Shown: positions 1-64,000 of the stretch, in pieces
How positions within the stretch are numbered: position 1 is the stretch's first letter
Layout: each line of letters opens with the position of its first letter
Origin: an uncultured Actinomycetes bacterium
GTDB lineage: Bacteria > Actinomycetota > Thermoleophilia > Gaiellales > Gaiellaceae
Assembly (NCBI GenBank): GCA_963788875.1
Contig: CAWBIQ010000014.1
Location: forward strand, 11,113 to 75,112
Length of the DNA stretch: 64,000 bases
Direction of reading: 5' to 3'
Position numbers and translations under genes: made by a program
The notes under the pieces: generated by a model
Database searches by the model: none
What the model saw: the letters and a program-made list of their open reading frames with translations, nothing else
Told to the model about the DNA's origin: nothing

Positions 1-856
1 TCGGACGCCAGGCCACGGTGTGGATGTCGTTGGGATTCGTCGCGTAGTACGCGGTGAAGTTGACCGCGTCGACGTCGGGGAAGGGCAGGAAGACGAGGTC
101 GGCGACGCCGCTGAGCACGGCTCCGCTCGCCGGCGACTGCCAACCGGGCGGCGGCGTCGTCCCGTCCTCGAAGAGATCCGACGGGTCCGCGGCCGTGTAC
201 GGGACGGTGAAGAAGCCGAGGACGTTGTGATCGCCCGTGGAGTAGTTGAACGTCGTCGTGTGCTGCGGGTTCGTGTGGTCGAACGAGATGGTGACGTCGT
301 CGTCGTCCGGATGGTTGGAGTCGTAGACCCACACCGTCGTGTTCGAGCCCTGGTCCTCGTAGCCGTAGGCCAGAACCTGGTGGTTCTGCCCGAGATCCAC
401 AGGGTTGGTCGAGTGGATGCAGACGAGGCCGAGCGGGCACGGGTGGCCGCCGTCGATCGTGTTGCGCAGGATCGGCATCGAGTCTTCGATCGTGTGGTGC
501 GCGAGCCCGACCACGGTGGTGATGCCCAGTGCCTGGTCGTCGTGGCCCGGCAGGTTCATCCACGTGTAGTACTGCGCCACGCCGCTCGGGATGTTGAAGC
601 TGTCGAACAGCCGCTTGACGATGTAGTTGAACGCGGGCGAGGTTCCGTCCGGGTTCGTCGTGGTCGCCGCCGGCAGCCGATGGGCCTCGAACAGGTCCCG
701 GACGACGAACGCCATCCCGCCGCAGAGCCCGTTCGAGGCGTCCCCGATCGAGATGTCGCCGAACGGCGTCGGGAGCTTCAGGTCCGGCTCGCTCGGCCAG
801 GAGTTCGGGTAATGCAGGCCGTTCGTGCTCGGCAGAAAGTTAGACAGCTTGCCCAC
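1..856 (-). CDS. Hypothetical protein with papain-like Cys/His peptidase-type motifs (partial, 3' end beyond window edge)
   Basis: Not in the ORF track because it is open to the window edge. On the minus strand GGAGG lies at 862-866 and GTG at 856. The 285 codons VGKLSNFLPSTNGLHYPNSW..GDASNGLCGGMAFVVRD..GQNHQVLAYGYED..VWVYDSNHPDDD read as real protein. ORF 20..892(+) is its antisense shadow. The function is only a guess from the C..H spacing. Confidence 0.6.
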   Translation of the reverse strand, partial: MGKLSNFLPSTNGLHYPNSWPSEPDLKLPTPFGDISIGDASNGLCGGMAFVVRDLFEAHRLPAATTTNPDGTSPAFNYIVKRLFDSFNIPSGVAQYYTWMNLPGHDDQALGITTVVGLAHHTIEDSMPILRNTIDGGHPCPLGLVCIHSTNPVDLGQNHQVLAYGYEDQGSNTTVWVYDSNHPDDDDVTISFDHTNPQHTTTFNYSTGDHNVLGFFTVPYTAADPSDLFEDGTTPPPGWQSPASGAVLSGVADLVFLPFPDVDAVNFTAYYATNPNDIHTVAWRP

Positions 857-1009
857 GTGTGCCTCCCCAGGTTCCGCCCGCCTTGCTGGTGAAGCGACTC
901 TACGGCAGCCCGATCGCCCTGCCAAATGGCCGCCGGGAGCGCTGCGCCCGCGCGCAACGTACGAATTCCGTCACGCATTCTCCCGGAGCGCCCCGCTAGG
1001 CTGGGCCGA

Positions 1010-3238
1010 ATGCCCGGGAGTGACGGAGGGGTCGTGTCGGCCGCGGTCGAGGACGAGATCCGCGTCACGCTCTCCCCCTCCGGGCCGCGCTACATCTCGC
1101 CCGACGCGGAGTTCGCGGTCTGGTCGGCGACCCTCGGCGAGGAGCGCGACGGCGTGCCTGTCACGCTCACCGGCGCGCTCGGGCACGTGACGCCCGGCGA
1201 CCAGCTCGTCTGCACCGGTGCGTACGCGGACCACCCGCGGCACGGCGTGCAGTTCGTCGTCGCCTCCTTCCACTCGACGCTGCCGCAGACCCCGGAAGGG
1301 ATCGCACTCTGGCTCGTGACGCGCGTTCCCGGCGTGGGACGCACGTTCGCGCGCGCGATCGTCGAGCACTTCGGCGCCGAGAACGTCTTCGCCGAGCTCG
1401 ACCGCAACCCGGAGCGCCTGCGCGAGGTGCGCACGAGGGCGGGCCGCGCGATCTCGCACAAGGCGGTCGAGCGGGCGGTCGCCGCCTGGCGCGAGGTCGC
1501 GACCATCCGCGAGGTCGAGGCGTTCCTGTACAGCCACGGCATCAGCGCCGGGCTCGCCGCCCGGCTCGTGCGCCAGTACGGCGAGGATGTCGTCGCGGTG
1601 CTCACCGGCGACCCGTACCGCCTCACCGAGCTGCCCCGCATCGGCTTCAAGATCGCCGACCGGATCGCCCGGACGCTCGGCGTCGAGCTCGACGACCCGC
1701 AGCGGCTGCGCGCCGGCCTGCGGTTCGTGCTCGAGGAGGCCGAGGCGAACGGCAACACCTTCCTGCTCCTCGACGAGCTCTGGCACGAGGCCGGCCGCCT
1801 GCTCGGGGTCGGCGACCCTGAGCCGCTCGAGGCGGCGGTGCGGGCGCTCGTGCTCGCCGCCGAGCTCGTCGTCGAGCGCGACCGGGTCTATCGCAGCGAG
1901 CTGTGGGAGATGGAATGCAGGCTCGGGCAGGCGCTCGGCGAACGGGCCCGCGCCGAGCCCGCCGAGCTGTTCGCGGAGCCGCGCCGGCCCGAGGTCGACG
2001 TCTCGGACGAGCAGTGGGGCGTCGTCGAGCTCGTGCGCACGCGGCGGCTCGTGCTGCTCACGGGGCTTCCCGGCTCCGGAAAGACGCACACCCAGCGCGT
2101 GCTCGTGGACATCGCCCGGCGGGCACGCAGGCGCGTCCTGCTCTGCGCCCCGACCGGCAAGGCCGCCCGGCGCATGCGCGACCTCACCGGCCACGACGCG
2201 ATGACGATCCACCGCGCGCTCGCATACTCGCCGCTCGAGGACGTCTTCCAGCGCGGCGAGCTCTGGCCGCTCTCCGACGACTACGACCTCGTGATCGTCG
2301 ATGAGGCGTCGATGCTCTCGCTCGAGCTCGCCGACGCGCTCTTCGCCGCCGCGGGCGACTGTCACGTCCTGCTCGTCGGCGACACGGACCAGCTGCCGCC
2401 GATCGGCCCGGGGCGTGTCCTCGCCGACCTCGTCGCGAGCGAGGTCGTGCCACGCGTCCATCTCACCGCCATCTACCGGCAGGCGGCGCGGTCGCTGATC
2501 ATCCAGAGCGCGCGCCGGATCAACGCGGGCGAGCTGCCGTTCCTCACCTTCGAGGAGGCGCGTGCCGCGCTCGGCCCCGACGCGGAGTTCGACGAGGACT
2601 TCTACTTCGTCACGCGCAACGGCCCCGAGTCGATGCGCGAGGCCGTGCTCGACGCGGTGTGCGAGCGCATCCCGCTCCGCTTCGGACTCGACGCGCGCAC
2701 CGACGTGATGACGCTTGTCCCGATGCGCCGCGGCCCGGTCGGGATGACGTCGCTGAACGAGGAGCTCGAGCGGCGGCTCAACCCCGGCGATCGCACCGTC
2801 GTTCTCGCGCGCGCCGGCCTGCGCGTCGGCTCGCGGATCGTGCAGACGAAGAACGACTACACGGCGGGCAGGGAGGTGATGAACGGCGAGGTCGCGTTCA
2901 TCCTCGGCTACGACGACGAGGAGGGAGACGTGCGCCTCTCGCTCGACGACGGCGAGCGAGAGCTCGTCGTCCCCGTCTCGGCGCTCGAGACCTACGACCT
3001 CGCCTGGGCGCTCACGATTCACCGCTCACAGGGATCGCAGTTCCCGGCCGTCGTCGCCCCCTGGTCGATGGCCTACTCCGTGATGCTCTCGCGCGCGCTC
3101 CTCTACACCGCGGTCACGCGCGCGCAGCGGCTGTGCATGCTGATCGGCGAGCGCCGTGCGGTCGCAGCGGCGCTCGCGCGCAGCGAGCAGCGGCGTCGCA
3201 ACTCGGCGCTCGCCGAGCGCATCGTCGATGGCTCGTGA
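1010..3238 (+). CDS. recD2: RecD2-type SF1B ATP-dependent DNA helicase
   Basis: Walker A LTGLPGSGKTH, motif II VIVDEASM, VGDTDQLPPIGPG, and C-terminal WALTIHRSQGSQF..LLYTAVTRA. A TAGGCT box (997-1002) lies 7 nt before ATG 1010, so the ORF-track start at 926 is probably an upstream extension. Confidence 0.85.
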   Translation: MPGSDGGVVSAAVEDEIRVTLSPSGPRYISPDAEFAVWSATLGEERDGVPVTLTGALGHVTPGDQLVCTGAYADHPRHGVQFVVASFHSTLPQTPEGIALWLVTRVPGVGRTFARAIVEHFGAENVFAELDRNPERLREVRTRAGRAISHKAVERAVAAWREVATIREVEAFLYSHGISAGLAARLVRQYGEDVVAVLTGDPYRLTELPRIGFKIADRIARTLGVELDDPQRLRAGLRFVLEEAEANGNTFLLLDELWHEAGRLLGVGDPEPLEAAVRALVLAAELVVERDRVYRSELWEMECRLGQALGERARAEPAELFAEPRRPEVDVSDEQWGVVELVRTRRLVLLTGLPGSGKTHTQRVLVDIARRARRRVLLCAPTGKAARRMRDLTGHDAMTIHRALAYSPLEDVFQRGELWPLSDDYDLVIVDEASMLSLELADALFAAAGDCHVLLVGDTDQLPPIGPGRVLADLVASEVVPRVHLTAIYRQAARSLIIQSARRINAGELPFLTFEEARAALGPDAEFDEDFYFVTRNGPESMREAVLDAVCERIPLRFGLDARTDVMTLVPMRRGPVGMTSLNEELERRLNPGDRTVVLARAGLRVGSRIVQTKNDYTAGREVMNGEVAFILGYDDEEGDVRLSLDDGERELVVPVSALETYDLAWALTIHRSQGSQFPAVVAPWSMAYSVMLSRALLYTAVTRAQRLCMLIGERRAVAAALARSEQRRRNSALAERIVDGS

Positions 3239-3247
3239 GGGCGGAGC

Positions 3248-3267
3248 GGGCGGACGGCCGTCCGCCC
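3248..3267. terminator. Palindromic hairpin between convergent genes (possible bidirectional terminator)
   Basis: GGGCGGACGG/CCGTCCGCCC is a perfect 20-nt palindrome in the 32-nt gap between the recD2 stop and the SHOCT gene stop. There is no U-tract. Confidence 0.45.
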
Positions 3268-3270
3268 GCG

Positions 3271-3621
3271 TTACTCCGGCGGCGGTGGCGGCGGTCCGCC
3301 GTGGGCGGTGAGATCGCCCATGCCCTGCAGGAACTCGTCACGTCCGAGCTCGCCGCGCGCGTAGCGCCAGCGCAGCACGTCGAGAGGATCGTGCCGGGGG
3401 CCGGCACCCGCGAAGGCGAAGTGCCTTGGTCCCGGCCCGTGCCAGCGGTGGCGGCGGCGGCCGGCGAACCGCGCGACGAGCATCGCTCCGACGGTGAGCA
3501 CGAGGAGCAGGACGAGCGCGAACGTCACCCAGGCGAGGGCATTCGGACGGTCCTGCTGGTAGTGGAGAGTCATGGGGGCGAAGCCGAAGCCGCCCCGCTG
3601 CTGAAACGGAGTGGGGTTCAT
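3271..3621 (-). CDS. SHOCT-domain membrane protein
   Basis: One TM helix (WVTFALVLLLVLTVGAMLV) and a C-terminal DVLRWRYARGELGRDEFLQGM, which is SHOCT-like. TACGCT-N6-ATG leaderless-type start. Confidence 0.7.
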   Translation of the reverse strand: MNPTPFQQRGGFGFAPMTLHYQQDRPNALAWVTFALVLLLVLTVGAMLVARFAGRRRHRWHGPGPRHFAFAGAGPRHDPLDVLRWRYARGELGRDEFLQGMGDLTAHGGPPPPPPE

Positions 3622-3759
3622 GGGTCGAGCGTACGGCCGGCGGCTAAGGGCTCGCTAAGGAGCAAGTTGCATCTGCGACCCGCGTTGCGTACGGTCGAAT
3701 GGCCAGTGCACGCTCACCTGATCAGGTTCCCGCGGCTGTCGCCGGTTCGTGAAACGAGC

Positions 3760-4617
3760 ATGCCGGAGCGGCTGTTCGCCGCTGCCGTCTTGGCCTACGC
3801 GTCCGTGTTCGTCGTGAACCTCGTCTACAGCCGACCGGGTCTCGGTCTCGGCCAGATCTTCTATCTGCCGATCGTGCTCGTCGCCCTCGCGAGCGGGCCG
3901 TTCGCAGGCGCCGGCGCGGGACTCTTCGCATTCGTGCTGTACGTGGTCACGCTCGTGTTCACGTCGCAGTTCGCTCACCACGGCATCGCGGAGATGCAGC
4001 TCTCGATCCGATTGGCGATGTTCACGATCGCCGGCGCGACGGTCGGCTACTTCTCGGCGCGAGGCCGCGGCATGATCCGCGACTCGCTTCACGTCCTCGA
4101 GGAGCTGCTCCTGATCGCGCGGCGCGACGTGAGCACGGGCGTCTCCACCGGTGCACGCTTTGCAGACGTCGTCGACCGCCAGCTCGGCCGCCGCCGGCCG
4201 GTCGTGCTGCTCGTCGGCGAGCTCCAGTCGGAGACGCGGCCGCTCTCGCTCCTGAAGGACGAGCGGCAGTTGCGCGACGCGCTGGCGCTCGTCGCCGGCC
4301 GGCTCGGGCCGGACGACGAGCTGGCTCGCATCGGTCCCTCGCAGATCGCCGTCGCGGCGGTCGGCCGCGACGCCCGCTGGGGCCGCGCCGCCGCCGCCGA
4401 GCTGGAAGAGACGCTGCGGGCATCCGGGAGCGACGCGACGTTCGGCTGGGCGGTATCGCCGGGCGACGGCGCGGACGTGCTCGCGCTCCTGTACGCAGCG
4501 GGGACGAAGCTCGCAGCCCGCCGGTTCGTGCGAGGCGACTGGCAGCCGTCGGCTGAGAGCGCGGGTCTCGTCGCGTCCGTCGAGGATCTCGCCGCGCACC
4601 GAGCGCGGGAGCGTTAG
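3760..4617 (+). CDS. Membrane protein with degenerate GGDEF-like C-terminal domain
   Basis: N-terminal TM helices (LFAAAVLAYASVFVVNLV, IFYLPIVLVALASGPFAGAG..) are followed by RDVSTGVSTGARF..VVLLVGEL..ARIGPSQIAV where RxGGDEF would sit. Only the last 285 codons of ORF 2659..4617 look coding. Confidence 0.55.
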   Translation: MPERLFAAAVLAYASVFVVNLVYSRPGLGLGQIFYLPIVLVALASGPFAGAGAGLFAFVLYVVTLVFTSQFAHHGIAEMQLSIRLAMFTIAGATVGYFSARGRGMIRDSLHVLEELLLIARRDVSTGVSTGARFADVVDRQLGRRRPVVLLVGELQSETRPLSLLKDERQLRDALALVAGRLGPDDELARIGPSQIAVAAVGRDARWGRAAAAELEETLRASGSDATFGWAVSPGDGADVLALLYAAGTKLAARRFVRGDWQPSAESAGLVASVEDLAAHRARER

Positions 4618-4862
4618 CGCCCGGCGGCCAGGGCGACGCGGCGCCCGCGGGCGTCGACGTACACATACGGGTGCTCGTAAAGCTCGAGCGCGTCGTCCTC
4701 GGGCGTCACGTCGAGCTCGACCACCTCGCCGGTCTCGTCGTCCTCGAGGACGACGGCTGCGCGGTGGGTGCGCCGGCTCCAGAAGAACGAGACGTGCGTC
4801 GACCCGGAGTCGCGGTGCGCGAGCTCCTTCGGATGTGCGTCGAAGCTCAGCCGGCGGATCAT
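4614..4862 (-). CDS. Small hypothetical protein (82 aa)
   Basis: Intact ORF with acidic, protein-like composition (VVLEDDETGEVVELDVTPEDDALELYEHPYVYVD). No recognisable family, SD or -10 box. Confidence 0.4.
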   Translation of the reverse strand: MIRRLSFDAHPKELAHRDSGSTHVSFFWSRRTHRAAVVLEDDETGEVVELDVTPEDDALELYEHPYVYVDARGRRVALAAGR

Positions 4863-5088
4863 CGGCGGATCGGAGGGGCCGCGGGGGAACGGCCCCTCCG
4901 GGGCGAGTGCGGTGTGACCTGCATCCCTGCCGGAAGGAGACCGCTGCGGTCACGCGATGGCTGGGCGGATTCGACGGCGGTGAGGGCGGGAAGCACGGAG
5001 GTCATGCCGTTGTTCTACGCCGGCGCGCGCCAAGCGGGGGCAAGGAAACGGCCAAGAAACGGCCGCGGTCGGCAAGGATCCTGCTGCG

Positions 5089-5125
5089 GGGAGCGCGCTT
5101 CCTGACGGCGCAGGCGCGCGCTCCC
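5089..5125 (-). terminator. Hairpin downstream of USP gene
   Basis: GGGAGCGCGC ... GCGCGCTCCC forms a 10-bp stem with a 17-nt loop, 13 nt after the USP stop on the minus strand. Confidence 0.35.
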
Positions 5126-5137
5126 GCAGCGTGGGGG

Positions 5138-5607
5138 TCAGACGGTGGTGACGAGCTCGCGCTCGCGCTCCGCCGCCACGACGTCGCGGGCAGGCGGGAT
5201 GGCGAGGACGGGGCAGCACGCGTCGTGCAGCAGCCCGCGGGCGACGCTGCCGAGCACCGCGGCCCGGAAGCCGCCGTGACCGTGCGTGCCGACGACGATC
5301 AGGTCGGCCTCGATCTCGCGGGCGGCCTTGGCGATCAGCTCCGGAATGTCGTGCGTCCCGGTGATCACCTTCAGCTCGACGGCGACGCCGAGCTCGCGCG
5401 AGCTCGGCGACCTGGTGCTCGATCTTCTCGACGCAGATCGGGCTCGTCCGCCAGCAGCGGCGCGCCGCCGAAACGGCCCTTGAGCAGCTCGTTGGCGTGG
5501 ACGGCGACGATCTTCGAGTGGTGCTGTGCGGGCGAGCTCGATGCACTGCGGAACGCCCGGTCGGCGAGCTCGGATCCGTCCGTCGCCCAGACGATGGTCT
5601 CGAACAT
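5138..5607 (-). pseudogene. Universal stress protein (UspA family), frameshifted in this sequence
   Basis: The N-terminus MFETIVWATDGSELADRAF..KIVAVHANE is in frame 5371..5607. The middle ICVEKIEHQVAELA is in the third frame. The C-terminus ELGVAVELKVITGTHDIPELI..DLIVVGTHGHGGF..LGSVA is in frame 5138... That gives two frame changes near 5400-5435. Confidence 0.8.
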
Positions 5608-5775
5608 CGGGATTCCTTTCGTCGGGTGGCGGCACGATGCCGCACGCCCACGCTTGAAGGATCGCCCACGCAGCCCCCGCTGCCATCGGTTGCGGCCCCG
5701 ATGGGGGCGCTCGGAACTACCGAGAGGTGACGGGCGGCCGCGGCACGTGCCGCGGCCGCCTCGGCAGGCCGGCGT

Positions 5776-7387
5776 CTAGGCCCCAGCGGGCGCGTGATGA
5801 TGCGGAGGCGCCGTCTCGTAGCCGGCCTCGATGCGCGCCAGCTCTTCCTCGGTGCCCTCGCACGACCGGGCCCTTGAACCACTTGCGCGCCGACAGCGAT
5901 CCACCAGCCGCCGGCGAGGACGATCACGCCGCCGACCGTGATCGGCGCGTAGTTGACGACGTTCCAGTCGAAGCCGCTGTGCCACGGGATCCCCGTCGGC
6001 ACGGTCGGCATGATGAACAGGATCGCGATCAGCGATGATCCACAGGATCGCGATCGGGTTGATCCACTTGTAGTGGTTGCCGAGCGTCCACGCGCCGGGC
6101 TCGAAGGCGTCGCCGGCGCGCCAGCGGAGGTAGATCGGGATCCCGTACGCGATGTAGAGGCCGATCACCGCGATCGACGTCCCGACGAGATAGCCGACGG
6201 TGTTGTTCCAGTACGTCGGCAGCATCAGCAGCCCACGAGAGCACCGCGATGGCGATCACGGCGTTGACCGGCACGCGATGCGTGCGCGAGACCTTGCGCC
6301 AGAACGTGCGTCCGCCGGGCACGGCACCGTCGCGCGAGAACGCGAACATCATCCGTGACGCCGCCGTCACCGACGCGAGCGCCGCAGAAGAACTGCGCGA
6401 CGCAGGCGATGACGAGCAGGAACTCGGCCCAGTGGGTGCTCATCGACGTGCTGCCAGATGTACGTCACGTCGAAGCCTCCGGCGCCGAGCGTCCCGTTCG
6501 ACGTCGGGCACCGCGAACGTGACCGCGACGAGCAGGATGAAGCCGAAGATCACCGACATGACGACGGACATGACGACGCCGAGCGCGGCCGCGCGCGAGG
6601 CCTTGCGGGTCTCCTCGCTCATGTGCGCCGACGCGTCGTAGCCGGTGTACGTGTACTGCGCCATCAGCAGGCCGATCCCGAACACGAACCAGAAGACCGG
6701 GCTCGAGAAGTTGTGGCCGCTGAAGCCGGAGGCGTTGATCGTGTTGCCGAAGACGAAGCCGACGGACTGGTGGTGGTTCGGGACGATCGCGAGCACGAAC
6801 ACGATCACGACCACGCCGATCATGTGCCACCACGCCGAGATCGAGTTGATCATCGCGAGCAGGCGCACTCCGTTCAGGTTCAGGAGCAGATGGGCGGCGA
6901 TGATCGCGCGTGAAGGTGAGGAAGAGCGTGTGCCTGTCCGTGCTGACGCTCGGGAACCAGAGGTTCATGAGCGACGTCCAGAAGATCGCCGCGCCGTAGT
7001 CGATCGCCGCCGTGACGCCGATCTGGCCGATCAGGTTGAACCAGCCGGAGAACCAGCCCCAGGCCGGAGAACCGAGCTTCGACGACCAGTAGTAGATCGC
7101 GCCGGCGGTCGGCATCGAGGACGCGACCTCTCGCCATCGCGAGCGCCACGAGGACGACGAAGACGCCGACGATCAGCCAGCCCCAGGTCACGGCGACCGG
7201 GCCGCCGTTCGTCGAACGCGATGAAGTACGACGTGAGGCAGCCGGCGAGGATCGAGATGATCGTGAACGAGATGGCGAAGTTCGAGAACCCGCCCATCTC
7301 GCGGTACAGCACCTGGGCGTAGCCGAGCTTGTGCAGGGTCCGCTCGTCCTCGTCGGGCGTGTGGATCCCAGGTGCCTCCGAGCTCAT
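5776..7387 (-). pseudogene. APC-family amino acid/polyamine permease, multiply frameshifted
   Basis: The conserved peptide runs through at least 8 frame segments: MSSEAPGI..GGFSNFAISFTIISILAGCLTSYFIAF | TWGWLIVGVFVVLVALAMA | MPTAGAIYYWSSKLGSPAWGWFSGWFNLIGQ.. | LLAMINSISAWWHMIGV..YTGYDASAHMSEETRKAS | STHWAEFLLVIACVAQFF | RMMFAFSRDGAVPGG.. | MLPTYWNNTVGYLVGTS.. | MPTVPTGIPWHSGFDWN.. | GTEEELARIEAGYE*. GGAGG lies 7 nt before ATG 7387. Confidence 0.8.
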
Positions 7388-7539
7388 GCAGCGCCTCCCT
7401 GTGTGGATCGGAGTCCGTGACTTGACGCACGAAGGTACTGCGCCAGGCGGACGTTTTCAAGACGGCGACCCGGCCCGGCGCGTTGGATCGGATTCCTCAA
7501 CACCCGGAGCTCGCGCCCGGCCACCGCCGACCGCGTTCC

Positions 7540-7545
7540 TATTCT
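7540..7545 (+). promoter_or_regulatory. -10-like hexamer TATTCT, 6 nt before ATG 7552 (leaderless-type)
   Basis: TATTCT-ccgggc-ATG with no SD. Confidence 0.45.
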
Positions 7546-7551
7546 CCGGGC

Positions 7552-8004
7552 ATGAACATCTACAAGTACGCCCCGCACCCGCACATAGCGCACCGTCGGG
7601 CACTGGGTCCCGTCAAGATCGCGGACCAGTACGAGCGCGGGAGCGGCTTCAGCCGCTTCAACACGATGCTCGCGCTCAAGGTCACCGCGATCGTCGGGAC
7701 GATGGTCGCCGCCTACCTCTTCACCGCACTGGCGCTCGTCAGCCTGCCCTCCGCGTTGAACAGCGGCAATCTGATCATCATCGTCGCCTGGATCGCGCAG
7801 ACGTTCCTTCAGCTCGTGCTCCTCCCCGTCATCATCGTCGGCCAGAACGTGCAGGCAGCTGCGTCGGACAAGCGCGCCGAGCAGACGTACCTGGACGCCG
7901 AGGCGGTCCTTCACGAGGCGCAGGAGATCCAGAAGCACCTCCTGGAGCAGGACAAGGTGCTCGGACAGCTGATCGCGAGTCTGGGCGCGGCAGGCGCACC
8001 CTAG
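7552..8004 (+). CDS. DUF1003-like two-TM membrane protein
   Basis: Two TM helices (VTAIVGTMVAAYLFTALALV, LIIIVAWIAQTFLQLVLLPVIIV) followed by GQNVQAAASDKRAEQTYLDAEAVLHE, which resembles the DUF1003 QNRQ..RD region. The start was chosen by the TATTCT-N6-ATG pattern. Confidence 0.6.
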   Translation: MNIYKYAPHPHIAHRRALGPVKIADQYERGSGFSRFNTMLALKVTAIVGTMVAAYLFTALALVSLPSALNSGNLIIIVAWIAQTFLQLVLLPVIIVGQNVQAAASDKRAEQTYLDAEAVLHEAQEIQKHLLEQDKVLGQLIASLGAAGAP

Positions 8005-8044
8005 GAGGTCGGCCCAGGCCCGGTCGGCGCACCCGACGCCGGTG

Positions 8045-8050
8045 TATGGT
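8045..8050 (+). promoter_or_regulatory. -10-like hexamer TATGGT, 6 nt before ATG 8057
   Basis: TATGGT-cgggcc-ATG with no SD. Confidence 0.45.
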
Positions 8051-8056
8051 CGGGCC

Positions 8057-9403
8057 ATGCTGACGCTCGACGAGCTGAGGGTGGACGTCGAGACCGGCGC
8101 CGTCGACACCGTCATCGCGGCGTTCACCGACATGCAGGGCCGGCTGATGGGGAAGCGGCTCGACGCGGAGTTCTTCCTCGAACGAGCTCGACGCCGGGCA
8201 CGCAGGTCGAGGGCTGCAACTACCTGCTCGCGCTCGAGATGGAGATGGACCCGGTGCCGGGCTACGCGATCGCGAGCTGGGAGACGCGGCTACGGCGACT
8301 TCGGGCTCCAGCCCGACCTCGGAGACGCTGCGGCGGATCCCGTGGCACGAGGCGACGGTGCTGGTGCTGTGCGACGTCGTCTGGCACGACGGCACGCCGG
8401 TCGCGCCGTCGCCGCGGCAGGTGCTGAAGGCGCAGGTCGCGAGGGCGCGCGCGCTCGGGCTACGAGCCGATGTTCGGCTCGGAGCTCGAGTTCTTCCTGC
8501 TTCCGCGAGAGCTACGCTCGAGGCGCACGCGAAGCACTACCACGACCTCACGCCGTCGGTGCCGTACATCCTCGACTACCACATCCTCGCCTCGAGCTAC
8601 GACGAGCCGTTCCTGCGCGAGGTGCGGCACGCGATGAAGGCGCCGGGATGGTCGTCGAGTCGTCGAAGGGCGAGGCGTGGCCGGGGCAGCACGAGATCAA
8701 CTTCCGCTTCGCCGACGCGGTGAAGCGCTGCGGACGACCACGTCGTCTACAAGACCGGGATCAAGGAGATCGCCTACCAGCACGGGCGTCTCGGTCACGT
8801 TCATGGCGAAGCCGGACCACGACGTGGGTCGGCTCGTCGTGCCACATCCACTCGTCGCTGTGGCAGGACGGCAAGGCGGCGTTCGCCGGCGAGTCGGACG
8901 TGTTCAAGCACTACCTCGCCGGCCAGATCGCCTGCGCGGCCGAGCTGGCGATCTTCCTCGCGCCGACGATCAACTCGTACAAGCGCTTCGCCGCGGGAAG
9001 CTGGGCGCCGACGACGCTCGCCTGGGGCCACGACAACCGCACGTGCGGCTTCCGCATCGTCGGACACGGCTCCTCGTTGCGCGCCGAGACGCGCATCCCG
9101 GGCGCCGACGCGAATCCGTATCTCGCGTTCGCGGCGCTGCTCGCCGCCGGGCTGTACGGGATCGAGCACGAGCTCGAGCTCGGGCCGGCGCTCGAGGGCA
9201 ATGCGTACGAGTCCGACGTGCAGCGCTTCCCGCACGCGCTGCGCGAGGCGATCGCGCGCGCTCGAGCACGGGCACGGTCGCGCGGCAGCTGCTCGGCGAC
9301 GAGGTGGTCGACCACTACCTGAACTACGCGCGCACCGAGCAGCGAGCTGTTCGACAAGACGGTGACGTGCTACGAGCGGGAGCGGATGTTCGAACGTGGC
9401 TGA
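8057..9403 (+). pseudogene. Glutamine-synthetase-like gamma-glutamyl-amine ligase (GlnA2/3/4 / PuuA-type), multiply frameshifted
   Basis: GS motifs are spread over 3 frames: MQGRLMGKRL, VEGCNYLLALEMEMDPVPGYAIASWE, RGYGDFGLQPDL, TLRRIPWHEATVLVL, SELEFFLF, GMVVESSKGEAWPGQHEINFRFADA, WVGSSCHIHSSLW, INSYKRFAAGSWAP..WGHDNRTCGFRIV..RAETRIPGADANPYLAFAA. There are at least 10 frame changes, and the stop TGA is at 9401-9403. Confidence 0.85.
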
Positions 9404-10126
9404 GCCGTCCGTGGTCGGGATCACGACCTACGTCGAGCCGGCGCAGTGGGGGCACTGGCAGCTCGACGCGGCGCTGATCCCGTACGATGTACGTGCAGGC
9501 GGTCGAGCGGGCGGGCGGCCGTGCCGCTGCTCGTGCCGCCGGTCGAGGGCGGCGTGGAGGAGACGCTCGACGCTCTCGACGGGCTGCTGCTCTCCGGCGG
9601 CGCCGACCTCGACCCGGAGACGTACGGCGCCGACGCGCACCCGGAGACGAACGGGACGTCGTGCCGGATGCGCGACGACGCCGAGCTGGCGCTGCTCGAG
9701 GGCGCGCTCGCGCGCGACATGCCGGTGCTCGCCGTCTGCCGCGGCTCGCAGGTGCTGAACGTCGCCCGCGGCGGCGACCTCGATGCAGCACCTGCCCGAG
9801 GTGCGTCGGGCACGAGGCGCACCGCGAGGCGAAGGGCGTCTTCGTCCGAGCACGACGTCGCGGATCGAGGACGGCTCGCAGCTCGGCGCGCTGCTCGGCG
9901 AGCGCACGACGGTGAAGTCGCACCACCACCAGGGCTTCGGCACGGTCGGGCGAGGGCTGCGTCGAGGCTGCGTGCGCCGACGACGGCACGATCGAGGCGG
10001 TCGAGGCTCCGGACAAGCGCTTCGCGGTCGGCGTGCTCTGGCACCCCGAGGCGGGCACGGACGCGCGGCTGTTCGAGACGCTCGTCGCGGAGGCGCGCGC
10101 GCTACCGCGAGGAACACCGCGCATGA
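9396..10126 (+). pseudogene. Class-I glutamine amidotransferase-like gamma-glutamyl-amide hydrolase (PuuD-type), frameshifted
   Basis: VVGITTYVE.., [35 protein letters not shown] and VLWHPEAG lie in different frames. GTG 9396 overlaps the upstream stop (GTGGCTGA). The probable end is TGA 10124-10126, overlapping the next ATG (ATGA). Confidence 0.75.
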
Positions 10127-11478
10127 CCGCCGTCGTCAACCCCGCGACCGAGGAGACGATCGCCGAGGTCGCGCCGCCGAGCGTCGAGGAGACCGACGCC
10201 GCCGTCGCGCGCGCGAAGGCGGCGTTCCCGGCCTGGCGCGCGGTCGCGCCGGCCGATCGGGCCGCGGCTGCTGCGCCGGCTCGCGACGCTCGTCGAGGAG
10301 CACCACGAGGAGCTGTCGCGGATCGAGTCGCGCAACGTCGGCAAGCCGATCGCGCGGCGCGCGCGGCGAGGTCGGCATGGTCGCGCAGGTCTTCCACTTC
10401 TACGCGGGCGCGGTCGACAAGCACCACGGCGAGACGATCCCGGTCGCGGGCGGCGTCGACATGACGTTCCGCGAGCCGCTCGGCGTCGTCGGGCTGATCG
10501 TGCCGTGGAACTTCCCGCTCAACATCGCGTCGTGGAAGCTCGGCCCCGCGCTCGCCTGCGGCAACACGGTCGTGCTCAAGCCGGCCGAGCTGACGCCGCT
10601 CTCGGCGCTGCGGCTCGCCGAGCTCGCGCTCGAGGCCGGGCATCCCGGAGGGCGTCGTCAACGTCGTCGCCGGCAAGGGCTCGGTCGTCGGGCAGCGGCT
10701 GATCGAGCATCCCGACGTGGCGAAGATCGGCTTCACCGGCTCGACCGAGGTCGGCCAGCAGGTGATGCGCGGCGCGGCCGGCACGATCAAGCGCGTCACG
10801 CTCGAGCTCGGCGGCAAGTCGGCGAACGTCGTCTTCGCCGACGCCGACCTGGAGAAGGCGGCCGCGGCGGCGCCGTACGCGGTGTTCGACAACGCCGGCC
10901 AGGACTGCTGCGCGCGCTCGCGCATCCTCGTCGAGCGCTCGCCTACGACCGCTTCGCCGAGCTGCTCGTCGAGGCGACGCGCGAGCGTGAAGGTCGGCGA
11001 CCCCGAGGACGACGACGACCGAGATGGGGCCGCTGATCTCGGCGGCGCACCGCGAGACGGTCGCGTCGTTCGTCGAGGGCGAGCCGCTCTTCCGCGGCGA
11101 CGCGCCGGACGGCAGCGGCTTCTGGTACCCGTGCGACGCTCGTCGAGGCGTCGCCCGACGACCGGATCGCGCGCGACGAGGTCTTCGGGCCGGTCGCGGC
11201 GCTGATCCCGTTCGCGGACGAGGCCGAGGCGGTGCGGATCGCGAACGACTCCGCCTACGGGCTCTCGGGCTCGATCTGGACGCGCGACGGCGCGCGCGCG
11301 CTGCGCGTCGCCCGCGCGATCGACACCGGGCGTGCTGTCGATCAACTCGAACTCGTCCGTGCGCGTGTCGACGCCGTTCGGCGGCTTCAAGCAGAGCGGC
11401 TTCGGCCGCGAGCTCGGCATGCACGCGATGGACGGCTACAGCGAGATCAAGAACGTCTACTACTCGACGGAGGACTGA
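10123..11478 (+). pseudogene. NAD-dependent aldehyde dehydrogenase, multiply frameshifted
   Basis: [16 protein letters not shown].., [103 protein letters not shown] and [15 protein letters not shown] are distributed over 3 frames with at least 5 changes. Confidence 0.85.
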
Positions 11479-12244
11479 TGGGTCGTCTGGACGGCAAGGT
11501 GTGCGTGATCACGGGCGCCGGCGGCGGCATGGGCGCCGACGCGGCGATGCTCTTCACCGAGGAGGGCGCGCAGGTCTGCGTCGCCGACGTGAACCTCGAG
11601 GCCGCCGAGGAGGTCGCGGCGCAGGTCGGCGGGCGTTCGCGGTGCAGGTCGACGTCGCCGACGAGACCTCCGTGCAGGCGATGTACGCGCGCCGCGAGCG
11701 CCGCTTCGGCGGCATCGACGTCCTCTACAACAACGCCGGCATCTCGCCCGCCGACGACGACTCGATCCTCGACACGACCTCGAGGCGTGGGAGCGCGTGC
11801 AGGCCGTGAACACGCGCGGCGTCTACCTCTGCTGCAAGCACGGGATTCCCGTACCTGCTCGAGCGCGGCGGCGGCTCGGTGATCAACGTCGCCTCGTTCG
11901 TCGCGCTCGTCGGCGCCGCGACCTCGCAGATCTCGTACACCGCGTCGAAGGGCGCGGTGCTGTCGATGAGCAAGGAGCTCGGCGTGCAGTTCGCGCGGCA
12001 GGGTGTGCGCGTGAACGCGCTCTGCCCGGGGCCGGTCGAGACGCCGCTGCTGCTGCGGATCTGGAGCGAGACGCCGGGCGCGGCCGAGCGCCGCCTCGTC
12101 CACGTGCCGATGGGGCGGATGGCGAAGCCGCGCGAGATCGTCAACGCGGCGCTCTTCCTGGCGAGCGACGAGTCGTCGTACGTGAACGCGTCGACGTTCG
12201 TCGTCGACGGCGGGCTCACCGCCGCGTACGTCACGCCGGAGTAG
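11478..12244 (+). pseudogene. Short-chain dehydrogenase/reductase (SDR), frameshifted
   Basis: [43 protein letters not shown] and INVASFVALVGAATSQISYTASKGAV..ALCPGPVETP..VVDGGLTAAY lie in 3 frames. The ATG overlaps the ALDH stop (TGATG). Confidence 0.8.
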
Positions 12245-12259
12245 CGGTGCCGACAGACC

Positions 12260-12283
12260 GCAACCAGGTTGAAACCTGGTTGC
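12260..12283. terminator. Hairpin GCAACCAGGTT/AACCTGGTTGC between convergent SDR and yjbQ (variant of the ACCAGGT..ACCTGGT repeat family)
   Basis: A 24-nt near-perfect palindrome 16 nt after the SDR stop. It is related to the copies at 20756, 52771 and 56770. Confidence 0.5.
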
Positions 12284-12310
12284 ACTCGCGCGCGTGTTAA
12301 CTAGGCAGTG

Positions 12311-12767
12311 CTATTCGTTGCCGACGACCTGGACGAGCCAGCGGCGGTCGCGCTCGCGGTCGAGCTCGATGAAGAGCACGCGCTGCCACGTGCCGAGCTG
12401 CAGCTCGCCGTTCGCGGACGGGCACCGACTCGCCGGCGGTGCCGAGCAGCATCGCCATGCAGTGCGAATGGCCGTTGCCCTGATCCATGTCCTCGGGGCA
12501 GATGTTCTCGGTGCGGCGGTCCCAGTCGTCGTGCGCGTAGTAGCTCTCGCTCGGCACGAGCCGGCGCAGCAGCTCCGCGAAGTCCTCGAGGAAGCCCGTC
12601 TCGAACTCGTTGACGCGGACGCAGCAGGTCGTGTGCGGCGAGTAGATGCAGGCGATCCCCTCCTGGACACCGCTCGCGCGGACCGCCTCCTGCACCTCCT
12701 CCGTGATGTCGGTGACCGTCAGGCCGCCGGCCGTCCGGAGGCGCGTCTCGTGCTGAAAGACCTTCAC
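12311..12767 (-). pseudogene. yjbQ: YjbQ/UPF0047 family (secondary thiamine-phosphate synthase-like), one frameshift
   Basis: VKVFQHETRLRTAGGLTVTDITEEV..GIACIYSPHTTCCVRVNEFE..HSHCMAMLLGT is in one frame. The C-terminus NGELQLGTWQRVLFIELDRERDRRWLVQVVG is in another, with the change near 12400-12420. Confidence 0.75.
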
Positions 12768-12856
12768 AGCGCCCCATTGTGCGGCATAGCGAGCCCGGTT
12801 TGAACGGAGAACCGCCTGTCTCAAGAGAACCTGCAGCGATACCCTGCGCTGCGAGC

Positions 12857-14653
<1,797 letters not shown>

Positions 14654-14867
14654 GGAACCCTGCAAAAGGGTACAGGGACGCCCGGCGTGCCCCGCCCCGA
14701 CGCCGCAGACGGGGGACGTCCCTTGATCGAGTGATTCTCCGTGCCCCTCACCCGACCGGGGGATGAAACACCCCGTAAGCGACATACGGTTAGGCCCGGA
14801 GCCAGGTGGCTCCTGCGGCAAATGCGGTTACTGCGGCCTGCGCGTTAGCGCAGAAGGGAGTTCTTTG

Positions 14868-16655
14868 ATGAAGCCAAGCTCGAGTGACGTGGGCTCGCGG
14901 GCCAACGCACTCTGGGGCAGAGGAGGCCGGCACGGCTCGCGAGGCCGAGTTCGCCCTGTGGCTGGGGGCGTTGCGGTGCTCGCGGCAGTGGCGGCACTTG
15001 CGCTGCCCGCGGCCGGTGTGGCTGCGGCATCGCCTGGCGCTGGGACTCCGGGATCGCTCTCGGTGTCCGCGAATGCGTTCGGTGTGTCGAGCCACCAGGC
15101 GGCAAGCCTTCCGCACGTTGGTGGTGCGAACGGCCCCGTCATCCCGGCGAACCTGCTCAAGCAGGTTCAGTCCAACCCCAAGCAAACGTTCCACCTGATC
15201 CTGCAGGGCAAGGTCGGCAGCGTCTCTGCCCTCACGCGCGCTCTGCATGCGGTCAGCAGCAGCCGGACCGGTAAGCCGTTCAAGTCGATCCCCGGCCTCA
15301 CGGTGACCATCAGCGGCAAGGACCTGCTGAAGGTCGCGCAGAAGTGGCCGAATCTGCTGTCGGCGATCACGGTCGACCAGACGATGAAGACGACGGACTT
15401 CCAGGACGGAACGATGTGGCCTGGATCCACCGACGTCGCGTCGCTCGCCTACCAGACCGACCAGAACACCGGCGAGGTGCTCGGCCCCGGCCCACAGGCG
15501 CCGGCGGTCGCGGTCATCGATAGCGGTGTCGACGCTACCGACACGGCCGATTTCGGCTCCCGCGTCGTGGCGACGGCGGACTTCTGCTCGCTCTGCTCGG
15601 ACAGCGGTTCGGGTCTCGACCTCGAGGGACATGGAACGATGGTCGCGGGCGTGCTCGCGGGCTCGAACGACATGCTCCCCGGGGCTGCGCCGAACGCTCC
15701 GATCGTCAGCGTCCGCGTCGCGAACGCCGACGGCGAGTCGATGGAGAGCGACCTCATCAAGGCGGCCGACTGGGTCCTCGCTAACAAGGACACGTACGGC
15801 ATCAAGGTCGTCAACATCTCGATGGCAGGCTCGTCGCCGACGAGCTTCCGGTTCGACCCCCTCGACCAGGCGGTGGAGCAGCTCTGGCTCTCCGGCGTCA
15901 CGGTCGTCGTGGCCGCCGGCAACTTCGGAGACGGCAGCCCGGTCGACATGTCGGCCGCTCCTGCCAACGATCCGTTCGTGATCACGGTCGGCGCTCTGGA
16001 TCAGAACCAGACAGCCGACCCGCTCGACGACACGGTTGCTCCGTGGTCGGCCTTCGGCTTCACGGCCGACGGCTTCTCGAAGCCGGACATCGCGGCTCCG
16101 GGTCGCTACATCATCATGCCGGTGCCGATGGGGACGACCATTCCCAACACCGTGCCGGATCGCGTGCTCATGCCCGGCTACATGTGGATGTCGGGTACGT
16201 CGTTCGCGGCCCCGATGGTTGCGGGCGCAGCTGCTCAGATCCTTGCCCGGCATCCCGACTGGACGCCGGACCAGGTGAAGGGCGGGCTGATGCTGACGGC
16301 CACCTACCTGGGCAACGTCGACTGGCAGGCGGCTGGCGTCGGCGAGGTCGACGCAGCATCGGCAGCAAACCTGACGTCCACTCCTCCGAACCCGAACGAG
16401 AATCTCGACACGTTCGTGGGCACTGACCCCTCGACCGGCCTGCCGGAGTTCGATGCGGCTGCCTGGGCGAGCGCGGTGTCCTCCGACGCGGCGTGGGCCT
16501 CGGCGGCATGGGCGAGTGCAGCGTGGGCCAGCGCGGCATGGGCAAGTGCTGCGTGGGCGAGTGCGGCGTGGAGCTCCGCTGCTTGGGCTTCCAGCGTCGA
16601 CTCGGCCGTAGTGTCCACCGAGTCCAGCTTCACGGAAGCGACATACAGCCCGTAG
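14868..16655 (+). CDS. Secreted subtilisin-like serine protease (peptidase S8) with I9-like propeptide and C-terminal AAWAS repeats
   Basis: SD GAAGGGAG (14852-14859) precedes ATG 14868. The signal peptide is VAVLAAVAALALPAAGVAAA. The catalytic triad is D (AVIDSGVD), H (HGTMVAG) and S (SGTSFAAPMVAG). Confidence 0.9.
   Translation: MKPSSSDVGSRANALWGRGGRHGSRGRVRPVAGGVAVLAAVAALALPAAGVAAASPGAGTPGSLSVSANAFGVSSHQAASLPHVGGANGPVIPANLLKQVQSNPKQTFHLILQGKVGSVSALTRALHAVSSSRTGKPFKSIPGLTVTISGKDLLKVAQKWPNLLSAITVDQTMKTTDFQDGTMWPGSTDVASLAYQTDQNTGEVLGPGPQAPAVAVIDSGVDATDTADFGSRVVATADFCSLCSDSGSGLDLEGHGTMVAGVLAGSNDMLPGAAPNAPIVSVRVANADGESMESDLIKAADWVLANKDTYGIKVVNISMAGSSPTSFRFDPLDQAVEQLWLSGVTVVVAAGNFGDGSPVDMSAAPANDPFVITVGALDQNQTADPLDDTVAPWSAFGFTADGFSKPDIAAPGRYIIMPVPMGTTIPNTVPDRVLMPGYMWMSGTSFAAPMVAGAAAQILARHPDWTPDQVKGGLMLTATYLGNVDWQAAGVGEVDAASAANLTSTPPNPNENLDTFVGTDPSTGLPEFDAAAWASAVSSDAAWASAAWASAAWASAAWASAAWASAAWSSAAWASSVDSAVVSTESSFTEATYSP
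16455..16595 (+). repeat. Nine tandem 15-nt units encoding (A-A-W-A-S)n at the protease C-terminus
   Basis: The units are gcggctgcctgggcgagc / gcggcgtgggcctcg / gcggcatgggcgagt / gcagcgtgggccagc and so on. They differ mainly at synonymous positions, and the second unit has diverged to AVSSD. Confidence 0.85.
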
Positions 16656-16685
16656 GTCGCTCCGGCTGACAACGGGAAACAACAT

Positions 16686-16723
16686 GAGCGGTGGCGGCCA
16701 GATCGGCCGCCACCGCTCGTTTT
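16686..16723 (+). terminator. Intrinsic terminator after S8 protease gene
   Basis: A 14-bp GC stem GAGCGGTGGCGGCC / GGCCGCCACCGCTC with a 5-nt loop, followed by GTTTT. Confidence 0.8.
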
Positions 16724-16797
16724 GAGCTATAGGGAAGGAATTAGAACGCCGATACCGGATTCGAGCATCGACCTTCCCCGCTTCGGCGTACACGCGA

Positions 16798-19700
16798 ATG
16801 CATCTGCGGTCAGACATAGTCCTCCGTCCGCCACCTTCGGGGTGGCTGCTCGCCGCGCTCGTCGCCGTCCTGCTCGGGCTGCCGGCCAGCACCGATGCGG
16901 GCACCGGTAGCTACCCCTCGCCGCTTTACCTCTCCAATGCGCCATCGAGCAAGCTGACGGGCAGCGACACGCTCATCTCGGCAACAGCGCCGCAACAGCC
17001 GGCGACCACCCCGACGACCTGCACGAGCTTTCCCTCTACCTGCCCGGTCGGCGGTCTGACCGGGACGTATCAGTACGAGTACACGCTCTGGGACTCCGTC
17101 GGCGGCGAGACGGCTCCCAGCGCGACGAGCACGTCGCCGAACGTGTCGAGCAAGCAGATAACGGTGAACAATCTTCCGACCGGCGCCGGCGTAAACGTCT
17201 ACCTCTACCGCGCGAAGTCGGGTGGCTCCGGCAGCCCGACGCAGTTTACCCGCGTCGTGACACTGATGAGTAACTCCTCGGCGTCGTACACCGACAACAT
17301 GTCCGACGCGACAGCCGCCACGCAGCCGCTCCTGCCCCTGTCGCAAAACCGGATCCCGCAGAACACGACGGGCTACCAGGACTTCTCCCCCGGCAACCAG
17401 GCCCCGGCGTCGGCGACGACGGCGATGGACACGAGCTCCTTGACGACGCCGAACGGCAAGGGCTGGATCGTCGATGGTGACGGTGGCGTAAGCTACCCGG
17501 CCGGTCAATGGGCGTTCCAGATCAAGCTGAAGCAGAACGCGAGCCTCGTGGGGACACCACCGGCCGGAGGTATTGCCCACCTCGTCGTCGGCATGTGGGC
17601 GGTCACGCTCTCCGGCAGTGCGATCTCGGGGTCGAGGATGCTCGTCGATCCGACCTGCTCGGTCAATCCCCCCCCGGCCTGCGACTCTGAAGGGGCTGGT
17701 GCAGGCGAGGACACGACGAGCTTCATCACCTCGAGCGGGACGTCGACGATCGTCCATACGGCCACCGTGAGCCAGTTCTCCCTGGCGAGCGACGAGCACC
17801 TGTACGTCCAGTTCTGGCGAAACGAGGCGTCAGCGCAGACGGCTGGTAGCGCGGCAAACGAGCTCGCGACGATGTTCGTGTACGGCGGGACGGCGCAGAT
17901 CACGCCTCCGGCGGCTCCGACCCCGGTCCCCGATCCTCCGCCGCTCGTCTCGCCGGCCGATGCGGCGCGGACGGCCGACACGACGCCGGATCTCTCCGCC
18001 ACGTATTCCGAGTCCGACGGCAACCCGGGCACACTTGCGTTCCAGCTCTGCTCCAACCAGGACTGCAGCACAGTGGTCCAATCGGACACGACATCGAGCC
18101 TTGCGAGCGGAGCGACCGGAACCTGGACGCCGACCGCGCTCGCCGAGGGCACGTACTACTGGCGAGTGCAGGCGACCGACTCGCTGAGCAACGCCTCCGG
18201 CTGGTCGAGCACGCGCAGCTTCGTCGTCGACACGACGCCGCCCGGGACGCCGACGCTCGGCGCCCCGGCCGACGGGACGCGCGTCAGCAGCTCGACACTG
18301 AATGCGACCTTCGTCGACTCCGACTCGACGGATCGCGGCATCGTCGACTTCGAGCTGTGCAGCAATGTGTCTTGCTCGGGGATCCCAACCACCGACACCT
18401 CGGCTTCCGTCAGCGGCGGTACCGGCGTCAGCTGGACGCCTACCGGGCTGGTTAGCGGCACCACGTACTACTGGCGCCTCCGCGCAACGGATACCGCGGG
18501 CAACCAGACGAGCTGGACGCCGACCGAGAGCTTCGTCCTCGACACGAACCCACCCGGGACGCCGACCCTCGTCGCCCCTGGGGTCGGCGTGTACCTTCCC
18601 GCCGGAGCGGGGCTGAGTGCGACCTTCTCCAACTCGGACAGCGGCGACAGCAGCACCGTCGACTTCAAGATCTGCTCGGACGTCAACTGCAGCACCGTCC
18701 TGATGAGCGGCTCGTCGTCGAGCGGCCTCGCGGACGGGGCGACCGGCAGCTGGATGCCGACGGGCCTCGCCGACGGCACCTACTACTGGCAGGCCCAGGC
18801 GCGGGACGAAGCCGGCAACCGATCCGCGTGGTCCACGGCCCAGGAGTTTCTGCGCGACGTCACGCCGCCCACGACGCCGACCCTTCCCGCGATCCCGGAG
18901 CACACCACGACGGTGCCGACTCTGACGGCGACATACGCCGATCCGCCGGCGAACGACGCCGGCACGCTGACGTTCCAGCTCTGCTCCACCAGTACGTGCA
19001 CGAGCGTCCTCCGGAGCAGTTCGAACGCGCTTGCGAGCGGCGCCGGCGCGAGCTGGACACCGCCGGTCAGTGGCGACGGAACCTACTACGTGCGCGTCGT
19101 CGCGGAAGACGCGGCCGGGAACGTTTCGTATTCGGCCGTGAGCGTCTTCAACCGAGACACGACGCCGCCGCCCGCGCCCGTGCTCGGCACTGTCTCGGGC
19201 ATGCGCGTGCACGCAGCGCCGCAACTCATCGCGACCGTGATCGAGCCGAGCAATCCCGGCGACTCCTCGCGGCTCCTCGTCGAGCTGTGCACCGACCCCG
19301 CGTGCACCTCGATCGCCACGACCGGCTACTCCGGCTTCGTCTCCGTCGACACGCCGGCGGGCTGGCAGGCCCCTTCGCTTCACGACGGTGTCTACTACTG
19401 GCGCGCGCTCGCCGAGGACGCGACGGGCAACCAGTCGCCGTGGTCGGCCGTCGCCAGCTTCGTCGTCGACACCGTCGCGCCGGCCGTGCCCGCGCTGGGA
19501 GGCCCGGCGGCCGGCGCGGCCGTCAACACGCCGCACCTGACCGGCGTGCCGGGCACGCCGGCCAGCGGAGTCGGGTTCGAGGTGTGCGCCGACGCCGCCT
19601 GCGCGAACGTCGTCGCCAGCGGCTACGCCTTCAGCCCGGCCACCGGCGCGGCTCCGAGCTGGACGCCTACGGGCCTCTCCGACGGCACGTACTTCTGGCG

Positions 19701-20040
19701 GATCGACGCGCACGATCTCGCCGGCAACGCCTCCGCCTGGTCCGAGACGAAGAGCTTCGTCCTCGACCAGACGCCGCCCGGCATGCCGCGCGAGCTGAAG
19801 GCAAAGGTGACCGGGATGACCCTCACGCTCCGCTGGCGGACGCCCAAGGTCGCCCGCCACCTGGTCGGCTATGCGCTGCTCGTCAACGGCAAGCGGATGC
19901 GAACTCTCACCCTCAAGACGCACATGGTGCGGATCCAGCTCCGCCGGAGCGAGACGCGCGTCTTCTCCGTCGTCGCCGTCGATGCCGCCGGGAACGTCAG
20001 CCGGCCGACGAAGCCGGTCGGGGCGGATCCCCGGCACTAG
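16798..20040 (+). CDS. Large secreted/surface repeat protein (signal peptide, ~370-aa N-terminal region, six ~100-aa Cys-pair Ig/FN3-like repeats, terminal FN3-like domain)
   Basis: A single 1080-codon ORF. The N-terminus is [34 protein letters not shown]. The repeats end in GTYYWR..A.D.AGN.S.WS....F..DTTPPG.P. The C-terminus [28 protein letters not shown] is FN3-like. Confidence 0.85.
17926..19788 (+). repeat. Six diverged tandem coding repeats, period ~300-320 nt
   Basis: Unit boundaries ([10 protein letters not shown]-type linkers) are at about 18235, 18555, 18870, 19170, 19480 and 19780. Each unit has a C-x4-C pair (CSNQDCS, CSNVSCS, CSDVNCS, CSTSTCT, CTDPACT, CADAACA) and a W-x-P-x-x-L-x-x-G-x-Y-Y-W-R motif. 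Confidence 0.85.
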
Positions 20041-20081
20041 CACCTCACCCCGCGCGGCGACGCAGACAGCGGCCCCGCGTC

Positions 20082-20087
20082 TACGCT
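20082..20087 (+). promoter_or_regulatory. -10-like hexamer TACGCT, 6 nt before ATG 20094
   Basis: TACGCT-tgcggc-ATG with no SD. Confidence 0.45.
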
Positions 20088-20093
20088 TGCGGC

Positions 20094-20744
20094 ATGTTCA
20101 GCTTCGGCAAGCCGGCGACGATGGTGACGGCCGAGGAGGCGCTGCCGGGTCGCGCGGAGGCGATGTACGTGCCCGCGCGCCACGCGGTGCTCGGGACGCC
20201 CCTGGCGCCTCCGTTCCCCGACGGGCTCGAGCAGGCGATCGTCGGCATGGGCTGCTTCTGGGGCGCCGAGCGCGTCTTCTGGCAGGCTCCGGGCGTCTAC
20301 ACGACGGCCGTCGGGTACGCGGGCGGCTTCACCCCGAACGCGACCTACGAGGAGGTCTGCTCCGGCCGCACGGGCCACACCGAGGCCGTGCTCGTCGTCT
20401 TCGACCCGAGCCTGACGAGCTACGAGGAGATCCTGCGTCTCTTCTGGGAGAACCACGACCCGACCCAGGGGATGCGCCAGGGCAACGACCGCGGCACGCA
20501 GTACCGCTCGGCGATCTACTGGACGAGCGAGGCGCAGCGCGAAGCCGCGGAGGCGTCACGCGCGCTGTTCCAGCAGGAGCTCGACCGCGCCGGCTACGGC
20601 GAGATCACCACCGAGCTCGCGGAGGCGGGGCCGTTCTACTACGCCGAGGACTACCACCAGCAGTACCTCGCGAAGAACCCCAACGGGTACTGCGGGCTGG
20701 GCGGGACCGGAGTCGCCTGTCCCGTCGGCGTGCGCGCTTCGTAA
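20094..20744 (+). CDS. msrA: Peptide-methionine (S)-S-oxide reductase
   Basis: GMGCFWGAE active site, [37 protein letters not shown] and [10 protein letters not shown]. The start is an internal ATG of ORF 18828..20744. Confidence 0.9.
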
Positions 20745-20755
20745 CGTCTACGACT

Positions 20756-20790
20756 GCGACCAGGTCGCGACGACGTCGCGACCTGGTCGC
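20756..20790. repeat. 35-nt palindrome GCGACCAGGTCGCGACG-A-CGTCGCGACCTGGTCGC (intergenic hairpin repeat family, likely bidirectional terminator)
   Basis: Lies between convergent msrA and SDR. It shares a 24-nt identical arm plus flank (GTCTACGACTGCGACCAGGTCGCG) with the inverted copy at 52771-52812. Confidence 0.7.
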
Positions 20791-20802
20791 TGCCGTTCAC
20801 CG

Positions 20803-21537
20803 CTACGCCGTCTCGCCACCGTCGATCGAAATGACGGAACCGGTGAAGTACGCGGCGTCGTCGCTCGCGAGGAAGGCGAAGAGGGCAGCGATCTCCTCCG
20901 GTCGCGCGTGCCGCCCGAGCGGGATCGACGCGTCGACCTGGGCGAGCATCGCCGGCGTGTACTCCGCCTCCTGCATCGGCGTCAGCACGTAGCCGGGGCA
21001 GACCGCGTTCACGCGGATCGCCGGCGCGAGCTCGCGTGCGAGCGTGCGCGCGAGCAGGATCACACCCGCCTTCGACGCGTTGTAGTCCGCGTAGAGAGGA
21101 TGGCCGGAGAGCCCGTTCGTCGAGGCGGTCATGAGGATGACGCCGCCGTCGCCGGCGCTCATCCGCCGCGCCGCCTCCTGCGCGCAATGGAAGACGCCGG
21201 TGAGGTTGACGTCGAGCACCCGCCGCCAGTCCTCCGGCCGGATCTCGAGGAACGGCTTGCGGATCGAGATGCCCGCATTCGCGACGAGGACGTCGACGCC
21301 GCCGAGCAGCTCGTCGACTCGGCCGAACGCGCGCGCCACCTGCACCTCGTCGGCGACGTCGCAGAGCAGCGCGGCCCCGAGGCCGGGGATGCGCGCGTGC
21401 GCGGTCTCCACCTCGCGCTCGCCGACCGCGATCGCGACGACGCGCGCCCCCTCCGCCAGGAAGCGCCGGCTCGTCGCCTCGCCGATGCCGCTCGTGCCGC
21501 CGGTGACGACGACGCGCTTTCCCTCGAGCCCGTTCAC
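20803..21537 (-). CDS. SDR-family oxidoreductase
   Basis: Intact 244 aa: VVVTGGTSGIGEA, VANAGI, YNASKAGV, CPGYVLTPM and SIDGGETA. Confidence 0.85.
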   Translation of the reverse strand: MNGLEGKRVVVTGGTSGIGEATSRRFLAEGARVVAIAVGEREVETAHARIPGLGAALLCDVADEVQVARAFGRVDELLGGVDVLVANAGISIRKPFLEIRPEDWRRVLDVNLTGVFHCAQEAARRMSAGDGGVILMTASTNGLSGHPLYADYNASKAGVILLARTLARELAPAIRVNAVCPGYVLTPMQEAEYTPAMLAQVDASIPLGRHARPEEIAALFAFLASDDAAYFTGSVISIDGGETA

Positions 21538-21554
21538 GCCGCGACAATGTACTC

Positions 21555-21953
21555 GTGAGCATGTTCCGGCCGTCCGCGCGCACGACAGCCCCCGACGGGC
21601 GCGAGTGGGAGGTCTACGCCTACCGGTTCACGCGGCCGCCGCGCGGGAAGCTCCGCCGCTACCCGCTCGACCTCGCACGCGCAGCCCTGCGCGCACGGCG
21701 GTCCAACGTGTGGACGATCGAGGCGGTGACGTGGGGCGGGCACCACGAGCGGCACCGCTGGGTGACGACGACCGAATACCGGCCGCAGGTGCTCCTGCAG
21801 GTCGAGGGCAGTCTCAGCGCGGCGCCGATCCACGCCCACGCAACGCCACCTACATCGGCTGAAGGCGCTCCGCGAGGTAGCGCAGCGCGCCCGGGTAGCG
21901 GTACTCGATGCCGCTGTGCGTCGCGTCGAACAACTCGAAGAACACGTCGGTGA
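21555..21953 (+). CDS. Hypothetical protein
   Basis: The first ~95 codons are protein-like (GREWEVYAYRF..VWTIEAVTWGGHHERHRWVTTTEYRPQVLLQVEG). The tail overlaps the convergent esterase gene by ~100 nt and is Arg/Ala-rich, so the real end is uncertain. Confidence 0.35.
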   Translation: MSMFRPSARTTAPDGREWEVYAYRFTRPPRGKLRRYPLDLARAALRARRSNVWTIEAVTWGGHHERHRWVTTTEYRPQVLLQVEGSLSAAPIHAHATPPTSAEGAPRGSAARPGSGTRCRCASRRTTRRTRR

Positions 21954-22875
21954 CGCCGATCCGCTCGAGCGCCGTACGGAACGCCTCCGCGCCGACGTCG
22001 AGGAAGAACTGGTCTCGCTTGCCGGCGTCGACGTAGATCGCGCGCAGCCCGCGCAGCGCGTCAGCGTGCCGCTCCGCCATCCGCACCGGATCCCAGGCGA
22101 GCCAGCGCTCCCACACGTCGGGGCGCAGCTGCCCTGTCTCGAGGTCGAACGGCAGCTCAACCGATCCGTCCGCGTTTGCCGAGTAGCACGCGGCCATCGC
22201 CCACGTGTTCAGCAGCGGGAAGTCGGTGGGCTTCGTGAACGCCGGACGCGAATGGAAGTCCTCCCAGAACGCGTCGAACGAGCCGTTGTAGTCGCGGAGC
22301 GCACGCACGGCCTCGCGGAAGTCGGGCATGTAGCAGTGCTCGAAGAGCGCGTCGCCGGCGTGTGTCGCCAGTCCGCCGAACAGGTCGGGGCGAAGCATCG
22401 GCGTGACCATCGCGCCGTAGCCGCCGCTCGACTTGCCCGCGATGCCGCGGTGCGCCGCCTGCGCCAGCGTCCGGTAGCGGGCGTCGACGAACGGGACGAT
22501 CTCCTCGCAGAGGTACGTGTGGTAGTTGCCGACGCCGGGGGAGTCGAGGAACTGGGAGCCGCCGTACGACGTCCACGCGTCGACGAAGACGACGAGCGCC
22601 GGCGGGCAGCCCTCGCCGGCGAACAGCCGGTCGACGAGCTCGGGCACCGTCGGGCGGAACGCGGAGCGGTTCCGCCACATGTCGAGCTGGCCGGTATGCC
22701 CCTGGATCAGGTAGAGCGAGGGAAAGCGGTGGCCGGGCTCGGCGTCGTAGCCCGGCGGGAGGTACACCCAGAGCGGGCGCGCCACCGGGTCGCCCAGCGG
22801 ATTGCCGACCAGCGCCTCGCTGACGAGCTCGTGCTCGTCGAAGCGTCCGGCGGCGTCCCGCGACCACGGCTCCAC
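21850..22875 (-). CDS. Esterase-family alpha/beta hydrolase (putative esterase / enterochelin-esterase-like)
   Basis: LWVYLPPGYD..FPSLYLIQGHTG, GIAGKSSGGYGA (nucleophile elbow) and YVDAGKRDQFFLD. The start was set at GTG 22875 (GAGAAT-N7-GTG). The upstream 123 codons of the ORF look non-coding. Confidence 0.75.
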   Translation of the reverse strand: MEPWSRDAAGRFDEHELVSEALVGNPLGDPVARPLWVYLPPGYDAEPGHRFPSLYLIQGHTGQLDMWRNRSAFRPTVPELVDRLFAGEGCPPALVVFVDAWTSYGGSQFLDSPGVGNYHTYLCEEIVPFVDARYRTLAQAAHRGIAGKSSGGYGAMVTPMLRPDLFGGLATHAGDALFEHCYMPDFREAVRALRDYNGSFDAFWEDFHSRPAFTKPTDFPLLNTWAMAACYSANADGSVELPFDLETGQLRPDVWERWLAWDPVRMAERHADALRGLRAIYVDAGKRDQFFLDVGAEAFRTALERIGVTDVFFELFDATHSGIEYRYPGALRYLAERLQPM

Positions 22876-22926
22876 AGGCGCGATTCTCCCATCCCGCCGT
22901 CGGGCGGTGCGGCTACAGTCGAATCG

Positions 22927-23346
22927 ATGTCCGGACCGCGGCTCCTGACCGTCTTCTCGCTCGGCGCGGCCGTCGCCGTGCTCGGCGCCGGGTGCGGCCA
23001 CACGACCACGGCCGTCTTCACGGCGACCGGCACGGTGAAATGCCTCAGGGACAAGGGTTTCACGCACGTCACCACCGACCGGCTGAAGGTCGGCCTCATC
23101 GCAGGCGTGGCCGAGAACGGCGGCATCAAGGCGACCGCTCCCGGCGGCAACGTCCTCACGATCGCGTTCGCCCAGAGCGCGGTCGACGCCGTCTCGACGA
23201 AGCAGGCCTTCCGCGAGAACGCGTCGCCCTTCTACAAGCGCCACATCGCCGACATCATGGAGTCGCAGCGGAACGCCGTGCTCGTCTGGACGACCTCCCC
23301 GAGTCAGGATCTGCTGAGCACCGCGCTCGGCTGCCTCGCGCCGTAA
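22927..23346 (+). CDS. Lipoprotein, unknown function
   Basis: MSGPRLLTVFSLGAAVAVLGAGC contains a lipobox. TACAGT-N7-ATG start; this is an internal start of ORF 21916..23346. Confidence 0.7.
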   Translation: MSGPRLLTVFSLGAAVAVLGAGCGHTTTAVFTATGTVKCLRDKGFTHVTTDRLKVGLIAGVAENGGIKATAPGGNVLTIAFAQSAVDAVSTKQAFRENASPFYKRHIADIMESQRNAVLVWTTSPSQDLLSTALGCLAP

Positions 23347-23510
23347 GAGCTCGAACCAGAATGACGGCTGAGCCGTCTGGCCGCGCTGGGCGGCGCGATG
23401 CCGCGTCCTCAGTCGCGCCCGTAGCTTTGGCTACGAGCGCTCCCTGCGTCCTTGCCTCGCACTCGCCCATCACGACCAGCCGACGAGCATCATTCTGGTT
23501 CGAGCTCTAA
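23344..23510. mobile_element. MITE-like foldback element (18-19-bp perfect terminal inverted repeats, possible TAA duplication)
   Basis: (TAA)GAGCTCGAACCAGAATGA ... TCATTCTGGTTCGAGCTC(TAA). The centre also pairs (GCGCCCGTAGC-TTTG-GCTACGAGCGC, 10/11). There is no ORF. It sits between the lipoprotein stop and the pdxS promoter. Confidence 0.4.
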
Positions 23511-23519
23511 CGGCCCCGC

Positions 23520-23525
23520 TACACT
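23520..23525 (+). promoter_or_regulatory. -10-like hexamer TACACT, 6 nt before ATG 23532 (pdxS)
   Basis: TACACT-ctcggc-ATG. The same TACACTCTCGGC string also precedes ccmE. Confidence 0.5.
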
Positions 23526-23531
23526 CTCGGC

Positions 23532-24416
23532 ATGGCCGAGTTCGGGACGATGCGGGTCAAGAGCGGCCTCGCCGAGATGCTCAAGGGCGGGGTGATCATG
23601 GACGTGGTCAACGCCGACCAGGCGAAGATCGCCGAGGCGGCGGGGGCCGTGGCGGTGATGGCGCTGGAGCGCGTTCCCGCCGACATCCGCGTCCAGGGCG
23701 GCGTCGCCCGCATGTCCGACCCGGAGATGATCCGTGAGATCCAGGAGGCCGTGAGCATCCCGGTGATGGCGAAGTGCCGGATCGGCCACTTCGCCGAGGC
23801 CCAGATCCTCGAGGCGCTCGAGGTCGATTACATCGACGAGTCGGAGGTACTGACGCCCGCCGACCTCGAGCACCACGTCGACAAGTGGCGCTTCACGGTG
23901 CCGTTCGTCTGCGGCGCGACGAACCTCGGCGAGGCGCTGCGCCGGCTCACCGAGGGCGCCGCGATGATCCGCACGAAGGGCGAGGCGGGCACGGGCGACA
24001 TCGTGAACGCGGTCACCCACATGCGCGCCGTCTTCGGCCACATGCGCAGGCTCACCTCGCTGGCCGAGGAGGAGCTGTACGCGGAGGCGAAGAAGCTCCA
24101 GGCCCCGTTCGAGCTCGTCCGCTGGGTCGCCGAGCACGGCCGGCTGCCCGTCGTCACCTTCACCGCCGGCGGCATCGCCACCCCGGCCGACGCGTCGCTC
24201 TGCATGCAGCTCGGCGCCGACGGCGTCTTCGTCGGCTCTGGGATCTTCAAGTCCGGCGACCCGGAGCGGCGGGCGAAGGCGATCGTCGAGGCGACGACGC
24301 ACTTCAACGACGCGGAGATCCTCGCCCGTGTCTCCGCCGGCCTCGGCGAGCCGATGGTCGGCATCTCGACGGCCACGCTCGACCCGAGCCAGCTGCTCGA
24401 GACCCGCGGCTGGTAG
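23532..24416 (+). CDS. pdxS: Pyridoxal 5'-phosphate synthase, lyase subunit
   Basis: [50 protein letters not shown] and FVGSGIFKS. Confidence 0.95.
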
Positions 24417-24451
24417 CTGCGCCGTCCGGCGCGTCCCTCAGGATTCCATAC

Positions 24452-25336
24452 GTGCAGGCGGCGAAGCCTCGCTGGACGACGGCGTCCTTCCTCGTGTACG
24501 CGGGCGGGTTGACAGTGCTCAGCGCGGCGCTCGCGGCGCTCAGCTACCTGTCGGGCCACTACGGGAAAGCGGCGTACGCCGGCTGGGCTGCGCTCGTGCT
24601 CGTCGTCCTCTACGTGCTCGCCCACGTGTACCGGCGCCGGGGACGATGGCTCGCTTCCGGGATCTTCGCCTTCGCGTCGGTGATCGCCTGGGCCCTGTTC
24701 GTCGGTGCGCTCTGGAGCTGGTTCGGCTGGCTGTCCGGCGCCTCGGCGTCCTCGTTCGGCCACTTCTCCGTCGCCCGCCTCTCGCTCGAGCTGCTGATCC
24801 TCGCGGCCGCACTCGACGACATGCGGCGCTTCCGCTTCCCGTTCATCGCCTCGATCGCGGTCTTCGTCGGGTGGTTCTTCCTCTTCGACCTGCTCACCGC
24901 GGGCGGCAACTGGGGAGCGGTCGTGACGCTCTTCGTCGGCTTCGCCTATCTGATCGCGGGCGCGGGGGCGGGCTCCCGGCCCGCGGCCTTCTGGCTCCAC
25001 TTCGCCGCGGGTGCGCTGATCGGCGGCAGCGTCCTCTACTGGTGGCATTCGGGCGACACCAGCTGGGCTCTGATCTCGGTTGCGTCGCTCCTCTACGTCT
25101 GGATCGCCTACGGCTCGAAGCGGTCGAGCTGGGCGGTCTTCGCCACCATCGGCTTCCTCGCCGCCGGCGCCCACTTCGCGACCGAGTGGTCGCACAACAC
25201 CGTGTCGCTCTCGCCGGCCGGAGCGGTGAGCTCGGTCAGCGGCTGGGTGCCGGCGCTCGTCTTCGCGTTCGTCGGCTTCCTGCTCGTCGTGCTCGGCCTC
25301 GCCTCGCGCCGCGACGCGCAGCCGGCGAAGCAGTAG
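24452..25336 (+). CDS. Polytopic membrane protein, unknown function
   Basis: Eight to nine hydrophobic helices ([18 protein letters not shown].., [13 protein letters not shown].. and so on). GTG 24452, in the frame of ORF 23774..25336. It lies between pdxS and pdxT. Confidence 0.65.
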
Positions 25337-25344
25337 CCCCGCAC

Positions 25345-25350
25345 TACACT
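25345..25350 (+). promoter_or_regulatory. -10-like hexamer TACACT, 6 nt before GTG 25357 (pdxT)
   Basis: TACACT-ttcccc-GTG. Confidence 0.45.
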
Positions 25351-25356
25351 TTCCCC

Positions 25357-25923
25357 GTGGAGAAGCCGCTTCGCATCGGCGTCCTCGCCCTGCAGGGGAA
25401 CTTCCGTGAGCACGCGGCGGTGCTGCGCCGCCTCGGCGCCGAGCCGGTCGAGGTGCGGCTGCCGGAGCAGCTCGAGGGGCTCGACGGGCTGATCGTCCCC
25501 GGCGGCGAGTCGACTGCGATCGGGAGGCTGATGCGCCTGTACGGGGTCGACGAGGCTCTGCGTGGCTTCACCGGCCCGATCTTCGGCACGTGCGCCGGGA
25601 TGATCGTGCTCGACCGCGACCACCTCGGGCTCGCCGACATCCAGGTGCGCCGGAACGCGTTCGGCCGGCAGGTGCGCAGCTTCGAGGCCGACCTCGAGAT
25701 CGGCGACGGTGGAAAGCCGCTGCGCGCGGTCTTCATCCGCGCGCCGTGGATCGAGGATGCAGGGCCGGACGTCGAGGTGCTCGCCGAGGTCGACGGCCAT
25801 CCGGTGCTGGCGCGGCAGGGACGCATCCTCGTCGCGGCGTTCCATCCGGAGCTGACCGACGACACGCGCATTCACGAGCTCTTTCTGAACCAGGTACGGG
25901 AGGCGACGAGTGTCCGGGCATAG
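25357..25923 (+). CDS. pdxT: Pyridoxal 5'-phosphate synthase, glutaminase subunit
   Basis: [42 protein letters not shown] and [11 protein letters not shown] start inside ORF 24328..25923. Confidence 0.9.
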
Positions 25924-26665
25924 CAAGTGGTCGACGATCAAGCACAAGAAGGGCGCCGCCGACGCGAAACGGGGCCAGCTGTTCACGAAGCTCACGCGCG
26001 CGATCATCGTCGCAGCGCGAGAGGGAGGGGGCGACCCCGCTGCGAACCTCGCGTTGCAGAACGCGATCGAGAAGGCGCGCTCGTACTCGATGCCGCGCGA
26101 CACGATCGACCGCGCGATCGCAAAGGGCTCGGGCGCCGACGCGGACGCGAGCCAGTTCGAGACGGTCGTCTACGAGGGCTTCGGCCCGAGCGGCGTCGCG
26201 GTGATCGTCGAGGCGCTCACGGACAACCGCAACCGTACGGCCGGCGACGTCCGGCACACGTTCACGAAGAACGACGGCAACCTCGGCGGCTCCGGCGCGG
26301 TCGCCTGGCTGTTCGAGCGGCGCGGGGTCGTGCTCGTGCCGGCGGCCGGCGCCGACGAGGACGAGCTGACGCTCGCCGCGGCCGAGGGCGGGGCGGAGGA
26401 CGTCTCGCTCGACGGCTCCACGTTCGTCGTCACGACCGCGCCCGAGCAGCTCTCCGCCGTGCGCGAGACGGTCGAGGCCGCCGGCTTCACCATCGACTCG
26501 GCGGAGCTGACCATGGTGCCGAAGACCACCGTCGAGGTGGTCGACGAGGGCGACGCGAAGAAGGTGCTGCGGCTGATCGACCAGCTCGAGGAGAACGACG
26601 ACGTCCAGGACGTCTGGGCGAACTTCGACATCCCGGAGGCCGTGCTCGAGCTCGTCGCAGGGTAG
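25910..26665 (+). CDS. yebC: YebC/PmpR-family DNA-binding regulator
   Basis: [49 protein letters not shown] and [10 protein letters not shown]. Confidence 0.9.
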
Positions 26666-26697
26666 GGCGTCGGGAAGGGGTCGTCCGACTCCCGGCG

Positions 26698-26703
26698 TAC
26701 CGT
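26698..26703 (+). promoter_or_regulatory. -10-like hexamer TACCGT, 6 nt before GTG 26710 (ruvC)
   Basis: TACCGT-ttcggc-GTG. Confidence 0.45.
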
Positions 26704-26709
26704 TTCGGC

Positions 26710-27198
26710 GTGAGAGTCCTCGGCATCGACCCGGGAACGGCTGCTTGCGGGTACGGGATCGTCCACGAAAGCGGCGGGCGCCTCAAGGGCATCGTCCACG
26801 GGTGCTGGTCCACACCGGCCGGCGCACCCATGGAGCTGCGGTTGAAGACGATCTTCGACGGCGTGGCGGGCCTCATCGCCGAGCACGCCCCGGATGCGGT
26901 CGCCCTCGAGGAGTCCTACGTCGGCGCCGACGCCCGCATCGCGCTCTCCGTCGGCCAGGCGCGCGGCGCCGTGCTCGTCGCGGCCGCCATCGTCGGCGTG
27001 CCGTGCGCCGAGTACGCGCCGGCACGCGTGAAGCAGGCGGTCTGCGGCTACGGGCGCGCGGAGAAGGCCCAGGTGCAGCGGATGGTGCGCGCCATCCTCG
27101 GCCTGGACGAGGTGCCGACGCCGAACCATGCCGCGGACGCGCTCGCCGTCGCGATCTGCCACGCGCTCGCCCCGCCGCTCCTGAAGATGGTCGGGTGA
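26710..27198 (+). CDS. ruvC: Holliday junction resolvase RuvC
   Basis: VLGIDPGTAACGYG, ALEESYVG, QARG, YAPARVKQAVCGYGRAEK and ADALAVAICH. GTG start inside ORF 25927..27198. Confidence 0.9.
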   Translation: MRVLGIDPGTAACGYGIVHESGGRLKGIVHGCWSTPAGAPMELRLKTIFDGVAGLIAEHAPDAVALEESYVGADARIALSVGQARGAVLVAAAIVGVPCAEYAPARVKQAVCGYGRAEKAQVQRMVRAILGLDEVPTPNHAADALAVAICHALAPPLLKMVG

Positions 27199-27202
27199 CG
27201 TC

Positions 27203-27772
27203 GTGATCTCGCGTCTCAGGGGAAAGCCCGTCGCCTCGACGCCGGACGGGCTCGTGCTCGACGTCGGCGGCGTCGGCTACCTCGTCGCCGCAACCCCGTC
27301 GGCCGTGCGCAAGGCGAGCGGGGCGGACGAGGTCGTCGTCGAGACGTACCTGTACGTGCGCGAGGACACGCTCCAGCTCTACGGCTTCGCCGACCGCGCC
27401 GAGCGCGAGCTGTTCGTGCTCCTGCTGACCGTCAACGGCGTCGGCCCGAAGGTGGCGCTCGCCGTCGTCTCCGGGTCCTCGGCCGACGAGCTGCGCCGAG
27501 CGATCGTGCGCGAGGACACCGCGCGCTTCCAGGCGATCCCCGGGATCGGCAGGAAGATCGCGGAGCGGATCGTGCTCGAGCTGAAGGAGAAGGTCGGAGC
27601 GGGCGCGCCGGGTATCGCGGCCGCGGCACCCTCCGACTCGCACGTCGTCGCCCGCGACGCGCTCGTCGAGCTCGGCTACTCCGTCACCGACGCCGAACGC
27701 GCGCTCGCCGACACCGATCCGGAGCTCCCGGCCGAGGAGCGCGTGCGGCTCGCCTTGAGGACGGCAGCATGA
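27203..27772 (+). CDS. ruvA: Holliday junction branch migration complex subunit RuvA
   Basis: [42 protein letters not shown] and [17 protein letters not shown]. Confidence 0.9.
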
Positions 27773-28776
27773 CCCAGTTTCTCGCACCCGTGATCGCGGA
27801 GGAGGACGACGAGCTCGAGCAGACGCTCCGTCCGCGCCGGCTCGGCGACTTCGTCGGGCAGGACCGCGTGAAGGAGCAGCTCGGGATCGCCCTCGCGGCC
27901 GCGGCGGCGCGCGGCGAGGCGCTCGACCATCTGCTCCTCGTCGGGCCGCCCGGTCTCGGCAAGACGAGCCTCGCCTACATCGTCCACGAGGAGCTCGGTG
28001 TCGGCATCCGCACCGTCGCCGGGCCGGCGCTCGAGCGGAAGGGCGACATCGCGGCGATCCTCACCGCGCTCGAGCCGCGCGACGTCCTCTTCATCGACGA
28101 GATCCACCGGCTCAACCGCTCGATCGAGGAGATCCTCTACCCGGCGCTCGAGGACTTCCGGCTCGACATCGTCGTCGGCCAGGGCCCGGCGGCGCGGACG
28201 CTCACGCTCGACCTGCCGCCGTTCACGCTCGTCGGCGCGACCACGAGGACCGGGCTGCTGACGACGCCGTTGCGCGACCGCTTCGGCATGACGTTCCGCC
28301 TCGACTACTACGAGCCGGCCGACCTCGGCACGATCGTCCGCCGTTCCGCGCGCATCCTCGGCGTGGAGGTCGAGGACGACGCGGCAGACGAGATCGCGCG
28401 CCGCGCGCGCGGCACGCCACGGATCGCGAACCGGATCCTGCGCCGCGTCCGCGACGTCGCGGAGGTGCGGCACCAGGGAGCCGTGACGAACGCGATCGCG
28501 CGCGAGGCCCTCGAGCTGCTCGAGGTGGACGAGCTCGGGCTCGACCGCGAGTCGCGCCAGCTCCTGCAGACGATCGCCGGCAAGTTCGAAGGCGGCCCCG
28601 TCGGGCTGAATACGCTCGCCGTCTCGTTCGGCGAGGAGCCGGACACGATCGAGGACGTGTACGAGCCGTATCTGCTGCAGCTCGGCTTCATCCAGCGCAC
28701 GCCCCGCGGCCGCACGATCACGAAGCTCGGCCGCGACCACGTCGGCGGCCCCGAGCACGAACCCAAGCTGTTCTGA
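27769..28776 (+). CDS. ruvB: Holliday junction DNA helicase RuvB
   Basis: [63 protein letters not shown] and IQRTPRGR. Confidence 0.95.
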
Positions 28777-29099
28777 TGCCGGAGCTCTGGACGCCGGTCA
28801 TGGAGGGCCCGCACGAGGCGTTCGTCGAGCGTCTCTACCGTACGATCGCGAAGTTCGCGGAGACGGCGGGTGTGAAGACCCCGGTGGTCGAGGTCGAGCT
28901 CGTCGACACGTCCCGCTTCGTGCTCGATCGGATCGAGCCGGAGCCGGGGTTCGGGATGATCACGATCTACGTGCACGGCGTCCGCGACGACGCGCCCGAC
29001 GCGATCGTCATCCCGGTGGGCTCGATTCGCCGGATCGAGATGCGCAAGGCGCCGGAGGACCGCGTCACCCGCTTCGGCTTCTCCGTGCCCGAGGCGTAG
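28776..29099 (+). CDS. Hypothetical protein (107 aa), translationally coupled to ruvB
   Basis: The ATG overlaps the ruvB stop (TGATG). The composition is protein-like (EAFVERLYRTIAKFAETAGVKTPVVEVELVDTSRFVLDRIEPEPGFGMITIYVHG). Confidence 0.55.
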   Translation: MPELWTPVMEGPHEAFVERLYRTIAKFAETAGVKTPVVEVELVDTSRFVLDRIEPEPGFGMITIYVHGVRDDAPDAIVIPVGSIRRIEMRKAPEDRVTRFGFSVPEA

Positions 29100-29101
29100 C
29101 G

Positions 29102-29792
29102 CTATGCCGGCGCAGGCGCGAAACGCACGCGCCTGGCCGCGGCGACGAGCCAGGGCGCGACGAGCAGCGCCATCACGTCGAACCAGACGTACCCGCTCGC
29201 AACGCCGCTCGGCGGGTTCCCGTCGGGGATGCCGAGGCCGGGGAGCGACACCGCCCAGCGCCACGTCCCGATCGACGTCCCGTACAGCTCGAGCGCCGCG
29301 ACGACGAGGAACACGCCCGCGTACGTCGCCCGGAACGCGCGAGCGCCAGAGGAAGACGCACAGCAGCGGCACGCACATCGCGCCCGCCACGTCGAGCCGC
29401 GGCAGCACGGTCAGCCCGGCCAGCCCCCAGCCGACCGAGCCGACCGCTGCGGCCGTGACGAGCAGGCGCTTGCCCAGCACGCGGCCGAGGGCGAGCCCGC
29501 TCAGGTAGACGAGCCCGTGCGCGGGCGGGATGAACCACGGCAGGTTGTGCAGCCGGTAGTGGTAGACGCCCCAGACGATCGCCCCCGTCACCTCGCCGAC
29601 GGTGGCGAACGCGACCACCCCGAGCGCCTGGGCGCGCGCCAGCCCGGGCAGCGGGCGCAGCGCGGCCAGCAGCACGAGCCAGGTGAGGACGCCGAGCGCG
29701 CGCTGCCCGCCGAGACCGACCTGGGTGTCGACGGCGAGCAGCGCGGCGAGGTACGCCGGGCCGGCCGCCGCATACCAGCGCGGCGGACTCAC
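29102..29792 (-). pseudogene. Polytopic membrane protein, one frameshift
   Basis: The N-terminal part VSPPRWYAAAGPAYLAALLAV..HNLPWFIPPAHGLVYLSGLALG..VPLLCVFLWRSR is in one frame. The C-terminal part FRATYAGVFLVVAALELYGTSIGTWRW.. is in frame 29102..29314. One surplus base lies near 29335. GTG 29792 overlaps the upstream stop (GTGA). Confidence 0.65.
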
Positions 29793-30247
29793 CGGCGGTA
29801 CTGCACGTCGCGCCAGCTGGGCATCGGCAGCAGCTCGAGCAGCGGGCGCCCGCCGTGCGGGTCGCGGTAGGAGAACTCGGCCTCCTCGTCGTCCCAGCCG
29901 ACCTCGAGCTTCCCCTCCTTGACGTGGTGGTCGAGCCAGGCGCCGCGGAAGACGAGCTTCTTCAGCCAGTAGACGAGCGACTCGCCCTCCACGAGGGAGA
30001 CCTCGTCCCAACGGCGAACGAGATAGCGGCCGAGCGCGCTCCGGGGGTCTTCGATGGCGTCCCGCTCGACGAGCTCGACCAGGTCGGCCGTCTCGTCGTC
30101 GTCGAGCTCGTTCCCCGCAAGGAGACCGAGCTTGACGGCTGCCGCCGTCACCCGCTGCTCGAAGTCGCCCGCGTTGAAGCTGAAGCGGAAGCCGAGGAAC
30201 TCCACCAGATAGTCGTCGCCGGAGCTGTAGTTCGCCTCCGAGTCCAC
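29789..30247 (-). CDS. Hypothetical acidic protein (152 aa after start revision)
   Basis: In the frame of ORF 29789..30340. The start was moved to GTG 30247 because of TACGCT-N6-GTG and to remove the overlap with the divergent 30270 gene. Sequence VDSEANYSSGDDYLVEFLGFRFSFNAGDFEQR..WLKKLVFRGAWLDHHVKEGKLEVGWDDEE. Confidence 0.55.
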   Translation of the reverse strand: MDSEANYSSGDDYLVEFLGFRFSFNAGDFEQRVTAAAVKLGLLAGNELDDDETADLVELVERDAIEDPRSALGRYLVRRWDEVSLVEGESLVYWLKKLVFRGAWLDHHVKEGKLEVGWDDEEAEFSYRDPHGGRPLLELLPMPSWRDVQYRR

Positions 30248-30253
30248 CGCCGA

Positions 30254-30263
30254 AGCGTACCCT
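30254..30263. promoter_or_regulatory. Back-to-back divergent -10 boxes sharing a TA (AGCGTACCCT)
   Basis: The minus-strand TACGCT (30259-30254) lies 6 nt from GTG 30247. The plus-strand TACCCT (30258-30263) lies 6 nt from GTG 30270. Confidence 0.5.
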
Positions 30264-30269
30264 TGCGTC

Positions 30270-30554
30270 GTGCGCGCGTTCCGCCTCCCGGCAGCCCTGG
30301 CTGTGATCTCCGGACTCGTCGTCCTGACCGCCTGGATCATGGCCTGGCCCGTCGAGCGGGCTGTCTACCTCGCCCCCGTGATCGTCGTCGGCGTCGCCGC
30401 CGTCCTCGGGCTGCTCATCCTCTGGGGCCGGATCGCACTCGAGTCGCTCCGCGAGAGCCGGCGGCCGAAGCTCGTGCTCGGGCTCTGGCTCGCCGGGATC
30501 GGGCTGATCGTGCTGCTGACCGTGCTCGGCGTCGAGCTGCCGCGCGAGGGCTAG
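30270..30554 (+). CDS. Small three-TM membrane protein (94 aa)
   Basis: AALAVISGLVVLTAWIMAW, YLAPVIVVGVAAVLGLLILWG and LVLGLWLAGIGLIVLLTVLGV. TACCCT-N6-GTG start. Confidence 0.6.
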   Translation: MRAFRLPAALAVISGLVVLTAWIMAWPVERAVYLAPVIVVGVAAVLGLLILWGRIALESLRESRRPKLVLGLWLAGIGLIVLLTVLGVELPREG

Positions 30555-30648
30555 GGGGTCTAGCACTCGTTCGAGGGGTCAGGCGGCGTCGAGCCCGGCC
30601 GATACGATCACCCAAGCTGCGGTTGTTCGATTCTCCCGGAGGTGTGGA

Positions 30649-31257
30649 GTGAAGAGAGTCGTTTTCACCGCAGCGCTCATCGGGCTCGTCGCGGCCGCCG
30701 TCGCCGCCGCGCCCGCAGGCGCTCGCCGGACAACGCAAGCGCCGGGTGCCTGGTGCGGAGGCACGCTCTGGAAGCTGATGACCTTGAGCGACACCAGCAA
30801 CAAGTCCGTGAACTGGACACCGACTCCGACCGGCATCGCGGACATTGCGAAGCTGACCGCACCGACTCGGATCCTCGCGTCGCGCAACAACATGTTCGAG
30901 AAGCAGCGGTGGCAGGTGACCGCTGTGATCGAGCGCTACCGCATCCAGTCGAACGGCGAGATCGCGCTGGAGATGAACGACGTTCACACGTCGACGTACA
31001 TGAACGCGTACATGCCCAACCCGCACTGCTTGACGAAGACCACGCGCGACCGCGTGGACATCGTCGCGGCACGTACCGCGTTCACGAAGGCGTGCGGAGC
31101 GCCGGTCGCGGCGTGGCAGACCCTCGGGGCGACCGTGACCATCTCCGGCGTCGGCTTCTGGAACCCCGTGAAGACGACGCTGGGCGCGCTCGGGAACGGC
31201 GCCGAGCTCCGGCCCGTCACGAGCTTCAGCCTGCTCGAGGGTTGCGGGAAGTTCTGA
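30649..31257 (+). CDS. Secreted hypothetical protein (202 aa)
   Basis: SD GGAGGTG lies upstream of GTG 30649. The signal peptide is MKRVVFTAALIGLVAAAVAAAPAGA. Four Cys residues; no family recognised. Confidence 0.65.
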   Translation: MKRVVFTAALIGLVAAAVAAAPAGARRTTQAPGAWCGGTLWKLMTLSDTSNKSVNWTPTPTGIADIAKLTAPTRILASRNNMFEKQRWQVTAVIERYRIQSNGEIALEMNDVHTSTYMNAYMPNPHCLTKTTRDRVDIVAARTAFTKACGAPVAAWQTLGATVTISGVGFWNPVKTTLGALGNGAELRPVTSFSLLEGCGKF

Positions 31258-32383
31258 GCGCGCCGGGGAGGGCGTCGAGCAGCCGCTCGACGTCCTCCCG
31301 GCTCGTGTAGGCGGCGACGGAGATCCGCAGCAAGTCCTTCTCCGGCCGCGTCACGGGAATCTCGATCCGCTCGGCCCAGAGTCGCCGCTCGAGCTCGGCG
31401 CCGTCGCAGTCCGGCGGCAGGCGGACGCCCGCCATCTGCGCCAGCAGCTCCGGCGGCGCGATCGGCTCGGTGCGAAACAGCGCACATAGCGCGTCCCGCG
31501 CGTCGAGCGCGAGCGCACGGCAGCGCTCCCGCACCTCGTCCCAGCCGCGATCGCGCTGGAAGGCGATGGCGTCGGGCACCGAGAGATAGGCCGCGGGGTC
31601 GTGCGTCCCCTGCCGTTCGGTGCGCGAGACGAACGTCGCCGGCTCCCGGTAGCCCCAGCTCACGATCGTTCCGTCGACGCGCTCCTGGTGTTCCGGCCGC
31701 ACGTGGAGGAAGCCGGCGCCCTTCGGTGCACAGAGCCACTTGTGGCAGTTGCCCGCATAGAAGTCGGCGCCGAGCACGTCGAGGTCGACGGGCACCTGGG
31801 CCGGGCCATGCGCGCCGTCCACGATCGAAACGAGCCCTTCCGCGCGGGCGCGGTCGACGATCGCCGCGACCGGCAGCCGCAGCGCCGTCGCTGAGGTGAC
31901 GTGAGAGACGAAGACCGCGCGCGTGCGTTCCGTCCGCCGCGCGAAGAGGGCCGCCACGACGTCCTCGTCGCGAGCGATCGGCAGCGGGAGGCTCGCGCGG
32001 ACGAAACGGGCTCCCCGCCGCGCGCACAGCCACTCCCAGGCGAGCTCGCAGGCGCCGTATTCGAGCTCGGTGGCGAGGATCTCGTCGCCGGGGCGCAGCT
32101 CGAGCGAGCGGGCGGCCATGTTCACGCCCGCGGTGGCGTTCTGGACGAACGTCAGATCGCCGGCGGCGGCGCCGAGGTAGGCGGCGAGCGCGGCGCGCGC
32201 CCCCGCGAGCAGATCGGGCAGCCTGCGGTCGACGAAGTGCACGGGCTCACGCTCGAGCTCGAGCTGCCACGACTGGTAGCGCTCGAACACCGGCCGCGGG
32301 CAGGCGCCGAACGCGCCGTGGTTGAGGAAGGTCACCCCCGGGTCCAGCAGGAACTCCTCGCGCAGCTCGGCTGCCGTCGACAT
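31226..32383 (-). CDS. Class V aminotransferase (isopenicillin-N-epimerase / cysteine-desulfurase-like, PLP-dependent)
   Basis: FLNHGAFGACPRPV, VFVSHVTSATA, IVDGAHGPAQVP and ADFYAGNCHKWLCAPKGAGFLHV (PLP lysine). TAGACT-N6-ATG start. Confidence 0.8.
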   Translation of the reverse strand: MSTAAELREEFLLDPGVTFLNHGAFGACPRPVFERYQSWQLELEREPVHFVDRRLPDLLAGARAALAAYLGAAAGDLTFVQNATAGVNMAARSLELRPGDEILATELEYGACELAWEWLCARRGARFVRASLPLPIARDEDVVAALFARRTERTRAVFVSHVTSATALRLPVAAIVDRARAEGLVSIVDGAHGPAQVPVDLDVLGADFYAGNCHKWLCAPKGAGFLHVRPEHQERVDGTIVSWGYREPATFVSRTERQGTHDPAAYLSVPDAIAFQRDRGWDEVRERCRALALDARDALCALFRTEPIAPPELLAQMAGVRLPPDCDGAELERRLWAERIEIPVTRPEKDLLRISVAAYTSREDVERLLDALPGALRTSRNPRAG

Positions 32384-32389
32384 ACGCGG

Positions 32390-32399
32390 AGTCTAGGAT
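32390..32399. promoter_or_regulatory. Back-to-back divergent -10 boxes sharing a TA (AGTCTAGGAT)
   Basis: The minus-strand TAGACT (32395-32390) lies 6 nt from ATG 32383. The plus-strand TAGGAT (32394-32399) lies 8 nt from TTG 32408. Confidence 0.5.
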
Positions 32400-32407
32400 C
32401 GGCGGTC

Positions 32408-33307
32408 TTGGGCGAGGGGGTCCTGACGGGTGGCGAAGAGTCGCCGGCGCGCGGGCCGTGGCGGCGCGCCGCCCGGCGCTACCTCCGCTACCCGCTCGGC
32501 GTCGTCGCGCTCGCGCTCCTGCTCGCGATCGTCGTCGCGGGCCTCCTGGGAGGTCGCATCGCCCACTATCCGGTCAACTTCGTCGACCTGCAGCACCTGA
32601 ACGAAGCCCACGGCCCGACGCTCGTCGCCCACCACCTGTTCGGGACCGACTACCTGGGGCGCGATCTCCTGAGCCAGCTCCTGTACGGGCTCCACACGTC
32701 GATCCTCGTGGCGTTGCTCGTGACGATCGCGGCGACGGCGTTCGGCGTGCTCGTCGGCGCGATCGCCGGCTACGCGGGCGGCTGGCTCGACCTCCTCCTG
32801 ATGCGCGGCGTCGACCTGGTCGTCACCCTGCCGGCGCTCGCCGCCCTGCTCGTGTCGATCGTCTACTTCTCGCCGCTGACCGCGACCCGGATCGGCATCG
32901 TGCTGAGCCTGTACATGTGGACGACGGTCGCCCGCGTCGTGCGGGCGAGCTGCGCGCTGCTGCGCGACCGCGAGTTCATCGAGGCGGCGCACGCGGCCGG
33001 CGCCTCCGCGCTGCGGATCGTGGTCCGGCATCTGCTGCCGAACAGCGCCGGCCCGATCATCGTCGCCGCAACCACCGTGTTCGGCCAGGTGGTCGTGCTC
33101 GAGGCGACCGCGGACTTCTTCAACGTCGGCACGAGCCAGGTCAGCGGGCCCACGCTCGGCAATCTGATCGCAGACTCGACGAAGTACGGGAACATCGGGC
33201 TCGCGCCGTGGTGGACGTACACGATCCCGGCGCTCGTGCTGATCACCCTGCTCACGTGCGTGAACTTCGTCGGCGACAGCCTCGACGACGCGTTCGGCGC
33301 GGCCTGA
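32408..33307 (+). CDS. Opp/Dpp-type ABC transporter permease (OppC/DppC-like), copy 1
   Basis: HLFGTDYLGRDLLSQLLYG, GYAGGWLDLLLMRGVDLVVTLP, EFIEAAHAAGASALRIVVRHLLPN (EAA loop). The TTG start is tentative. Confidence 0.8.
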   Translation: MGEGVLTGGEESPARGPWRRAARRYLRYPLGVVALALLLAIVVAGLLGGRIAHYPVNFVDLQHLNEAHGPTLVAHHLFGTDYLGRDLLSQLLYGLHTSILVALLVTIAATAFGVLVGAIAGYAGGWLDLLLMRGVDLVVTLPALAALLVSIVYFSPLTATRIGIVLSLYMWTTVARVVRASCALLRDREFIEAAHAAGASALRIVVRHLLPNSAGPIIVAATTVFGQVVVLEATADFFNVGTSQVSGPTLGNLIADSTKYGNIGLAPWWTYTIPALVLITLLTCVNFVGDSLDDAFGAA

Positions 33308-34294
33308 TCAGTCGAGGCGCAGCCGCGGGTCGAGCAGCGCACAGGCGATGTCGCCGAGGATGCCCGCGACGACGACGATCGCAGCCGAGAGCACGAGCGA
33401 GGCCTCGATCAGGTACGGGTCCGCGTTGAGCAGGCCGCCGGCGAGGAAGAGCGACGCGAGGCCGTGCAGGCCGAACACGTAGTCGGCGGCGAGCGAGGCG
33501 CCGAAGACGGCGCCGAAGTCGAGCGCGATCACGGTCGTGAACGGGACGAGCGCGTTGCGGAGCGCGTAGCGCCTGACCACGAGCCGTTCGGGCAGGCCCT
33601 TGCCGCGGGCGACGACGGTGTAGGGCGCGTCGAGCGTGACGATCAGGGCCGTGCGGAGATAGCGGCTGTACGCCCCGATGAAGCCGAGCGCGACCGCAAC
33701 GGCCGGCAGCGTCATGTGCTGGGCCCAGTCGCGGACGCCGTGTGCGGTGAAGCCGAGGCCGGGGGTGGGCGTGCCGCCGATGGCGAACGGCTCGAAGTGC
33801 CACGAGTTCGCCATGGCGACGAACGCGTGCTGCAACAGCAGCGCGAGCAGGAAGGCAGGCATCGACCAGGACAGGTAGGAGACGCCGCGCAGGCCGAGGT
33901 CGAGCGCGGTGCCGCGGCGCCGGGCCGCGACCGTGCCGACGAGCACGCTCGCGAGCGCGACGATCACGATCGCGATCCCGATCAGCGCGAGCGTCGTGAT
34001 GAACGCGTGCTCGACCTGCGGCCAGACGGCCGAGTTGTCGACCACCTCCCGGCCGAAGCCCCGTCCCGTGAAGAGGCCTTTCAGCCAGAGCCAGTAGCGG
34101 ACGACGACGGGGTCGTCGAGGTGCGCACGCTTGCGCATGGCGAGCACCTCCGGCGCGTGCGGCGTCTGGAAGAAGCTCCAGAGCGGGTTGAGCGCGGTGG
34201 CGAACACGAGCCAGGTGAAGAACGAGACCGTGGCCATGACCACGACCCCGAGCCCCAGCCGCCTGACGAGGAATCGCAGCACCGGGGCGAGCAT
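33308..34294 (-). CDS. Opp/Dpp-type ABC transporter permease (OppB/DppB-like), copy 1
   Basis: MLAPVLRFLVRRLGLGVVV.., LDDPVVVRYWLWLKGLFTG, YVVARGKGLPERLVVRRYALRNALVP. The stop abuts the stop of the convergent copy-1 OppC gene (TGATCA). Confidence 0.8.
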   Translation of the reverse strand: MLAPVLRFLVRRLGLGVVVMATVSFFTWLVFATALNPLWSFFQTPHAPEVLAMRKRAHLDDPVVVRYWLWLKGLFTGRGFGREVVDNSAVWPQVEHAFITTLALIGIAIVIVALASVLVGTVAARRRGTALDLGLRGVSYLSWSMPAFLLALLLQHAFVAMANSWHFEPFAIGGTPTPGLGFTAHGVRDWAQHMTLPAVAVALGFIGAYSRYLRTALIVTLDAPYTVVARGKGLPERLVVRRYALRNALVPFTTVIALDFGAVFGASLAADYVFGLHGLASLFLAGGLLNADPYLIEASLVLSAAIVVVAGILGDIACALLDPRLRLD

Positions 34295-34334
34295 ACGTAC
34301 CGCCTCCGACCGTGGGCGTAGCATCGGGCCGAGG

Positions 34335-35243
34335 GTGAGCGAAGGCGCCGAGACCGGGGCGGAAGGGGTGGGCCCCCGGTCGCGCGGGCCCTGGCGGCGG
34401 GCGGCACGCCGCTACGCCGGCCGGCCGGCAGGGGTGGTCGCGCTCGCCGTCCTGCTCGCGCTCGTCGGGATCTCCGTCGAAGCGGGCCGCGTCGCGTCGT
34501 ATCCCGTCAACTTCGTCGATCTCGCGCATCTGAACGAGGCGGCAGGCCCGACGCTTGCCGGCCGTCATTTCTTCGGCACGGACTATCTCGGCCGCGATCT
34601 GTTCAGCCAGACGATCTACGGGCTGCGGACGTCGCTCTTCATCGCGCTGATGGTCGGCGCCGCCGCGGCAGTGGCCGGCGTGCTCGTGGGCGCCGTCGCC
34701 GGCTACGCGGGCGGCTGGCCGGACGCGATCCTCATGCGCGGAGTCGACCTCGTCGTGACGGTCCCGGTGATCGTGGTGACGTTCGTGTCGTACTCGTACT
34801 TCAAGCCGCTGAGACCGAGAGAAGTCGGCTTCGTCCTCATCCTGTACATGTGGACGACGGTCGCGCGTGTCGTCCGCGCAAGCTGCGCGAGCCTGCGCGA
34901 GCGCGAGTTCGTCGAGGCTGCGCACGCGCTCGGAGCCTCGCCGCTCCGGATCGTCATCCGGCATCTCCTCCCGAATTCGATCGGGCCGGCTCTCGTCGCC
35001 ACGACCGCGGTGATCGGGCAGGCGCTCGTGCTCGAGGCGACGGTCGACTTCTTCAATCTCGGCACGACGCAGCTCGCAGGGCCGACGCTCGGCAACCTCG
35101 TCGCCGACTCGACGAAGTTCAACGTGCCGATCCAGCAGGTGCCCTGGTGGAGCTATGCGTGCCCGTCGCTCGTGCTCGTGCTGCTCCTGCTGTGCGTCAA
35201 CTTCGTCGGCGACAACCTCGACGACGCGCTCGCAGGAGCCTAG
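34335..35243 (+). CDS. Opp/Dpp-type ABC transporter permease (OppC/DppC-like), copy 2
   Basis: Paralogue of 32408..33307: HFFGTDYLGRDLFSQTIYG, GYAGGWPDAILMRGVDLVVTVP, EFVEAAHALGASPLRIVIRHLLPN. GTG 34335. Confidence 0.8.
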   Translation: MSEGAETGAEGVGPRSRGPWRRAARRYAGRPAGVVALAVLLALVGISVEAGRVASYPVNFVDLAHLNEAAGPTLAGRHFFGTDYLGRDLFSQTIYGLRTSLFIALMVGAAAAVAGVLVGAVAGYAGGWPDAILMRGVDLVVTVPVIVVTFVSYSYFKPLRPREVGFVLILYMWTTVARVVRASCASLREREFVEAAHALGASPLRIVIRHLLPNSIGPALVATTAVIGQALVLEATVDFFNLGTTQLAGPTLGNLVADSTKFNVPIQQVPWWSYACPSLVLVLLLLCVNFVGDNLDDALAGA

Positions 35244-36190
35244 GCCAACCGGATGCGCGGGTCGAGCAACGCGCACACGACGTCGCCGACGATGCCGGCC
35301 ACGACGACGATCGCCGCCGTCACGACGATCGCGGCCTCGATCAGGAACGGGTCGGCGAGGTTCACGACTCCGTTGTAGACGAGCCCGGCGAGCCCGCCGA
35401 GGTTGAAGACGAAGTCGACGGCGATCGTCGCCCCGAAGATCGCGCCGAAGTCGAGCGTCATCGCCGTCGTGAACGGGACGAGCGCGTTCCGGAGGGCGTG
35501 GCGGCGGATCACCGCCCCCTCCGAGAGCCCCTTGCCGCGCGCCACCCAGGCGTACGGCTCGTTGAGGGAGACGAGCAGCGAGGAGCGGAGATAGCGGCTG
35601 TAGACGCCGACGAACCCGAGCGCGACGGCGAGCGAGGGGAGCGCCAGACGCTGGAAGGCGTTGCCGAGGCTGGTCGGCGGCCCTTCCTGGACGAACTGGG
35701 CGAGATGCCAGGAGCTCGGAGCCGCCGCGAAGCCGTGGATGAGCCAGAGCGCGAGCAGGAACGTCGGGACCGACCAGACGAGGTACGAGGTGGCGCGGAG
35801 CCCGACGTCGAGCGGTGAGTCGCGCCGCCGCGCCTCGACGGCCGCGAGCAGCACGCTGACGAGGACGATGACGACGAGCGAGAAGCCGAGCAGCTCGCCC
35901 GTGTGCTCGAGGGTGATCCGCAGCGCCGTGCCGATCGGCGTCTGGTCGACGACCGTGCGACCGAAGCCCTGCCCGGTGAACAGCCCTTTCACCCATAGCC
36001 AGTAGCGGACGAGCAGCGGATCGTGCAGATGCGCCCGCTTCGCCATCGCGACCGCTTCGGGTGCGTTCGGATTCCCGAAATACCGCCACAGCGGATTGAG
36101 CGCCGGCACGAAGATCAGCCACGAGAGGAAGGACAGGGCCGCGACGACGAGCGCGCCGAGCCCGAGCCGTCTGACGAGGAACGCCAGCAC
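35240..36190 (-). CDS. Opp/Dpp-type ABC transporter permease (OppB/DppB-like), copy 2
   Basis: Paralogue of 33308..34294: VLAFLVRRLGLGALV.., LHDPLLVRYWLWVKGLFTG, YAWVARGKGLSEGAVIRRHALRNALVP. TATTCT-N7-GTG 36190. Its stop overlaps the copy-2 OppC stop within CCTAGG. Confidence 0.8.
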   Translation of the reverse strand: MLAFLVRRLGLGALVVAALSFLSWLIFVPALNPLWRYFGNPNAPEAVAMAKRAHLHDPLLVRYWLWVKGLFTGQGFGRTVVDQTPIGTALRITLEHTGELLGFSLVVIVLVSVLLAAVEARRRDSPLDVGLRATSYLVWSVPTFLLALWLIHGFAAAPSSWHLAQFVQEGPPTSLGNAFQRLALPSLAVALGFVGVYSRYLRSSLLVSLNEPYAWVARGKGLSEGAVIRRHALRNALVPFTTAMTLDFGAIFGATIAVDFVFNLGGLAGLVYNGVVNLADPFLIEAAIVVTAAIVVVAGIVGDVVCALLDPRIRLA

Positions 36191-36250
36191 AGCCTCGAGA
36201 ATAGAGGTCGAACCGGCTCCATCCGACCCTCCCCGTACCGTGAATTCACG

Positions 36251-38134
36251 ATGCACGAGGGCACCTGGACGATCCGTCCGTGTCCGCACCGGGTGCAGGC
36301 CGAGCTGGCCCAGACGCTGGGAATCAGCGAGCTCACGGCAGGCGTCCTCGTCCGGCGCGGCTACGGCGACCCCGAGGAGGCGCGCGCCTTCCTGGACGGC
36401 GAGATGACGCCGCACGACCCGTTCCTGCTCGGCGACATGCGCGCCGCCTGCGAGCGGATCCGCGCCGCGGTCGTCGACGGGCGCCGTATCTGCGTGCACG
36501 GCGACTACGACGTCGACGGCATCGCCGCCACGACGCTCGCCGTCCTCCTGCTGCGCGAGCTCGGCGCCGACGTCGTCTGGCACCTGCCGAGCCGCTTCGA
36601 CGAGGGCTACGGCGTGCGCAGCGAGACGCTTGCCCGGCTCGCCGACGAGGGCGTCGGACTCGTGCTCACCGTCGACTGCGGCATCACCGCCGTCACGGAG
36701 GTCGCCGAGGCGAAGGAGCGCTGCCTCGAGGTGATCGTCACCGACCATCACCGGCCCGGCGAGACCCTGCCCGACTGTCCGATCGTCGCGACGCGGCCGT
36801 CCGGCTACCCGTTCCCCGAGCTGTGCGGCACCGGCGTCGTCTACAAGCTCGGCCAGGCGCTCTTCGGCGTCGAATCCGAGATCCCGAAGCGGCATCTCGA
36901 CCTGGTCGGGCTCGCGACGATCGCCGACGTGGTGCCGCTCGTGGACGAGAACCGGTCGCTCGCGATCGCCGGCCTGCGCTCGCTTGCGCGTACGCAGAAG
37001 CCCGGGCTGCGGGCCCTCATGCGGGCCGCCGGCGTCGATCCCGCCGCGGTCGATGCGGGCGCCGTCGGCTTCCGGCTCGCGCCGCGGATCAATGCCGCCG
37101 GCAGGCTCGGCCACCCGCGCGCGGCGCTCGAGCTCCTGCTCACCGAGGACGCAGAGGACGCGCGGCGGATCGCCGACTCGCTCGAGGAGCTCAACCGCGA
37201 GCGGCAGGCGATCGAAGGCCGGATCCTGCGCGAGGCGATCAAGCAGGTCGAGAGCTGGCCGGAGGCCGAGCGCCGCCGCCACGCCTACGTCGTCGCCGGC
37301 GAGGACTGGCACGAAGGCGTGATCGGGATCGTCGCCTCCCGGCTCGTCGAGCGCTTCAACCGCCCCGTCGTGCTCATCGCCGGCGGCGAGGGAGACTGGA
37401 AGGGCTCAGGGCGCTCGATCGCCTCGTTCGACCTGCATGCCGGCCTGGCGGCCTGCTCGGAGCTCCTGGAGCGCTGGGGCGGCCACCGTGCCGCCGCCGG
37501 CCTCTCGATCAAGCCGGAGCACGTGGCCGAGTTCGCGGCGCGGTTCGCGGAGCACGCGGCGGGGCTCCTCGAGGACGAGGACCTGGCACCGCAGACCCGG
37601 ATCGACGCGATCGTCCCGCGGGGCACGCGGTTGACGCTCGAGCTCTGCGCCGAGCTCGCGCGCCTCGCCCCCTTCGGGCTCGGCAACCCCGACGTCACCC
37701 TGCTCGCGCCCGGCTGCGAGCTCGGCGAGCTCTCCACCGTCGGAGAGGGCAAGCACCTGCGCTTCCGCGTGCGCTGCGACGGGGCCGACGCCGGCAGCGC
37801 GATCGCCTTCGGCTACGGCTCGCAGCTCGACGCCTACCGTCGCCAGGGCCGCTACGACGTCGCCTTCCGGCTCGCCGAGAACCGCTGGAACGGCACCGTC
37901 GCGCCGCAGCTCGTCGTGCGCCGCGTCTTCGGCGCCGGTGAGCGCTACGGCGAGCTCCGCGACTGGCTCGTGGCCGAGTACAGGAAGCCGGCGGAGGCGC
38001 GGGCCGCCGAGGCCTCAGCGATCTTCGCCGAGCTCGAGCTCGACGAGGCCGGGCTCGGGAGAAGGCACCTGCTCGACTCGCAGCGCTTCCGTGCGCTGCT
38101 CGCGGGTGCGCCCGCCCTCGCCCGCGCGGCTTAG
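36251..38134 (+). CDS. recJ: Single-stranded-DNA-specific exonuclease RecJ
   Basis: ICVHGDYDVDGIAATT, PSRFDEGYG, LVLTVDCGI, VIVTDHH, ADVVPL, NAAGRLG and GGHRAAAG. The ATG is an internal start of ORF 36023..38134. Confidence 0.9.
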   Translation: MHEGTWTIRPCPHRVQAELAQTLGISELTAGVLVRRGYGDPEEARAFLDGEMTPHDPFLLGDMRAACERIRAAVVDGRRICVHGDYDVDGIAATTLAVLLLRELGADVVWHLPSRFDEGYGVRSETLARLADEGVGLVLTVDCGITAVTEVAEAKERCLEVIVTDHHRPGETLPDCPIVATRPSGYPFPELCGTGVVYKLGQALFGVESEIPKRHLDLVGLATIADVVPLVDENRSLAIAGLRSLARTQKPGLRALMRAAGVDPAAVDAGAVGFRLAPRINAAGRLGHPRAALELLLTEDAEDARRIADSLEELNRERQAIEGRILREAIKQVESWPEAERRRHAYVVAGEDWHEGVIGIVASRLVERFNRPVVLIAGGEGDWKGSGRSIASFDLHAGLAACSELLERWGGHRAAAGLSIKPEHVAEFAARFAEHAAGLLEDEDLAPQTRIDAIVPRGTRLTLELCAELARLAPFGLGNPDVTLLAPGCELGELSTVGEGKHLRFRVRCDGADAGSAIAFGYGSQLDAYRRQGRYDVAFRLAENRWNGTVAPQLVVRRVFGAGERYGELRDWLVAEYRKPAEARAAEASAIFAELELDEAGLGRRHLLDSQRFRALLAGAPALARAA

Positions 38135-39273
38135 AAGACGCCGATCTCGATGGTGCGGGACGGCACCGTCTGCTCGTTCAGCCACCGGGCGACGGCCGTC
38201 GCGTCGGCCGCGTCGTCGTAGACGCGCAGCTGCTCGTGGGCCCCGTTGCCGATGGCGAGGATCTGGTCGACGAGCTCGAGCTCCTCCGCGCAGCCGAGCG
38301 CGTCCGCCGCCGGCAAGCAGCGCTCGACGAGCGCGCGGATCGCTTCCACGGCCGACCGTTCGGTGTCGTCGGCGAGGTCGACGAGCCGGGCCTCGAGCCC
38401 GTCCCTCGCCGCGCGCCGGCGGTTCTCCTCGAGCACGACATCGGGGGTCGTCGGCGAGATCTCGCCGCACTCGAAGGCACTGCCGAGCGTGGCCACGAGC
38501 GACTGGATGAGCGCCGCGATCGCGGCGACGTTCGTCACGTGGGTCTGGGCGTCGCAGATCCGGATCTCGACCGTGCCGAAGCGCGGCTGCGGGCGGACGT
38601 CCCACCAGATGTAGGTGTAGTCGGGGAAGCAACCGGCCCGAACCCCGCTCTCGACGATGTGCTCGAACTCTGCGAACGAGCCCAGCGCCGGCGGCAGACC
38701 GCTGCGGGGCAGGTCACGGAGGATCTGCGCGCGCGTCGACGCGAGCCCTGTCGGCCTGCCCTGCCAGAAGGGGGAGTTGGCGGAGAGCGCGAGCAGCTCG
38801 GCAAGGTGGTCGCGCAGCCCGTCGGCGCAGGCGATCGCCTTTGCCGCGGAGCCGACGCCGACGTGGACGTGCAGCCCGAAGACGGGATGCCGCGCCGCGA
38901 GCCACCCCAGGCGCTCCGAGAGCTCGGCGTAGCGAGGGCGGTCGGTTACCTCCTGCTGCTCGTAGCCGGAGCAGGGGTGCGTACCTGCCGACGCGATCCC
39001 GGCGCCCGCATCGGCGGCGATGCGGATCAGCCGTGCCCGGAGGTCGACGAGGTCGTCTACGGCCTCCGCGACGCTCGCGGAAATGCGGGTCGACACCTCG
39101 ACGGTCGACTGCATCAGCTCCGGCTTGACACGCTCCTCGAGCGCGTCGCCCTGCAACGCGGCCAGGATCGGCTCGATGCCCGAGACGAGCTCGAACGTCT
39201 CCGGGTCGACGAGCTGGAGCTCCTCCTCGAGCCCGAGGCTGTACGGCGTGCTCGTGCCGAACTGGGTGCGCAC
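38131..39273 (-). CDS. ybdK: Carboxylate-amine ligase YbdK (glutamate-cysteine ligase family 2)
   Basis: YSLGLEEELQLVDPETFEL, ELMQSTVEVST, GLHVHVGV, LLALSANSPFWQG.PTGLAS.R and WWDVRPQPRFGTVEIRICD. Confidence 0.85.
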   Translation of the reverse strand: MRTQFGTSTPYSLGLEEELQLVDPETFELVSGIEPILAALQGDALEERVKPELMQSTVEVSTRISASVAEAVDDLVDLRARLIRIAADAGAGIASAGTHPCSGYEQQEVTDRPRYAELSERLGWLAARHPVFGLHVHVGVGSAAKAIACADGLRDHLAELLALSANSPFWQGRPTGLASTRAQILRDLPRSGLPPALGSFAEFEHIVESGVRAGCFPDYTYIWWDVRPQPRFGTVEIRICDAQTHVTNVAAIAALIQSLVATLGSAFECGEISPTTPDVVLEENRRRAARDGLEARLVDLADDTERSAVEAIRALVERCLPAADALGCAEELELVDQILAIGNGAHEQLRVYDDAADATAVARWLNEQTVPSRTIEIGVF

Positions 39274-39277
39274 GGGG

Positions 39278-39547
39278 TCAGCGCCCGGGTGTCGCCGGCA
39301 ACGACTCGGTCAGCATCGCATCGAGGATGAACTCGTCGTACCCGAAGAGCGTCGCGGCGATCGACGAGATCCGCCTCGCGCCGTCCAGCGGTGTCAGCTG
39401 CCGTCGCTCGACGGCGACCCTGATGTTCTCGACGAGCAGCTCGGCGGCCTGCCACTTCGGCTCGATGCTCTTCGCGAACTCGTCGGGACTCATCGCGGCG
39501 TAGTGGAGAACGAGTGAGGTCGTCCTCGTACGCGTCATGTCGGGCAC
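39278..39547 (-). CDS. Small hypothetical protein (89 aa)
   Basis: Intact ORF 4 nt upstream of ybdK with SD-like GAGGGGG before the ATG. No family recognised. Confidence 0.5.
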   Translation of the reverse strand: MPDMTRTRTTSLVLHYAAMSPDEFAKSIEPKWQAAELLVENIRVAVERRQLTPLDGARRISSIAATLFGYDEFILDAMLTESLPATPGR

Positions 39548-39677
39548 CCCCTCTGCCGCGGGACTGGGACGGGTCGTGTCCAGGTCTTTCTAGCGGCTCG
39601 GCTGGACGGCCGCGGCCGTCAGAAGGGCCGGGAGCCCGCAAACTGCGGAAATCAGAAGGCGCCGTTTTACAGAGGTT

Positions 39678-40400
39678 TTACGGCACGCGCCCGACGAAGA
39701 TGCCCCAGCCGAAGAGCGCACGCTCACGGCGCAGGTACGCCTCGCGCTGCGCCTCGTGGCGCTCGCGGATCGCGACCGAGTCCTGCTCCCGCGGATGCTC
39801 CGCGAGCCACTCCTCGAGCGCGCGCCAGTGCAGCGACTCGTACGTGTCCCAGTCGTCCTCCGAGGAGGCGATCAGCGTCACGAGCGCGAGGCCTGCCGCC
39901 TCGACGCGGGCGACCGTCTCCCGGAGCGGTACATAGCCGTCGTCGTCGACCCCCTCCGGCAGCGGCCAGGCGCGCCAGAACGGCTCGCCGACGACGACGT
40001 GGCCGCCGGGTCGCACCGCCGGCACGAGCGCCGCCAGCGTCCCTTCGAAACCGTGCCAGACGAAGCTGGCGCCGAGGCAGAGCGCTGCGTCCCACGCGCC
40101 GGGCTCGAGCGTGAAGGCGGCCGCGTCTCCCTCGATGATCTCGATCCGATCGGTGAGCCCCGCCGCCTGCACGCGCTCACGGGCGACGGCGGCGAACTCC
40201 GGCGCCCGCTCGACGCCGACGACCCGGCAGCCGAACGTACCGGCGAGCAGCAGCGCGGGGCCGGCCTTGCCGCAGGCGAGGTCGACGACGCGGCTCTCCG
40301 GAGTGAGGCGGAGGCGCTCGCCGAGCAGCCGGATCTTCTCCGGGCTGGTCGGGTTCTGGAGCTCGTGGTCGCGCTCTGCGACGTCGAAGTACCAGGGCAT
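39678..40400 (-). CDS. Class I SAM-dependent methyltransferase
   Basis: SAM motif I VVDLACGKAGPALLLA..CRVVGVE, and post-I/II WDAALCLGASFVW and LVPAVRPGGHVVV. TAGGCT-N6-ATG start. Confidence 0.75.
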   Translation of the reverse strand: MPWYFDVAERDHELQNPTSPEKIRLLGERLRLTPESRVVDLACGKAGPALLLAGTFGCRVVGVERAPEFAAVARERVQAAGLTDRIEIIEGDAAAFTLEPGAWDAALCLGASFVWHGFEGTLAALVPAVRPGGHVVVGEPFWRAWPLPEGVDDDGYVPLRETVARVEAAGLALVTLIASSEDDWDTYESLHWRALEEWLAEHPREQDSVAIRERHEAQREAYLRRERALFGWGIFVGRVP

Positions 40401-40484
40401 GGGTGAAGCCTACGTACTCGGCCGCAGCGTGTCTGGGTCGACGCACGGATGCCGGGGGCTTGTGCCTGGCGTGACGATACGGTC

Positions 40485-41855
40485 ATGAACGCTCCCCCGT
40501 ACAAGATCAAGGTCGTCGAGCCGATCACGCTGCCGGATGCGGAGCGCCGGCGCGAGGCGCTCGCGGCGGCCGGCTACAACACGTTCCTGCTCCGCTCGGA
40601 CGACGTCTTCGTCGACCTGCTCACCGACAGCGGCACCGGCGCCGTCTCGCAGGAGCAGCGCGCCGCAATGGAGCTCGGCGACGAGTCGTACGCCGGCTCC
40701 CGCAGCTTCTTCCGGCTCGAGCGCGCCGTGCGCGAGGTCTACGGCTACAAGCACGTCGTCCCGACGCACCAGGGCCGCGGCGCGGAGCATCTGCTCGCGC
40801 GCGTGCTCGTACGCCCGGGGCAGCTCGTTCCCTCGAACCTCTACTTCACGACCTCGCGGGTGCACGCCGAGCTCGCGGGCGGGATCTGGACCGACGTCTC
40901 GATCCCCGAGGCGCGCGACCCGGAGTCCACGCATCCGTTCAAGGGGAACATCGACGTCGCGAAGCTCGACGAGCTGCTCCGGCGGCAGGGTCACGTCCAC
41001 GTCGCGTTCGTGCGCCAGGAGGCGTGCCTGAACATGGCCGGCGGGCAGCCGTTCTCGATCGAGAACCTCGCCGAGGTACGCGCGCTGACGCTCGACCACG
41101 GCGTGCCGTTGATCCTCGATGCGACGCGCAGCTCGGAGAACGCGCTCTTCGTGAAGCGGCGCGAGCCCGGCTACGCGCAGCGCTCGCTGCCGGAGATCAT
41201 CAAGCTGATCGCCGATCTCAGCGACGGCGCGATCTTCTCGTCGAAGAAGGACCACTTCGTGCCGATCGGAGGACTCGTCGCGGTCAACGACGACACGCTC
41301 GCCGAGCGGCTTCGCGAGCTCGTCGTCGTGTACGAGGGCTTCCCGCACTACGGCGGCATGTCGGGCGCCGCCATGGAGGCGCTCGCACAGGGGATCCACG
41401 AGGCGGCAGACGAGCGCATCGTCGGGCACTACGTCGACCAGGTCGCGTACCTCGCGTCGCTGCTGCGCGAAGCGGGCGTGCCGATCGTGCTGCCCCCGGG
41501 CGCGCACGCCGTGTTTCTCGACGCGAAACGCTTCCTGCCGCACCTTTCGCAGGAGCAGTTCCCCGCACAGGCGCTCGCCGCGGCGATCTACCTCGCCGGC
41601 GGCGTCCGCACGATGGAGCGGGGGATCGTGTCCGGCCAGCACGGCAGCGACCCGTACGACGGGCTCGAGCTCGTCCGGCTGACGCTGCCGCGCCGCGTCT
41701 ACACCCAGGAGCACCTCGCGTACGTGGCGGAGGTGGTCGCCGACCTCTACGCCCACGCGCGCGCCGTGCCCGGCCTGCGCATCACGTACGAACCGGAGCA
41801 CCTGCGCTTCTTCCAGGCGCGCTTCGAGCCCCTCGCGGCGTTCGCGGTCGTCTAG
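40485..41855 (+). CDS. Beta-eliminating lyase, tryptophanase / tyrosine phenol-lyase family (PLP-dependent)
   Basis: YKIKVVEPI, AGYNTFLLRSDDVFVDLLTDSGT, GDESYAGSRSF, THQGRGAE, NLYFTTSR, and SSKKDHFVPIGG (PLP lysine region). GACGAT-N6-ATG start. Confidence 0.8.
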   Translation: MNAPPYKIKVVEPITLPDAERRREALAAAGYNTFLLRSDDVFVDLLTDSGTGAVSQEQRAAMELGDESYAGSRSFFRLERAVREVYGYKHVVPTHQGRGAEHLLARVLVRPGQLVPSNLYFTTSRVHAELAGGIWTDVSIPEARDPESTHPFKGNIDVAKLDELLRRQGHVHVAFVRQEACLNMAGGQPFSIENLAEVRALTLDHGVPLILDATRSSENALFVKRREPGYAQRSLPEIIKLIADLSDGAIFSSKKDHFVPIGGLVAVNDDTLAERLRELVVVYEGFPHYGGMSGAAMEALAQGIHEAADERIVGHYVDQVAYLASLLREAGVPIVLPPGAHAVFLDAKRFLPHLSQEQFPAQALAAAIYLAGGVRTMERGIVSGQHGSDPYDGLELVRLTLPRRVYTQEHLAYVAEVVADLYAHARAVPGLRITYEPEHLRFFQARFEPLAAFAVV

Positions 41856-42029
41856 GCGCCGATCGACACGCGAGCCGTCGGCCGGGCAGGACTCGGCCGG
41901 ACGGTCCGAGCCTGCTCGTCGAGAACGGCGAGCGCGCGGACGAGCTTCGCGACCGTGCGGACGTCCCGGCGGCGAGACAGGCGCATGGAGGCGAAGATTC
42001 GCGCCTCCGGCCGCCGTTCCTGCCCGGAG

Positions 42030-42035
42030 TACAAT
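42030..42035 (+). promoter_or_regulatory. -10 hexamer TACAAT, 6 nt before ATG 42042 (rel)
   Basis: TACAAT-ttgcag-ATG with no SD. This is the best -10 match in the window. Confidence 0.55.
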
Positions 42036-42041
42036 TTGCAG

Positions 42042-44252
42042 ATGGCAACGCTGGAGACGGGCGAACGACATCACGGCCTGCTCGTGGCGCTGCTCGCCGA
42101 GGTCGAGAACTACAGCACCTCGATCGACCGCGACCTCGTCACGCGCGCCTTCTCCTTCGCCGCTGCGGCCCACGAGGGGCAGCAGCGCCGCTCCGGCGTG
42201 GACTTCATCGAGCACCCCGCAGGGGTCGCGCGCATCTGCGCCGAGCTGCGCCTCGACGAGCAGACGATCGCGGCCGCGCTCATGCACGACGTCGTCGAGG
42301 ACACGGACACCGACATCGACGAAGTCCGCGCGGAGTTCGGCGACGAGATCGCGCGTCTCGTCGAAGGCGTCACCAAGCTGACGAGAATCAGCTTCCAGAG
42401 CCGCGAGCAGGCCGAGGCCGAGAACTACCGCAAGATGATCGTCGCGATGTCCGAGGACGTCCGCGTGATCCTCATCAAGCTCGCGGACCGGCTGCACAAC
42501 ATGCGCACGATCGAGTACCTCGGCAAGCAGAAGCAGATCCAGAAGGCGAAGGAGACGCTCGAGGTCTACGCCCCGCTCGCGCACCGGCTGGGCATCCACG
42601 CGCTCAAGTGGGAGCTCGAGGATCTCGCCTTCCACACGCTGCATCCGCGCAAGTACGAGGAGATCACGACGATGGTCGCCGAGCGGCGGGCCGACCGCGA
42701 GGGGCACGTCGCCGAGGCCTCGGACGTGCTCGCCGTCGAGCTCGCGAAGGTGGACATCCCGGCCGAGATCTCCGGCCGCGCGAAGCACTTCTACTCGATC
42801 TACGACAAGATGGCGAAGAAGGGGCGCGAGTTCAACGAGATCTTCGACCTCACCGCGATGCGCGTGATCGTCGAGCGCGACGGCGAGGAGGGGACGCGGG
42901 ACTGCTACGGCGCCCTCGGCCTCATCCATTCGTTGTGGAAGCCGATGCCGGGCCGCTTCAAGGACTACGTCGCGATGCCGAAGTTCAACGGCTACCGCTC
43001 GCTGCACACGACGGTGATCGGCCCCGAGGGCCGGCCGCTCGAGATCCAGGTGCGCACGCGCGAGATGCACGAAACTGCCGAGCTCGGAGTCGCAGCACAC
43101 TGGGCGTACAAGCGCGGCGGCAAGAGCAGCGCCGACGCCGAGTGGCTCTCGTGGGTGAAGACGCTGATGGACATCCACGCCGAGGAGGCGGATGCGCGCG
43201 AGTTCGTGAAGTCGTTCCGTACCGACCTCTTCGACGAGGAGGTGTTCGTCTTCACGCCGAAGGGCGAGGTGAAGACGCTGCCCGCCGGCGGGACGCCGAT
43301 CGACTTCGCGTACGCCGTGCACACGGACGTCGGCCACCGGACGGTCGGCGCGAAGGTGAACGGCCGCATCGTGCCGCTGCACTACAAGCTGCGCAGCGGC
43401 GACCGCGTCGAGATCCTGACCTCGAAGGCCGGGCGCGGCCCGTCGCGCGACTGGCTGTCGCTCGCCGCGTCGTCGCGCGCGAAGAACAAGATCCGGCAGT
43501 TCTTCTCGCGCGAGCAGAAGGAGGATCTCGAGGCGAAGGGCCGCGAGTCGCTCGAGCACGCGCTCAAGGCCCAGAACCTGCCGTACCGGAAGCTGGCCGG
43601 CTCCGCCGTGCTCGCGGGCGTGATCCGCGAGATCGGGCTTCAAGAAGGCGGAGGAGTTCTACGTCGCGCTCGGCTCGGGGAAGCTGACCGCCGCGAGCAT
43701 CGTCAACAAGGTGCTGCAGCGGTTGAAGATCGAGGAGGTCGCCCACGAAGAGGCGGTCACGCCGCGCAAGAAGCCGCGTGCGCGGGACGCACTCGCGAGC
43801 AACGACCTACGGCATCAACGTCGTCGGCGTCGAGGACGTCCTCGTGCGGCATCGCGAAGTGCTGCACGCCGGTGCCGGGCGACGAGATCGTCGGCTACAT
43901 CTCGCTCGGCAAGGGCATCACCATCCACCGCGGCGACTGCCCCAACGTCCGCTCGCTGATGCGGAACCCCGAACGATTCACGCCGGTCGAGTGGGAGGGC
44001 GGCACGACGCAGAGCTTCCGGGTGCAGATCGCGGTCGACTCGTGGGACCGCTCGCGGCTGCTGGAGGACATCGCCCGGACGTTCGCCGAGTACGGCGCGA
44101 ACATCGTCTCCTACGGCGGTGCGGTCGAGGACCAGATGGCGCGAAACTGGTACGTCGCGGAGGTCGGCGACGTCAAGGCGCTGCGCGGGCTGTTGACCTC
44201 CCTGCGCAACGTCGAAGGCGTCTTCGACGCGTACCGCGTAACCCCGTCGTAG
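42042..44252 (+). CDS. rel: Bifunctional (p)ppGpp synthetase/hydrolase RelA/SpoT homologue; contains three compensating single-base insertions
   Basis: HD domain (HEGQQRRSGVDFIEHP..MHDVVEDT), synthetase (DLTAMRVIV..YRSLHTTV..EIQVRTREMH), TGS (VFTPKGEVKTLPAGGTPIDFAY) and ACT (SFRVQIAVDSWDRSRLLEDI). The ORF stays open, but 43638-43850 is out of frame (see findings). Confidence 0.9.
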   Translation: MATLETGERHHGLLVALLAEVENYSTSIDRDLVTRAFSFAAAAHEGQQRRSGVDFIEHPAGVARICAELRLDEQTIAAALMHDVVEDTDTDIDEVRAEFGDEIARLVEGVTKLTRISFQSREQAEAENYRKMIVAMSEDVRVILIKLADRLHNMRTIEYLGKQKQIQKAKETLEVYAPLAHRLGIHALKWELEDLAFHTLHPRKYEEITTMVAERRADREGHVAEASDVLAVELAKVDIPAEISGRAKHFYSIYDKMAKKGREFNEIFDLTAMRVIVERDGEEGTRDCYGALGLIHSLWKPMPGRFKDYVAMPKFNGYRSLHTTVIGPEGRPLEIQVRTREMHETAELGVAAHWAYKRGGKSSADAEWLSWVKTLMDIHAEEADAREFVKSFRTDLFDEEVFVFTPKGEVKTLPAGGTPIDFAYAVHTDVGHRTVGAKVNGRIVPLHYKLRSGDRVEILTSKAGRGPSRDWLSLAASSRAKNKIRQFFSREQKEDLEAKGRESLEHALKAQNLPYRKLAGSAVLAGVIREIGLQEGGGVLRRARLGEADRREHRQQGAAAVEDRGGRPRRGGHAAQEAACAGRTREQRPTASTSSASRTSSCGIAKCCTPVPGDEIVGYISLGKGITIHRGDCPNVRSLMRNPERFTPVEWEGGTTQSFRVQIAVDSWDRSRLLEDIARTFAEYGANIVSYGGAVEDQMARNWYVAEVGDVKALRGLLTSLRNVEGVFDAYRVTPS

Positions 44253-44328
44253 GGCCGGGATTCCTACGGATGTAGGCCTCCGGGCCCCGTGCAACGCTCG
44301 GGGGGAGCCCTTGAGGAGGTAGAAGACG

Positions 44329-44838
44329 ATGGACGGGCCCCTGCTCGTCGCCTATGCGTCCAGCCACGGGTCGACCCGCGAGGTCGCCGAGGCGATCTGC
44401 AGTCCGCTCCAGGAGACGGGCCTGCGGGCGCACCTCCGGCCGGCGATGGATGTGCGCGACCTCGACGGCTACGACGCGGTCGTGCTCGGCGCCCCGCTCT
44501 ACATGGGCCGCTGGCACCGGCATGCCCACGCGTTCCTGCGCCGCCACCAGCGCGCGCTCGCCGGGAAGCCGCTCGCCGTCTTCGCGCTCGGGCCGATTCA
44601 CGACGACGTCGAGAAGGAGTGGTCGGACGCGCGCTCCCAGCTCGACGCGGCCATCGCCCGCCACGGGGTCGAGCCGCACGTCGTGGAGATCTTCGGCGGC
44701 CGGGTCGACCCGTCGCAGCTTCATTTCCCCTTCTCGAAGATCCCGGCAGGCGACGCCCGCGACTGGGACGCGATCGCCGCGTGGAGCGAGGCGCTGCCCG
44801 AGGCGCTCGGGCTCCGTGAGCTGCCCGTTCGGGTCTAG
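44329..44838 (+). CDS. Flavodoxin-domain protein (HemG/flavodoxin-like)
   Basis: SD GAGGAGG upstream. LLVAYASSHGSTREVAEAI, YDAVVLGAPLYMGRW and LAVFALGP. Confidence 0.7.
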   Translation: MDGPLLVAYASSHGSTREVAEAICSPLQETGLRAHLRPAMDVRDLDGYDAVVLGAPLYMGRWHRHAHAFLRRHQRALAGKPLAVFALGPIHDDVEKEWSDARSQLDAAIARHGVEPHVVEIFGGRVDPSQLHFPFSKIPAGDARDWDAIAAWSEALPEALGLRELPVRV

Positions 44839-44850
44839 CCGAGGCGGCCC

Positions 44851-44995
44851 CTCGAACGAGGGATCGACCTCGCCCGCCAGGGGGTACCCCCAATGGGGGA
44901 TAGAGGCGATGAGCCGTTTATCGAAGCCGTGCCCTTCACTCGAACGAGGGATTGGCGCCACCGTTCCGGCGTTCCCTGAAACGAGGGATCGACCT
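44851..44995. repeat. Three copies of a short hairpin-forming motif (CC)CTCGAACGAGGGAT(CGACCT) in a lower-GC non-coding stretch
   Basis: The copies are at 44851-44870, 44939-44953 and 44975-44995, plus GGGGTACCCC/CCCCCAATGGGGG palindromes at 44881-44900. They lie between convergent genes. A reverse-oriented core copy is at about 30563-30577. Confidence 0.6.
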
Positions 44996-45104
44996 GATTC
45001 GGGTATCGGATTACAACGTGTAGGGGGAGGCGGGCACTAAAGCTGCAGCGCCCGGTCGGCGAGGACTCGGCCGGGCGCGCAGCTCCCGCGCCGCGCTCTG
45101 CTTC

Positions 45105-45455
45105 CTAGGACTCCCAGGGCTCGCCGCCGGTGTCCCAGCCGACGAGGCAATGGCCGGCCACCAGCGCGGCCACACGCGCGAGGAAGGCGGCGTCCGCAGG
45201 CGGCGCGCCCTCCACGGCGAGTTCCGCGACGCGTGCGCCCTGCCACGCGACGGGCACGTGTGTGCGGGACTGCCCGGACGGCGTGCCGGCCTCGGGGCCG
45301 AGCGCGAGATCGTCCTCCTCGACGAAGAGGATGCCCGCCCACGGATAGCCTGCCTGCTCGTGCAGCGCTGCGACCACGCGGCGGAGGACGTCGTCGGCGT
45401 CGCCGCCCTCCTCGACGATGCCGTCGATCGCCTCGAGTGCGTCCGCCTGTGTCAT
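45105..45455 (-). CDS. Small hypothetical protein (116 aa), possibly GAF-like
   Basis: The ATG overlaps the upstream thioesterase stop (ATGA at 45452-45455). Sequence MTQADALEAIDGIVEEGGDADDVLRRVVAALHEQAGYPWAGILFVEEDDL. The domain call is weak. Confidence 0.5.
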   Translation of the reverse strand: MTQADALEAIDGIVEEGGDADDVLRRVVAALHEQAGYPWAGILFVEEDDLALGPEAGTPSGQSRTHVPVAWQGARVAELAVEGAPPADAAFLARVAALVAGHCLVGWDTGGEPWES

Positions 45456-45877
45456 GCCTCGGCGTCGTCCGCCTCGAACGCGAGGACGCGCGCCCGGTAG
45501 TCGTCCGGCACGGCGCACGCGCGCCGCTCCGCGAGATCGACGTAGACGAGAGTCTGGTGCGCCGTGACCATCAGCTCGTCGTCCTGCACGCGGTACGCAG
45601 CGAACTCGAACGTCACGCTCGTTCGTCCTACGCGCGCGACACGGGCGAAGATCTCGACCTCGTCGTCGAAGACCGCCGGTGCGAAGTACTCGACATTGTT
45701 GGCGCGCATCACGAACTCGCCCGGTCCGTGCCGGCGCAGGAGCCCGAGGGTGCGGTGGTACTCGACGCGGGCGAGGTCGAAGTAGGGGTTGTAGCGCCCG
45801 TAGTAGACGATCCCCTGTGCGTCGGTGTCCGAGAAGCCGACGCGCGTGCGGGCGCTGAGCTTGAACGGCGGCTTCAT
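45452..45877 (-). CDS. Acyl-CoA thioesterase, 4HBT/YbgC family
   Basis: RVGFSDTDAQGIVYYGRYNPYFDLARVEYHR and VEIFARVARVGRTSVTFEF. The start was chosen at MKPPFK and is uncertain. Confidence 0.75.
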   Translation of the reverse strand: MKPPFKLSARTRVGFSDTDAQGIVYYGRYNPYFDLARVEYHRTLGLLRRHGPGEFVMRANNVEYFAPAVFDDEVEIFARVARVGRTSVTFEFAAYRVQDDELMVTAHQTLVYVDLAERRACAVPDDYRARVLAFEADDAEA

Positions 45878-45975
45878 CCGCGGCGCCCGTCGAGGCGGAG
45901 CGGTCGCGAAGGATCCCATTGAGAGCCGCAACGGCGGCGCAGGACGAGGAGCATCGCCACGCTGCTGTTCTACCG

Positions 45976-47320
45976 CTACGAGCGGATAAGCGCCAGCACC
46001 TCGTCGCGCTTCGCTTCCATCAGCTCACGCGAGCGCGCCTCGAGGTTCAGGCGCAGCAGCGGCTCCGTGTTCGACGGGCGCACGTTGAAGTGCCAGTCGT
46101 CGAAGTCGACCGAGAGCCCGTCGAGGTGCGTGACGCGGCCGCCCTGGCCGAAGTGCTCCTTCAGCTCCTGCAGCTTCAGGGCCACGTCGCCGACCGGCGT
46201 GTTCAGCTCGCCGGTGATGAAGTAGGTCTCCCGGAAGGCGCGCAGGAGCTCGGAGAGAGGGCGGCCCGCCTTCGAGATCACCTCGAGCATCATCAGGAAC
46301 GGCACGACCCCGGTGTCGGCCTGCGAGAAGTCGCGGAAGTAGTAGTGCCCCGACACCTCGCCTGCGAAGGCGGCGTCCTCCTTGCGCATCCGGTGCTTGA
46401 TGTACGCGTGGCCGACTCGGTTGGCGAGCGGGACACCGCCGGCCCGCGTGATCGTCTCCGGCACCGCCCAGCTCGCACGAACGTCGTAGATGATCCGCGC
46501 CCCCGGCTCCTTCGCGAGCACGGACTCGGCGAACAGCGCCGTCGCGAAGTCGCCCGGCACGAACTCGCCCGTGTTGTCGACGAAGAAGCAGCGGTCGGCG
46601 TCGCCGTCGAACGCGACGCCGAGGTCTGCGCCCTCCTCGAGCGTCTTCGCAACGATGAACTCGCGGTTCTCGGGCAGGAGCGGATTCGGCTCGTGGTTCG
46701 GGAACGAGCCGTCCGGCTCGAAGAAGCAGCGCACCACCTCGACGGGGAGCCGTTCCAGCACGGGCGGCAGCATCGCGCCGGCCATCCCGTTCGCCGCGTC
46801 GATCACGACACGCAGCGGCCGCAGCGCGGACACGTCCACAAACGACGTCACCCGATCGACGTATGCCGGCCAGACGTCGTACGGCGTCACCGTCCCCGCC
46901 GGCCCTGTCCGGCTCCCGGGCGCCGGCCAGGGCCCGGTCGCGCACGTCGAGCAGCCCCGACTCCCCGCCGACGGGCAGCGCCCCGCGGCGGACGATCTTC
47001 ATCCCCGTGTACGCCTTCGGGTTGTGCGACGCGGTGACGACGATGCCGCCGTCGAGCCCCAGCTCGCCGACCGCGAAGTAGAGCATCTCCGTCCCGATCA
47101 GGCCGAGGTCGAGCACCTGCGCGCCGGCCTCCGCCGCCCCGCGCATGGCCTCCGCCTGCATCGACGGCCCGGAGAGCCGCATGTCGCGCCCGACCGCCAT
47201 CCGCTTCGGCTCGAACTGCTCGACGTAGGCGCGTCCGATCGCGTACGCGCCCTCCTCGTCGATCTCCGCCGGATAGAGCCCGCGGACGTCGTACGCCTTG
47301 AAGACCTTGGGCTCGAGCAC
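45976..47320 (-). pseudogene. Phosphomannomutase/phosphoglucomutase, one frameshift
   Basis: The N-terminal part VLEPKVFKAYDVRGLY..GIVVTASHNPKAYTGMKIV is in the frame of ORF 46025..49942. The remainder (DAANGMAG..GVAFDGDADRCFFVD..GGEVSGHYYFRDF..RPSNTEP) is in ORF 45976..46890. One surplus base lies near 46893-46896. TAGCAT-N7-GTG 47320. Confidence 0.85.
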
Positions 47321-47380
47321 GCCCCTGATGCTATGGAAAACGGCGCGGTAGCCGAGACCCTGGCGACTACCATACCGGGG

Positions 47381-50314
47381 GTGGAGCGGAAGCTGGCCAC
47401 CGTCCTCTTCGTCGACCTCGTCGCGTCCACGGAGTTCGTCGCCGGGGACGATCCGGAGGTCGTGCGCCGCCGCGTGAGCCGCTTCTTCGACCAGGTCTCG
47501 CACTGCATCGTCACGCACGGGGGAACGGTCGAGAAGTTCGCGGGCGACGCGGTGATGGCCGCCTTCGGCATCCCGCTCGCGCACGAGGACGACGCCGAGC
47601 GCGCCGTCCGCGCCGGCCTGGCGACGCTCCAGCGGGTCACCGAGCTCGGCCTCGAGGCCCGGGTCGGGATCGAGTCGGGCGAGGTGGTCGCCGACGACAG
47701 CGAGTCCACCTTCGCCACCGGCGAGGCCGTCAACCTCGCCGCGCGCCTCCAGCAGGCTGCGCAGCAGGGTGAGATCCTCGTCGGCCCCGGCACCGCGAGC
47801 CTCGTCCGCGACCGCGTCGAGCTCGAGCCGGTCGGCCCGCTCGAGCTGCGTGGCTGGCGGGAGCCCGTGAACGCGCACCGGGTGCTGTGCGCCGTGGAGC
47901 TCGGCGCGCCCGTCCGCCCGCTCGCCGCGCCGCTCGTCGGCCGCGAAGCGGAGCTCGAGCTGCTCGAGAACACGTTCCAGCGCACCGTGCGCGACCGGCG
48001 CGCCTCGCTCTTCACGATCTACGGGGACGTCGGCGTGGGGAAGAGCCGGCTCGCGCGCGAGTTCGCCGCCTCGGTCGAGGGCGCGACCGTCCTCTCCGGC
48101 CGCTGCCTTCCGTACGGCGAAGGGGTCACGTACTGGCCGATCGCCGAGATGGTGAAGGCGTCCGCCGGGATCCGCGACGACGATCCGCTCGAGGAGGCGC
48201 ACCAGAAGCTGCGGGCCTGCTGCGAGGACGAGGCCGTCGCCGACCTGCTCGGCCTCGCCGTCGGCGTCCTGGAGGCCGTGGAGGGCGAGCGGAACCAGCA
48301 GGAGATCGCGTGGGCCGCGCGCGCCTGGGCGGAGCAGCTCGCGCTGGCGCAGCCGCTCGTGCTCGTGTTCGAGGACGTCCACTGGGGCGAGGAGCCGCTG
48401 CTCGACCTGATCGAGCACCTGGCTGCCTGGGTGCGCGAGGCGCCGCTGCTTCTGCTCTGCCTCGCGCGCACCGAGCTGCTCGACGTCCGCCCGACCTGGG
48501 GCGGGGGCCGCGTCCGCTCGACCGCGATCGAGCTCGAGGGTCTGCAGCCGGACGAGAGCGCGCAGCTCGTCGAGGCGCTGACCCGCGAGCTCGAGCTGCC
48601 CGTCGACACGGCGACCGTGCTCGCGAAGACGGAGGGCAACCCGCTCTTCGTCGAGGAGACCGTGCGGATGCTCGCCGAGCGGCCGCGCGGCGGCGCCGAG
48701 CGGATTCCCGACACGCTCCAGGCGCTGATCGCCGCGCGGATCGACCGGCTGCCCGTCGCGCAGCGGATCCTGCTTCAGCGCGCCGCCGTCATGGGGCGGA
48801 TCTTCATGAGCGGCGCGCTCGCACACCTGTCGCCGGAGATCGAGAACGCCGGCGACGCGCTCGACGAGCTGCTGCTGCGCGACCTGCTCGTGCACGAGCA
48901 GCGTGCGACGATCAGCGGCGAGGACGCCTTCAAGTTCAAGCACGTCCTCATCCGCGAGGTCGCCTACGCCGGGCTCGCGAAGAGCGCGCGGGCCGAGCTG
49001 CACCACGGCTTCGCGGGCTGGCTCGGCGAGCGCACGGGCGACGAGCTCGTCGAGATTCGCGCCTTCCACCTCGACCAGGCGACGCGGCTGCTCGGCGAGC
49101 TGGACGGCGCAGCGCCTGCGGAGCTCGCCGAGGAGGCGGCGGAAGCGCTCACGCACGCCGCCCGGCGTGCCATGTCGCGGGAGGCGTACCGGAGCGCACG
49201 CAAGCTCCTGCTCCGCGCGATCGACCTCGCGCCGACGCTCGAGCGCCGCTATCTCGCCGGCAGGGCGGCGTGGCGTCTCGCGGACATGACGGCAGTGGTG
49301 ATCGAGATGAAGGAGGTGGCCGCGGCGGCGCACGAGGCGGGCGAGCTTCGGCTCGAAGGCCGCGCTCTGACCGCGCTCGCGGAGGGGACGCTGCACCACG
49401 CGGCCGACGCCATGACCGCGCGGCGGCTCGTGGCCGACGCGGTCGAGGTGCTGCGCGACGAGCCGCCGGAGATCCGGTTCGAGCCGCTCTGGGTCGCGTC
49501 GCAGGTCGCCGCATGGTTCGGCGACAGTGCCGAGTTCGAGTTCTGGGCGAAGCTCGCGCTCGAGGCCGCGCGCGCCGCGGAGCGCAAGGACCTCGAGGCA
49601 GTCGTCACGCACGGCCTCGCGACCGCGTACATCAACCGGCTCGAGCTGGAGGAGGCAGCGCCGCTCGTGGCCCGGGCCGCGGAGCTCGCGGAGGCGAGCG
49701 GCAGCATCCTCGGGCGGGCTTCGTCGCTCAGCGTGCGCGGCTGGCTCGACCTGCTCAGCGAGCGCCCGGCGGAGGCCGAAGCGGCGTTCACCGCCGCGCG
49801 CGAGCTCTACGCGGAGACGGGCAACACGACGCGCGAGGCGGTCGTCACGATGATGCTCTCGCGCACGGCGCTCGCCGACGGCGATCTCGACCGGGCGGAG
49901 AAGCTCCTGCGCGACGTCGTGCGGACGCTGAAGGGGCTCCACGACCGCGGCTCGCTGTGCGAGGCGCAGCGGATGCTCGCGATGGTGCTCGTGCGGAAGG
50001 GGCGGCTGGACGAGGCGGAGCGCTTCGCGCTCGAGGCCCGCGAGACGGTGGGGCCCGAGGACCGGGTCTCGCTGTCGACGACGAGGCTCGCGCTCGGCGT
50101 CGTGCGCGCGGCCCAGGGGCGGGACGACGAGGCGGAGGCGCTGCTGCGGGAGTCGGCGGACGCGCTCGCCCAGTACGGGCTGCGCGCGCCGGAGCGGGAG
50201 GTGCTCTTCTACCTCGCCGAGTTCCTGCGCGAGCGCGGGCGTGACGAGGAGGCGGCGCTCTACGAGGCCCGCTGCGCCGAGCTCGCGCCGGCCAGCACGG
50301 CGCCGATCGCCTGA
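47381..50314 (+). CDS. Class III adenylate/guanylate cyclase fused to AAA-type ATPase and TPR/helical repeats (large ATP-binding regulator family, no HTH seen)
   Basis: ERKLATVLFVDLVASTEF..GGTVEKFAGDAVMAAFG..GEAVNLAARL, P-loop YGDVGVGKSRLA, VLVFEDVHWGEEPLLDL, and a long Ala/Leu-rich TPR-like tail. The start was moved to GTG 47381 (TACCAT-N7-GTG), because ATG 47333 lies inside the divergent PMM -10 box. Confidence 0.8.
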   Translation: MERKLATVLFVDLVASTEFVAGDDPEVVRRRVSRFFDQVSHCIVTHGGTVEKFAGDAVMAAFGIPLAHEDDAERAVRAGLATLQRVTELGLEARVGIESGEVVADDSESTFATGEAVNLAARLQQAAQQGEILVGPGTASLVRDRVELEPVGPLELRGWREPVNAHRVLCAVELGAPVRPLAAPLVGREAELELLENTFQRTVRDRRASLFTIYGDVGVGKSRLAREFAASVEGATVLSGRCLPYGEGVTYWPIAEMVKASAGIRDDDPLEEAHQKLRACCEDEAVADLLGLAVGVLEAVEGERNQQEIAWAARAWAEQLALAQPLVLVFEDVHWGEEPLLDLIEHLAAWVREAPLLLLCLARTELLDVRPTWGGGRVRSTAIELEGLQPDESAQLVEALTRELELPVDTATVLAKTEGNPLFVEETVRMLAERPRGGAERIPDTLQALIAARIDRLPVAQRILLQRAAVMGRIFMSGALAHLSPEIENAGDALDELLLRDLLVHEQRATISGEDAFKFKHVLIREVAYAGLAKSARAELHHGFAGWLGERTGDELVEIRAFHLDQATRLLGELDGAAPAELAEEAAEALTHAARRAMSREAYRSARKLLLRAIDLAPTLERRYLAGRAAWRLADMTAVVIEMKEVAAAAHEAGELRLEGRALTALAEGTLHHAADAMTARRLVADAVEVLRDEPPEIRFEPLWVASQVAAWFGDSAEFEFWAKLALEAARAAERKDLEAVVTHGLATAYINRLELEEAAPLVARAAELAEASGSILGRASSLSVRGWLDLLSERPAEAEAAFTAARELYAETGNTTREAVVTMMLSRTALADGDLDRAEKLLRDVVRTLKGLHDRGSLCEAQRMLAMVLVRKGRLDEAERFALEARETVGPEDRVSLSTTRLALGVVRAAQGRDDEAEALLRESADALAQYGLRAPEREVLFYLAEFLRERGRDEEAALYEARCAELAPASTAPIA

Positions 50315-51096
50315 GTCGACGCCTCGTCGGGCGACTCGCTGATCACCGTCGCCGGCCGCTCGAAGCGGGCGAGCGCGTCACGCAGGGGCTCGGCGCGCAG
50401 CGTTCCTTCCCCGTAGGGCAGGTGCTTCGTCTCGTTGCGGTTCGCGAAGGCGATGTCCGAGAAGTGGATGTGGAAGGGGATGCCGGGCGCGAGCAGCGCG
50501 TCCACGCGTGCAAGCGGAGCCGCGAACGCCTCGACCTCCGTGAACGCGCCGTCGCTCGTGGCGTGCATGTGCGCGAAGTCGAGCACCGGGCGGACGAAGT
50601 CCGTTCCCGCCGCGATCTCGAGCACGTCGTCCACGCTGCCGAGGTCGCGGACGCGCCCCATCACCTCGACACCGAAGGGGACGAGCCGGTCCTTCTTCTC
50701 GAGGCGGGCGCGGAGGTCGCCGAGCTGGGCGACGACGTCGGCGATCGCCTGCTCCCGCTCGCGGCCGAGGAAGAAGCCCGGATGGACGACGATCAGCTCC
50801 GCCCCCGCGGCCTTCGCGATGCCGGCGGTGTGGTCGAGCATCCCGAGGGCCATGTTGAACTTCTTGCCGCGGTCGGCATGGCCCATGAACGCCGCCAGCG
50901 GTGCGTGCACCGAGAGGGCGATTCCGACCGCGCGCAACGCCGCTCCGAGCTGCGGTGCGGCCTCGTAGTCGAGCCAGAAGCCGCCGGCGAAGCCGATCTC
51001 ACACGCGGTGTAGCCGGATGCGGCGAGCGCCGCGGCGGCGCCCTCGAACGTCTCGGCTTCCGGGAGCCCCGAGGGACCGAATCGTGTGACGCCCAC
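50260..51096 (-). CDS. Xylose-isomerase-like TIM-barrel protein (sugar phosphate isomerase/epimerase or endonuclease IV-like)
   Basis: GYTACEIGFAGGFW, SVHAP, ELIVVHPGF, FGVEVMG, DFAHMHA and HIHFSD. GTG 51096; this is the last 279 codons of ORF 50260..52080. The 3' end overlaps the convergent cyclase gene by 55 nt. Confidence 0.7.
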   Translation of the reverse strand: MGVTRFGPSGLPEAETFEGAAAALAASGYTACEIGFAGGFWLDYEAAPQLGAALRAVGIALSVHAPLAAFMGHADRGKKFNMALGMLDHTAGIAKAAGAELIVVHPGFFLGREREQAIADVVAQLGDLRARLEKKDRLVPFGVEVMGRVRDLGSVDDVLEIAAGTDFVRPVLDFAHMHATSDGAFTEVEAFAAPLARVDALLAPGIPFHIHFSDIAFANRNETKHLPYGEGTLRAEPLRDALARFERPATVISESPDEASTQAIGAVLAGASSAQRAS

Positions 51097-51110
51097 GCGA
51101 GGAGCGTACG

Positions 51111-52328
51111 TCAGAGGCCGAGCGCGAGCGCGACCCAGAGCAGCGCGACGAGAATGAGCGGGCCGGCGGCTGCGGCGAACGCGACGCGCTGTCCGCGGAC
51201 GAGCCGGTAGGGCCGCGGCAGGGCGCGGTGGGCGAGCAGTGCGAGGAAGACGAGCACGAAGGGCAGGAGCAGCGCGTTGAGGATTTCGACGTTCACAGCG
51301 AGCCGGACGAGCGAGCCGCTCGCGAGCACGAGCGCGGCGCCCCCGGCGACGACGGCCGTGTACAGCGCGTAGAAGGGCCGGGCGTGCCGGATCGAGCGGT
51401 TCAGGTCGCGCGGCTTGCCGAGCGCCTCGGCCACCGCCCAGGTCGCGGCGAGCGAGACGACGATGCCGGCGACGAGCGCCGCACCGCCGATCCCGAGTGC
51501 GAGGATGACGCGGCCCGCGGTGCCGCCGAGCGCGGGGGCGAGAGCGGTCGCGAGCTGGCCGATCGTGCGCAGCGGCCCGGCGCTGTGGAGGCGGGCGGCC
51601 GCGGCGACGAGCACGGCTCCCATCACGATCTGCGTCACGACCGCCCCGGCGACGACGTCGAGCCGCGCCACGCGGAGGTTCCGGGAGGTCAGCCCTTTCT
51701 GCACGATCGCGCTCTGCTGGTAGAAGATCATCCAGGGCATCACGACCGCGCCGACGTTCGCCGCGACGAGCGCGAGGTAGCTGTGGTTGCCGAGGGGCTG
51801 CGACGACACGAACCCGCCCGCAACGGCGCCGGCATGCGGGTGCGCGAGCACCGCCGCGACGACGAACACGAGCTCGAGCGAGCCGAGCGCGAGCCCCACC
51901 ACCTCGACACGCCGGTAGCCGCCGGTGACGACGAGCAGGACGAGGGCGGAGGCGGCGATCGGCACCGTCGCGGCCCGCGGCACGCCGAACAGCTCGCCGA
52001 CGCCGGCGAGGCCGGCGAACTCCGTGACGAGGGCGCCGAGGACGGTCACGACGAGCGTGGCGACGGCGGCCGCCGCCCACGTGCTGCCGAAATGCTCGCG
52101 GATCAGCTCCGTGAAGCCCTTGCCGGTGGTGATCGCCAGCCGCGCCGAGAGCTCCAGCACGACGATGAGCACCGGCACGAGGGCAAGCTGGACGAGCAGG
52201 AGCCGGTAGCCCCAGGTTGCCCCTGACTGAGCCGCTGTGACGACGCTGCCGGCGTCCGTGTCCGCGAGCATCACCATCAGGCCCGGCCCGACGACGGCCA
52301 GCAGAAGCGGGAGGCGGACCCTGGGCAT
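51111..52328 (-). CDS. mntH: NRAMP-family divalent metal (Mn2+/Fe2+) transporter
   Basis: VGPGLMVMLADTDAGSVVTAAQSGATWGY, and NVGAVVMPWMIFYQQS (DPGN and MPH motifs in variant form). About 11 TM segments. ATG 52328 is internal to ORF 51111..52628. Confidence 0.8.
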   Translation of the reverse strand: MPRVRLPLLLAVVGPGLMVMLADTDAGSVVTAAQSGATWGYRLLLVQLALVPVLIVVLELSARLAITTGKGFTELIREHFGSTWAAAAVATLVVTVLGALVTEFAGLAGVGELFGVPRAATVPIAASALVLLVVTGGYRRVEVVGLALGSLELVFVVAAVLAHPHAGAVAGGFVSSQPLGNHSYLALVAANVGAVVMPWMIFYQQSAIVQKGLTSRNLRVARLDVVAGAVVTQIVMGAVLVAAAARLHSAGPLRTIGQLATALAPALGGTAGRVILALGIGGAALVAGIVVSLAATWAVAEALGKPRDLNRSIRHARPFYALYTAVVAGGAALVLASGSLVRLAVNVEILNALLLPFVLVFLALLAHRALPRPYRLVRGQRVAFAAAAGPLILVALLWVALALGL

Positions 52329-52433
52329 GGGACCAGCCTGCCCCGCGCGCGGCCGGGTCGCATCCGCAGCCGCCCGGAGCCCCTTGCGGGGCGTCCGCAG
52401 GTTCCGTCCGACCCCTTCTCTACGGTTTTCGGC

Positions 52434-52664
52434 ATGGCCAACCACCCCTCCCGGATCGACCTGCTCGAGCTGGACATCGACCTCCGCCTGACCGATCTCT
52501 GGCGGGAAGCGGCCGACATCTCCGAGTGGAGCCTCGACGTCGTCGCAGCCTTCATGCGGGCCGCCTACGGCAAGGGCTATTGCGACGCGCTGACCGAGGA
52601 CTCGCCCGGCTCGCTCTGCCACGACCACGGCTACCGCGTCCCCGGACGCGCTGCTGCCGCCTGA
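52434..52664 (+). CDS. Small hypothetical protein (76 aa)
   Basis: TACGGT-N7-ATG leaderless-type start supports expression. Sequence IDLLELDIDLRLTDLWREAADISEWSLDVVAAFMRAAYGKGYCDAL. Confidence 0.5.
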   Translation: MANHPSRIDLLELDIDLRLTDLWREAADISEWSLDVVAAFMRAAYGKGYCDALTEDSPGSLCHDHGYRVPGRAAAA

Positions 52665-52770
52665 GACGCTGCGCGTTTCAGGCGGGGGAGAGGTTGTGCT
52701 CCGCTTATGTGACGTTAGCCTCCGGCCCGGGCGCCGAGGGGAGGTTTACGGCCGCCGGCGGTCGACGGCG

Positions 52771-52799
52771 GCGGCCAGGTCGCGGCGCGACCTGGTCGC
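52771..52799. repeat. Hairpin GCGGCCAGGTCGCG-G-CGCGACCTGGTCGC (intergenic hairpin repeat family, inverted relative to the 20756 copy)
   Basis: The reverse complement of 52771-52812 reads GGTCTACGACTGCGACCAGGTCGCG-C-CGCGACCTGGCCGC. Its first 24 nt are identical to 20746-20769. Confidence 0.7.
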
Positions 52800-52834
52800 A
52801 GTCGTAGACCCTGGGCCTCGGTACACTCTCGGCT

Positions 52835-53239
52835 GTGCGTCGGAGCCCGGCCCGCCTCGTCATCGCGCTCTCGGTGGCCGCCGTTCTGGCGGTCTTCATC
52901 CTCTACACCGCGATCGCGGGGAATGCGACGACCCAGCTCTCGCCGAGCGCGCTCGACGGTGCGACCGGGCACGTGGCGCTCATCGGCATGGTTGTCGGCA
53001 AGCCGACGGGCGACTCGCACAGCGCCGCCGGCATGCGCTTCCGGCTGAAGGACGTCAGCGGCACGTCGGCAGCTCGCGTCCTCGTCGACTACCACGGGAG
53101 CGTTCCCGACCTCTTCAAGCCAACCGCGCACGTCGTGCTGAGCGGCAGGCTCAAGAGTGGCGTCTTCGTCGCCGACACGGGCTCGCTCGTGACGAAGTGC
53201 CCCTCGAAGTACGCGCCCGCGAAGAGCAAGAAGACGTAG
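52835..53239 (+). CDS. ccmE: Cytochrome c maturation heme chaperone CcmE, Cys-variant (CxxxY)
   Basis: An N-terminal TM anchor, an OB-fold region (MRFRLKDVSG..VLVDYHGSVPDLFK..HVVLSGRL) and the C-terminal LVTKCPSKY where canonical CcmE has LAKHDENY. TACACT-N7-GTG start. Confidence 0.8.
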   Translation: MRRSPARLVIALSVAAVLAVFILYTAIAGNATTQLSPSALDGATGHVALIGMVVGKPTGDSHSAAGMRFRLKDVSGTSAARVLVDYHGSVPDLFKPTAHVVLSGRLKSGVFVADTGSLVTKCPSKYAPAKSKKT

Positions 53240-53240
53240 C

Positions 53241-55202
53241 TTGGCCGCGCTCGGCCGCGTCGCGCTCCTTCTGAGCTTCGGTCTCGTCGCGTACGCGCTC
53301 GTCGGCGGCTCGTTCGCCGCGTACACGCGCCGGCGCCGGCTCGCCGTCTCGGCGCAGAACGCGCTCCTCGCAGCGTTCGGGACGACGCTCGTCGCCGCGG
53401 CGGTGCTGCTCTCGGCGCTGGCCCGGCACGACTTCTCCTTCGTCTACGTCGCCGCGCACACGAGCCGCTCGCTGCCGCTCGGCTACACCCTCTCCGCCTT
53501 CTGGGGCGGCCAGGAGGGGTCGCTCCTGCTCTGGCTCGTGATCCTCACCGGCTACGCGGCTCTGGCCGTGTGGCTGAACCGCCGCTCGCACCAGTTGATC
53601 GCCTGGGTCGTGCCGGTGCTCGGCGGCATCGCCCTCTTCTTCGCCTTCATGCTCTGCTTCGTCTCGAGCCCGTTCAAGCAGGCGGTTGCACCTGCAGACG
53701 GGGCGGGGATGGTGGCGAGCCTGCAGAACCCCTACATGCTCGCCCACCCGCCCATGCTCTACCTCGGCTACGTCGGGCTGACGATCCCGTTCGCGTTCGC
53801 GATGGGTGCGCTCCTCTCCGGGCGCACCGACGAGCGCTGGATCGTCGCGACGCGGCGCTGGACGCTCGCCGCGTGGACGTTCCTCGGCGTCGGCCAGCTG
53901 CTCGGCGCGCACTGGGCGTACGTCGAGATCGGCTGGGGCGGCTACTACGCGTGGGACCCGGTCGAGAACGCCGCGCTGATGCCGTGGCTCGCGGCGACCG
54001 CATTCCTGCACTCGGTGATGATCCAGGAGAAGCGCGGGATGCTGAAGGTCTGGAACATGGTGCTGGTCGCGCTCGCCTTCAACCTCTCGATCCTCGGCAC
54101 GTTCCTCACGCGCTCGGGTGTGGTCAACTCGATCCACTCGTTCTCGCAGAGCTCGATCGGCGGCTGGTTCCTCGGCTTCATCGTCGGCTGCGTCGTCTTC
54201 TCCGTCGGACTCATCTACCTGCGCCTCCCGCTGCTGCGCGCGCGGACGAAGCTCGAATCGCTCGTCTCGCGCGAAGCCACGTTCCTCTACAACAACCTCC
54301 TGCTCGTCGCGCTCGCGCTCACGATCCTCTGGGGCGTGATGTATCCGCTGCTGACGCAGGCCGTGACGGGCGAGACCCGCTCCGTGTCGAAGCCGTACTA
54401 CAACTTCTTCCTGCACAGCTTCGGTCTACCCCTGCTGCTGCTGATGGGGATCGGGCCGCTCGTCGCCTGGCGGCGGGCGTCGCTGCGCGCGCTCGGAAAG
54501 ACGTTCGCGATTCCGGCGGCCGCTTCGCTCGTCACCGGTGTCGCGCTCATCGCGGTCGGTCTCGGCAGCTCGACCCCCGGCCTGCTCGCCTACACCTTCT
54601 CCGCGTTCGTGCTCGCGTCGATCGTGCTCGAGTTCGTGCGCGGGTCGCTCGCCACAGGATCGCTCTGGCGGCTCGTAGGCAAGAACAGGCGCCGGTACGG
54701 GGGCTACGTCGTCCACGCGTCGGTGCTCCTCCTCGCGATCGGGATCGCCGGCTCGAGCGCGTACCAGACGATCCGTGAGCGCGGCCTGAAGGTGGGCCAG
54801 TCGATGGAGGTCGCCGGGTACACGCTCACGTACCGGTCGCTCGAGAACACACAGCATTCGAACTCGCAATCGACGAGCGCGACGGTCGACGTCACGCGCG
54901 GCGGCTCGCATGTCGCCACGCTCCACCCCGGGAAGAGCTTCTTCCCGGTCGAGCAGGACTTCGGCAACGACGTCTCGATCTACCACGACCCGCGCAACCT
55001 CGGCGACGTCTTCACCATCGCCGACCAGTTCGACAAGAACGGCACGCTCTTCCTCAAGGTGCTCGTGAAGCCGCTCGTGAACCTCGTCTGGGCGGCTGGC
55101 CTCCTCTTCGTCTTCGGCTCGCTCGTCACCCTCTGGCCGGATGCGGTCGAGCAGCGCCGGCTGGCCCAGCGCTACGAGGGTGCCGCTGCGGCGAGGACGT
55201 GA
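53241..55202 (+). CDS. ccmF: Cytochrome c-type biogenesis heme lyase CcmF
   Basis: WWD domain GAHWAYVEIGWGGYYAWDPVENAALMPWL and conserved His-containing TM segments, with about 15 TM helices. TTG start 1 nt after the ccmE stop. Confidence 0.9.
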   Translation: MAALGRVALLLSFGLVAYALVGGSFAAYTRRRRLAVSAQNALLAAFGTTLVAAAVLLSALARHDFSFVYVAAHTSRSLPLGYTLSAFWGGQEGSLLLWLVILTGYAALAVWLNRRSHQLIAWVVPVLGGIALFFAFMLCFVSSPFKQAVAPADGAGMVASLQNPYMLAHPPMLYLGYVGLTIPFAFAMGALLSGRTDERWIVATRRWTLAAWTFLGVGQLLGAHWAYVEIGWGGYYAWDPVENAALMPWLAATAFLHSVMIQEKRGMLKVWNMVLVALAFNLSILGTFLTRSGVVNSIHSFSQSSIGGWFLGFIVGCVVFSVGLIYLRLPLLRARTKLESLVSREATFLYNNLLLVALALTILWGVMYPLLTQAVTGETRSVSKPYYNFFLHSFGLPLLLLMGIGPLVAWRRASLRALGKTFAIPAAASLVTGVALIAVGLGSSTPGLLAYTFSAFVLASIVLEFVRGSLATGSLWRLVGKNRRRYGGYVVHASVLLLAIGIAGSSAYQTIRERGLKVGQSMEVAGYTLTYRSLENTQHSNSQSTSATVDVTRGGSHVATLHPGKSFFPVEQDFGNDVSIYHDPRNLGDVFTIADQFDKNGTLFLKVLVKPLVNLVWAAGLLFVFGSLVTLWPDAVEQRRLAQRYEGAAAART

Positions 55203-55528
55203 TGGCGCTCGCGCTCGCCCTTGGTGCCATGCTCGCCGCCCTTGTCGTCGTGTTCGTCGCGCGGCCGTTCCTGCGCGAGCCGGTTCCCCTGAGCGACCGC
55301 CTCGACGAGCCCGGCGCGGTCGACCGGTTGCGACTCGAGCGGCTCGAGGAGCGCGACCGCGCGCTCTCGGCGCTCAAGGAGCTCGAGTTCGACCATCGCA
55401 CCGGGAAGGTCACCGACGACGACTACCGCGAGCAGGTCGGACCCCTGCGGCGGCGCGCCGCGGAGACCCTGCGGGCGCTAGAACCCCGAGCCGACGCCCG
55501 GCCGGCGCAGGTCGGCAGCAGCCGCTAG
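55199..55528 (+). CDS. Membrane-anchored coiled-coil protein (109 aa), coupled to ccmF
   Basis: The GTG overlaps the ccmF stop (GTGA). One N-terminal TM (ALALALGAMLAALVVVFVA) is followed by ERLEERDRALSALKELEFDHRTGKVTDDDY. There is no CxxC motif, so it is not a CcmG/H. Confidence 0.55.
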   Translation: MMALALALGAMLAALVVVFVARPFLREPVPLSDRLDEPGAVDRLRLERLEERDRALSALKELEFDHRTGKVTDDDYREQVGPLRRRAAETLRALEPRADARPAQVGSSR

Positions 55529-55551
55529 GCGGGCGCCGGGGAGGGAGGGCT

Positions 55552-56760
55552 GTGCGTGCGCCGAAAGTGTCCGCTATGGCGCGCCGCGTCCTGCTCCTGC
55601 TTGTCCTCGCGTTGGGGCTTGCGGCGCCTGCGCTCGCGGGTGACGGCCTCGGACAGCAGAAGGCGACCCTCGACGCGAAGCTCGCCGCGGTCCAGGCGAA
55701 GATCGCGCGCGAGCATGCGCGCGAGTCGGCGCTGAACGGACAGATCGGCGGGCTCACGACGCAGATCCGCTCGCTCGAGGCGCGCGTCGGGGACGTGTCG
55801 AGCAAGCTCTCGGCGCTCCAGGCCGACGTCGCCTTGCACCAGCGACGGCTCGCGAAGCTCAACGAGCTCTACCGCCTGCAGACGACCCGCTTCCGCAACC
55901 TCCGGCGCGAGTACACGATCTCGGTGCAGCGGCTCGACCAGCGGCTCGTCACGATCTACAAGCAGAGCAGCCCCTCGACGGTGGAGATCCTCCTCGCGGC
56001 GCGGAGCTTCCAGGACGTCCTCGACGAGTTCGACTATCTCGGCGCGATCGCGGCGCAGGACAAGAAGGTGGCCGCCCAGGTGGCGACGGCGAAGCGGGCC
56101 GTGGAGCGCGCGCGGGCCAGGACCGCGGCCATGCGCCGGAGCTTGCAGCAGGAGACGCGCGTGATCGATGCGCGCGCGCAGCAGCAGGCGATCCTGCGCG
56201 GCGAGCTGCTCTCGAGTCGCGACAAGCTGGCGACCACACGGGCAGGCAAGTCGCACGCGCTCGTCGCGACGAAGGCGCAGGAGCAGGCAGAGATCCAGGA
56301 GTCGCAGGCGATCCAGGCAGCGAGTGCGGCGATCGCCGCGAAGCTGCAGGCAGGCTCGTCGACCTCCAACCAGACCGCGGCGACCCCGTCCGCCGCCGGG
56401 TTCATCTGGCCGGTGTCGGGCCCGATCACGAGCCCCTTCGGCATGCGCTGGGGAACGCTCCACCCGGGCATCGACATCGGCGTCCCGACGGGTACGCCCA
56501 TCCACGCGGCGGCGGCCGGCACCGTCGTCTACTGCGGCTGGGAGGAGGGCTACGGCAACCTCGTCGTGATCGACCATCACAACGGCCTCGGCACGGCGTA
56601 CGGTCACCAGTCGCGCATCGCCGTCAGCTGCGGCCAGAACGTGAGCCAAGGTGACATCATTGGCTACTCAGGCTGCACGGGCTTCTGCACGGGGCCCCAC
56701 GTTCACTTCGAAGTCAGAGTGAACGGAAGCCCGGTCGACCCCCTCGGCTATCTCCCGTGA
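55552..56760 (+). CDS. Secreted coiled-coil M23 metallopeptidase (EnvC-like murein hydrolase/activator)
   Basis: SD GGAGGGAGG precedes GTG 55552; an alternative ATG is at 55576. A signal peptide and a long Q/A/L coiled coil are followed by the M23 core HPGIDIGVPTGTPIHAAAAGTV..YGNLVVIDH..GYSGCTGFCTGPHVHFEV. Confidence 0.85.
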   Translation: MRAPKVSAMARRVLLLLVLALGLAAPALAGDGLGQQKATLDAKLAAVQAKIAREHARESALNGQIGGLTTQIRSLEARVGDVSSKLSALQADVALHQRRLAKLNELYRLQTTRFRNLRREYTISVQRLDQRLVTIYKQSSPSTVEILLAARSFQDVLDEFDYLGAIAAQDKKVAAQVATAKRAVERARARTAAMRRSLQQETRVIDARAQQQAILRGELLSSRDKLATTRAGKSHALVATKAQEQAEIQESQAIQAASAAIAAKLQAGSSTSNQTAATPSAAGFIWPVSGPITSPFGMRWGTLHPGIDIGVPTGTPIHAAAAGTVVYCGWEEGYGNLVVIDHHNGLGTAYGHQSRIAVSCGQNVSQGDIIGYSGCTGFCTGPHVHFEVRVNGSPVDPLGYLP

Positions 56761-56769
56761 TGGAGCTCC

Positions 56770-56793
56770 GCGACCTGGTCTCAACCTGGTCGC
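56770..56793. repeat. Hairpin GCGACCTGGTC-TCA-ACCTGGTCGC (intergenic hairpin repeat family, one stem mismatch)
   Basis: Lies between convergent M23 and hpt. Its right flank AGCCGTTGACCTCCGCTAC parallels TGCCGTTCACCGCTAC after the 20756 copy. In both, CTA is the stop codon of the minus-strand gene. Confidence 0.6.
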
Positions 56794-56808
56794 AGCCGTT
56801 GACCTCCG

Positions 56809-57441
56809 CTACACGTTCAACAACCGCAGGTCGGGAAGCTCGCGCCAGCGCTCGTCGAGGTCGAACCCGTAGCCCACGAACAGCTCGTCCGGCACGACGA
56901 AGCCGACGTAGCGGACGGGCAGGTCGTCGACCAGCCGGCGGTAGGGCCGGTCGAGCAGGGTCACCGCGGCGATCGACCGTGGCTTCCGCAGCTCGAACGT
57001 CCGCACGAGGTAGTTGAGCGTGAGCCCTGTGTCGATCACGTCCTCGACGACGATGACGTCGCGGTCGAGGATGTCCGCATCGAGGTCCTTGAGCACGCGG
57101 ATCTGCTCGTGGCCGCCCATCTGTGCGCTGCCGTAGCCGGCCAGCTCGACGAAGTCGAGGCCGTGGAGCATCGGCATCGCCCGCGAGAGGTCCGCGAGGA
57201 AGACGAGGCTCGCCTTCAGCGAGCCGACGAGGATGGGCTCGCGACCCGCGTAGTCGCGGGTGATCTCGGCCCCGAGCTCGCGCACGCGCACGCCGAGCTC
57301 GTCAGCCGACAGGTAGACCTCCCCGATGCGCGGGTCCGCGGCTGCTCCTCTACGACGCCAGGTCGAGGTGGAAGTGCTGCGCGAGGCGCTCGAGGTCCCG
57401 CTTGTAGAAGAGCTTGATCTTGACCTCGGGATAGCGCTCAC
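56809..57441 (-). CDS. hpt: Hypoxanthine(-guanine) phosphoribosyltransferase; start codon unresolved
   Basis: LVGSLKASLVFLADLSRAM, the PRPP motif VIVVEDVIDTGLTL, and VGFVVPDELFVGYGFDLDERWR. The conserved part begins around 57330. The only in-frame start is GTG 57441, which would overlap the upstream gene by 92 nt. Confidence 0.75.
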   Translation of the reverse strand: MSAIPRSRSSSSTSGTSSASRSTSTSTWRRRGAAADPRIGEVYLSADELGVRVRELGAEITRDYAGREPILVGSLKASLVFLADLSRAMPMLHGLDFVELAGYGSAQMGGHEQIRVLKDLDADILDRDVIVVEDVIDTGLTLNYLVRTFELRKPRSIAAVTLLDRPYRRLVDDLPVRYVGFVVPDELFVGYGFDLDERWRELPDLRLLNV

Positions 57442-57718
57442 GCAGCTTTCGGAGCTTCCGGTTCTTGCGGGTGACGAGCGACTGCTTCATCACCGTGATC
57501 TCGACGTAGAGGTCCTGGTCCGGCAAGTAGAAGTCCGGCGCGAACGCCTCGACGACGCGCCCGTCCTCGTCCTCCTCGAGGACGAACGTGGTCGGCTCGT
57601 ACTGCCACGGCACGCCGTAGTAGTCGAGGACCTTCGCGCACTCGAGCTCCGCCTGGCTGGCGAAGCGCGGCGGCTCGGTGCCCCGATATACCTGGAACGC
57701 AGGGGTGTCGAGCCCCAT
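57350..57718 (-). CDS. Hypothetical protein with PD-(D/E)xK nuclease-like motif (122 aa)
   Basis: AELECAKVLDYYGVPWQYEP..FAPDFYLPDQDLYVEITVMKQ..KNRKLRKLRERYPEVKIKLFY. The fold assignment comes from the motif only. Confidence 0.55.
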   Translation of the reverse strand: MGLDTPAFQVYRGTEPPRFASQAELECAKVLDYYGVPWQYEPTTFVLEEDEDGRVVEAFAPDFYLPDQDLYVEITVMKQSLVTRKNRKLRKLRERYPEVKIKLFYKRDLERLAQHFHLDLAS

Positions 57719-57803
57719 CTGGAGCCACGGTAGCGACCGGGTCGGACGGCCCCGAGGACGCTTTCTCCGCAGGGCGCTCGAGACGAAGTGGTAAACAAGG
57801 GCG

Positions 57804-58427
57804 ATGGCACGGATCAGCCTCGTCCCCCAGAAGCGCGAGTTCTTCGATCTTTACAACCGGGCCGCCGCGAACGCGGTCGCGATCGCAGAGGCCCTGACCG
57901 AGCTGCTGGAGCGCTTTCCGGAGGGGAGCGCCGAGCGGGCGCGCGAGATCAAGGAGCTCGAGCACGAGGGCGACCGGCTCACGCACGAGGTCGTCGACCT
58001 GCTCAACCGCACGTTCGTGACGCCTTTCGACCGGGACGACATGTACCGGCTCGCGGGTGTGCTCGACGACATCTGCGACCACATCGACGAAGCCGCCGGC
58101 AAGGTCGTCGACTACGGCGTGCGCGACGTCCGCGAGCAGGCACGCCGTCAGGCGGACATCATCCACCGCTCGGCGAAGAAGCTCTGCGAGGCGATCAACC
58201 GGCTCGAGGGCTTCAAGGACTCCCGGCGCCAGCTGATCGAGCTGCGTGAGCTGGAGGACGAGGGCGATCGGATCTCGCACGACGCGATCGCCGAGCTGTT
58301 CACCGGCAAGGTCGACGCGCTCACGCTCGTGCGCTGGAAGGACATTCACGAGCAGCTCGAGGAAGCGGTCGACGCCTGCGAGAACGCGGCCGACGTGCTC
58401 GAAGCGATTCTTGTCAAGAACCGCTGA
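57804..58427 (+). CDS. DUF47/PhoU-like phosphate transport accessory protein (TIGR00153-type)
   Basis: FFDLYNRAAANAVAIAEAL, IKELEHEGDRLTHEV, FVTPFDRDDMYRL and ELEDEGDRISHDAI. It is paired with the downstream PiT gene. Confidence 0.8.
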   Translation: MARISLVPQKREFFDLYNRAAANAVAIAEALTELLERFPEGSAERAREIKELEHEGDRLTHEVVDLLNRTFVTPFDRDDMYRLAGVLDDICDHIDEAAGKVVDYGVRDVREQARRQADIIHRSAKKLCEAINRLEGFKDSRRQLIELRELEDEGDRISHDAIAELFTGKVDALTLVRWKDIHEQLEEAVDACENAADVLEAILVKNR

Positions 58428-58433
58428 CACGGT

Positions 58434-59426
58434 GTGAGCGGCACTTTGCTGCTCGCGGTCGTCGTCGTCGTCGGGCTCGGCTTCGATTTCACAAACGGCT
58501 TTCACGACACCGCCAACTACGTAGCGACGTGGGTCGGTACGCGCGCGCTCGCGCCGCGAACAGCGGTCGCGGTGTCGGCCGCGGCGAACCTCGCCGGCGC
58601 GTTCGTGACGACCGCCGTCGCGAAGACGGTCGCCCAGGGGATCATCGACACCGGTCTCGCCACGAACGAGACGGTGCTCGCCGCGCTTGTCGGCGCCATC
58701 GTGTGGAACCTCGTGACGTGGCGGCTGGGGCTGCCGTCGAGCTCGACCCACGCGCTCATCGGCGGGCTCGTCGGGGCGGCGCTCGTCCAGTCCGGCGCCG
58801 GCGGCGTTCAGTGGCGCGGCGTCTGGGAGAAGGTCGTGCTGCCCGGGGCCGTGTCGCCGGTCGCCGGCTTTGCCGTTGCGTTCGTGCTCGTCGTCCTCGT
58901 CTACCGGTTGTTCTCATGGCTGACGCCGGGCGTCGCGAACCGCAGCTTCCGCCTGGGACAGCTCGTCACGGGGACATGGGTGGCGTTCACGCACGGCGCG
59001 AACGACGCGCAGAAGACGATGGGCGTGATCGCGCTCGCTCTCTACACGAACGGGAGCATCTCGCACTTCTACGTGCCCATCTGGGTGAAGGTGACGGCCG
59101 GCCTGACCATCGCCGCCGGCACGTACGCCGGCGGGTGGCGGATCATCCGGACGCTCGGCCAGCGGATCTACAAGCTCCAGCCGGAGCACGGGTTCGCCGC
59201 CCAGCTTGCCGCCGGCTCGACCCTCTTCGTCGGCACCCATTTCGGCTTTCCGATCTCGACGACGCACGTGGTCACCGGCTCGGTGATGGGCGCGGGCGCG
59301 ACTCGCCGTTTCTCGGCGGTCAAGTGGGGCGTGGCGGGCAGCATCGGCATCGCCTGGCTCCTGACCCTTCCCGCGGCCGCCCTCGTCTCCGCCGCGCTCT
59401 ATTACCCGGTACACGCCGTGTTCTAG
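58434..59426 (+). CDS. pit: Inorganic phosphate transporter, PiT family
   Basis: GFDFTNGFHDTANYVAT, PSSSTHALIGGLVGA, FTHGANDAQKTMG and ISTTHVVTGSVMG. Confidence 0.9.
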   Translation: MSGTLLLAVVVVVGLGFDFTNGFHDTANYVATWVGTRALAPRTAVAVSAAANLAGAFVTTAVAKTVAQGIIDTGLATNETVLAALVGAIVWNLVTWRLGLPSSSTHALIGGLVGAALVQSGAGGVQWRGVWEKVVLPGAVSPVAGFAVAFVLVVLVYRLFSWLTPGVANRSFRLGQLVTGTWVAFTHGANDAQKTMGVIALALYTNGSISHFYVPIWVKVTAGLTIAAGTYAGGWRIIRTLGQRIYKLQPEHGFAAQLAAGSTLFVGTHFGFPISTTHVVTGSVMGAGATRRFSAVKWGVAGSIGIAWLLTLPAAALVSAALYYPVHAVF

Positions 59427-59429
59427 TCT
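59424..59429 (+). promoter_or_regulatory. -10-like hexamer TAGTCT on the pit stop codon, 6 nt before ATG 59436
   Basis: TAGTCT-tccgcc-ATG. This is a possible internal leaderless promoter for the phosphoesterase-cDPGS-2PGK-glpX operon. Confidence 0.45.
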
Positions 59430-59435
59430 TCCGCC

Positions 59436-60242
59436 ATGCCGTCGACGAACAGTGGGCGACCGTTCACCATCGTCCAGTTGTCCGATCTGCATTGCGGCCA
59501 GCAGTTCTTCCTGGCGAACCTGCTCGAGCGTGCTGTGTCCGAGGTGAACGACCTCGAGCCGGACGTGGTCGTCGTTTCGGGCGACCTCACGTCGCACGGG
59601 TTCAAGGACGAGTACGCGCTCGCGAAGGGCTACCTCGACGGCATCGAGTGCGACTCGATGGTCGTGATCCCGGGTAACCACGACTCGCGCAACGTCGGCT
59701 ACGTCCATTTCGAGGAGTTGTTCGGCGAGCGAAACTCCGTGCTGCGGGTCGGCGCTGCGACGATCGTCGCCGTCGACTCGACCGAGCCCGATCTCGACAA
59801 CGGGCAGATCGGCCGCGGCCGCTACAGGTGGATCGAGGAGCAGTTCGCGGCGCCTGCCGACCTGAGGGTGTTCGTCCTCCACCACCATCTGCTGCCCGTG
59901 CCGGGCACGGGAAGGGAGCGAAACATCGTCAACGACGCCGGCGACGCGCTCGAATGCCTCCAGCGCGCCGGCGTCGATCTCGTCCTCTGTGGGCACAAGC
60001 ACGTGCCGTACGCCTGGCGGCTCGAGGATCTGTTCGTCGTGAATGCGGGCACCGTCTCCTCGGCGCGGCTGAGAGGCCACGGCCGTCCCTGCTACAACGT
60101 CGTCGAGGTCTCCGGTAGCCACGTCGACGTCTGGCGCAAGTATCCGTTCCACGAGCAGGAGCGCATCATCCAGTTCTCGACGGACTCGAAGACGTTCGAG
60201 AAGTACACGGCCCGCATCGAGGGCGAGGTGACGTACCGGTGA
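59436..60242 (+). CDS. Calcineurin-like metallophosphoesterase
   Basis: IVQLSDLHCG, VVVSGDLTSHG, VIPGNHD, VLHHHL and LCGHKHV form the canonical MPE motif series. Confidence 0.85.
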   Translation: MPSTNSGRPFTIVQLSDLHCGQQFFLANLLERAVSEVNDLEPDVVVVSGDLTSHGFKDEYALAKGYLDGIECDSMVVIPGNHDSRNVGYVHFEELFGERNSVLRVGAATIVAVDSTEPDLDNGQIGRGRYRWIEEQFAAPADLRVFVLHHHLLPVPGTGRERNIVNDAGDALECLQRAGVDLVLCGHKHVPYAWRLEDLFVVNAGTVSSARLRGHGRPCYNVVEVSGSHVDVWRKYPFHEQERIIQFSTDSKTFEKYTARIEGEVTYR

Positions 60243-61414
60243 GGGCGATCGTGCTGATCGACGGCGAGCACTACGCGCCGGTCGTGCGCGCGGCGCTCGC
60301 GGCGCTGCCGTACGACGTCGCCGGGGCGCTGTTCGTCGGCGGGACGGAGAAGCTGCGCGGAGGCGACGACTACGGCGTGCCGCTCGTGACGACGCTCGAC
60401 GAGGTGGAGGCGGACCTCGTCTTCGACCTCTCGGACGAGCCGGTGCTCGGCCCGCGCGAGCGCTTCCTCTGGGCGTCGCGATCGCTCGCGCTCGGACTGC
60501 CGTACATCGGCGCCGACTTCCGTTTCGAGCCTCCCGTGCTGCACGAGGCGAGGGTGCCGTCGCTCGCCGTGATCGGGACCGGCAAGCGCGTCGGGAAGAC
60601 GGCGGTGGCCGGCCACGCCGCCCGCGTGCTCGCCCGCGACCGGGACGTCGTCGTCGTCTCGATGGGGCGGGGAGGCCCGCCCGAGCCGGAGCTGCGGCGG
60701 ACGGCGCCCACGGTCGACGAGTTGATCGACCTCGCCCGCGCCGGGCGCCACGCGGCGTCCGACTACCTCGAGACAGCGGTCTTTGCCGGCGTGCCGACCG
60801 TCGGCTGCCGCCGTGCGGGTGGCGGGCTGGCCGGCGCGACGGTCGACTCGAACGTCCTGGAGGGCGTGCACGCCGCCGCCGTGCTCGAGCCCGACCTGCT
60901 CGTGCTCGACGGGAGCGGCGCCGCACTGCCGCCGATTGCGGCTCAGGCGCGCATTCTCGTGACGAACGGAGCGCACGACGTCCGCGAGGGCCTCAACGCC
61001 TATCGCGTGCTCGTCTCCGACCTCGTCGTCGACACCGGCGGCGCCGACCACGACGCGGTCAGGGAGATCAAGGACGTGCCCGTGGTGCGCGCGGAGCTCC
61101 GCCTGCGCCCGGCCGAGTCGCTCCGCGGCCGCCGCACGGCCGTCTTCACGACCGGCCCGGCACCCACCGGCCATCTCGACGGCGACGTCGTTCACGTCTC
61201 CCGCAACCTGGCTCAGCGCGACACGCTGCGGGCCGAGCTCGGGCAGGTGGACGCGGAGGTGTACCTCGTGGAGCTGAAGGCGGCCGCGATCGACGTCGTG
61301 GCCGAGGCGGCGCTCGCGCGTGGGGCCGAGCTCGTCCTCGCGGGAAACGACGTCGTCGCCGACGGCCTCGACGAGCTCCTGCCCGGACTCGTCCCCATGG
61401 GGGCGCGCGCATGA
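60239..61414 (+). CDS. cpgS: Cyclic 2,3-diphosphoglycerate synthetase-like P-loop protein
   Basis: N-terminal IVLIDGEHYAPVV and P-loop AVIGTGKRVGKTAVAG, then VVVSMGRGGP and LDGSGAALPP. This matches my memory of the cDPGS family (Methanothermus cpgS). GTGA overlap with the upstream gene. Confidence 0.6.
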   Translation: MRAIVLIDGEHYAPVVRAALAALPYDVAGALFVGGTEKLRGGDDYGVPLVTTLDEVEADLVFDLSDEPVLGPRERFLWASRSLALGLPYIGADFRFEPPVLHEARVPSLAVIGTGKRVGKTAVAGHAARVLARDRDVVVVSMGRGGPPEPELRRTAPTVDELIDLARAGRHAASDYLETAVFAGVPTVGCRRAGGGLAGATVDSNVLEGVHAAAVLEPDLLVLDGSGAALPPIAAQARILVTNGAHDVREGLNAYRVLVSDLVVDTGGADHDAVREIKDVPVVRAELRLRPAESLRGRRTAVFTTGPAPTGHLDGDVVHVSRNLAQRDTLRAELGQVDAEVYLVELKAAAIDVVAEAALARGAELVLAGNDVVADGLDELLPGLVPMGARA

Positions 61415-62295
61415 CCGAGGCGCGGCGGATCATGCCGCTGCCGCTCGGCGGTGAGCACGGCCTGCCCTACTCGCGCGGCCTGATGGCGCGCGCGCTGATC
61501 GCCGTCGGCGTTGCGCCGGACCGGGCCTACGTGCTCGCCCGGCGCGTGGCCGACGAGCTCGAGGCGCGCGGCTGCGACGTCGTGGAGCTCGAACGGCTCG
61601 GCACGCTGGCGATCGAGAGCCTCGGGGAGGTCGAGGGCGGAGAGGCCGTGCGGCAGCTGCGCCGCTACCAGCAGCTGCGCGAGCTCGAGCAACCGCTCGT
61701 CATCCTCGTCGGAGGCGCCACCGGCACCGGCAAATCGACGATCGCGACGGAGATCGCGTACCGGCTCGGCATTACCCGCGTGACGTCCACGGACTTCGTC
61801 CGCGAGACGATGCGTGCGTTCTTCTCGCACGAGTTCATGCCGTCGATCCACTACTCGAGCTTCGAGGCGGACGCGGCCGCACCCGGCGCGGACCACCCGC
61901 TCATCGCCGGCTTTCTCGAGCAGTCGCGCCAGGTGCTCGTGGGTGTGCGCGCCTCGATCGAGCGCGCCTTGCACGAGGGCTGGTCGATGGTCCTCGAGGG
62001 CGTCCATCTTGTTCCCGGGCTCCTTCCGCCGCTCGACGACAATGCGCTCGTGACGGCGTGTGTCGTGAAGATCGAGGACGAGACCGCGCACGCGCAGCAT
62101 TTCTTCATGCGCGAGGCCGGCACCGAGCGGCCGATGACGAGGTATCTCGACCGGTTCCGGGAGATCCGGCGCCTCCAGGAATTCATCGTCGAGCAGGCCG
62201 AACGTGAAGACGTGCCGGTGATCGAGAACGAGAACGCCGAGCGCGCGACCCGTGCCGTCGCCGATCTCGTCCTCTCGGCTGCGGAGCGCGTGTGA
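61411..62295 (+). CDS. 2-phosphoglycerate kinase-like protein
   Basis: ATP-cone-like N-terminus (LPYSRGLMARALIAVGVAPDRAYVLARRVADEL), P-loop LVGGATGTGKSTIATEIAYRLGI..VTSTDFVRETMR, and EGVHLVPG. ATGA overlap with the upstream gene. Confidence 0.65.
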   Translation: MTEARRIMPLPLGGEHGLPYSRGLMARALIAVGVAPDRAYVLARRVADELEARGCDVVELERLGTLAIESLGEVEGGEAVRQLRRYQQLRELEQPLVILVGGATGTGKSTIATEIAYRLGITRVTSTDFVRETMRAFFSHEFMPSIHYSSFEADAAAPGADHPLIAGFLEQSRQVLVGVRASIERALHEGWSMVLEGVHLVPGLLPPLDDNALVTACVVKIEDETAHAQHFFMREAGTERPMTRYLDRFREIRRLQEFIVEQAEREDVPVIENENAERATRAVADLVLSAAERV

Positions 62296-63308
62296 CCGAC
62301 ACCCACATCGAGCCGGCCCCCGAGCCGGCGCCCACGGGCCAGCAGGAGCCCTGCCTGTGCCAGTCCTACCTGCGCGCAACGGAGCGGGCGGCGCTCGCCG
62401 CGGCGCGCTGGCTCGGCCGTGCCGACCAGACTGCGGCCGAGGAAGCCGCCGCGAGCGAGATGCGCGCGATGCTCGAGCTGCTGCCGATCCACGGGCGCGT
62501 CGTGCTCGGCTCCGTCGACGACGTGGGCGGCCTGCGTGTGGGCGCGTCGTTCGGCGCCGGCGGCGTCGAGGTCGATCTCGCGCTCGACCCGCTCGAGGGC
62601 CGCGGCGTCGTCGCGCGCGGCGGCAACGGCGCGATGTCGATGATCGCCGTCGGTGAGCCGGGCCACCTGATGACGCTGCCGCAGATGTACATGCGGAAGA
62701 TGGCGGTCGGCCCGCGCGCACGCGGCTCGATCGATCTGCTGCGACCGATGGGCGAGAACATCGAGGCGATCGCCGAGGCGTTCGGCCGCCGCGTCAACGA
62801 TGTGACGACGATCGTGCTCGACCGGCCGCGCCACCACGACCTGATCGAGGAGATCCGCGCCGCCGGTGCCCGGATCAAGCTGATCCAGGACGGCGACGTC
62901 ACCTCGTCGATCTCCGCGTCCATCCGCGGCACGAACGACCACCTCGCGGTCGGGATCGGCGGCACGCGCCAGGCCGTCCTCTCCGCGGCTGCGCTTCGCT
63001 GCCTCGGCGGCGAGCTGCAGGCGCAGTTCTGGCCGACCTCGCGCGGCGAGATCGACGAGCTGCGCGAGCTCGGGATCGAGGACTACGGGCGCGTCTTCCG
63101 CACCGAGGATCTCGCGCCGGGCGAGGTGATCGTGGCCGCGACCGGCGTCTCCAACGGCGACCTGCTCCGCGGCGTGCGGTACCTCGCCGACAGCGCCCGC
63201 ACCCATTCGCTGCTCATGTGCACCCGCTGCAACTGGGTGCGTTTCGTCGACGGCATCCACTTCTTCGCCCGCGAGCGGCGCGAAGAGGTGCGGCTGCTCG
63301 GCTACTGA
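62292..63308 (+). CDS. glpX: Class II fructose-1,6-bisphosphatase
   Basis: ATERAALAAARWLGR, VDLALDPLEG, MIAVGEPG, YMRKMAVGP, VLDRPRH..IEEIR.AGARI.LI.DGDV, GIGGTRQAV..AAALRCLGGE and TGVSNGDLLRGV. GTGA overlap with the upstream gene. Confidence 0.9.
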   Translation: MTDTHIEPAPEPAPTGQQEPCLCQSYLRATERAALAAARWLGRADQTAAEEAAASEMRAMLELLPIHGRVVLGSVDDVGGLRVGASFGAGGVEVDLALDPLEGRGVVARGGNGAMSMIAVGEPGHLMTLPQMYMRKMAVGPRARGSIDLLRPMGENIEAIAEAFGRRVNDVTTIVLDRPRHHDLIEEIRAAGARIKLIQDGDVTSSISASIRGTNDHLAVGIGGTRQAVLSAAALRCLGGELQAQFWPTSRGEIDELRELGIEDYGRVFRTEDLAPGEVIVAATGVSNGDLLRGVRYLADSARTHSLLMCTRCNWVRFVDGIHFFARERREEVRLLGY

Positions 63309-63490
63309 GGCATCCGCTCCGCGGCCGCGCGGCGCTCGCTCTCGTCGTGGCGCCTGCCCGCGCGGAGGAAGAGCCAGGCCAGCACGATCACGACCAGCAC
63401 CGGCACGACCGCCGAGGCCAGCAGGACGCCGTTCATGACCGTGGAGCTCCCGCTCGCGAGCATGGAGCCATCGTAGACCGTGTCTGACAC
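63302..63490 (-). CDS. Small single-TM membrane protein (62 aa)
   Basis: VMNGVLLASAVVPVLVVIVLAWLFL followed by RAGRRHDESERR. GTG 63490 lies 7 nt from an imperfect box, TAGCCA. Confidence 0.45.
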   Translation of the reverse strand: MSDTVYDGSMLASGSSTVMNGVLLASAVVPVLVVIVLAWLFLRAGRRHDESERRAAAERMPQ

Positions 63491-63497
63491 CGGGCCA

Positions 63498-63507
63498 TGG
63501 CTACACT
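63498..63507. promoter_or_regulatory. Back-to-back divergent -10 boxes sharing a TA (TGGCTACACT)
   Basis: The minus-strand TAGCCA (63503-63498) lies 7 nt from GTG 63490. The plus-strand TACACT (63502-63507) lies 7 nt from ATG 63515. Confidence 0.45.
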
Positions 63508-63514
63508 GGCCCTC

Positions 63515-63814
63515 ATGCCCAGCAAGAACGAGGTGCTCGAGGTGCTCCGCCAGGTCGAGGATCCCGAGCTCGGGATGGACATCGTCGACCTCGGCCTGCT
63601 CTACGACGTCGAGATCGAGGGCCCGAAGGTGAAGATCACCTACAGTCTCACCTCGATGGGCTGCCCCGCCGGGCCGCTGATCGCGGGGGATATCGACCGG
63701 GCCGCGCGCGAGGTGCCCGGCGTGGAGGAGGTCGACCTCGAGCTCGTCTTCGACCCGCCGTGGACGCCGGACCGGATGTCCGACGACGCGAAGTTCATCC
63801 TCGGCTTCGGCTAG
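63515..63814 (+). CDS. DUF59 / SufT-like iron-sulfur cluster assembly factor
   Basis: VLEVLRQVEDPELGMDIVDLGLLY, TSMGCPAGP and FDPPWTPDRMS. The start may instead be ATG 63497 as in the ORF track. Confidence 0.8.
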   Translation: MPSKNEVLEVLRQVEDPELGMDIVDLGLLYDVEIEGPKVKITYSLTSMGCPAGPLIAGDIDRAAREVPGVEEVDLELVFDPPWTPDRMSDDAKFILGFG

Positions 63815-64000
63815 ACGGCGAGCTCTCCCCGCGGCTGGTCGTCGTCGAGCTGGTACGCGCTCTCGCCGTGCATCGCGGCGTCGAGCCCTCGCTCCGCCTC
63901 CGTCCCCACGCGGACCGGCGTGATGAGATCGATCACACGCAGCGCCACGTACGTGAAGACGAAGGCGTACGCGGACGCGCCGAAGCCGGCCGCGACCTCC
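63811..64000 (-). CDS. amt: Ammonium transporter (Amt family), C-terminal fragment; 5' part beyond window edge
   Basis: Not in the ORF track. The minus strand reads ..EVAAGFGASAYAFVFTYVALRVIDLITPVRVGTEAERGLDAAMHGESAYQLDDDQPRGELAV*. The LRV..E.E..GLD...HGE.AY tail is typical of Amt. Its stop overlaps the DUF59 stop within CTAG. Confidence 0.7.
   Translation of the reverse strand, partial: EVAAGFGASAYAFVFTYVALRVIDLITPVRVGTEAERGLDAAMHGESAYQLDDDQPRGELAV

Follow-up and report, generated by a model that had tools for sequence, protein, structure and literature searches.

Cyclic 2,3-diphosphoglycerate (cDPG) is called exclusive to hyperthermophilic methanogens in recent literature, and a role as a phosphate store has been suggested for it (PMC10690619). 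M. fervidus and Methanothermobacter synthesize it with a 2-phosphoglycerate kinase (2PGK) and a cDPG synthetase (cDPGS; PDB 8ORK, 8ORU). In Methanothermobacter, cDPG accumulates and an activity that hydrolyses it has been reported (PMC1224877). According to that source, which draws on van Alebeek 1994 and Sastry 1992, the activity in Methanobacterium thermoautotrophicum is both membrane-bound and soluble, converts cDPG to 2,3-diphosphoglycerate (2,3-DPG) and is inhibited by Pi and K+. The literature that we searched describes no bacterial cDPG module and assigns no gene to the cDPG hydrolase, as the initial annotation of the locus studied here had supposed.

The window (the whole stretch of DNA analysed, 64,000 nucleotides) derives from an uncultured Gaiellaceae bacterium of the Actinomycetota and encodes full-length homologues of both biosynthetic enzymes. 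Unlike in Methanothermobacter, where the cDPGS gene (cpgS) stands alone, they are encoded with a metallophosphoesterase (MPE) and a class II fructose-1,6-bisphosphatase (GlpX). On balance, we favour the reading that these four genes form a leaderless operon for bacterial cDPG synthesis and turnover, including a candidate hydrolase.

Organization of the locus

The ORF list and its translations reproduce the six co-directional forward-strand genes of the initial annotation exactly, with the peptides IVLIDGEHY, GTGKRVGKTAV and GGATGTGKST and three 4-nt start/stop overlaps (GTGA at 60239-60242, ATGA at 61411-61414 and GTGA at 62292-62295). The proposal that all six form a single unit did not hold: we recognize two, DUF47-PiT and MPE-cDPGS-2PGK-GlpX. 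By its gene junctions, the latter (59436-63308) is a translationally coupled four-gene core operon.

Gene order is kept in the Gaiellales: across 80 genomes, the MPE-cDPGS-2PGK triad hardly varies (77/80 loci by tblastn). Of the other three loci, L015 has a frameshifted MPE, L043 lies on a contig that breaks off about 390 nt short of cDPGS, and L054 stops directly behind cDPGS. GlpX follows 2PGK in 70 of 73 loci. Overlaps of 4 or 1 nt are found at 65/75 MPE-cDPGS, 56/65 cDPGS-2PGK and 59/66 2PGK-GlpX junctions, about 87% overall. Because the whole neighbourhood (HGPRT, orf122 ... SufT) is syntenic across the order, this conservation is partly inherited.

The biosynthetic enzymes

ORF4 (60239..61414) matches the cDPGS structures 8ORK, 8ORU and 9SXB over its full length (phmmer E=1.9e-61) and is 42% identical over 369 residues to the crystallised M. 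fervidus enzyme. All ten ligand-binding residues checked (substrate, Mg and ATP-phosphate) are kept: E45, K46, K145, R146, K149, T150, D208, T353, E404 and K406 in M. fervidus numbering, with roles taken from PMC10690619. The shared features include the Walker A motif GTGKRxGKT, the trans-subunit E45/K46, the Mg ligands T150/D208 and E404/K406. The bacterial protein is shorter (391 vs 460 aa), and a protein identical to it (P0001) carries PF27272 (CpgS_N). By these similarities ORF4 is a genuine cDPGS homologue, as first annotated. Recognizing the homology is not itself new, since automated pipelines (JGI, NCBI) already name bacterial proteins of this kind cDPG synthetase.

ORF5 (61411..62295) has the same layout as methanogen 2PGK, a P-loop kinase domain preceded by a weak ATP-cone-like N-terminus (E=0.0028). 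Its assignment to the 2PGK family is upheld by the NCBIfam profile NF003259 (269.9 bits, E=2.9e-80, profile positions 13-289 of 306), yet the score falls below the 343-bit cut-off, as does that against NF008994 (271 bits, cut-off 603). It is 35-42% identical to cDPGS-adjacent genes of Thermococcus, Asgard archaea and other Actinomycetota. Compared with these profiles, ORF5 is a full-length 2PGK homologue below both equivalog cut-offs, which sets it apart from the methanogen enzymes. Kinases acting on other substrates, such as mevalonate-3-phosphate 5-kinase, also belong to the 2PGK-like superfamily.

These scores would suit a bacterial pathway in which cDPG does not accumulate as a solute and the enzyme pair acts on a related substrate or supplies 2,3-DPG, for instance to serve phosphoglycerate mutase as cofactor or regulator, with the MPE merely keeping the intermediate low. 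Phosphoglycerate mutases are frequent cDPGS neighbours in other lineages (iPGM or apgM-type in L081, L088 and L083), bacterial cDPG is without a report in the literature, and the only cultured Gaiella is a mesophile grown at 37 °C (PMC6741124), for which a thermoprotectant would have no evident use. We nevertheless consider such a pathway very unlikely: every residue involved in binding 2,3-DPG and in stabilising the transition state of cyclisation (E45, K46, K145, R146, D208) is kept, a dedicated cDPGS would be superfluous were 2,3-DPG the end product, and cDPGS also persists in the mesophiles Methanobacterium and Methanobrevibacter. The expected product of the pair would then be cDPG itself.

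A metallophosphoesterase subfamily linked to cDPGS

The first gene of the core operon (59436..60242) encodes a calcineurin-type metallophosphoesterase (PF00149 Metallophos, 73 bits). Its metal-ligand motifs are all invariant (D17, H19, D50, N81, H149/H150, H187, H189), as are the subfamily signature HHHLLPVPGTGRER and R99, R162 and R213. The subfamily's own signature comprises NVG..FE, DSxxPD, HHHLLPxPxTGRER, N..GT and R213. The protein is modelled as a compact alpha/beta protein (AF2, pLDDT 88), and its closest structural neighbours are Rv0805 and GpdQ (Foldseek E=1e-16 to 1e-15, TM 0.62-0.68). The MPE has its fold and dimetal ligand motifs in common with the class III cNMP phosphodiesterases and GpdQ (Rv0805, CpdA/Icc, GpdQ), but it is only 19-22% identical to the nearest folds, bears its own invariant signature and has a genomic association with cDPGS and 2PGK that those enzymes lack.

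Outside the Gaiellales, L083 and L089 (other Actinomycetota) carry thrB..MPE-cDPGS-2PGK-rho, and the MPE-cDPGS-2PGK triad is present in L087. In an Asgard archaeon (L085), cDPGS-2PGK is followed by a tandem double MPE. Both look-ups made from the MPE side (2/2) gave MPE-cDPGS-2PGK-FSA-rho. The MPE is 54% identical to that of L083 and 31% to each half of the Asgard tandem protein, and subfamily matches across Asgard, Methanobacteriales and Actinomycetota reach E=1e-32 to 1e-108. The cDPG accumulator Methanothermobacter also encodes an orthologue (262 aa, 38% identity, E=3e-68), located away from cpgS beside pho genes. In Methanobacteriales-like loci this type forms a conserved MPE-u204-HTH/PhoU block next to pstSCAB-phoU (63-98% identity), with a PhoU-type regulator and the pst operon adjoining it in all 35 loci with enough flank. 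This neighbourhood is in keeping with the proposal that cDPG stores phosphate (PMC10690619).

By signature and gene context, the MPE belongs to a distinct subfamily linked to cDPGS and 2PGK, and it is the best available candidate for a cDPG or 2,3-DPG phosphohydrolase. Operon linkage in distant Actinomycetota and an Asgard archaeon, together with the Methanothermobacter orthologue, lends independent support to its earlier nomination as the turnover enzyme. The step reported for the M. thermoautotrophicum hydrolase, cDPG to 2,3-DPG, is the one proposed here for the MPE; for Methanothermobacter, the link between orthologue and activity is one of sequence context. That hydrolase is described as membrane-bound (PMC1224877), in contrast to the compact model of the MPE.

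Alternatively, cDPG could be made while the MPE is a class-III-type cyclic-nucleotide or other phosphodiesterase, with a regulatory or unrelated role and merely sharing the operon. The nearest solved structures and sequences are indeed Rv0805, a cNMP phosphodiesterase, and GpdQ, and JGI labels homologues 3',5'-cAMP phosphodiesterase CpdA/Icc. Moreover, the MPE lies away from cDPGS in four of the eight non-Gaiellales contexts sampled from the cDPGS side, being non-adjacent in Bipolaricaulota, Thermococcus, L088 and Methanothermobacter. The similarity to Rv0805 and GpdQ, however, amounts to about 20% identity and only ~1e-10 by sequence, far from the values within the subfamily, whose members have extra invariant Arg, Asp and Glu residues in common. 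The subfamily is also tied to cDPGS/2PGK in both domains of life in differing gene orders, and in Methanobacteriales it adjoins Pho genes, not cyclase or signalling genes. We regard a phosphodiesterase unconnected with cDPG as unlikely, if less so than a pathway without cDPG accumulation, and keep the MPE as the candidate hydrolase.

A conserved promoter element before the core operon

The hexamer TAGTCT (59424-59429), of the TANNNT class of -10 elements, shares its first three bases with the pit stop codon and is separated from the MPE ATG at 59436 by 6 nt (tccgcc). Comparison bears out this box. Against a background of 0.00063 per position, 40 of the 70 related loci have TANNNT precisely at positions -12..-7 relative to the MPE start, and 57 have it there or shifted by no more than 2 nt. 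Its consensus is TAGACT/TACACT irrespective of the upstream gene. At the same position it was found in 0/79 loci before cDPGS and 0/78 before 2PGK; before GlpX it was found in 4/67. Apart from MPE, only the next unit, SufT, is preceded by the element. A simple scan for the sigma-70 consensus gave no match. The gene overlaps and the hexamer are beyond chance. The 6-nt spacing between the conserved hexamer and the MPE ATG implies that the MPE-cDPGS-2PGK-GlpX transcript begins at or close to 59436 and has no leader, and the operon is probably leaderless.

Phosphate uptake and gluconeogenesis genes

Upstream of the core lie genes encoding a DUF47/PhoU_div protein of the PiT accessory type (57804..58427; PF01865, 83.2 bits, cut-off 24.4) and a PiT/PHO4 inorganic phosphate transporter (58434..59426; PF01384, 309 bits). 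They have the typical layout of such pairs (PhoU_div, TIGR00153), a PhoU-like accessory protein with a low-affinity Pi transporter; unlike ordinary pairs, this one abuts the cDPG operon, its stop codon inside that operon's -10 element, an arrangement found in a minority of relatives. DUF47 occurs together with PiT in only ~22/80 related loci, and the pair is directly upstream of MPE in only ~15-17 of 72 Gaiellales loci. Elsewhere an M32-like carboxypeptidase or an alpha/beta hydrolase takes up the slot, or it contains no gene. PiT and MPE are separated by 9-34 nt and never overlap. The initial annotation had the module wired directly to Pi import; given the variable slot and the constant gap, we instead see a lineage-specific accessory arrangement, and DUF47-PiT, by its distribution, is an insert outside the core operon. 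Just 5' of DUF47, a motif TGnTA(A/G/C)ACA (57789..57797) stands out in 23 aligned orf122-DUF47 intergenic regions, with TG.TA.A conserved at at least 80%. Its hexamer is not TANNNT, because the last base is A, and exact TANNNT was found before DUF47 in 0/22. Tentatively, it is a possible extended -10 of a separate DUF47-PiT unit.

The last gene of the core encodes GlpX (62292..63308; TIGR00330, 268.4 bits, cut-off 259.3; PF03320, 346 bits). Glycolytic or gluconeogenic genes recur near cDPGS, namely GlpX here, a fructose-6-phosphate (F6P) aldolase in L091-L094 and a TAL/FSA-family gene in L083.

The chances are about even that the adjacency of DUF47-PiT, and perhaps of GlpX, reflects incidental gene order, without a functional connection to phosphate import or gluconeogenesis. 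The minority occurrence of the pair, the unrelated genes that replace it, the hexamer between it and MPE and the order-wide synteny all point that way. For GlpX, the overlap with the 2PGK stop (59/66 junctions), a missing -10 element in 63/67 loci and the F6P aldolase in the same position in other Actinomycetota argue for a functional tie. For phosphate, so does the independent association of the Methanobacteriales MPE orthologue with PhoU and pst genes.

A proposed cDPG cycle

In the cycle that we favour, the operon would be transcribed from the TANNNT element overlapping the pit stop codon. 2PGK would convert 2-phosphoglycerate to 2,3-DPG, and cDPGS would use ATP for the intramolecular phosphoanhydride closure to cDPG. 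The co-translated MPE may provide the return step, opening the cDPG ring to 2,3-DPG or dephosphorylating 2,3-DPG, which would free Pi and send carbon back to 2PG/3PG; GlpX could pull this carbon into gluconeogenesis. DUF47-PiT would be a separate two-gene phosphate-uptake unit, placed immediately upstream in some Gaiellales lineages, including this one.

Unless regulated, co-expressed synthase and hydrolase would run a futile cycle. With the genes for synthesis and breakdown in one operon, the balance would need to be set post-translationally; one option is that Pi inhibits the hydrolase, an effect reported for the activity in the methanogen. The E. coli ppk-ppx operon likewise joins polyphosphate-building and polyphosphate-degrading enzymes, with the balance set post-translationally. 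The analogy, a builder and a degrader of a phosphate-rich reserve in one operon, is functional; protein families and chemistry are unrelated, and the product there is a polymer rather than a small cyclic pyrophosphate.

In contrast to the methanogen systems, the host is a bacterium whose order has a single, mesophilic cultured member, and the thermoprotective role known for cDPG, invoked in the initial annotation, is probably not what matters here. In a probably mesophilic lineage, the main use of the pool may be to buffer phosphate, energy and carbon; protection against osmotic stress or desiccation is a possible further role. A soil Gaiellaceae actinobacterium carries homologues of both enzymes that make cDPG, a solute for which thermophilic methanogens have been the only reported source, and its MPE is the leading candidate for the enzyme of cDPG degradation.

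A predicted cDPG gene cluster in Gaiellaceae

The six genes of the cluster lie on the forward strand exactly where the initial annotation had placed them. They encode a DUF47/PhoU_div protein (57804-58427; profile scan, 83 bits), a PiT/PHO4 protein (pit, 58434-59426; profile scan, 309 bits), a metallophosphoesterase (MPE; ORF3, 59436-60242; Metallophos PF00149, 73.4 bits versus a cut-off of 21.5), a homologue of cyclic 2,3-diphosphoglycerate (cDPG) synthetase (cDPGS; ORF4, 60239-61414), a homologue of 2-phosphoglycerate kinase (2PGK; ORF5, 61411-62295) and the class II fructose-1,6-bisphosphatase GlpX (62292-63308; Pfam, 346 bits). The last four are joined by the annotated 4-nt overlaps (GTGA, 60239-60242; ATGA, 61411-61414; GTGA, 62292-62295). 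GlpX clears the TIGR00330 equivalog threshold (268.4 bits versus 259.3). Its candidacy as a 2,3-DPG phosphatase was dropped, given that threshold and the fact that nothing points to another substrate.

ORF4 matches the PDB entries for cDPGS (8ORK, 8ORU and 9SXB) over its whole length (phmmer, E=1.9e-61; residues 3-372 aligned with residues 6-430 of the 8ORU chain) and is 42% identical to the M. fervidus enzyme across 369 alignment columns, which bears out the earlier description of the gene as cDPGS-like. In M. fervidus cDPGS, the partner-subunit residues E45 and K46, the Walker-A residues K145, R146, K149 and T150, the Mg ligand D208, and T353, E404 and K406 have been implicated by structural work (PMC10690619). 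Based on the alignment, all ten are kept in ORF4. The trans-subunit E45/K46 (GGTEK) correspond to E37/K38, the Walker-A residues (GxxGxGK[T/S]) to K116, R117, K120 and T121, and the remaining four to D175, T305, E345 and K347, respectively. Eight of the ten are invariant in 45 diverse homologues, and D175 and T305 are kept in at least 90%. Among the adenosine contacts, E305 of M. fervidus is changed to Ala (A269) in ORF4, and P335 has no mappable position in the alignment. Pfam and NCBIfam scans gave no match to ORF4; these empty scans are no evidence against homology because the libraries were scanned without PF27272 (CpgS_N), a newer model for the N-terminal domain specific to this family, which is present on a database protein (P0001) that is 100% identical to ORF4. 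No exact match to ORF4 turned up in the contig index. We accept ORF4 as a member of the cDPGS family, and predict that it cyclises 2,3-DPG. One main rival to this reading takes 2,3-DPG, not cDPG, to be the relevant product.

The identification of ORF5 as 2PGK stands at the level of homology and falls short at the level of equivalog assignment. The protein matches NCBIfam NF003259 over its full length (269.9 bits, E=2.9e-80) and lies below the equivalog cut-off of 343; against NF008994 it scores 271 bits, below the cut-off of 603. The orthologue in L083, another locus with the MPE-cDPGS-2PGK genes, is likewise under the NF003259 cut-off (312.8 versus 343). ORF5 contains the P-loop GGATGTGKST and a weak ATP-cone match below the cut-off (E=0.0028); an ATP-cone match is also recorded for the Thermococcus 2PGK orthologue. 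A search for PDB relatives of ORF5 found none. In Thermococcus, an Asgard archaeon and other Actinomycetota, the protein encoded beside cDPGS is 35-42% identical to ORF5, and 2PGK adjoins cDPGS in 78 of the best 80 loci, all Gaiellales, as well as in Thermococcus, Asgard and the loci L083, L087, L088, L089 and L091-L094. With genomic context backing its identity, the prediction that ORF5 is a 2PGK homologue is strongly supported, even though the formal equivalog threshold is missed.

ORF3 belongs to the calcineurin-like metallophosphoesterase superfamily. The five superfamily motifs (DxH, GD, GNH[DE], H and GHxH) are present, and the metal-ligand residues D17, H19, D50, N81, H82, H149/H150, H187 and H189 are invariant in the subfamily alignment. 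A subfamily signature (NVG..FE, R99, DSxxPD, HHHLLPxPxTGRER, N..GT and R213) is invariant in 25 members that span Actinomycetota, Methanobacteriales and Asgard archaea. The AF2 model (pLDDT 88) predicts a compact alpha/beta protein, and its sandwich fold matches Rv0805 and GpdQ (Foldseek E~1e-16). These are the closest folds, yet their identity to the window MPE is only 19-22% (sequence E~1e-10). Peripheral membrane association of the MPE may be conceivable. Another main rival to our model is that this enzyme acts on another substrate; the role that we favour is in cDPG turnover.

Gene order and a predicted leaderless promoter

Related loci were collected using a 12-sequence cDPGS alignment as the query. 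The 80 best loci, all from Gaiellales/Thermoleophilia, have cDPGS identities of 58-87%, and MPE-cDPGS-2PGK occurs in 77 of them (tblastn). The contig of L043 stops ~390 nt upstream of cDPGS, that of L054 stops just past cDPGS and before 2PGK, and in L015 the MPE is frameshifted. L015 was considered as a locus without MPE, and this was rejected, as a copy is present. Two overlapping frames (9144-10003) in a long-read MAG hold this copy, which is a pseudogene or the product of a frameshift error and the only MPE that is not intact.

GlpX directly follows 2PGK in 70 of the 73 loci with sufficient flank. Overlaps of 4 or 1 nt are found at 65/75 MPE/cDPGS, 56/65 cDPGS/2PGK and 59/66 2PGK/GlpX junctions. 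DUF47-PiT is immediately upstream of MPE in only 15-17 of 72 loci, and no PiT/MPE overlap occurs in related loci (gaps of 9-34 nt). Elsewhere this slot is empty or holds an M32-like carboxypeptidase, or an extra alpha/beta hydrolase gene separates PiT from MPE. Thus, of the six-gene operon proposed in the initial annotation, the order and coupling of MPE-cDPGS-2PGK-GlpX are retained, DUF47-PiT is separate, and Pi import is not a built-in part. The cluster is a 4+2 arrangement in which phosphate import is accessory.

The region upstream of the MPE has several features of its own. A 122-aa ORF (57350-57718, minus strand) has no family assignment beyond a weak Phage_endo_I match (E=0.0025), and a TACCGT hexamer lies ~8 nt before its ATG. 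Throughout Gaiellales it is kept upstream of the operon, at 67-91% identity and always paired with HGPRT. The slot between this ORF and MPE is a variable insertion site in Gaiellales: the carboxypeptidase (~500 aa, HEFGHG motif) is found in L036, L040, L051 and L079 (about 7500-9200), and the hydrolase in L007 and L011 (about 8300-9200). Further upstream (53241-56760), two genes that resemble cytochrome c maturation genes, judged from translations alone, encode a CcmF-like 653-aa membrane protein with the motif WGGYYAWDPVEN and then a small CcmH-like ORF; a gene for a coiled-coil M23/LytM-type peptidase comes after them.

In actinobacteria, a TANNNT -10 hexamer 6-7 nt ahead of the start codon, too close for a Shine-Dalgarno leader to fit between, marks a leaderless transcript. 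The -10 box that had been annotated before MPE, TAGTCT (59424-59429), has the pit stop codon as its first three bases, and 6 nt separate it from the MPE ATG (59436). Comparison across loci substantiates it: TANNNT occurs exactly at -12 to -7 of the MPE start in 40/70 loci, and within ±2 nt in 57/70, against a background of 0.0006 per position. At the same position the hexamer is found before cDPGS in 0/79, 2PGK in 0/78, GlpX in 4/67 and SufT, the next unit, in 33/50 cases. The hexamers at MPE are mostly TAGACT or TACACT, independent of the identity of the upstream gene. This conservation is a signature of a leaderless transcript, which we predict for the MPE unit, and it delimits a four-gene unit, MPE-cDPGS-2PGK-GlpX, apart from DUF47-PiT. 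The latter has its own conserved motif, TGnTA(A/G/C)ACA. No promoter came out of a scan for the sigma-70 consensus, which gave just one terminator, at chance level and on the other strand; seeing the -10 element took comparative alignment. Near the cluster, Rfam models matched neither a riboswitch nor a leader: across the whole 64-kb window the scan's sole match was a single tRNA gene (12857-12930).

Downstream of GlpX, the SufT/FeS_assembly_P gene (63497-63814) probably starts at ATG 63515 rather than at 63497, with TACACT (63502-63507) 7 nt before it. Since 33/50 relatives carry the hexamer at this start, SufT is predicted to be another leaderless unit.

Linkage of the phosphoesterase outside Gaiellales

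Contexts outside Gaiellales were sampled one by one, from the cDPGS side and from the MPE side. Sampling by cDPGS found MPE-cDPGS-2PGK again in L083 and L089, two AT-rich contigs whose gene order, lysA-hom-thrC-thrB ... rho-rpmE-prfA, is actinobacterial; their MPEs are 54% and 48% identical, respectively, to the window MPE. L087 also carries the triad. The Asgard locus L085 encodes GDPD-cDPGS-2PGK followed by a tandem double MPE, the halves of which match the window MPE with E=6e-36 and 2e-32. From the MPE side, with homologues of an Asgard half, the two bacterial look-ups both gave thrB-MPE-cDPGS-2PGK-F6P aldolase-rho, in which MPE/cDPGS and cDPGS/2PGK overlap by 4 or 1 nt. MPE is not beside cDPGS in Bipolaricaulota (cDPGS-iPGM), Thermococcus (MGS-cDPGS-2PGK), L088 (2PGK-cDPGS-apgM) or Methanothermobacter (cpgS alone).

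Some of these loci have further features. In L085 (Borrarchaeum-like; 3271-8067), the tandem MPE is a 505-aa protein with two copies of the cDPGS-linked type, a GDPD glycerophosphodiesterase gene lies upstream of cDPGS-2PGK, and a PF01663 phosphodiesterase is encoded nearby. Where cDPGS has no adjacent MPE it pairs with phosphoglycerate mutases: iPGM in Bipolaricaulota (L081/L082, 99-6887) and an apgM-type mutase in L088 (3565-7080), the latter type also being near L083 (3577-4752). The Bipolaricaulota cDPGS comes after an ABC transporter whose binding protein is of the SBP_bac_11 type.

A candidate cDPG hydrolase in methanogens

The search from the MPE side identified subfamily members in Methanothermobacter (P0468 and P0455), the organism in which cDPG hydrolase activity was found; P0468 shares 38% identity with the window MPE (E=3e-68). 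Methanothermobacter accumulates cDPG, and its hydrolase activity, summarised in PMC1224877, is described biochemically, with no gene assigned: cDPG is converted to 2,3-DPG, and both Pi and K+ inhibit the reaction. A role for cDPG in phosphate/energy storage has been suggested in the literature. Downstream of P0468 come an uncharacterised 204-aa gene and a gene for an HTH-PhoU regulator, and pstS-pstS-pstC-pstA-pstB-phoU lies a few kb further on. This block and the pst operon are kept, where flank allows, in 35 Methanobacteriales-like metagenome loci (MPE identity 63-98%), all of which lack cDPGS and 2PGK within 9 kb of MPE.

The ~204-aa protein (u204; L090, 8001-10446, and L095-L128) has no Pfam or NCBIfam match and in Methanobacteriales always lies between the MPE orthologue and the HTH-PhoU fusion regulator, next to pstSCAB-phoU. 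It may also take part, so far unrecognised, in the metabolism of cDPG or phosphate.

A third main rival, that the PiT adjacency in Gaiellales is incidental, is about evenly balanced: the distribution of DUF47-PiT is patchy, but the Pho neighbourhood that methanogens show independently speaks for a real connection between MPE and phosphate.

The best-supported model for the Gaiellales genes is a bacterial operon for cDPG synthesis and turnover. The analysis shows the homologies, the conserved residues, how operon and promoter are built and that the MPE subfamily is linked across domains; what the operon makes, on which substrate the MPE acts, and the physiology and regulation of the system are inferred. 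2PGK and cDPGS would make cDPG from 2-phosphoglycerate at the expense of two ATP. MPE would revert cDPG to Pi and phosphoglycerate, by ring opening or by dephosphorylation of 2,3-DPG. GlpX would tie the operon to gluconeogenesis, with F6P aldolase in the same position in other Actinomycetota. A functional analogy is the ppk-ppx operon, in which genes for synthesis and degradation likewise stand together. More tentatively, and at somewhat less than even confidence, we propose that the MPE subfamily is the missing cDPG hydrolase, the activity described in 1992-94. cDPG would then be no peculiarity of hyperthermophilic methanogens but a widespread small-molecule reserve of phosphate, energy and carbon, which a three-gene cassette, MPE-cDPGS-2PGK, fills and empties in Gaiellales, other Actinomycetota and Asgard archaea. 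This cassette would have ties to the Pho system in methanogens and, in some Gaiellales, to PiT.

Distribution and implications

The closest relatives of ORF4 are encoded in Gaiellaceae and Gaiellales MAGs. The cDPGS family comprises 982 clusters at 50% identity (E<=1e-3), and relatives are encoded in at least 554 species-level genomes. A star-like neighbour-joining tree, built from 29 cDPGS sequences, shows no more than that the Gaiellales clade does not nest within Methanobacteriales, and it bears no conclusion on HGT. JGI and NCBI pipelines already label such bacterial proteins '(cyclic) 2,3-diphosphoglycerate synthetase', as they do in Bipolaricaulota, Thermococcus and Borrarchaeum. Papers that could be searched still confine cDPG to hyperthermophilic methanogens (PMC10690619, PMC12136491). 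As the initial annotation had supposed, the searchable literature yielded no paper on cDPGS in Actinobacteria or soil bacteria, or on a hydrolase gene, and these genes go unmentioned in the genome paper on Gaiella occulta. The homology is thus not new, having been annotated automatically; the operon, its leaderless architecture and the MPE candidate do not appear in the literature searched.

Gaiellales are widely detected in soil metagenomes, and their only cultured member is the mesophilic Gaiella. cDPG is prized as an 'extremolyte' in biotechnology. The MPE is a concrete and cheaply testable candidate for the degradation gene, in bacteria and Methanothermobacter, and would fill a pathway gap that has been open for 30 years. 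If Gaiellales make cDPG, the biology of this solute would shift from thermoprotection to phosphate and energy buffering, mesophilic and oxygen-tolerant enzyme sources would become available for cDPG production, and a non-polyphosphate phosphorus reserve would join models of soil phosphorus cycling.
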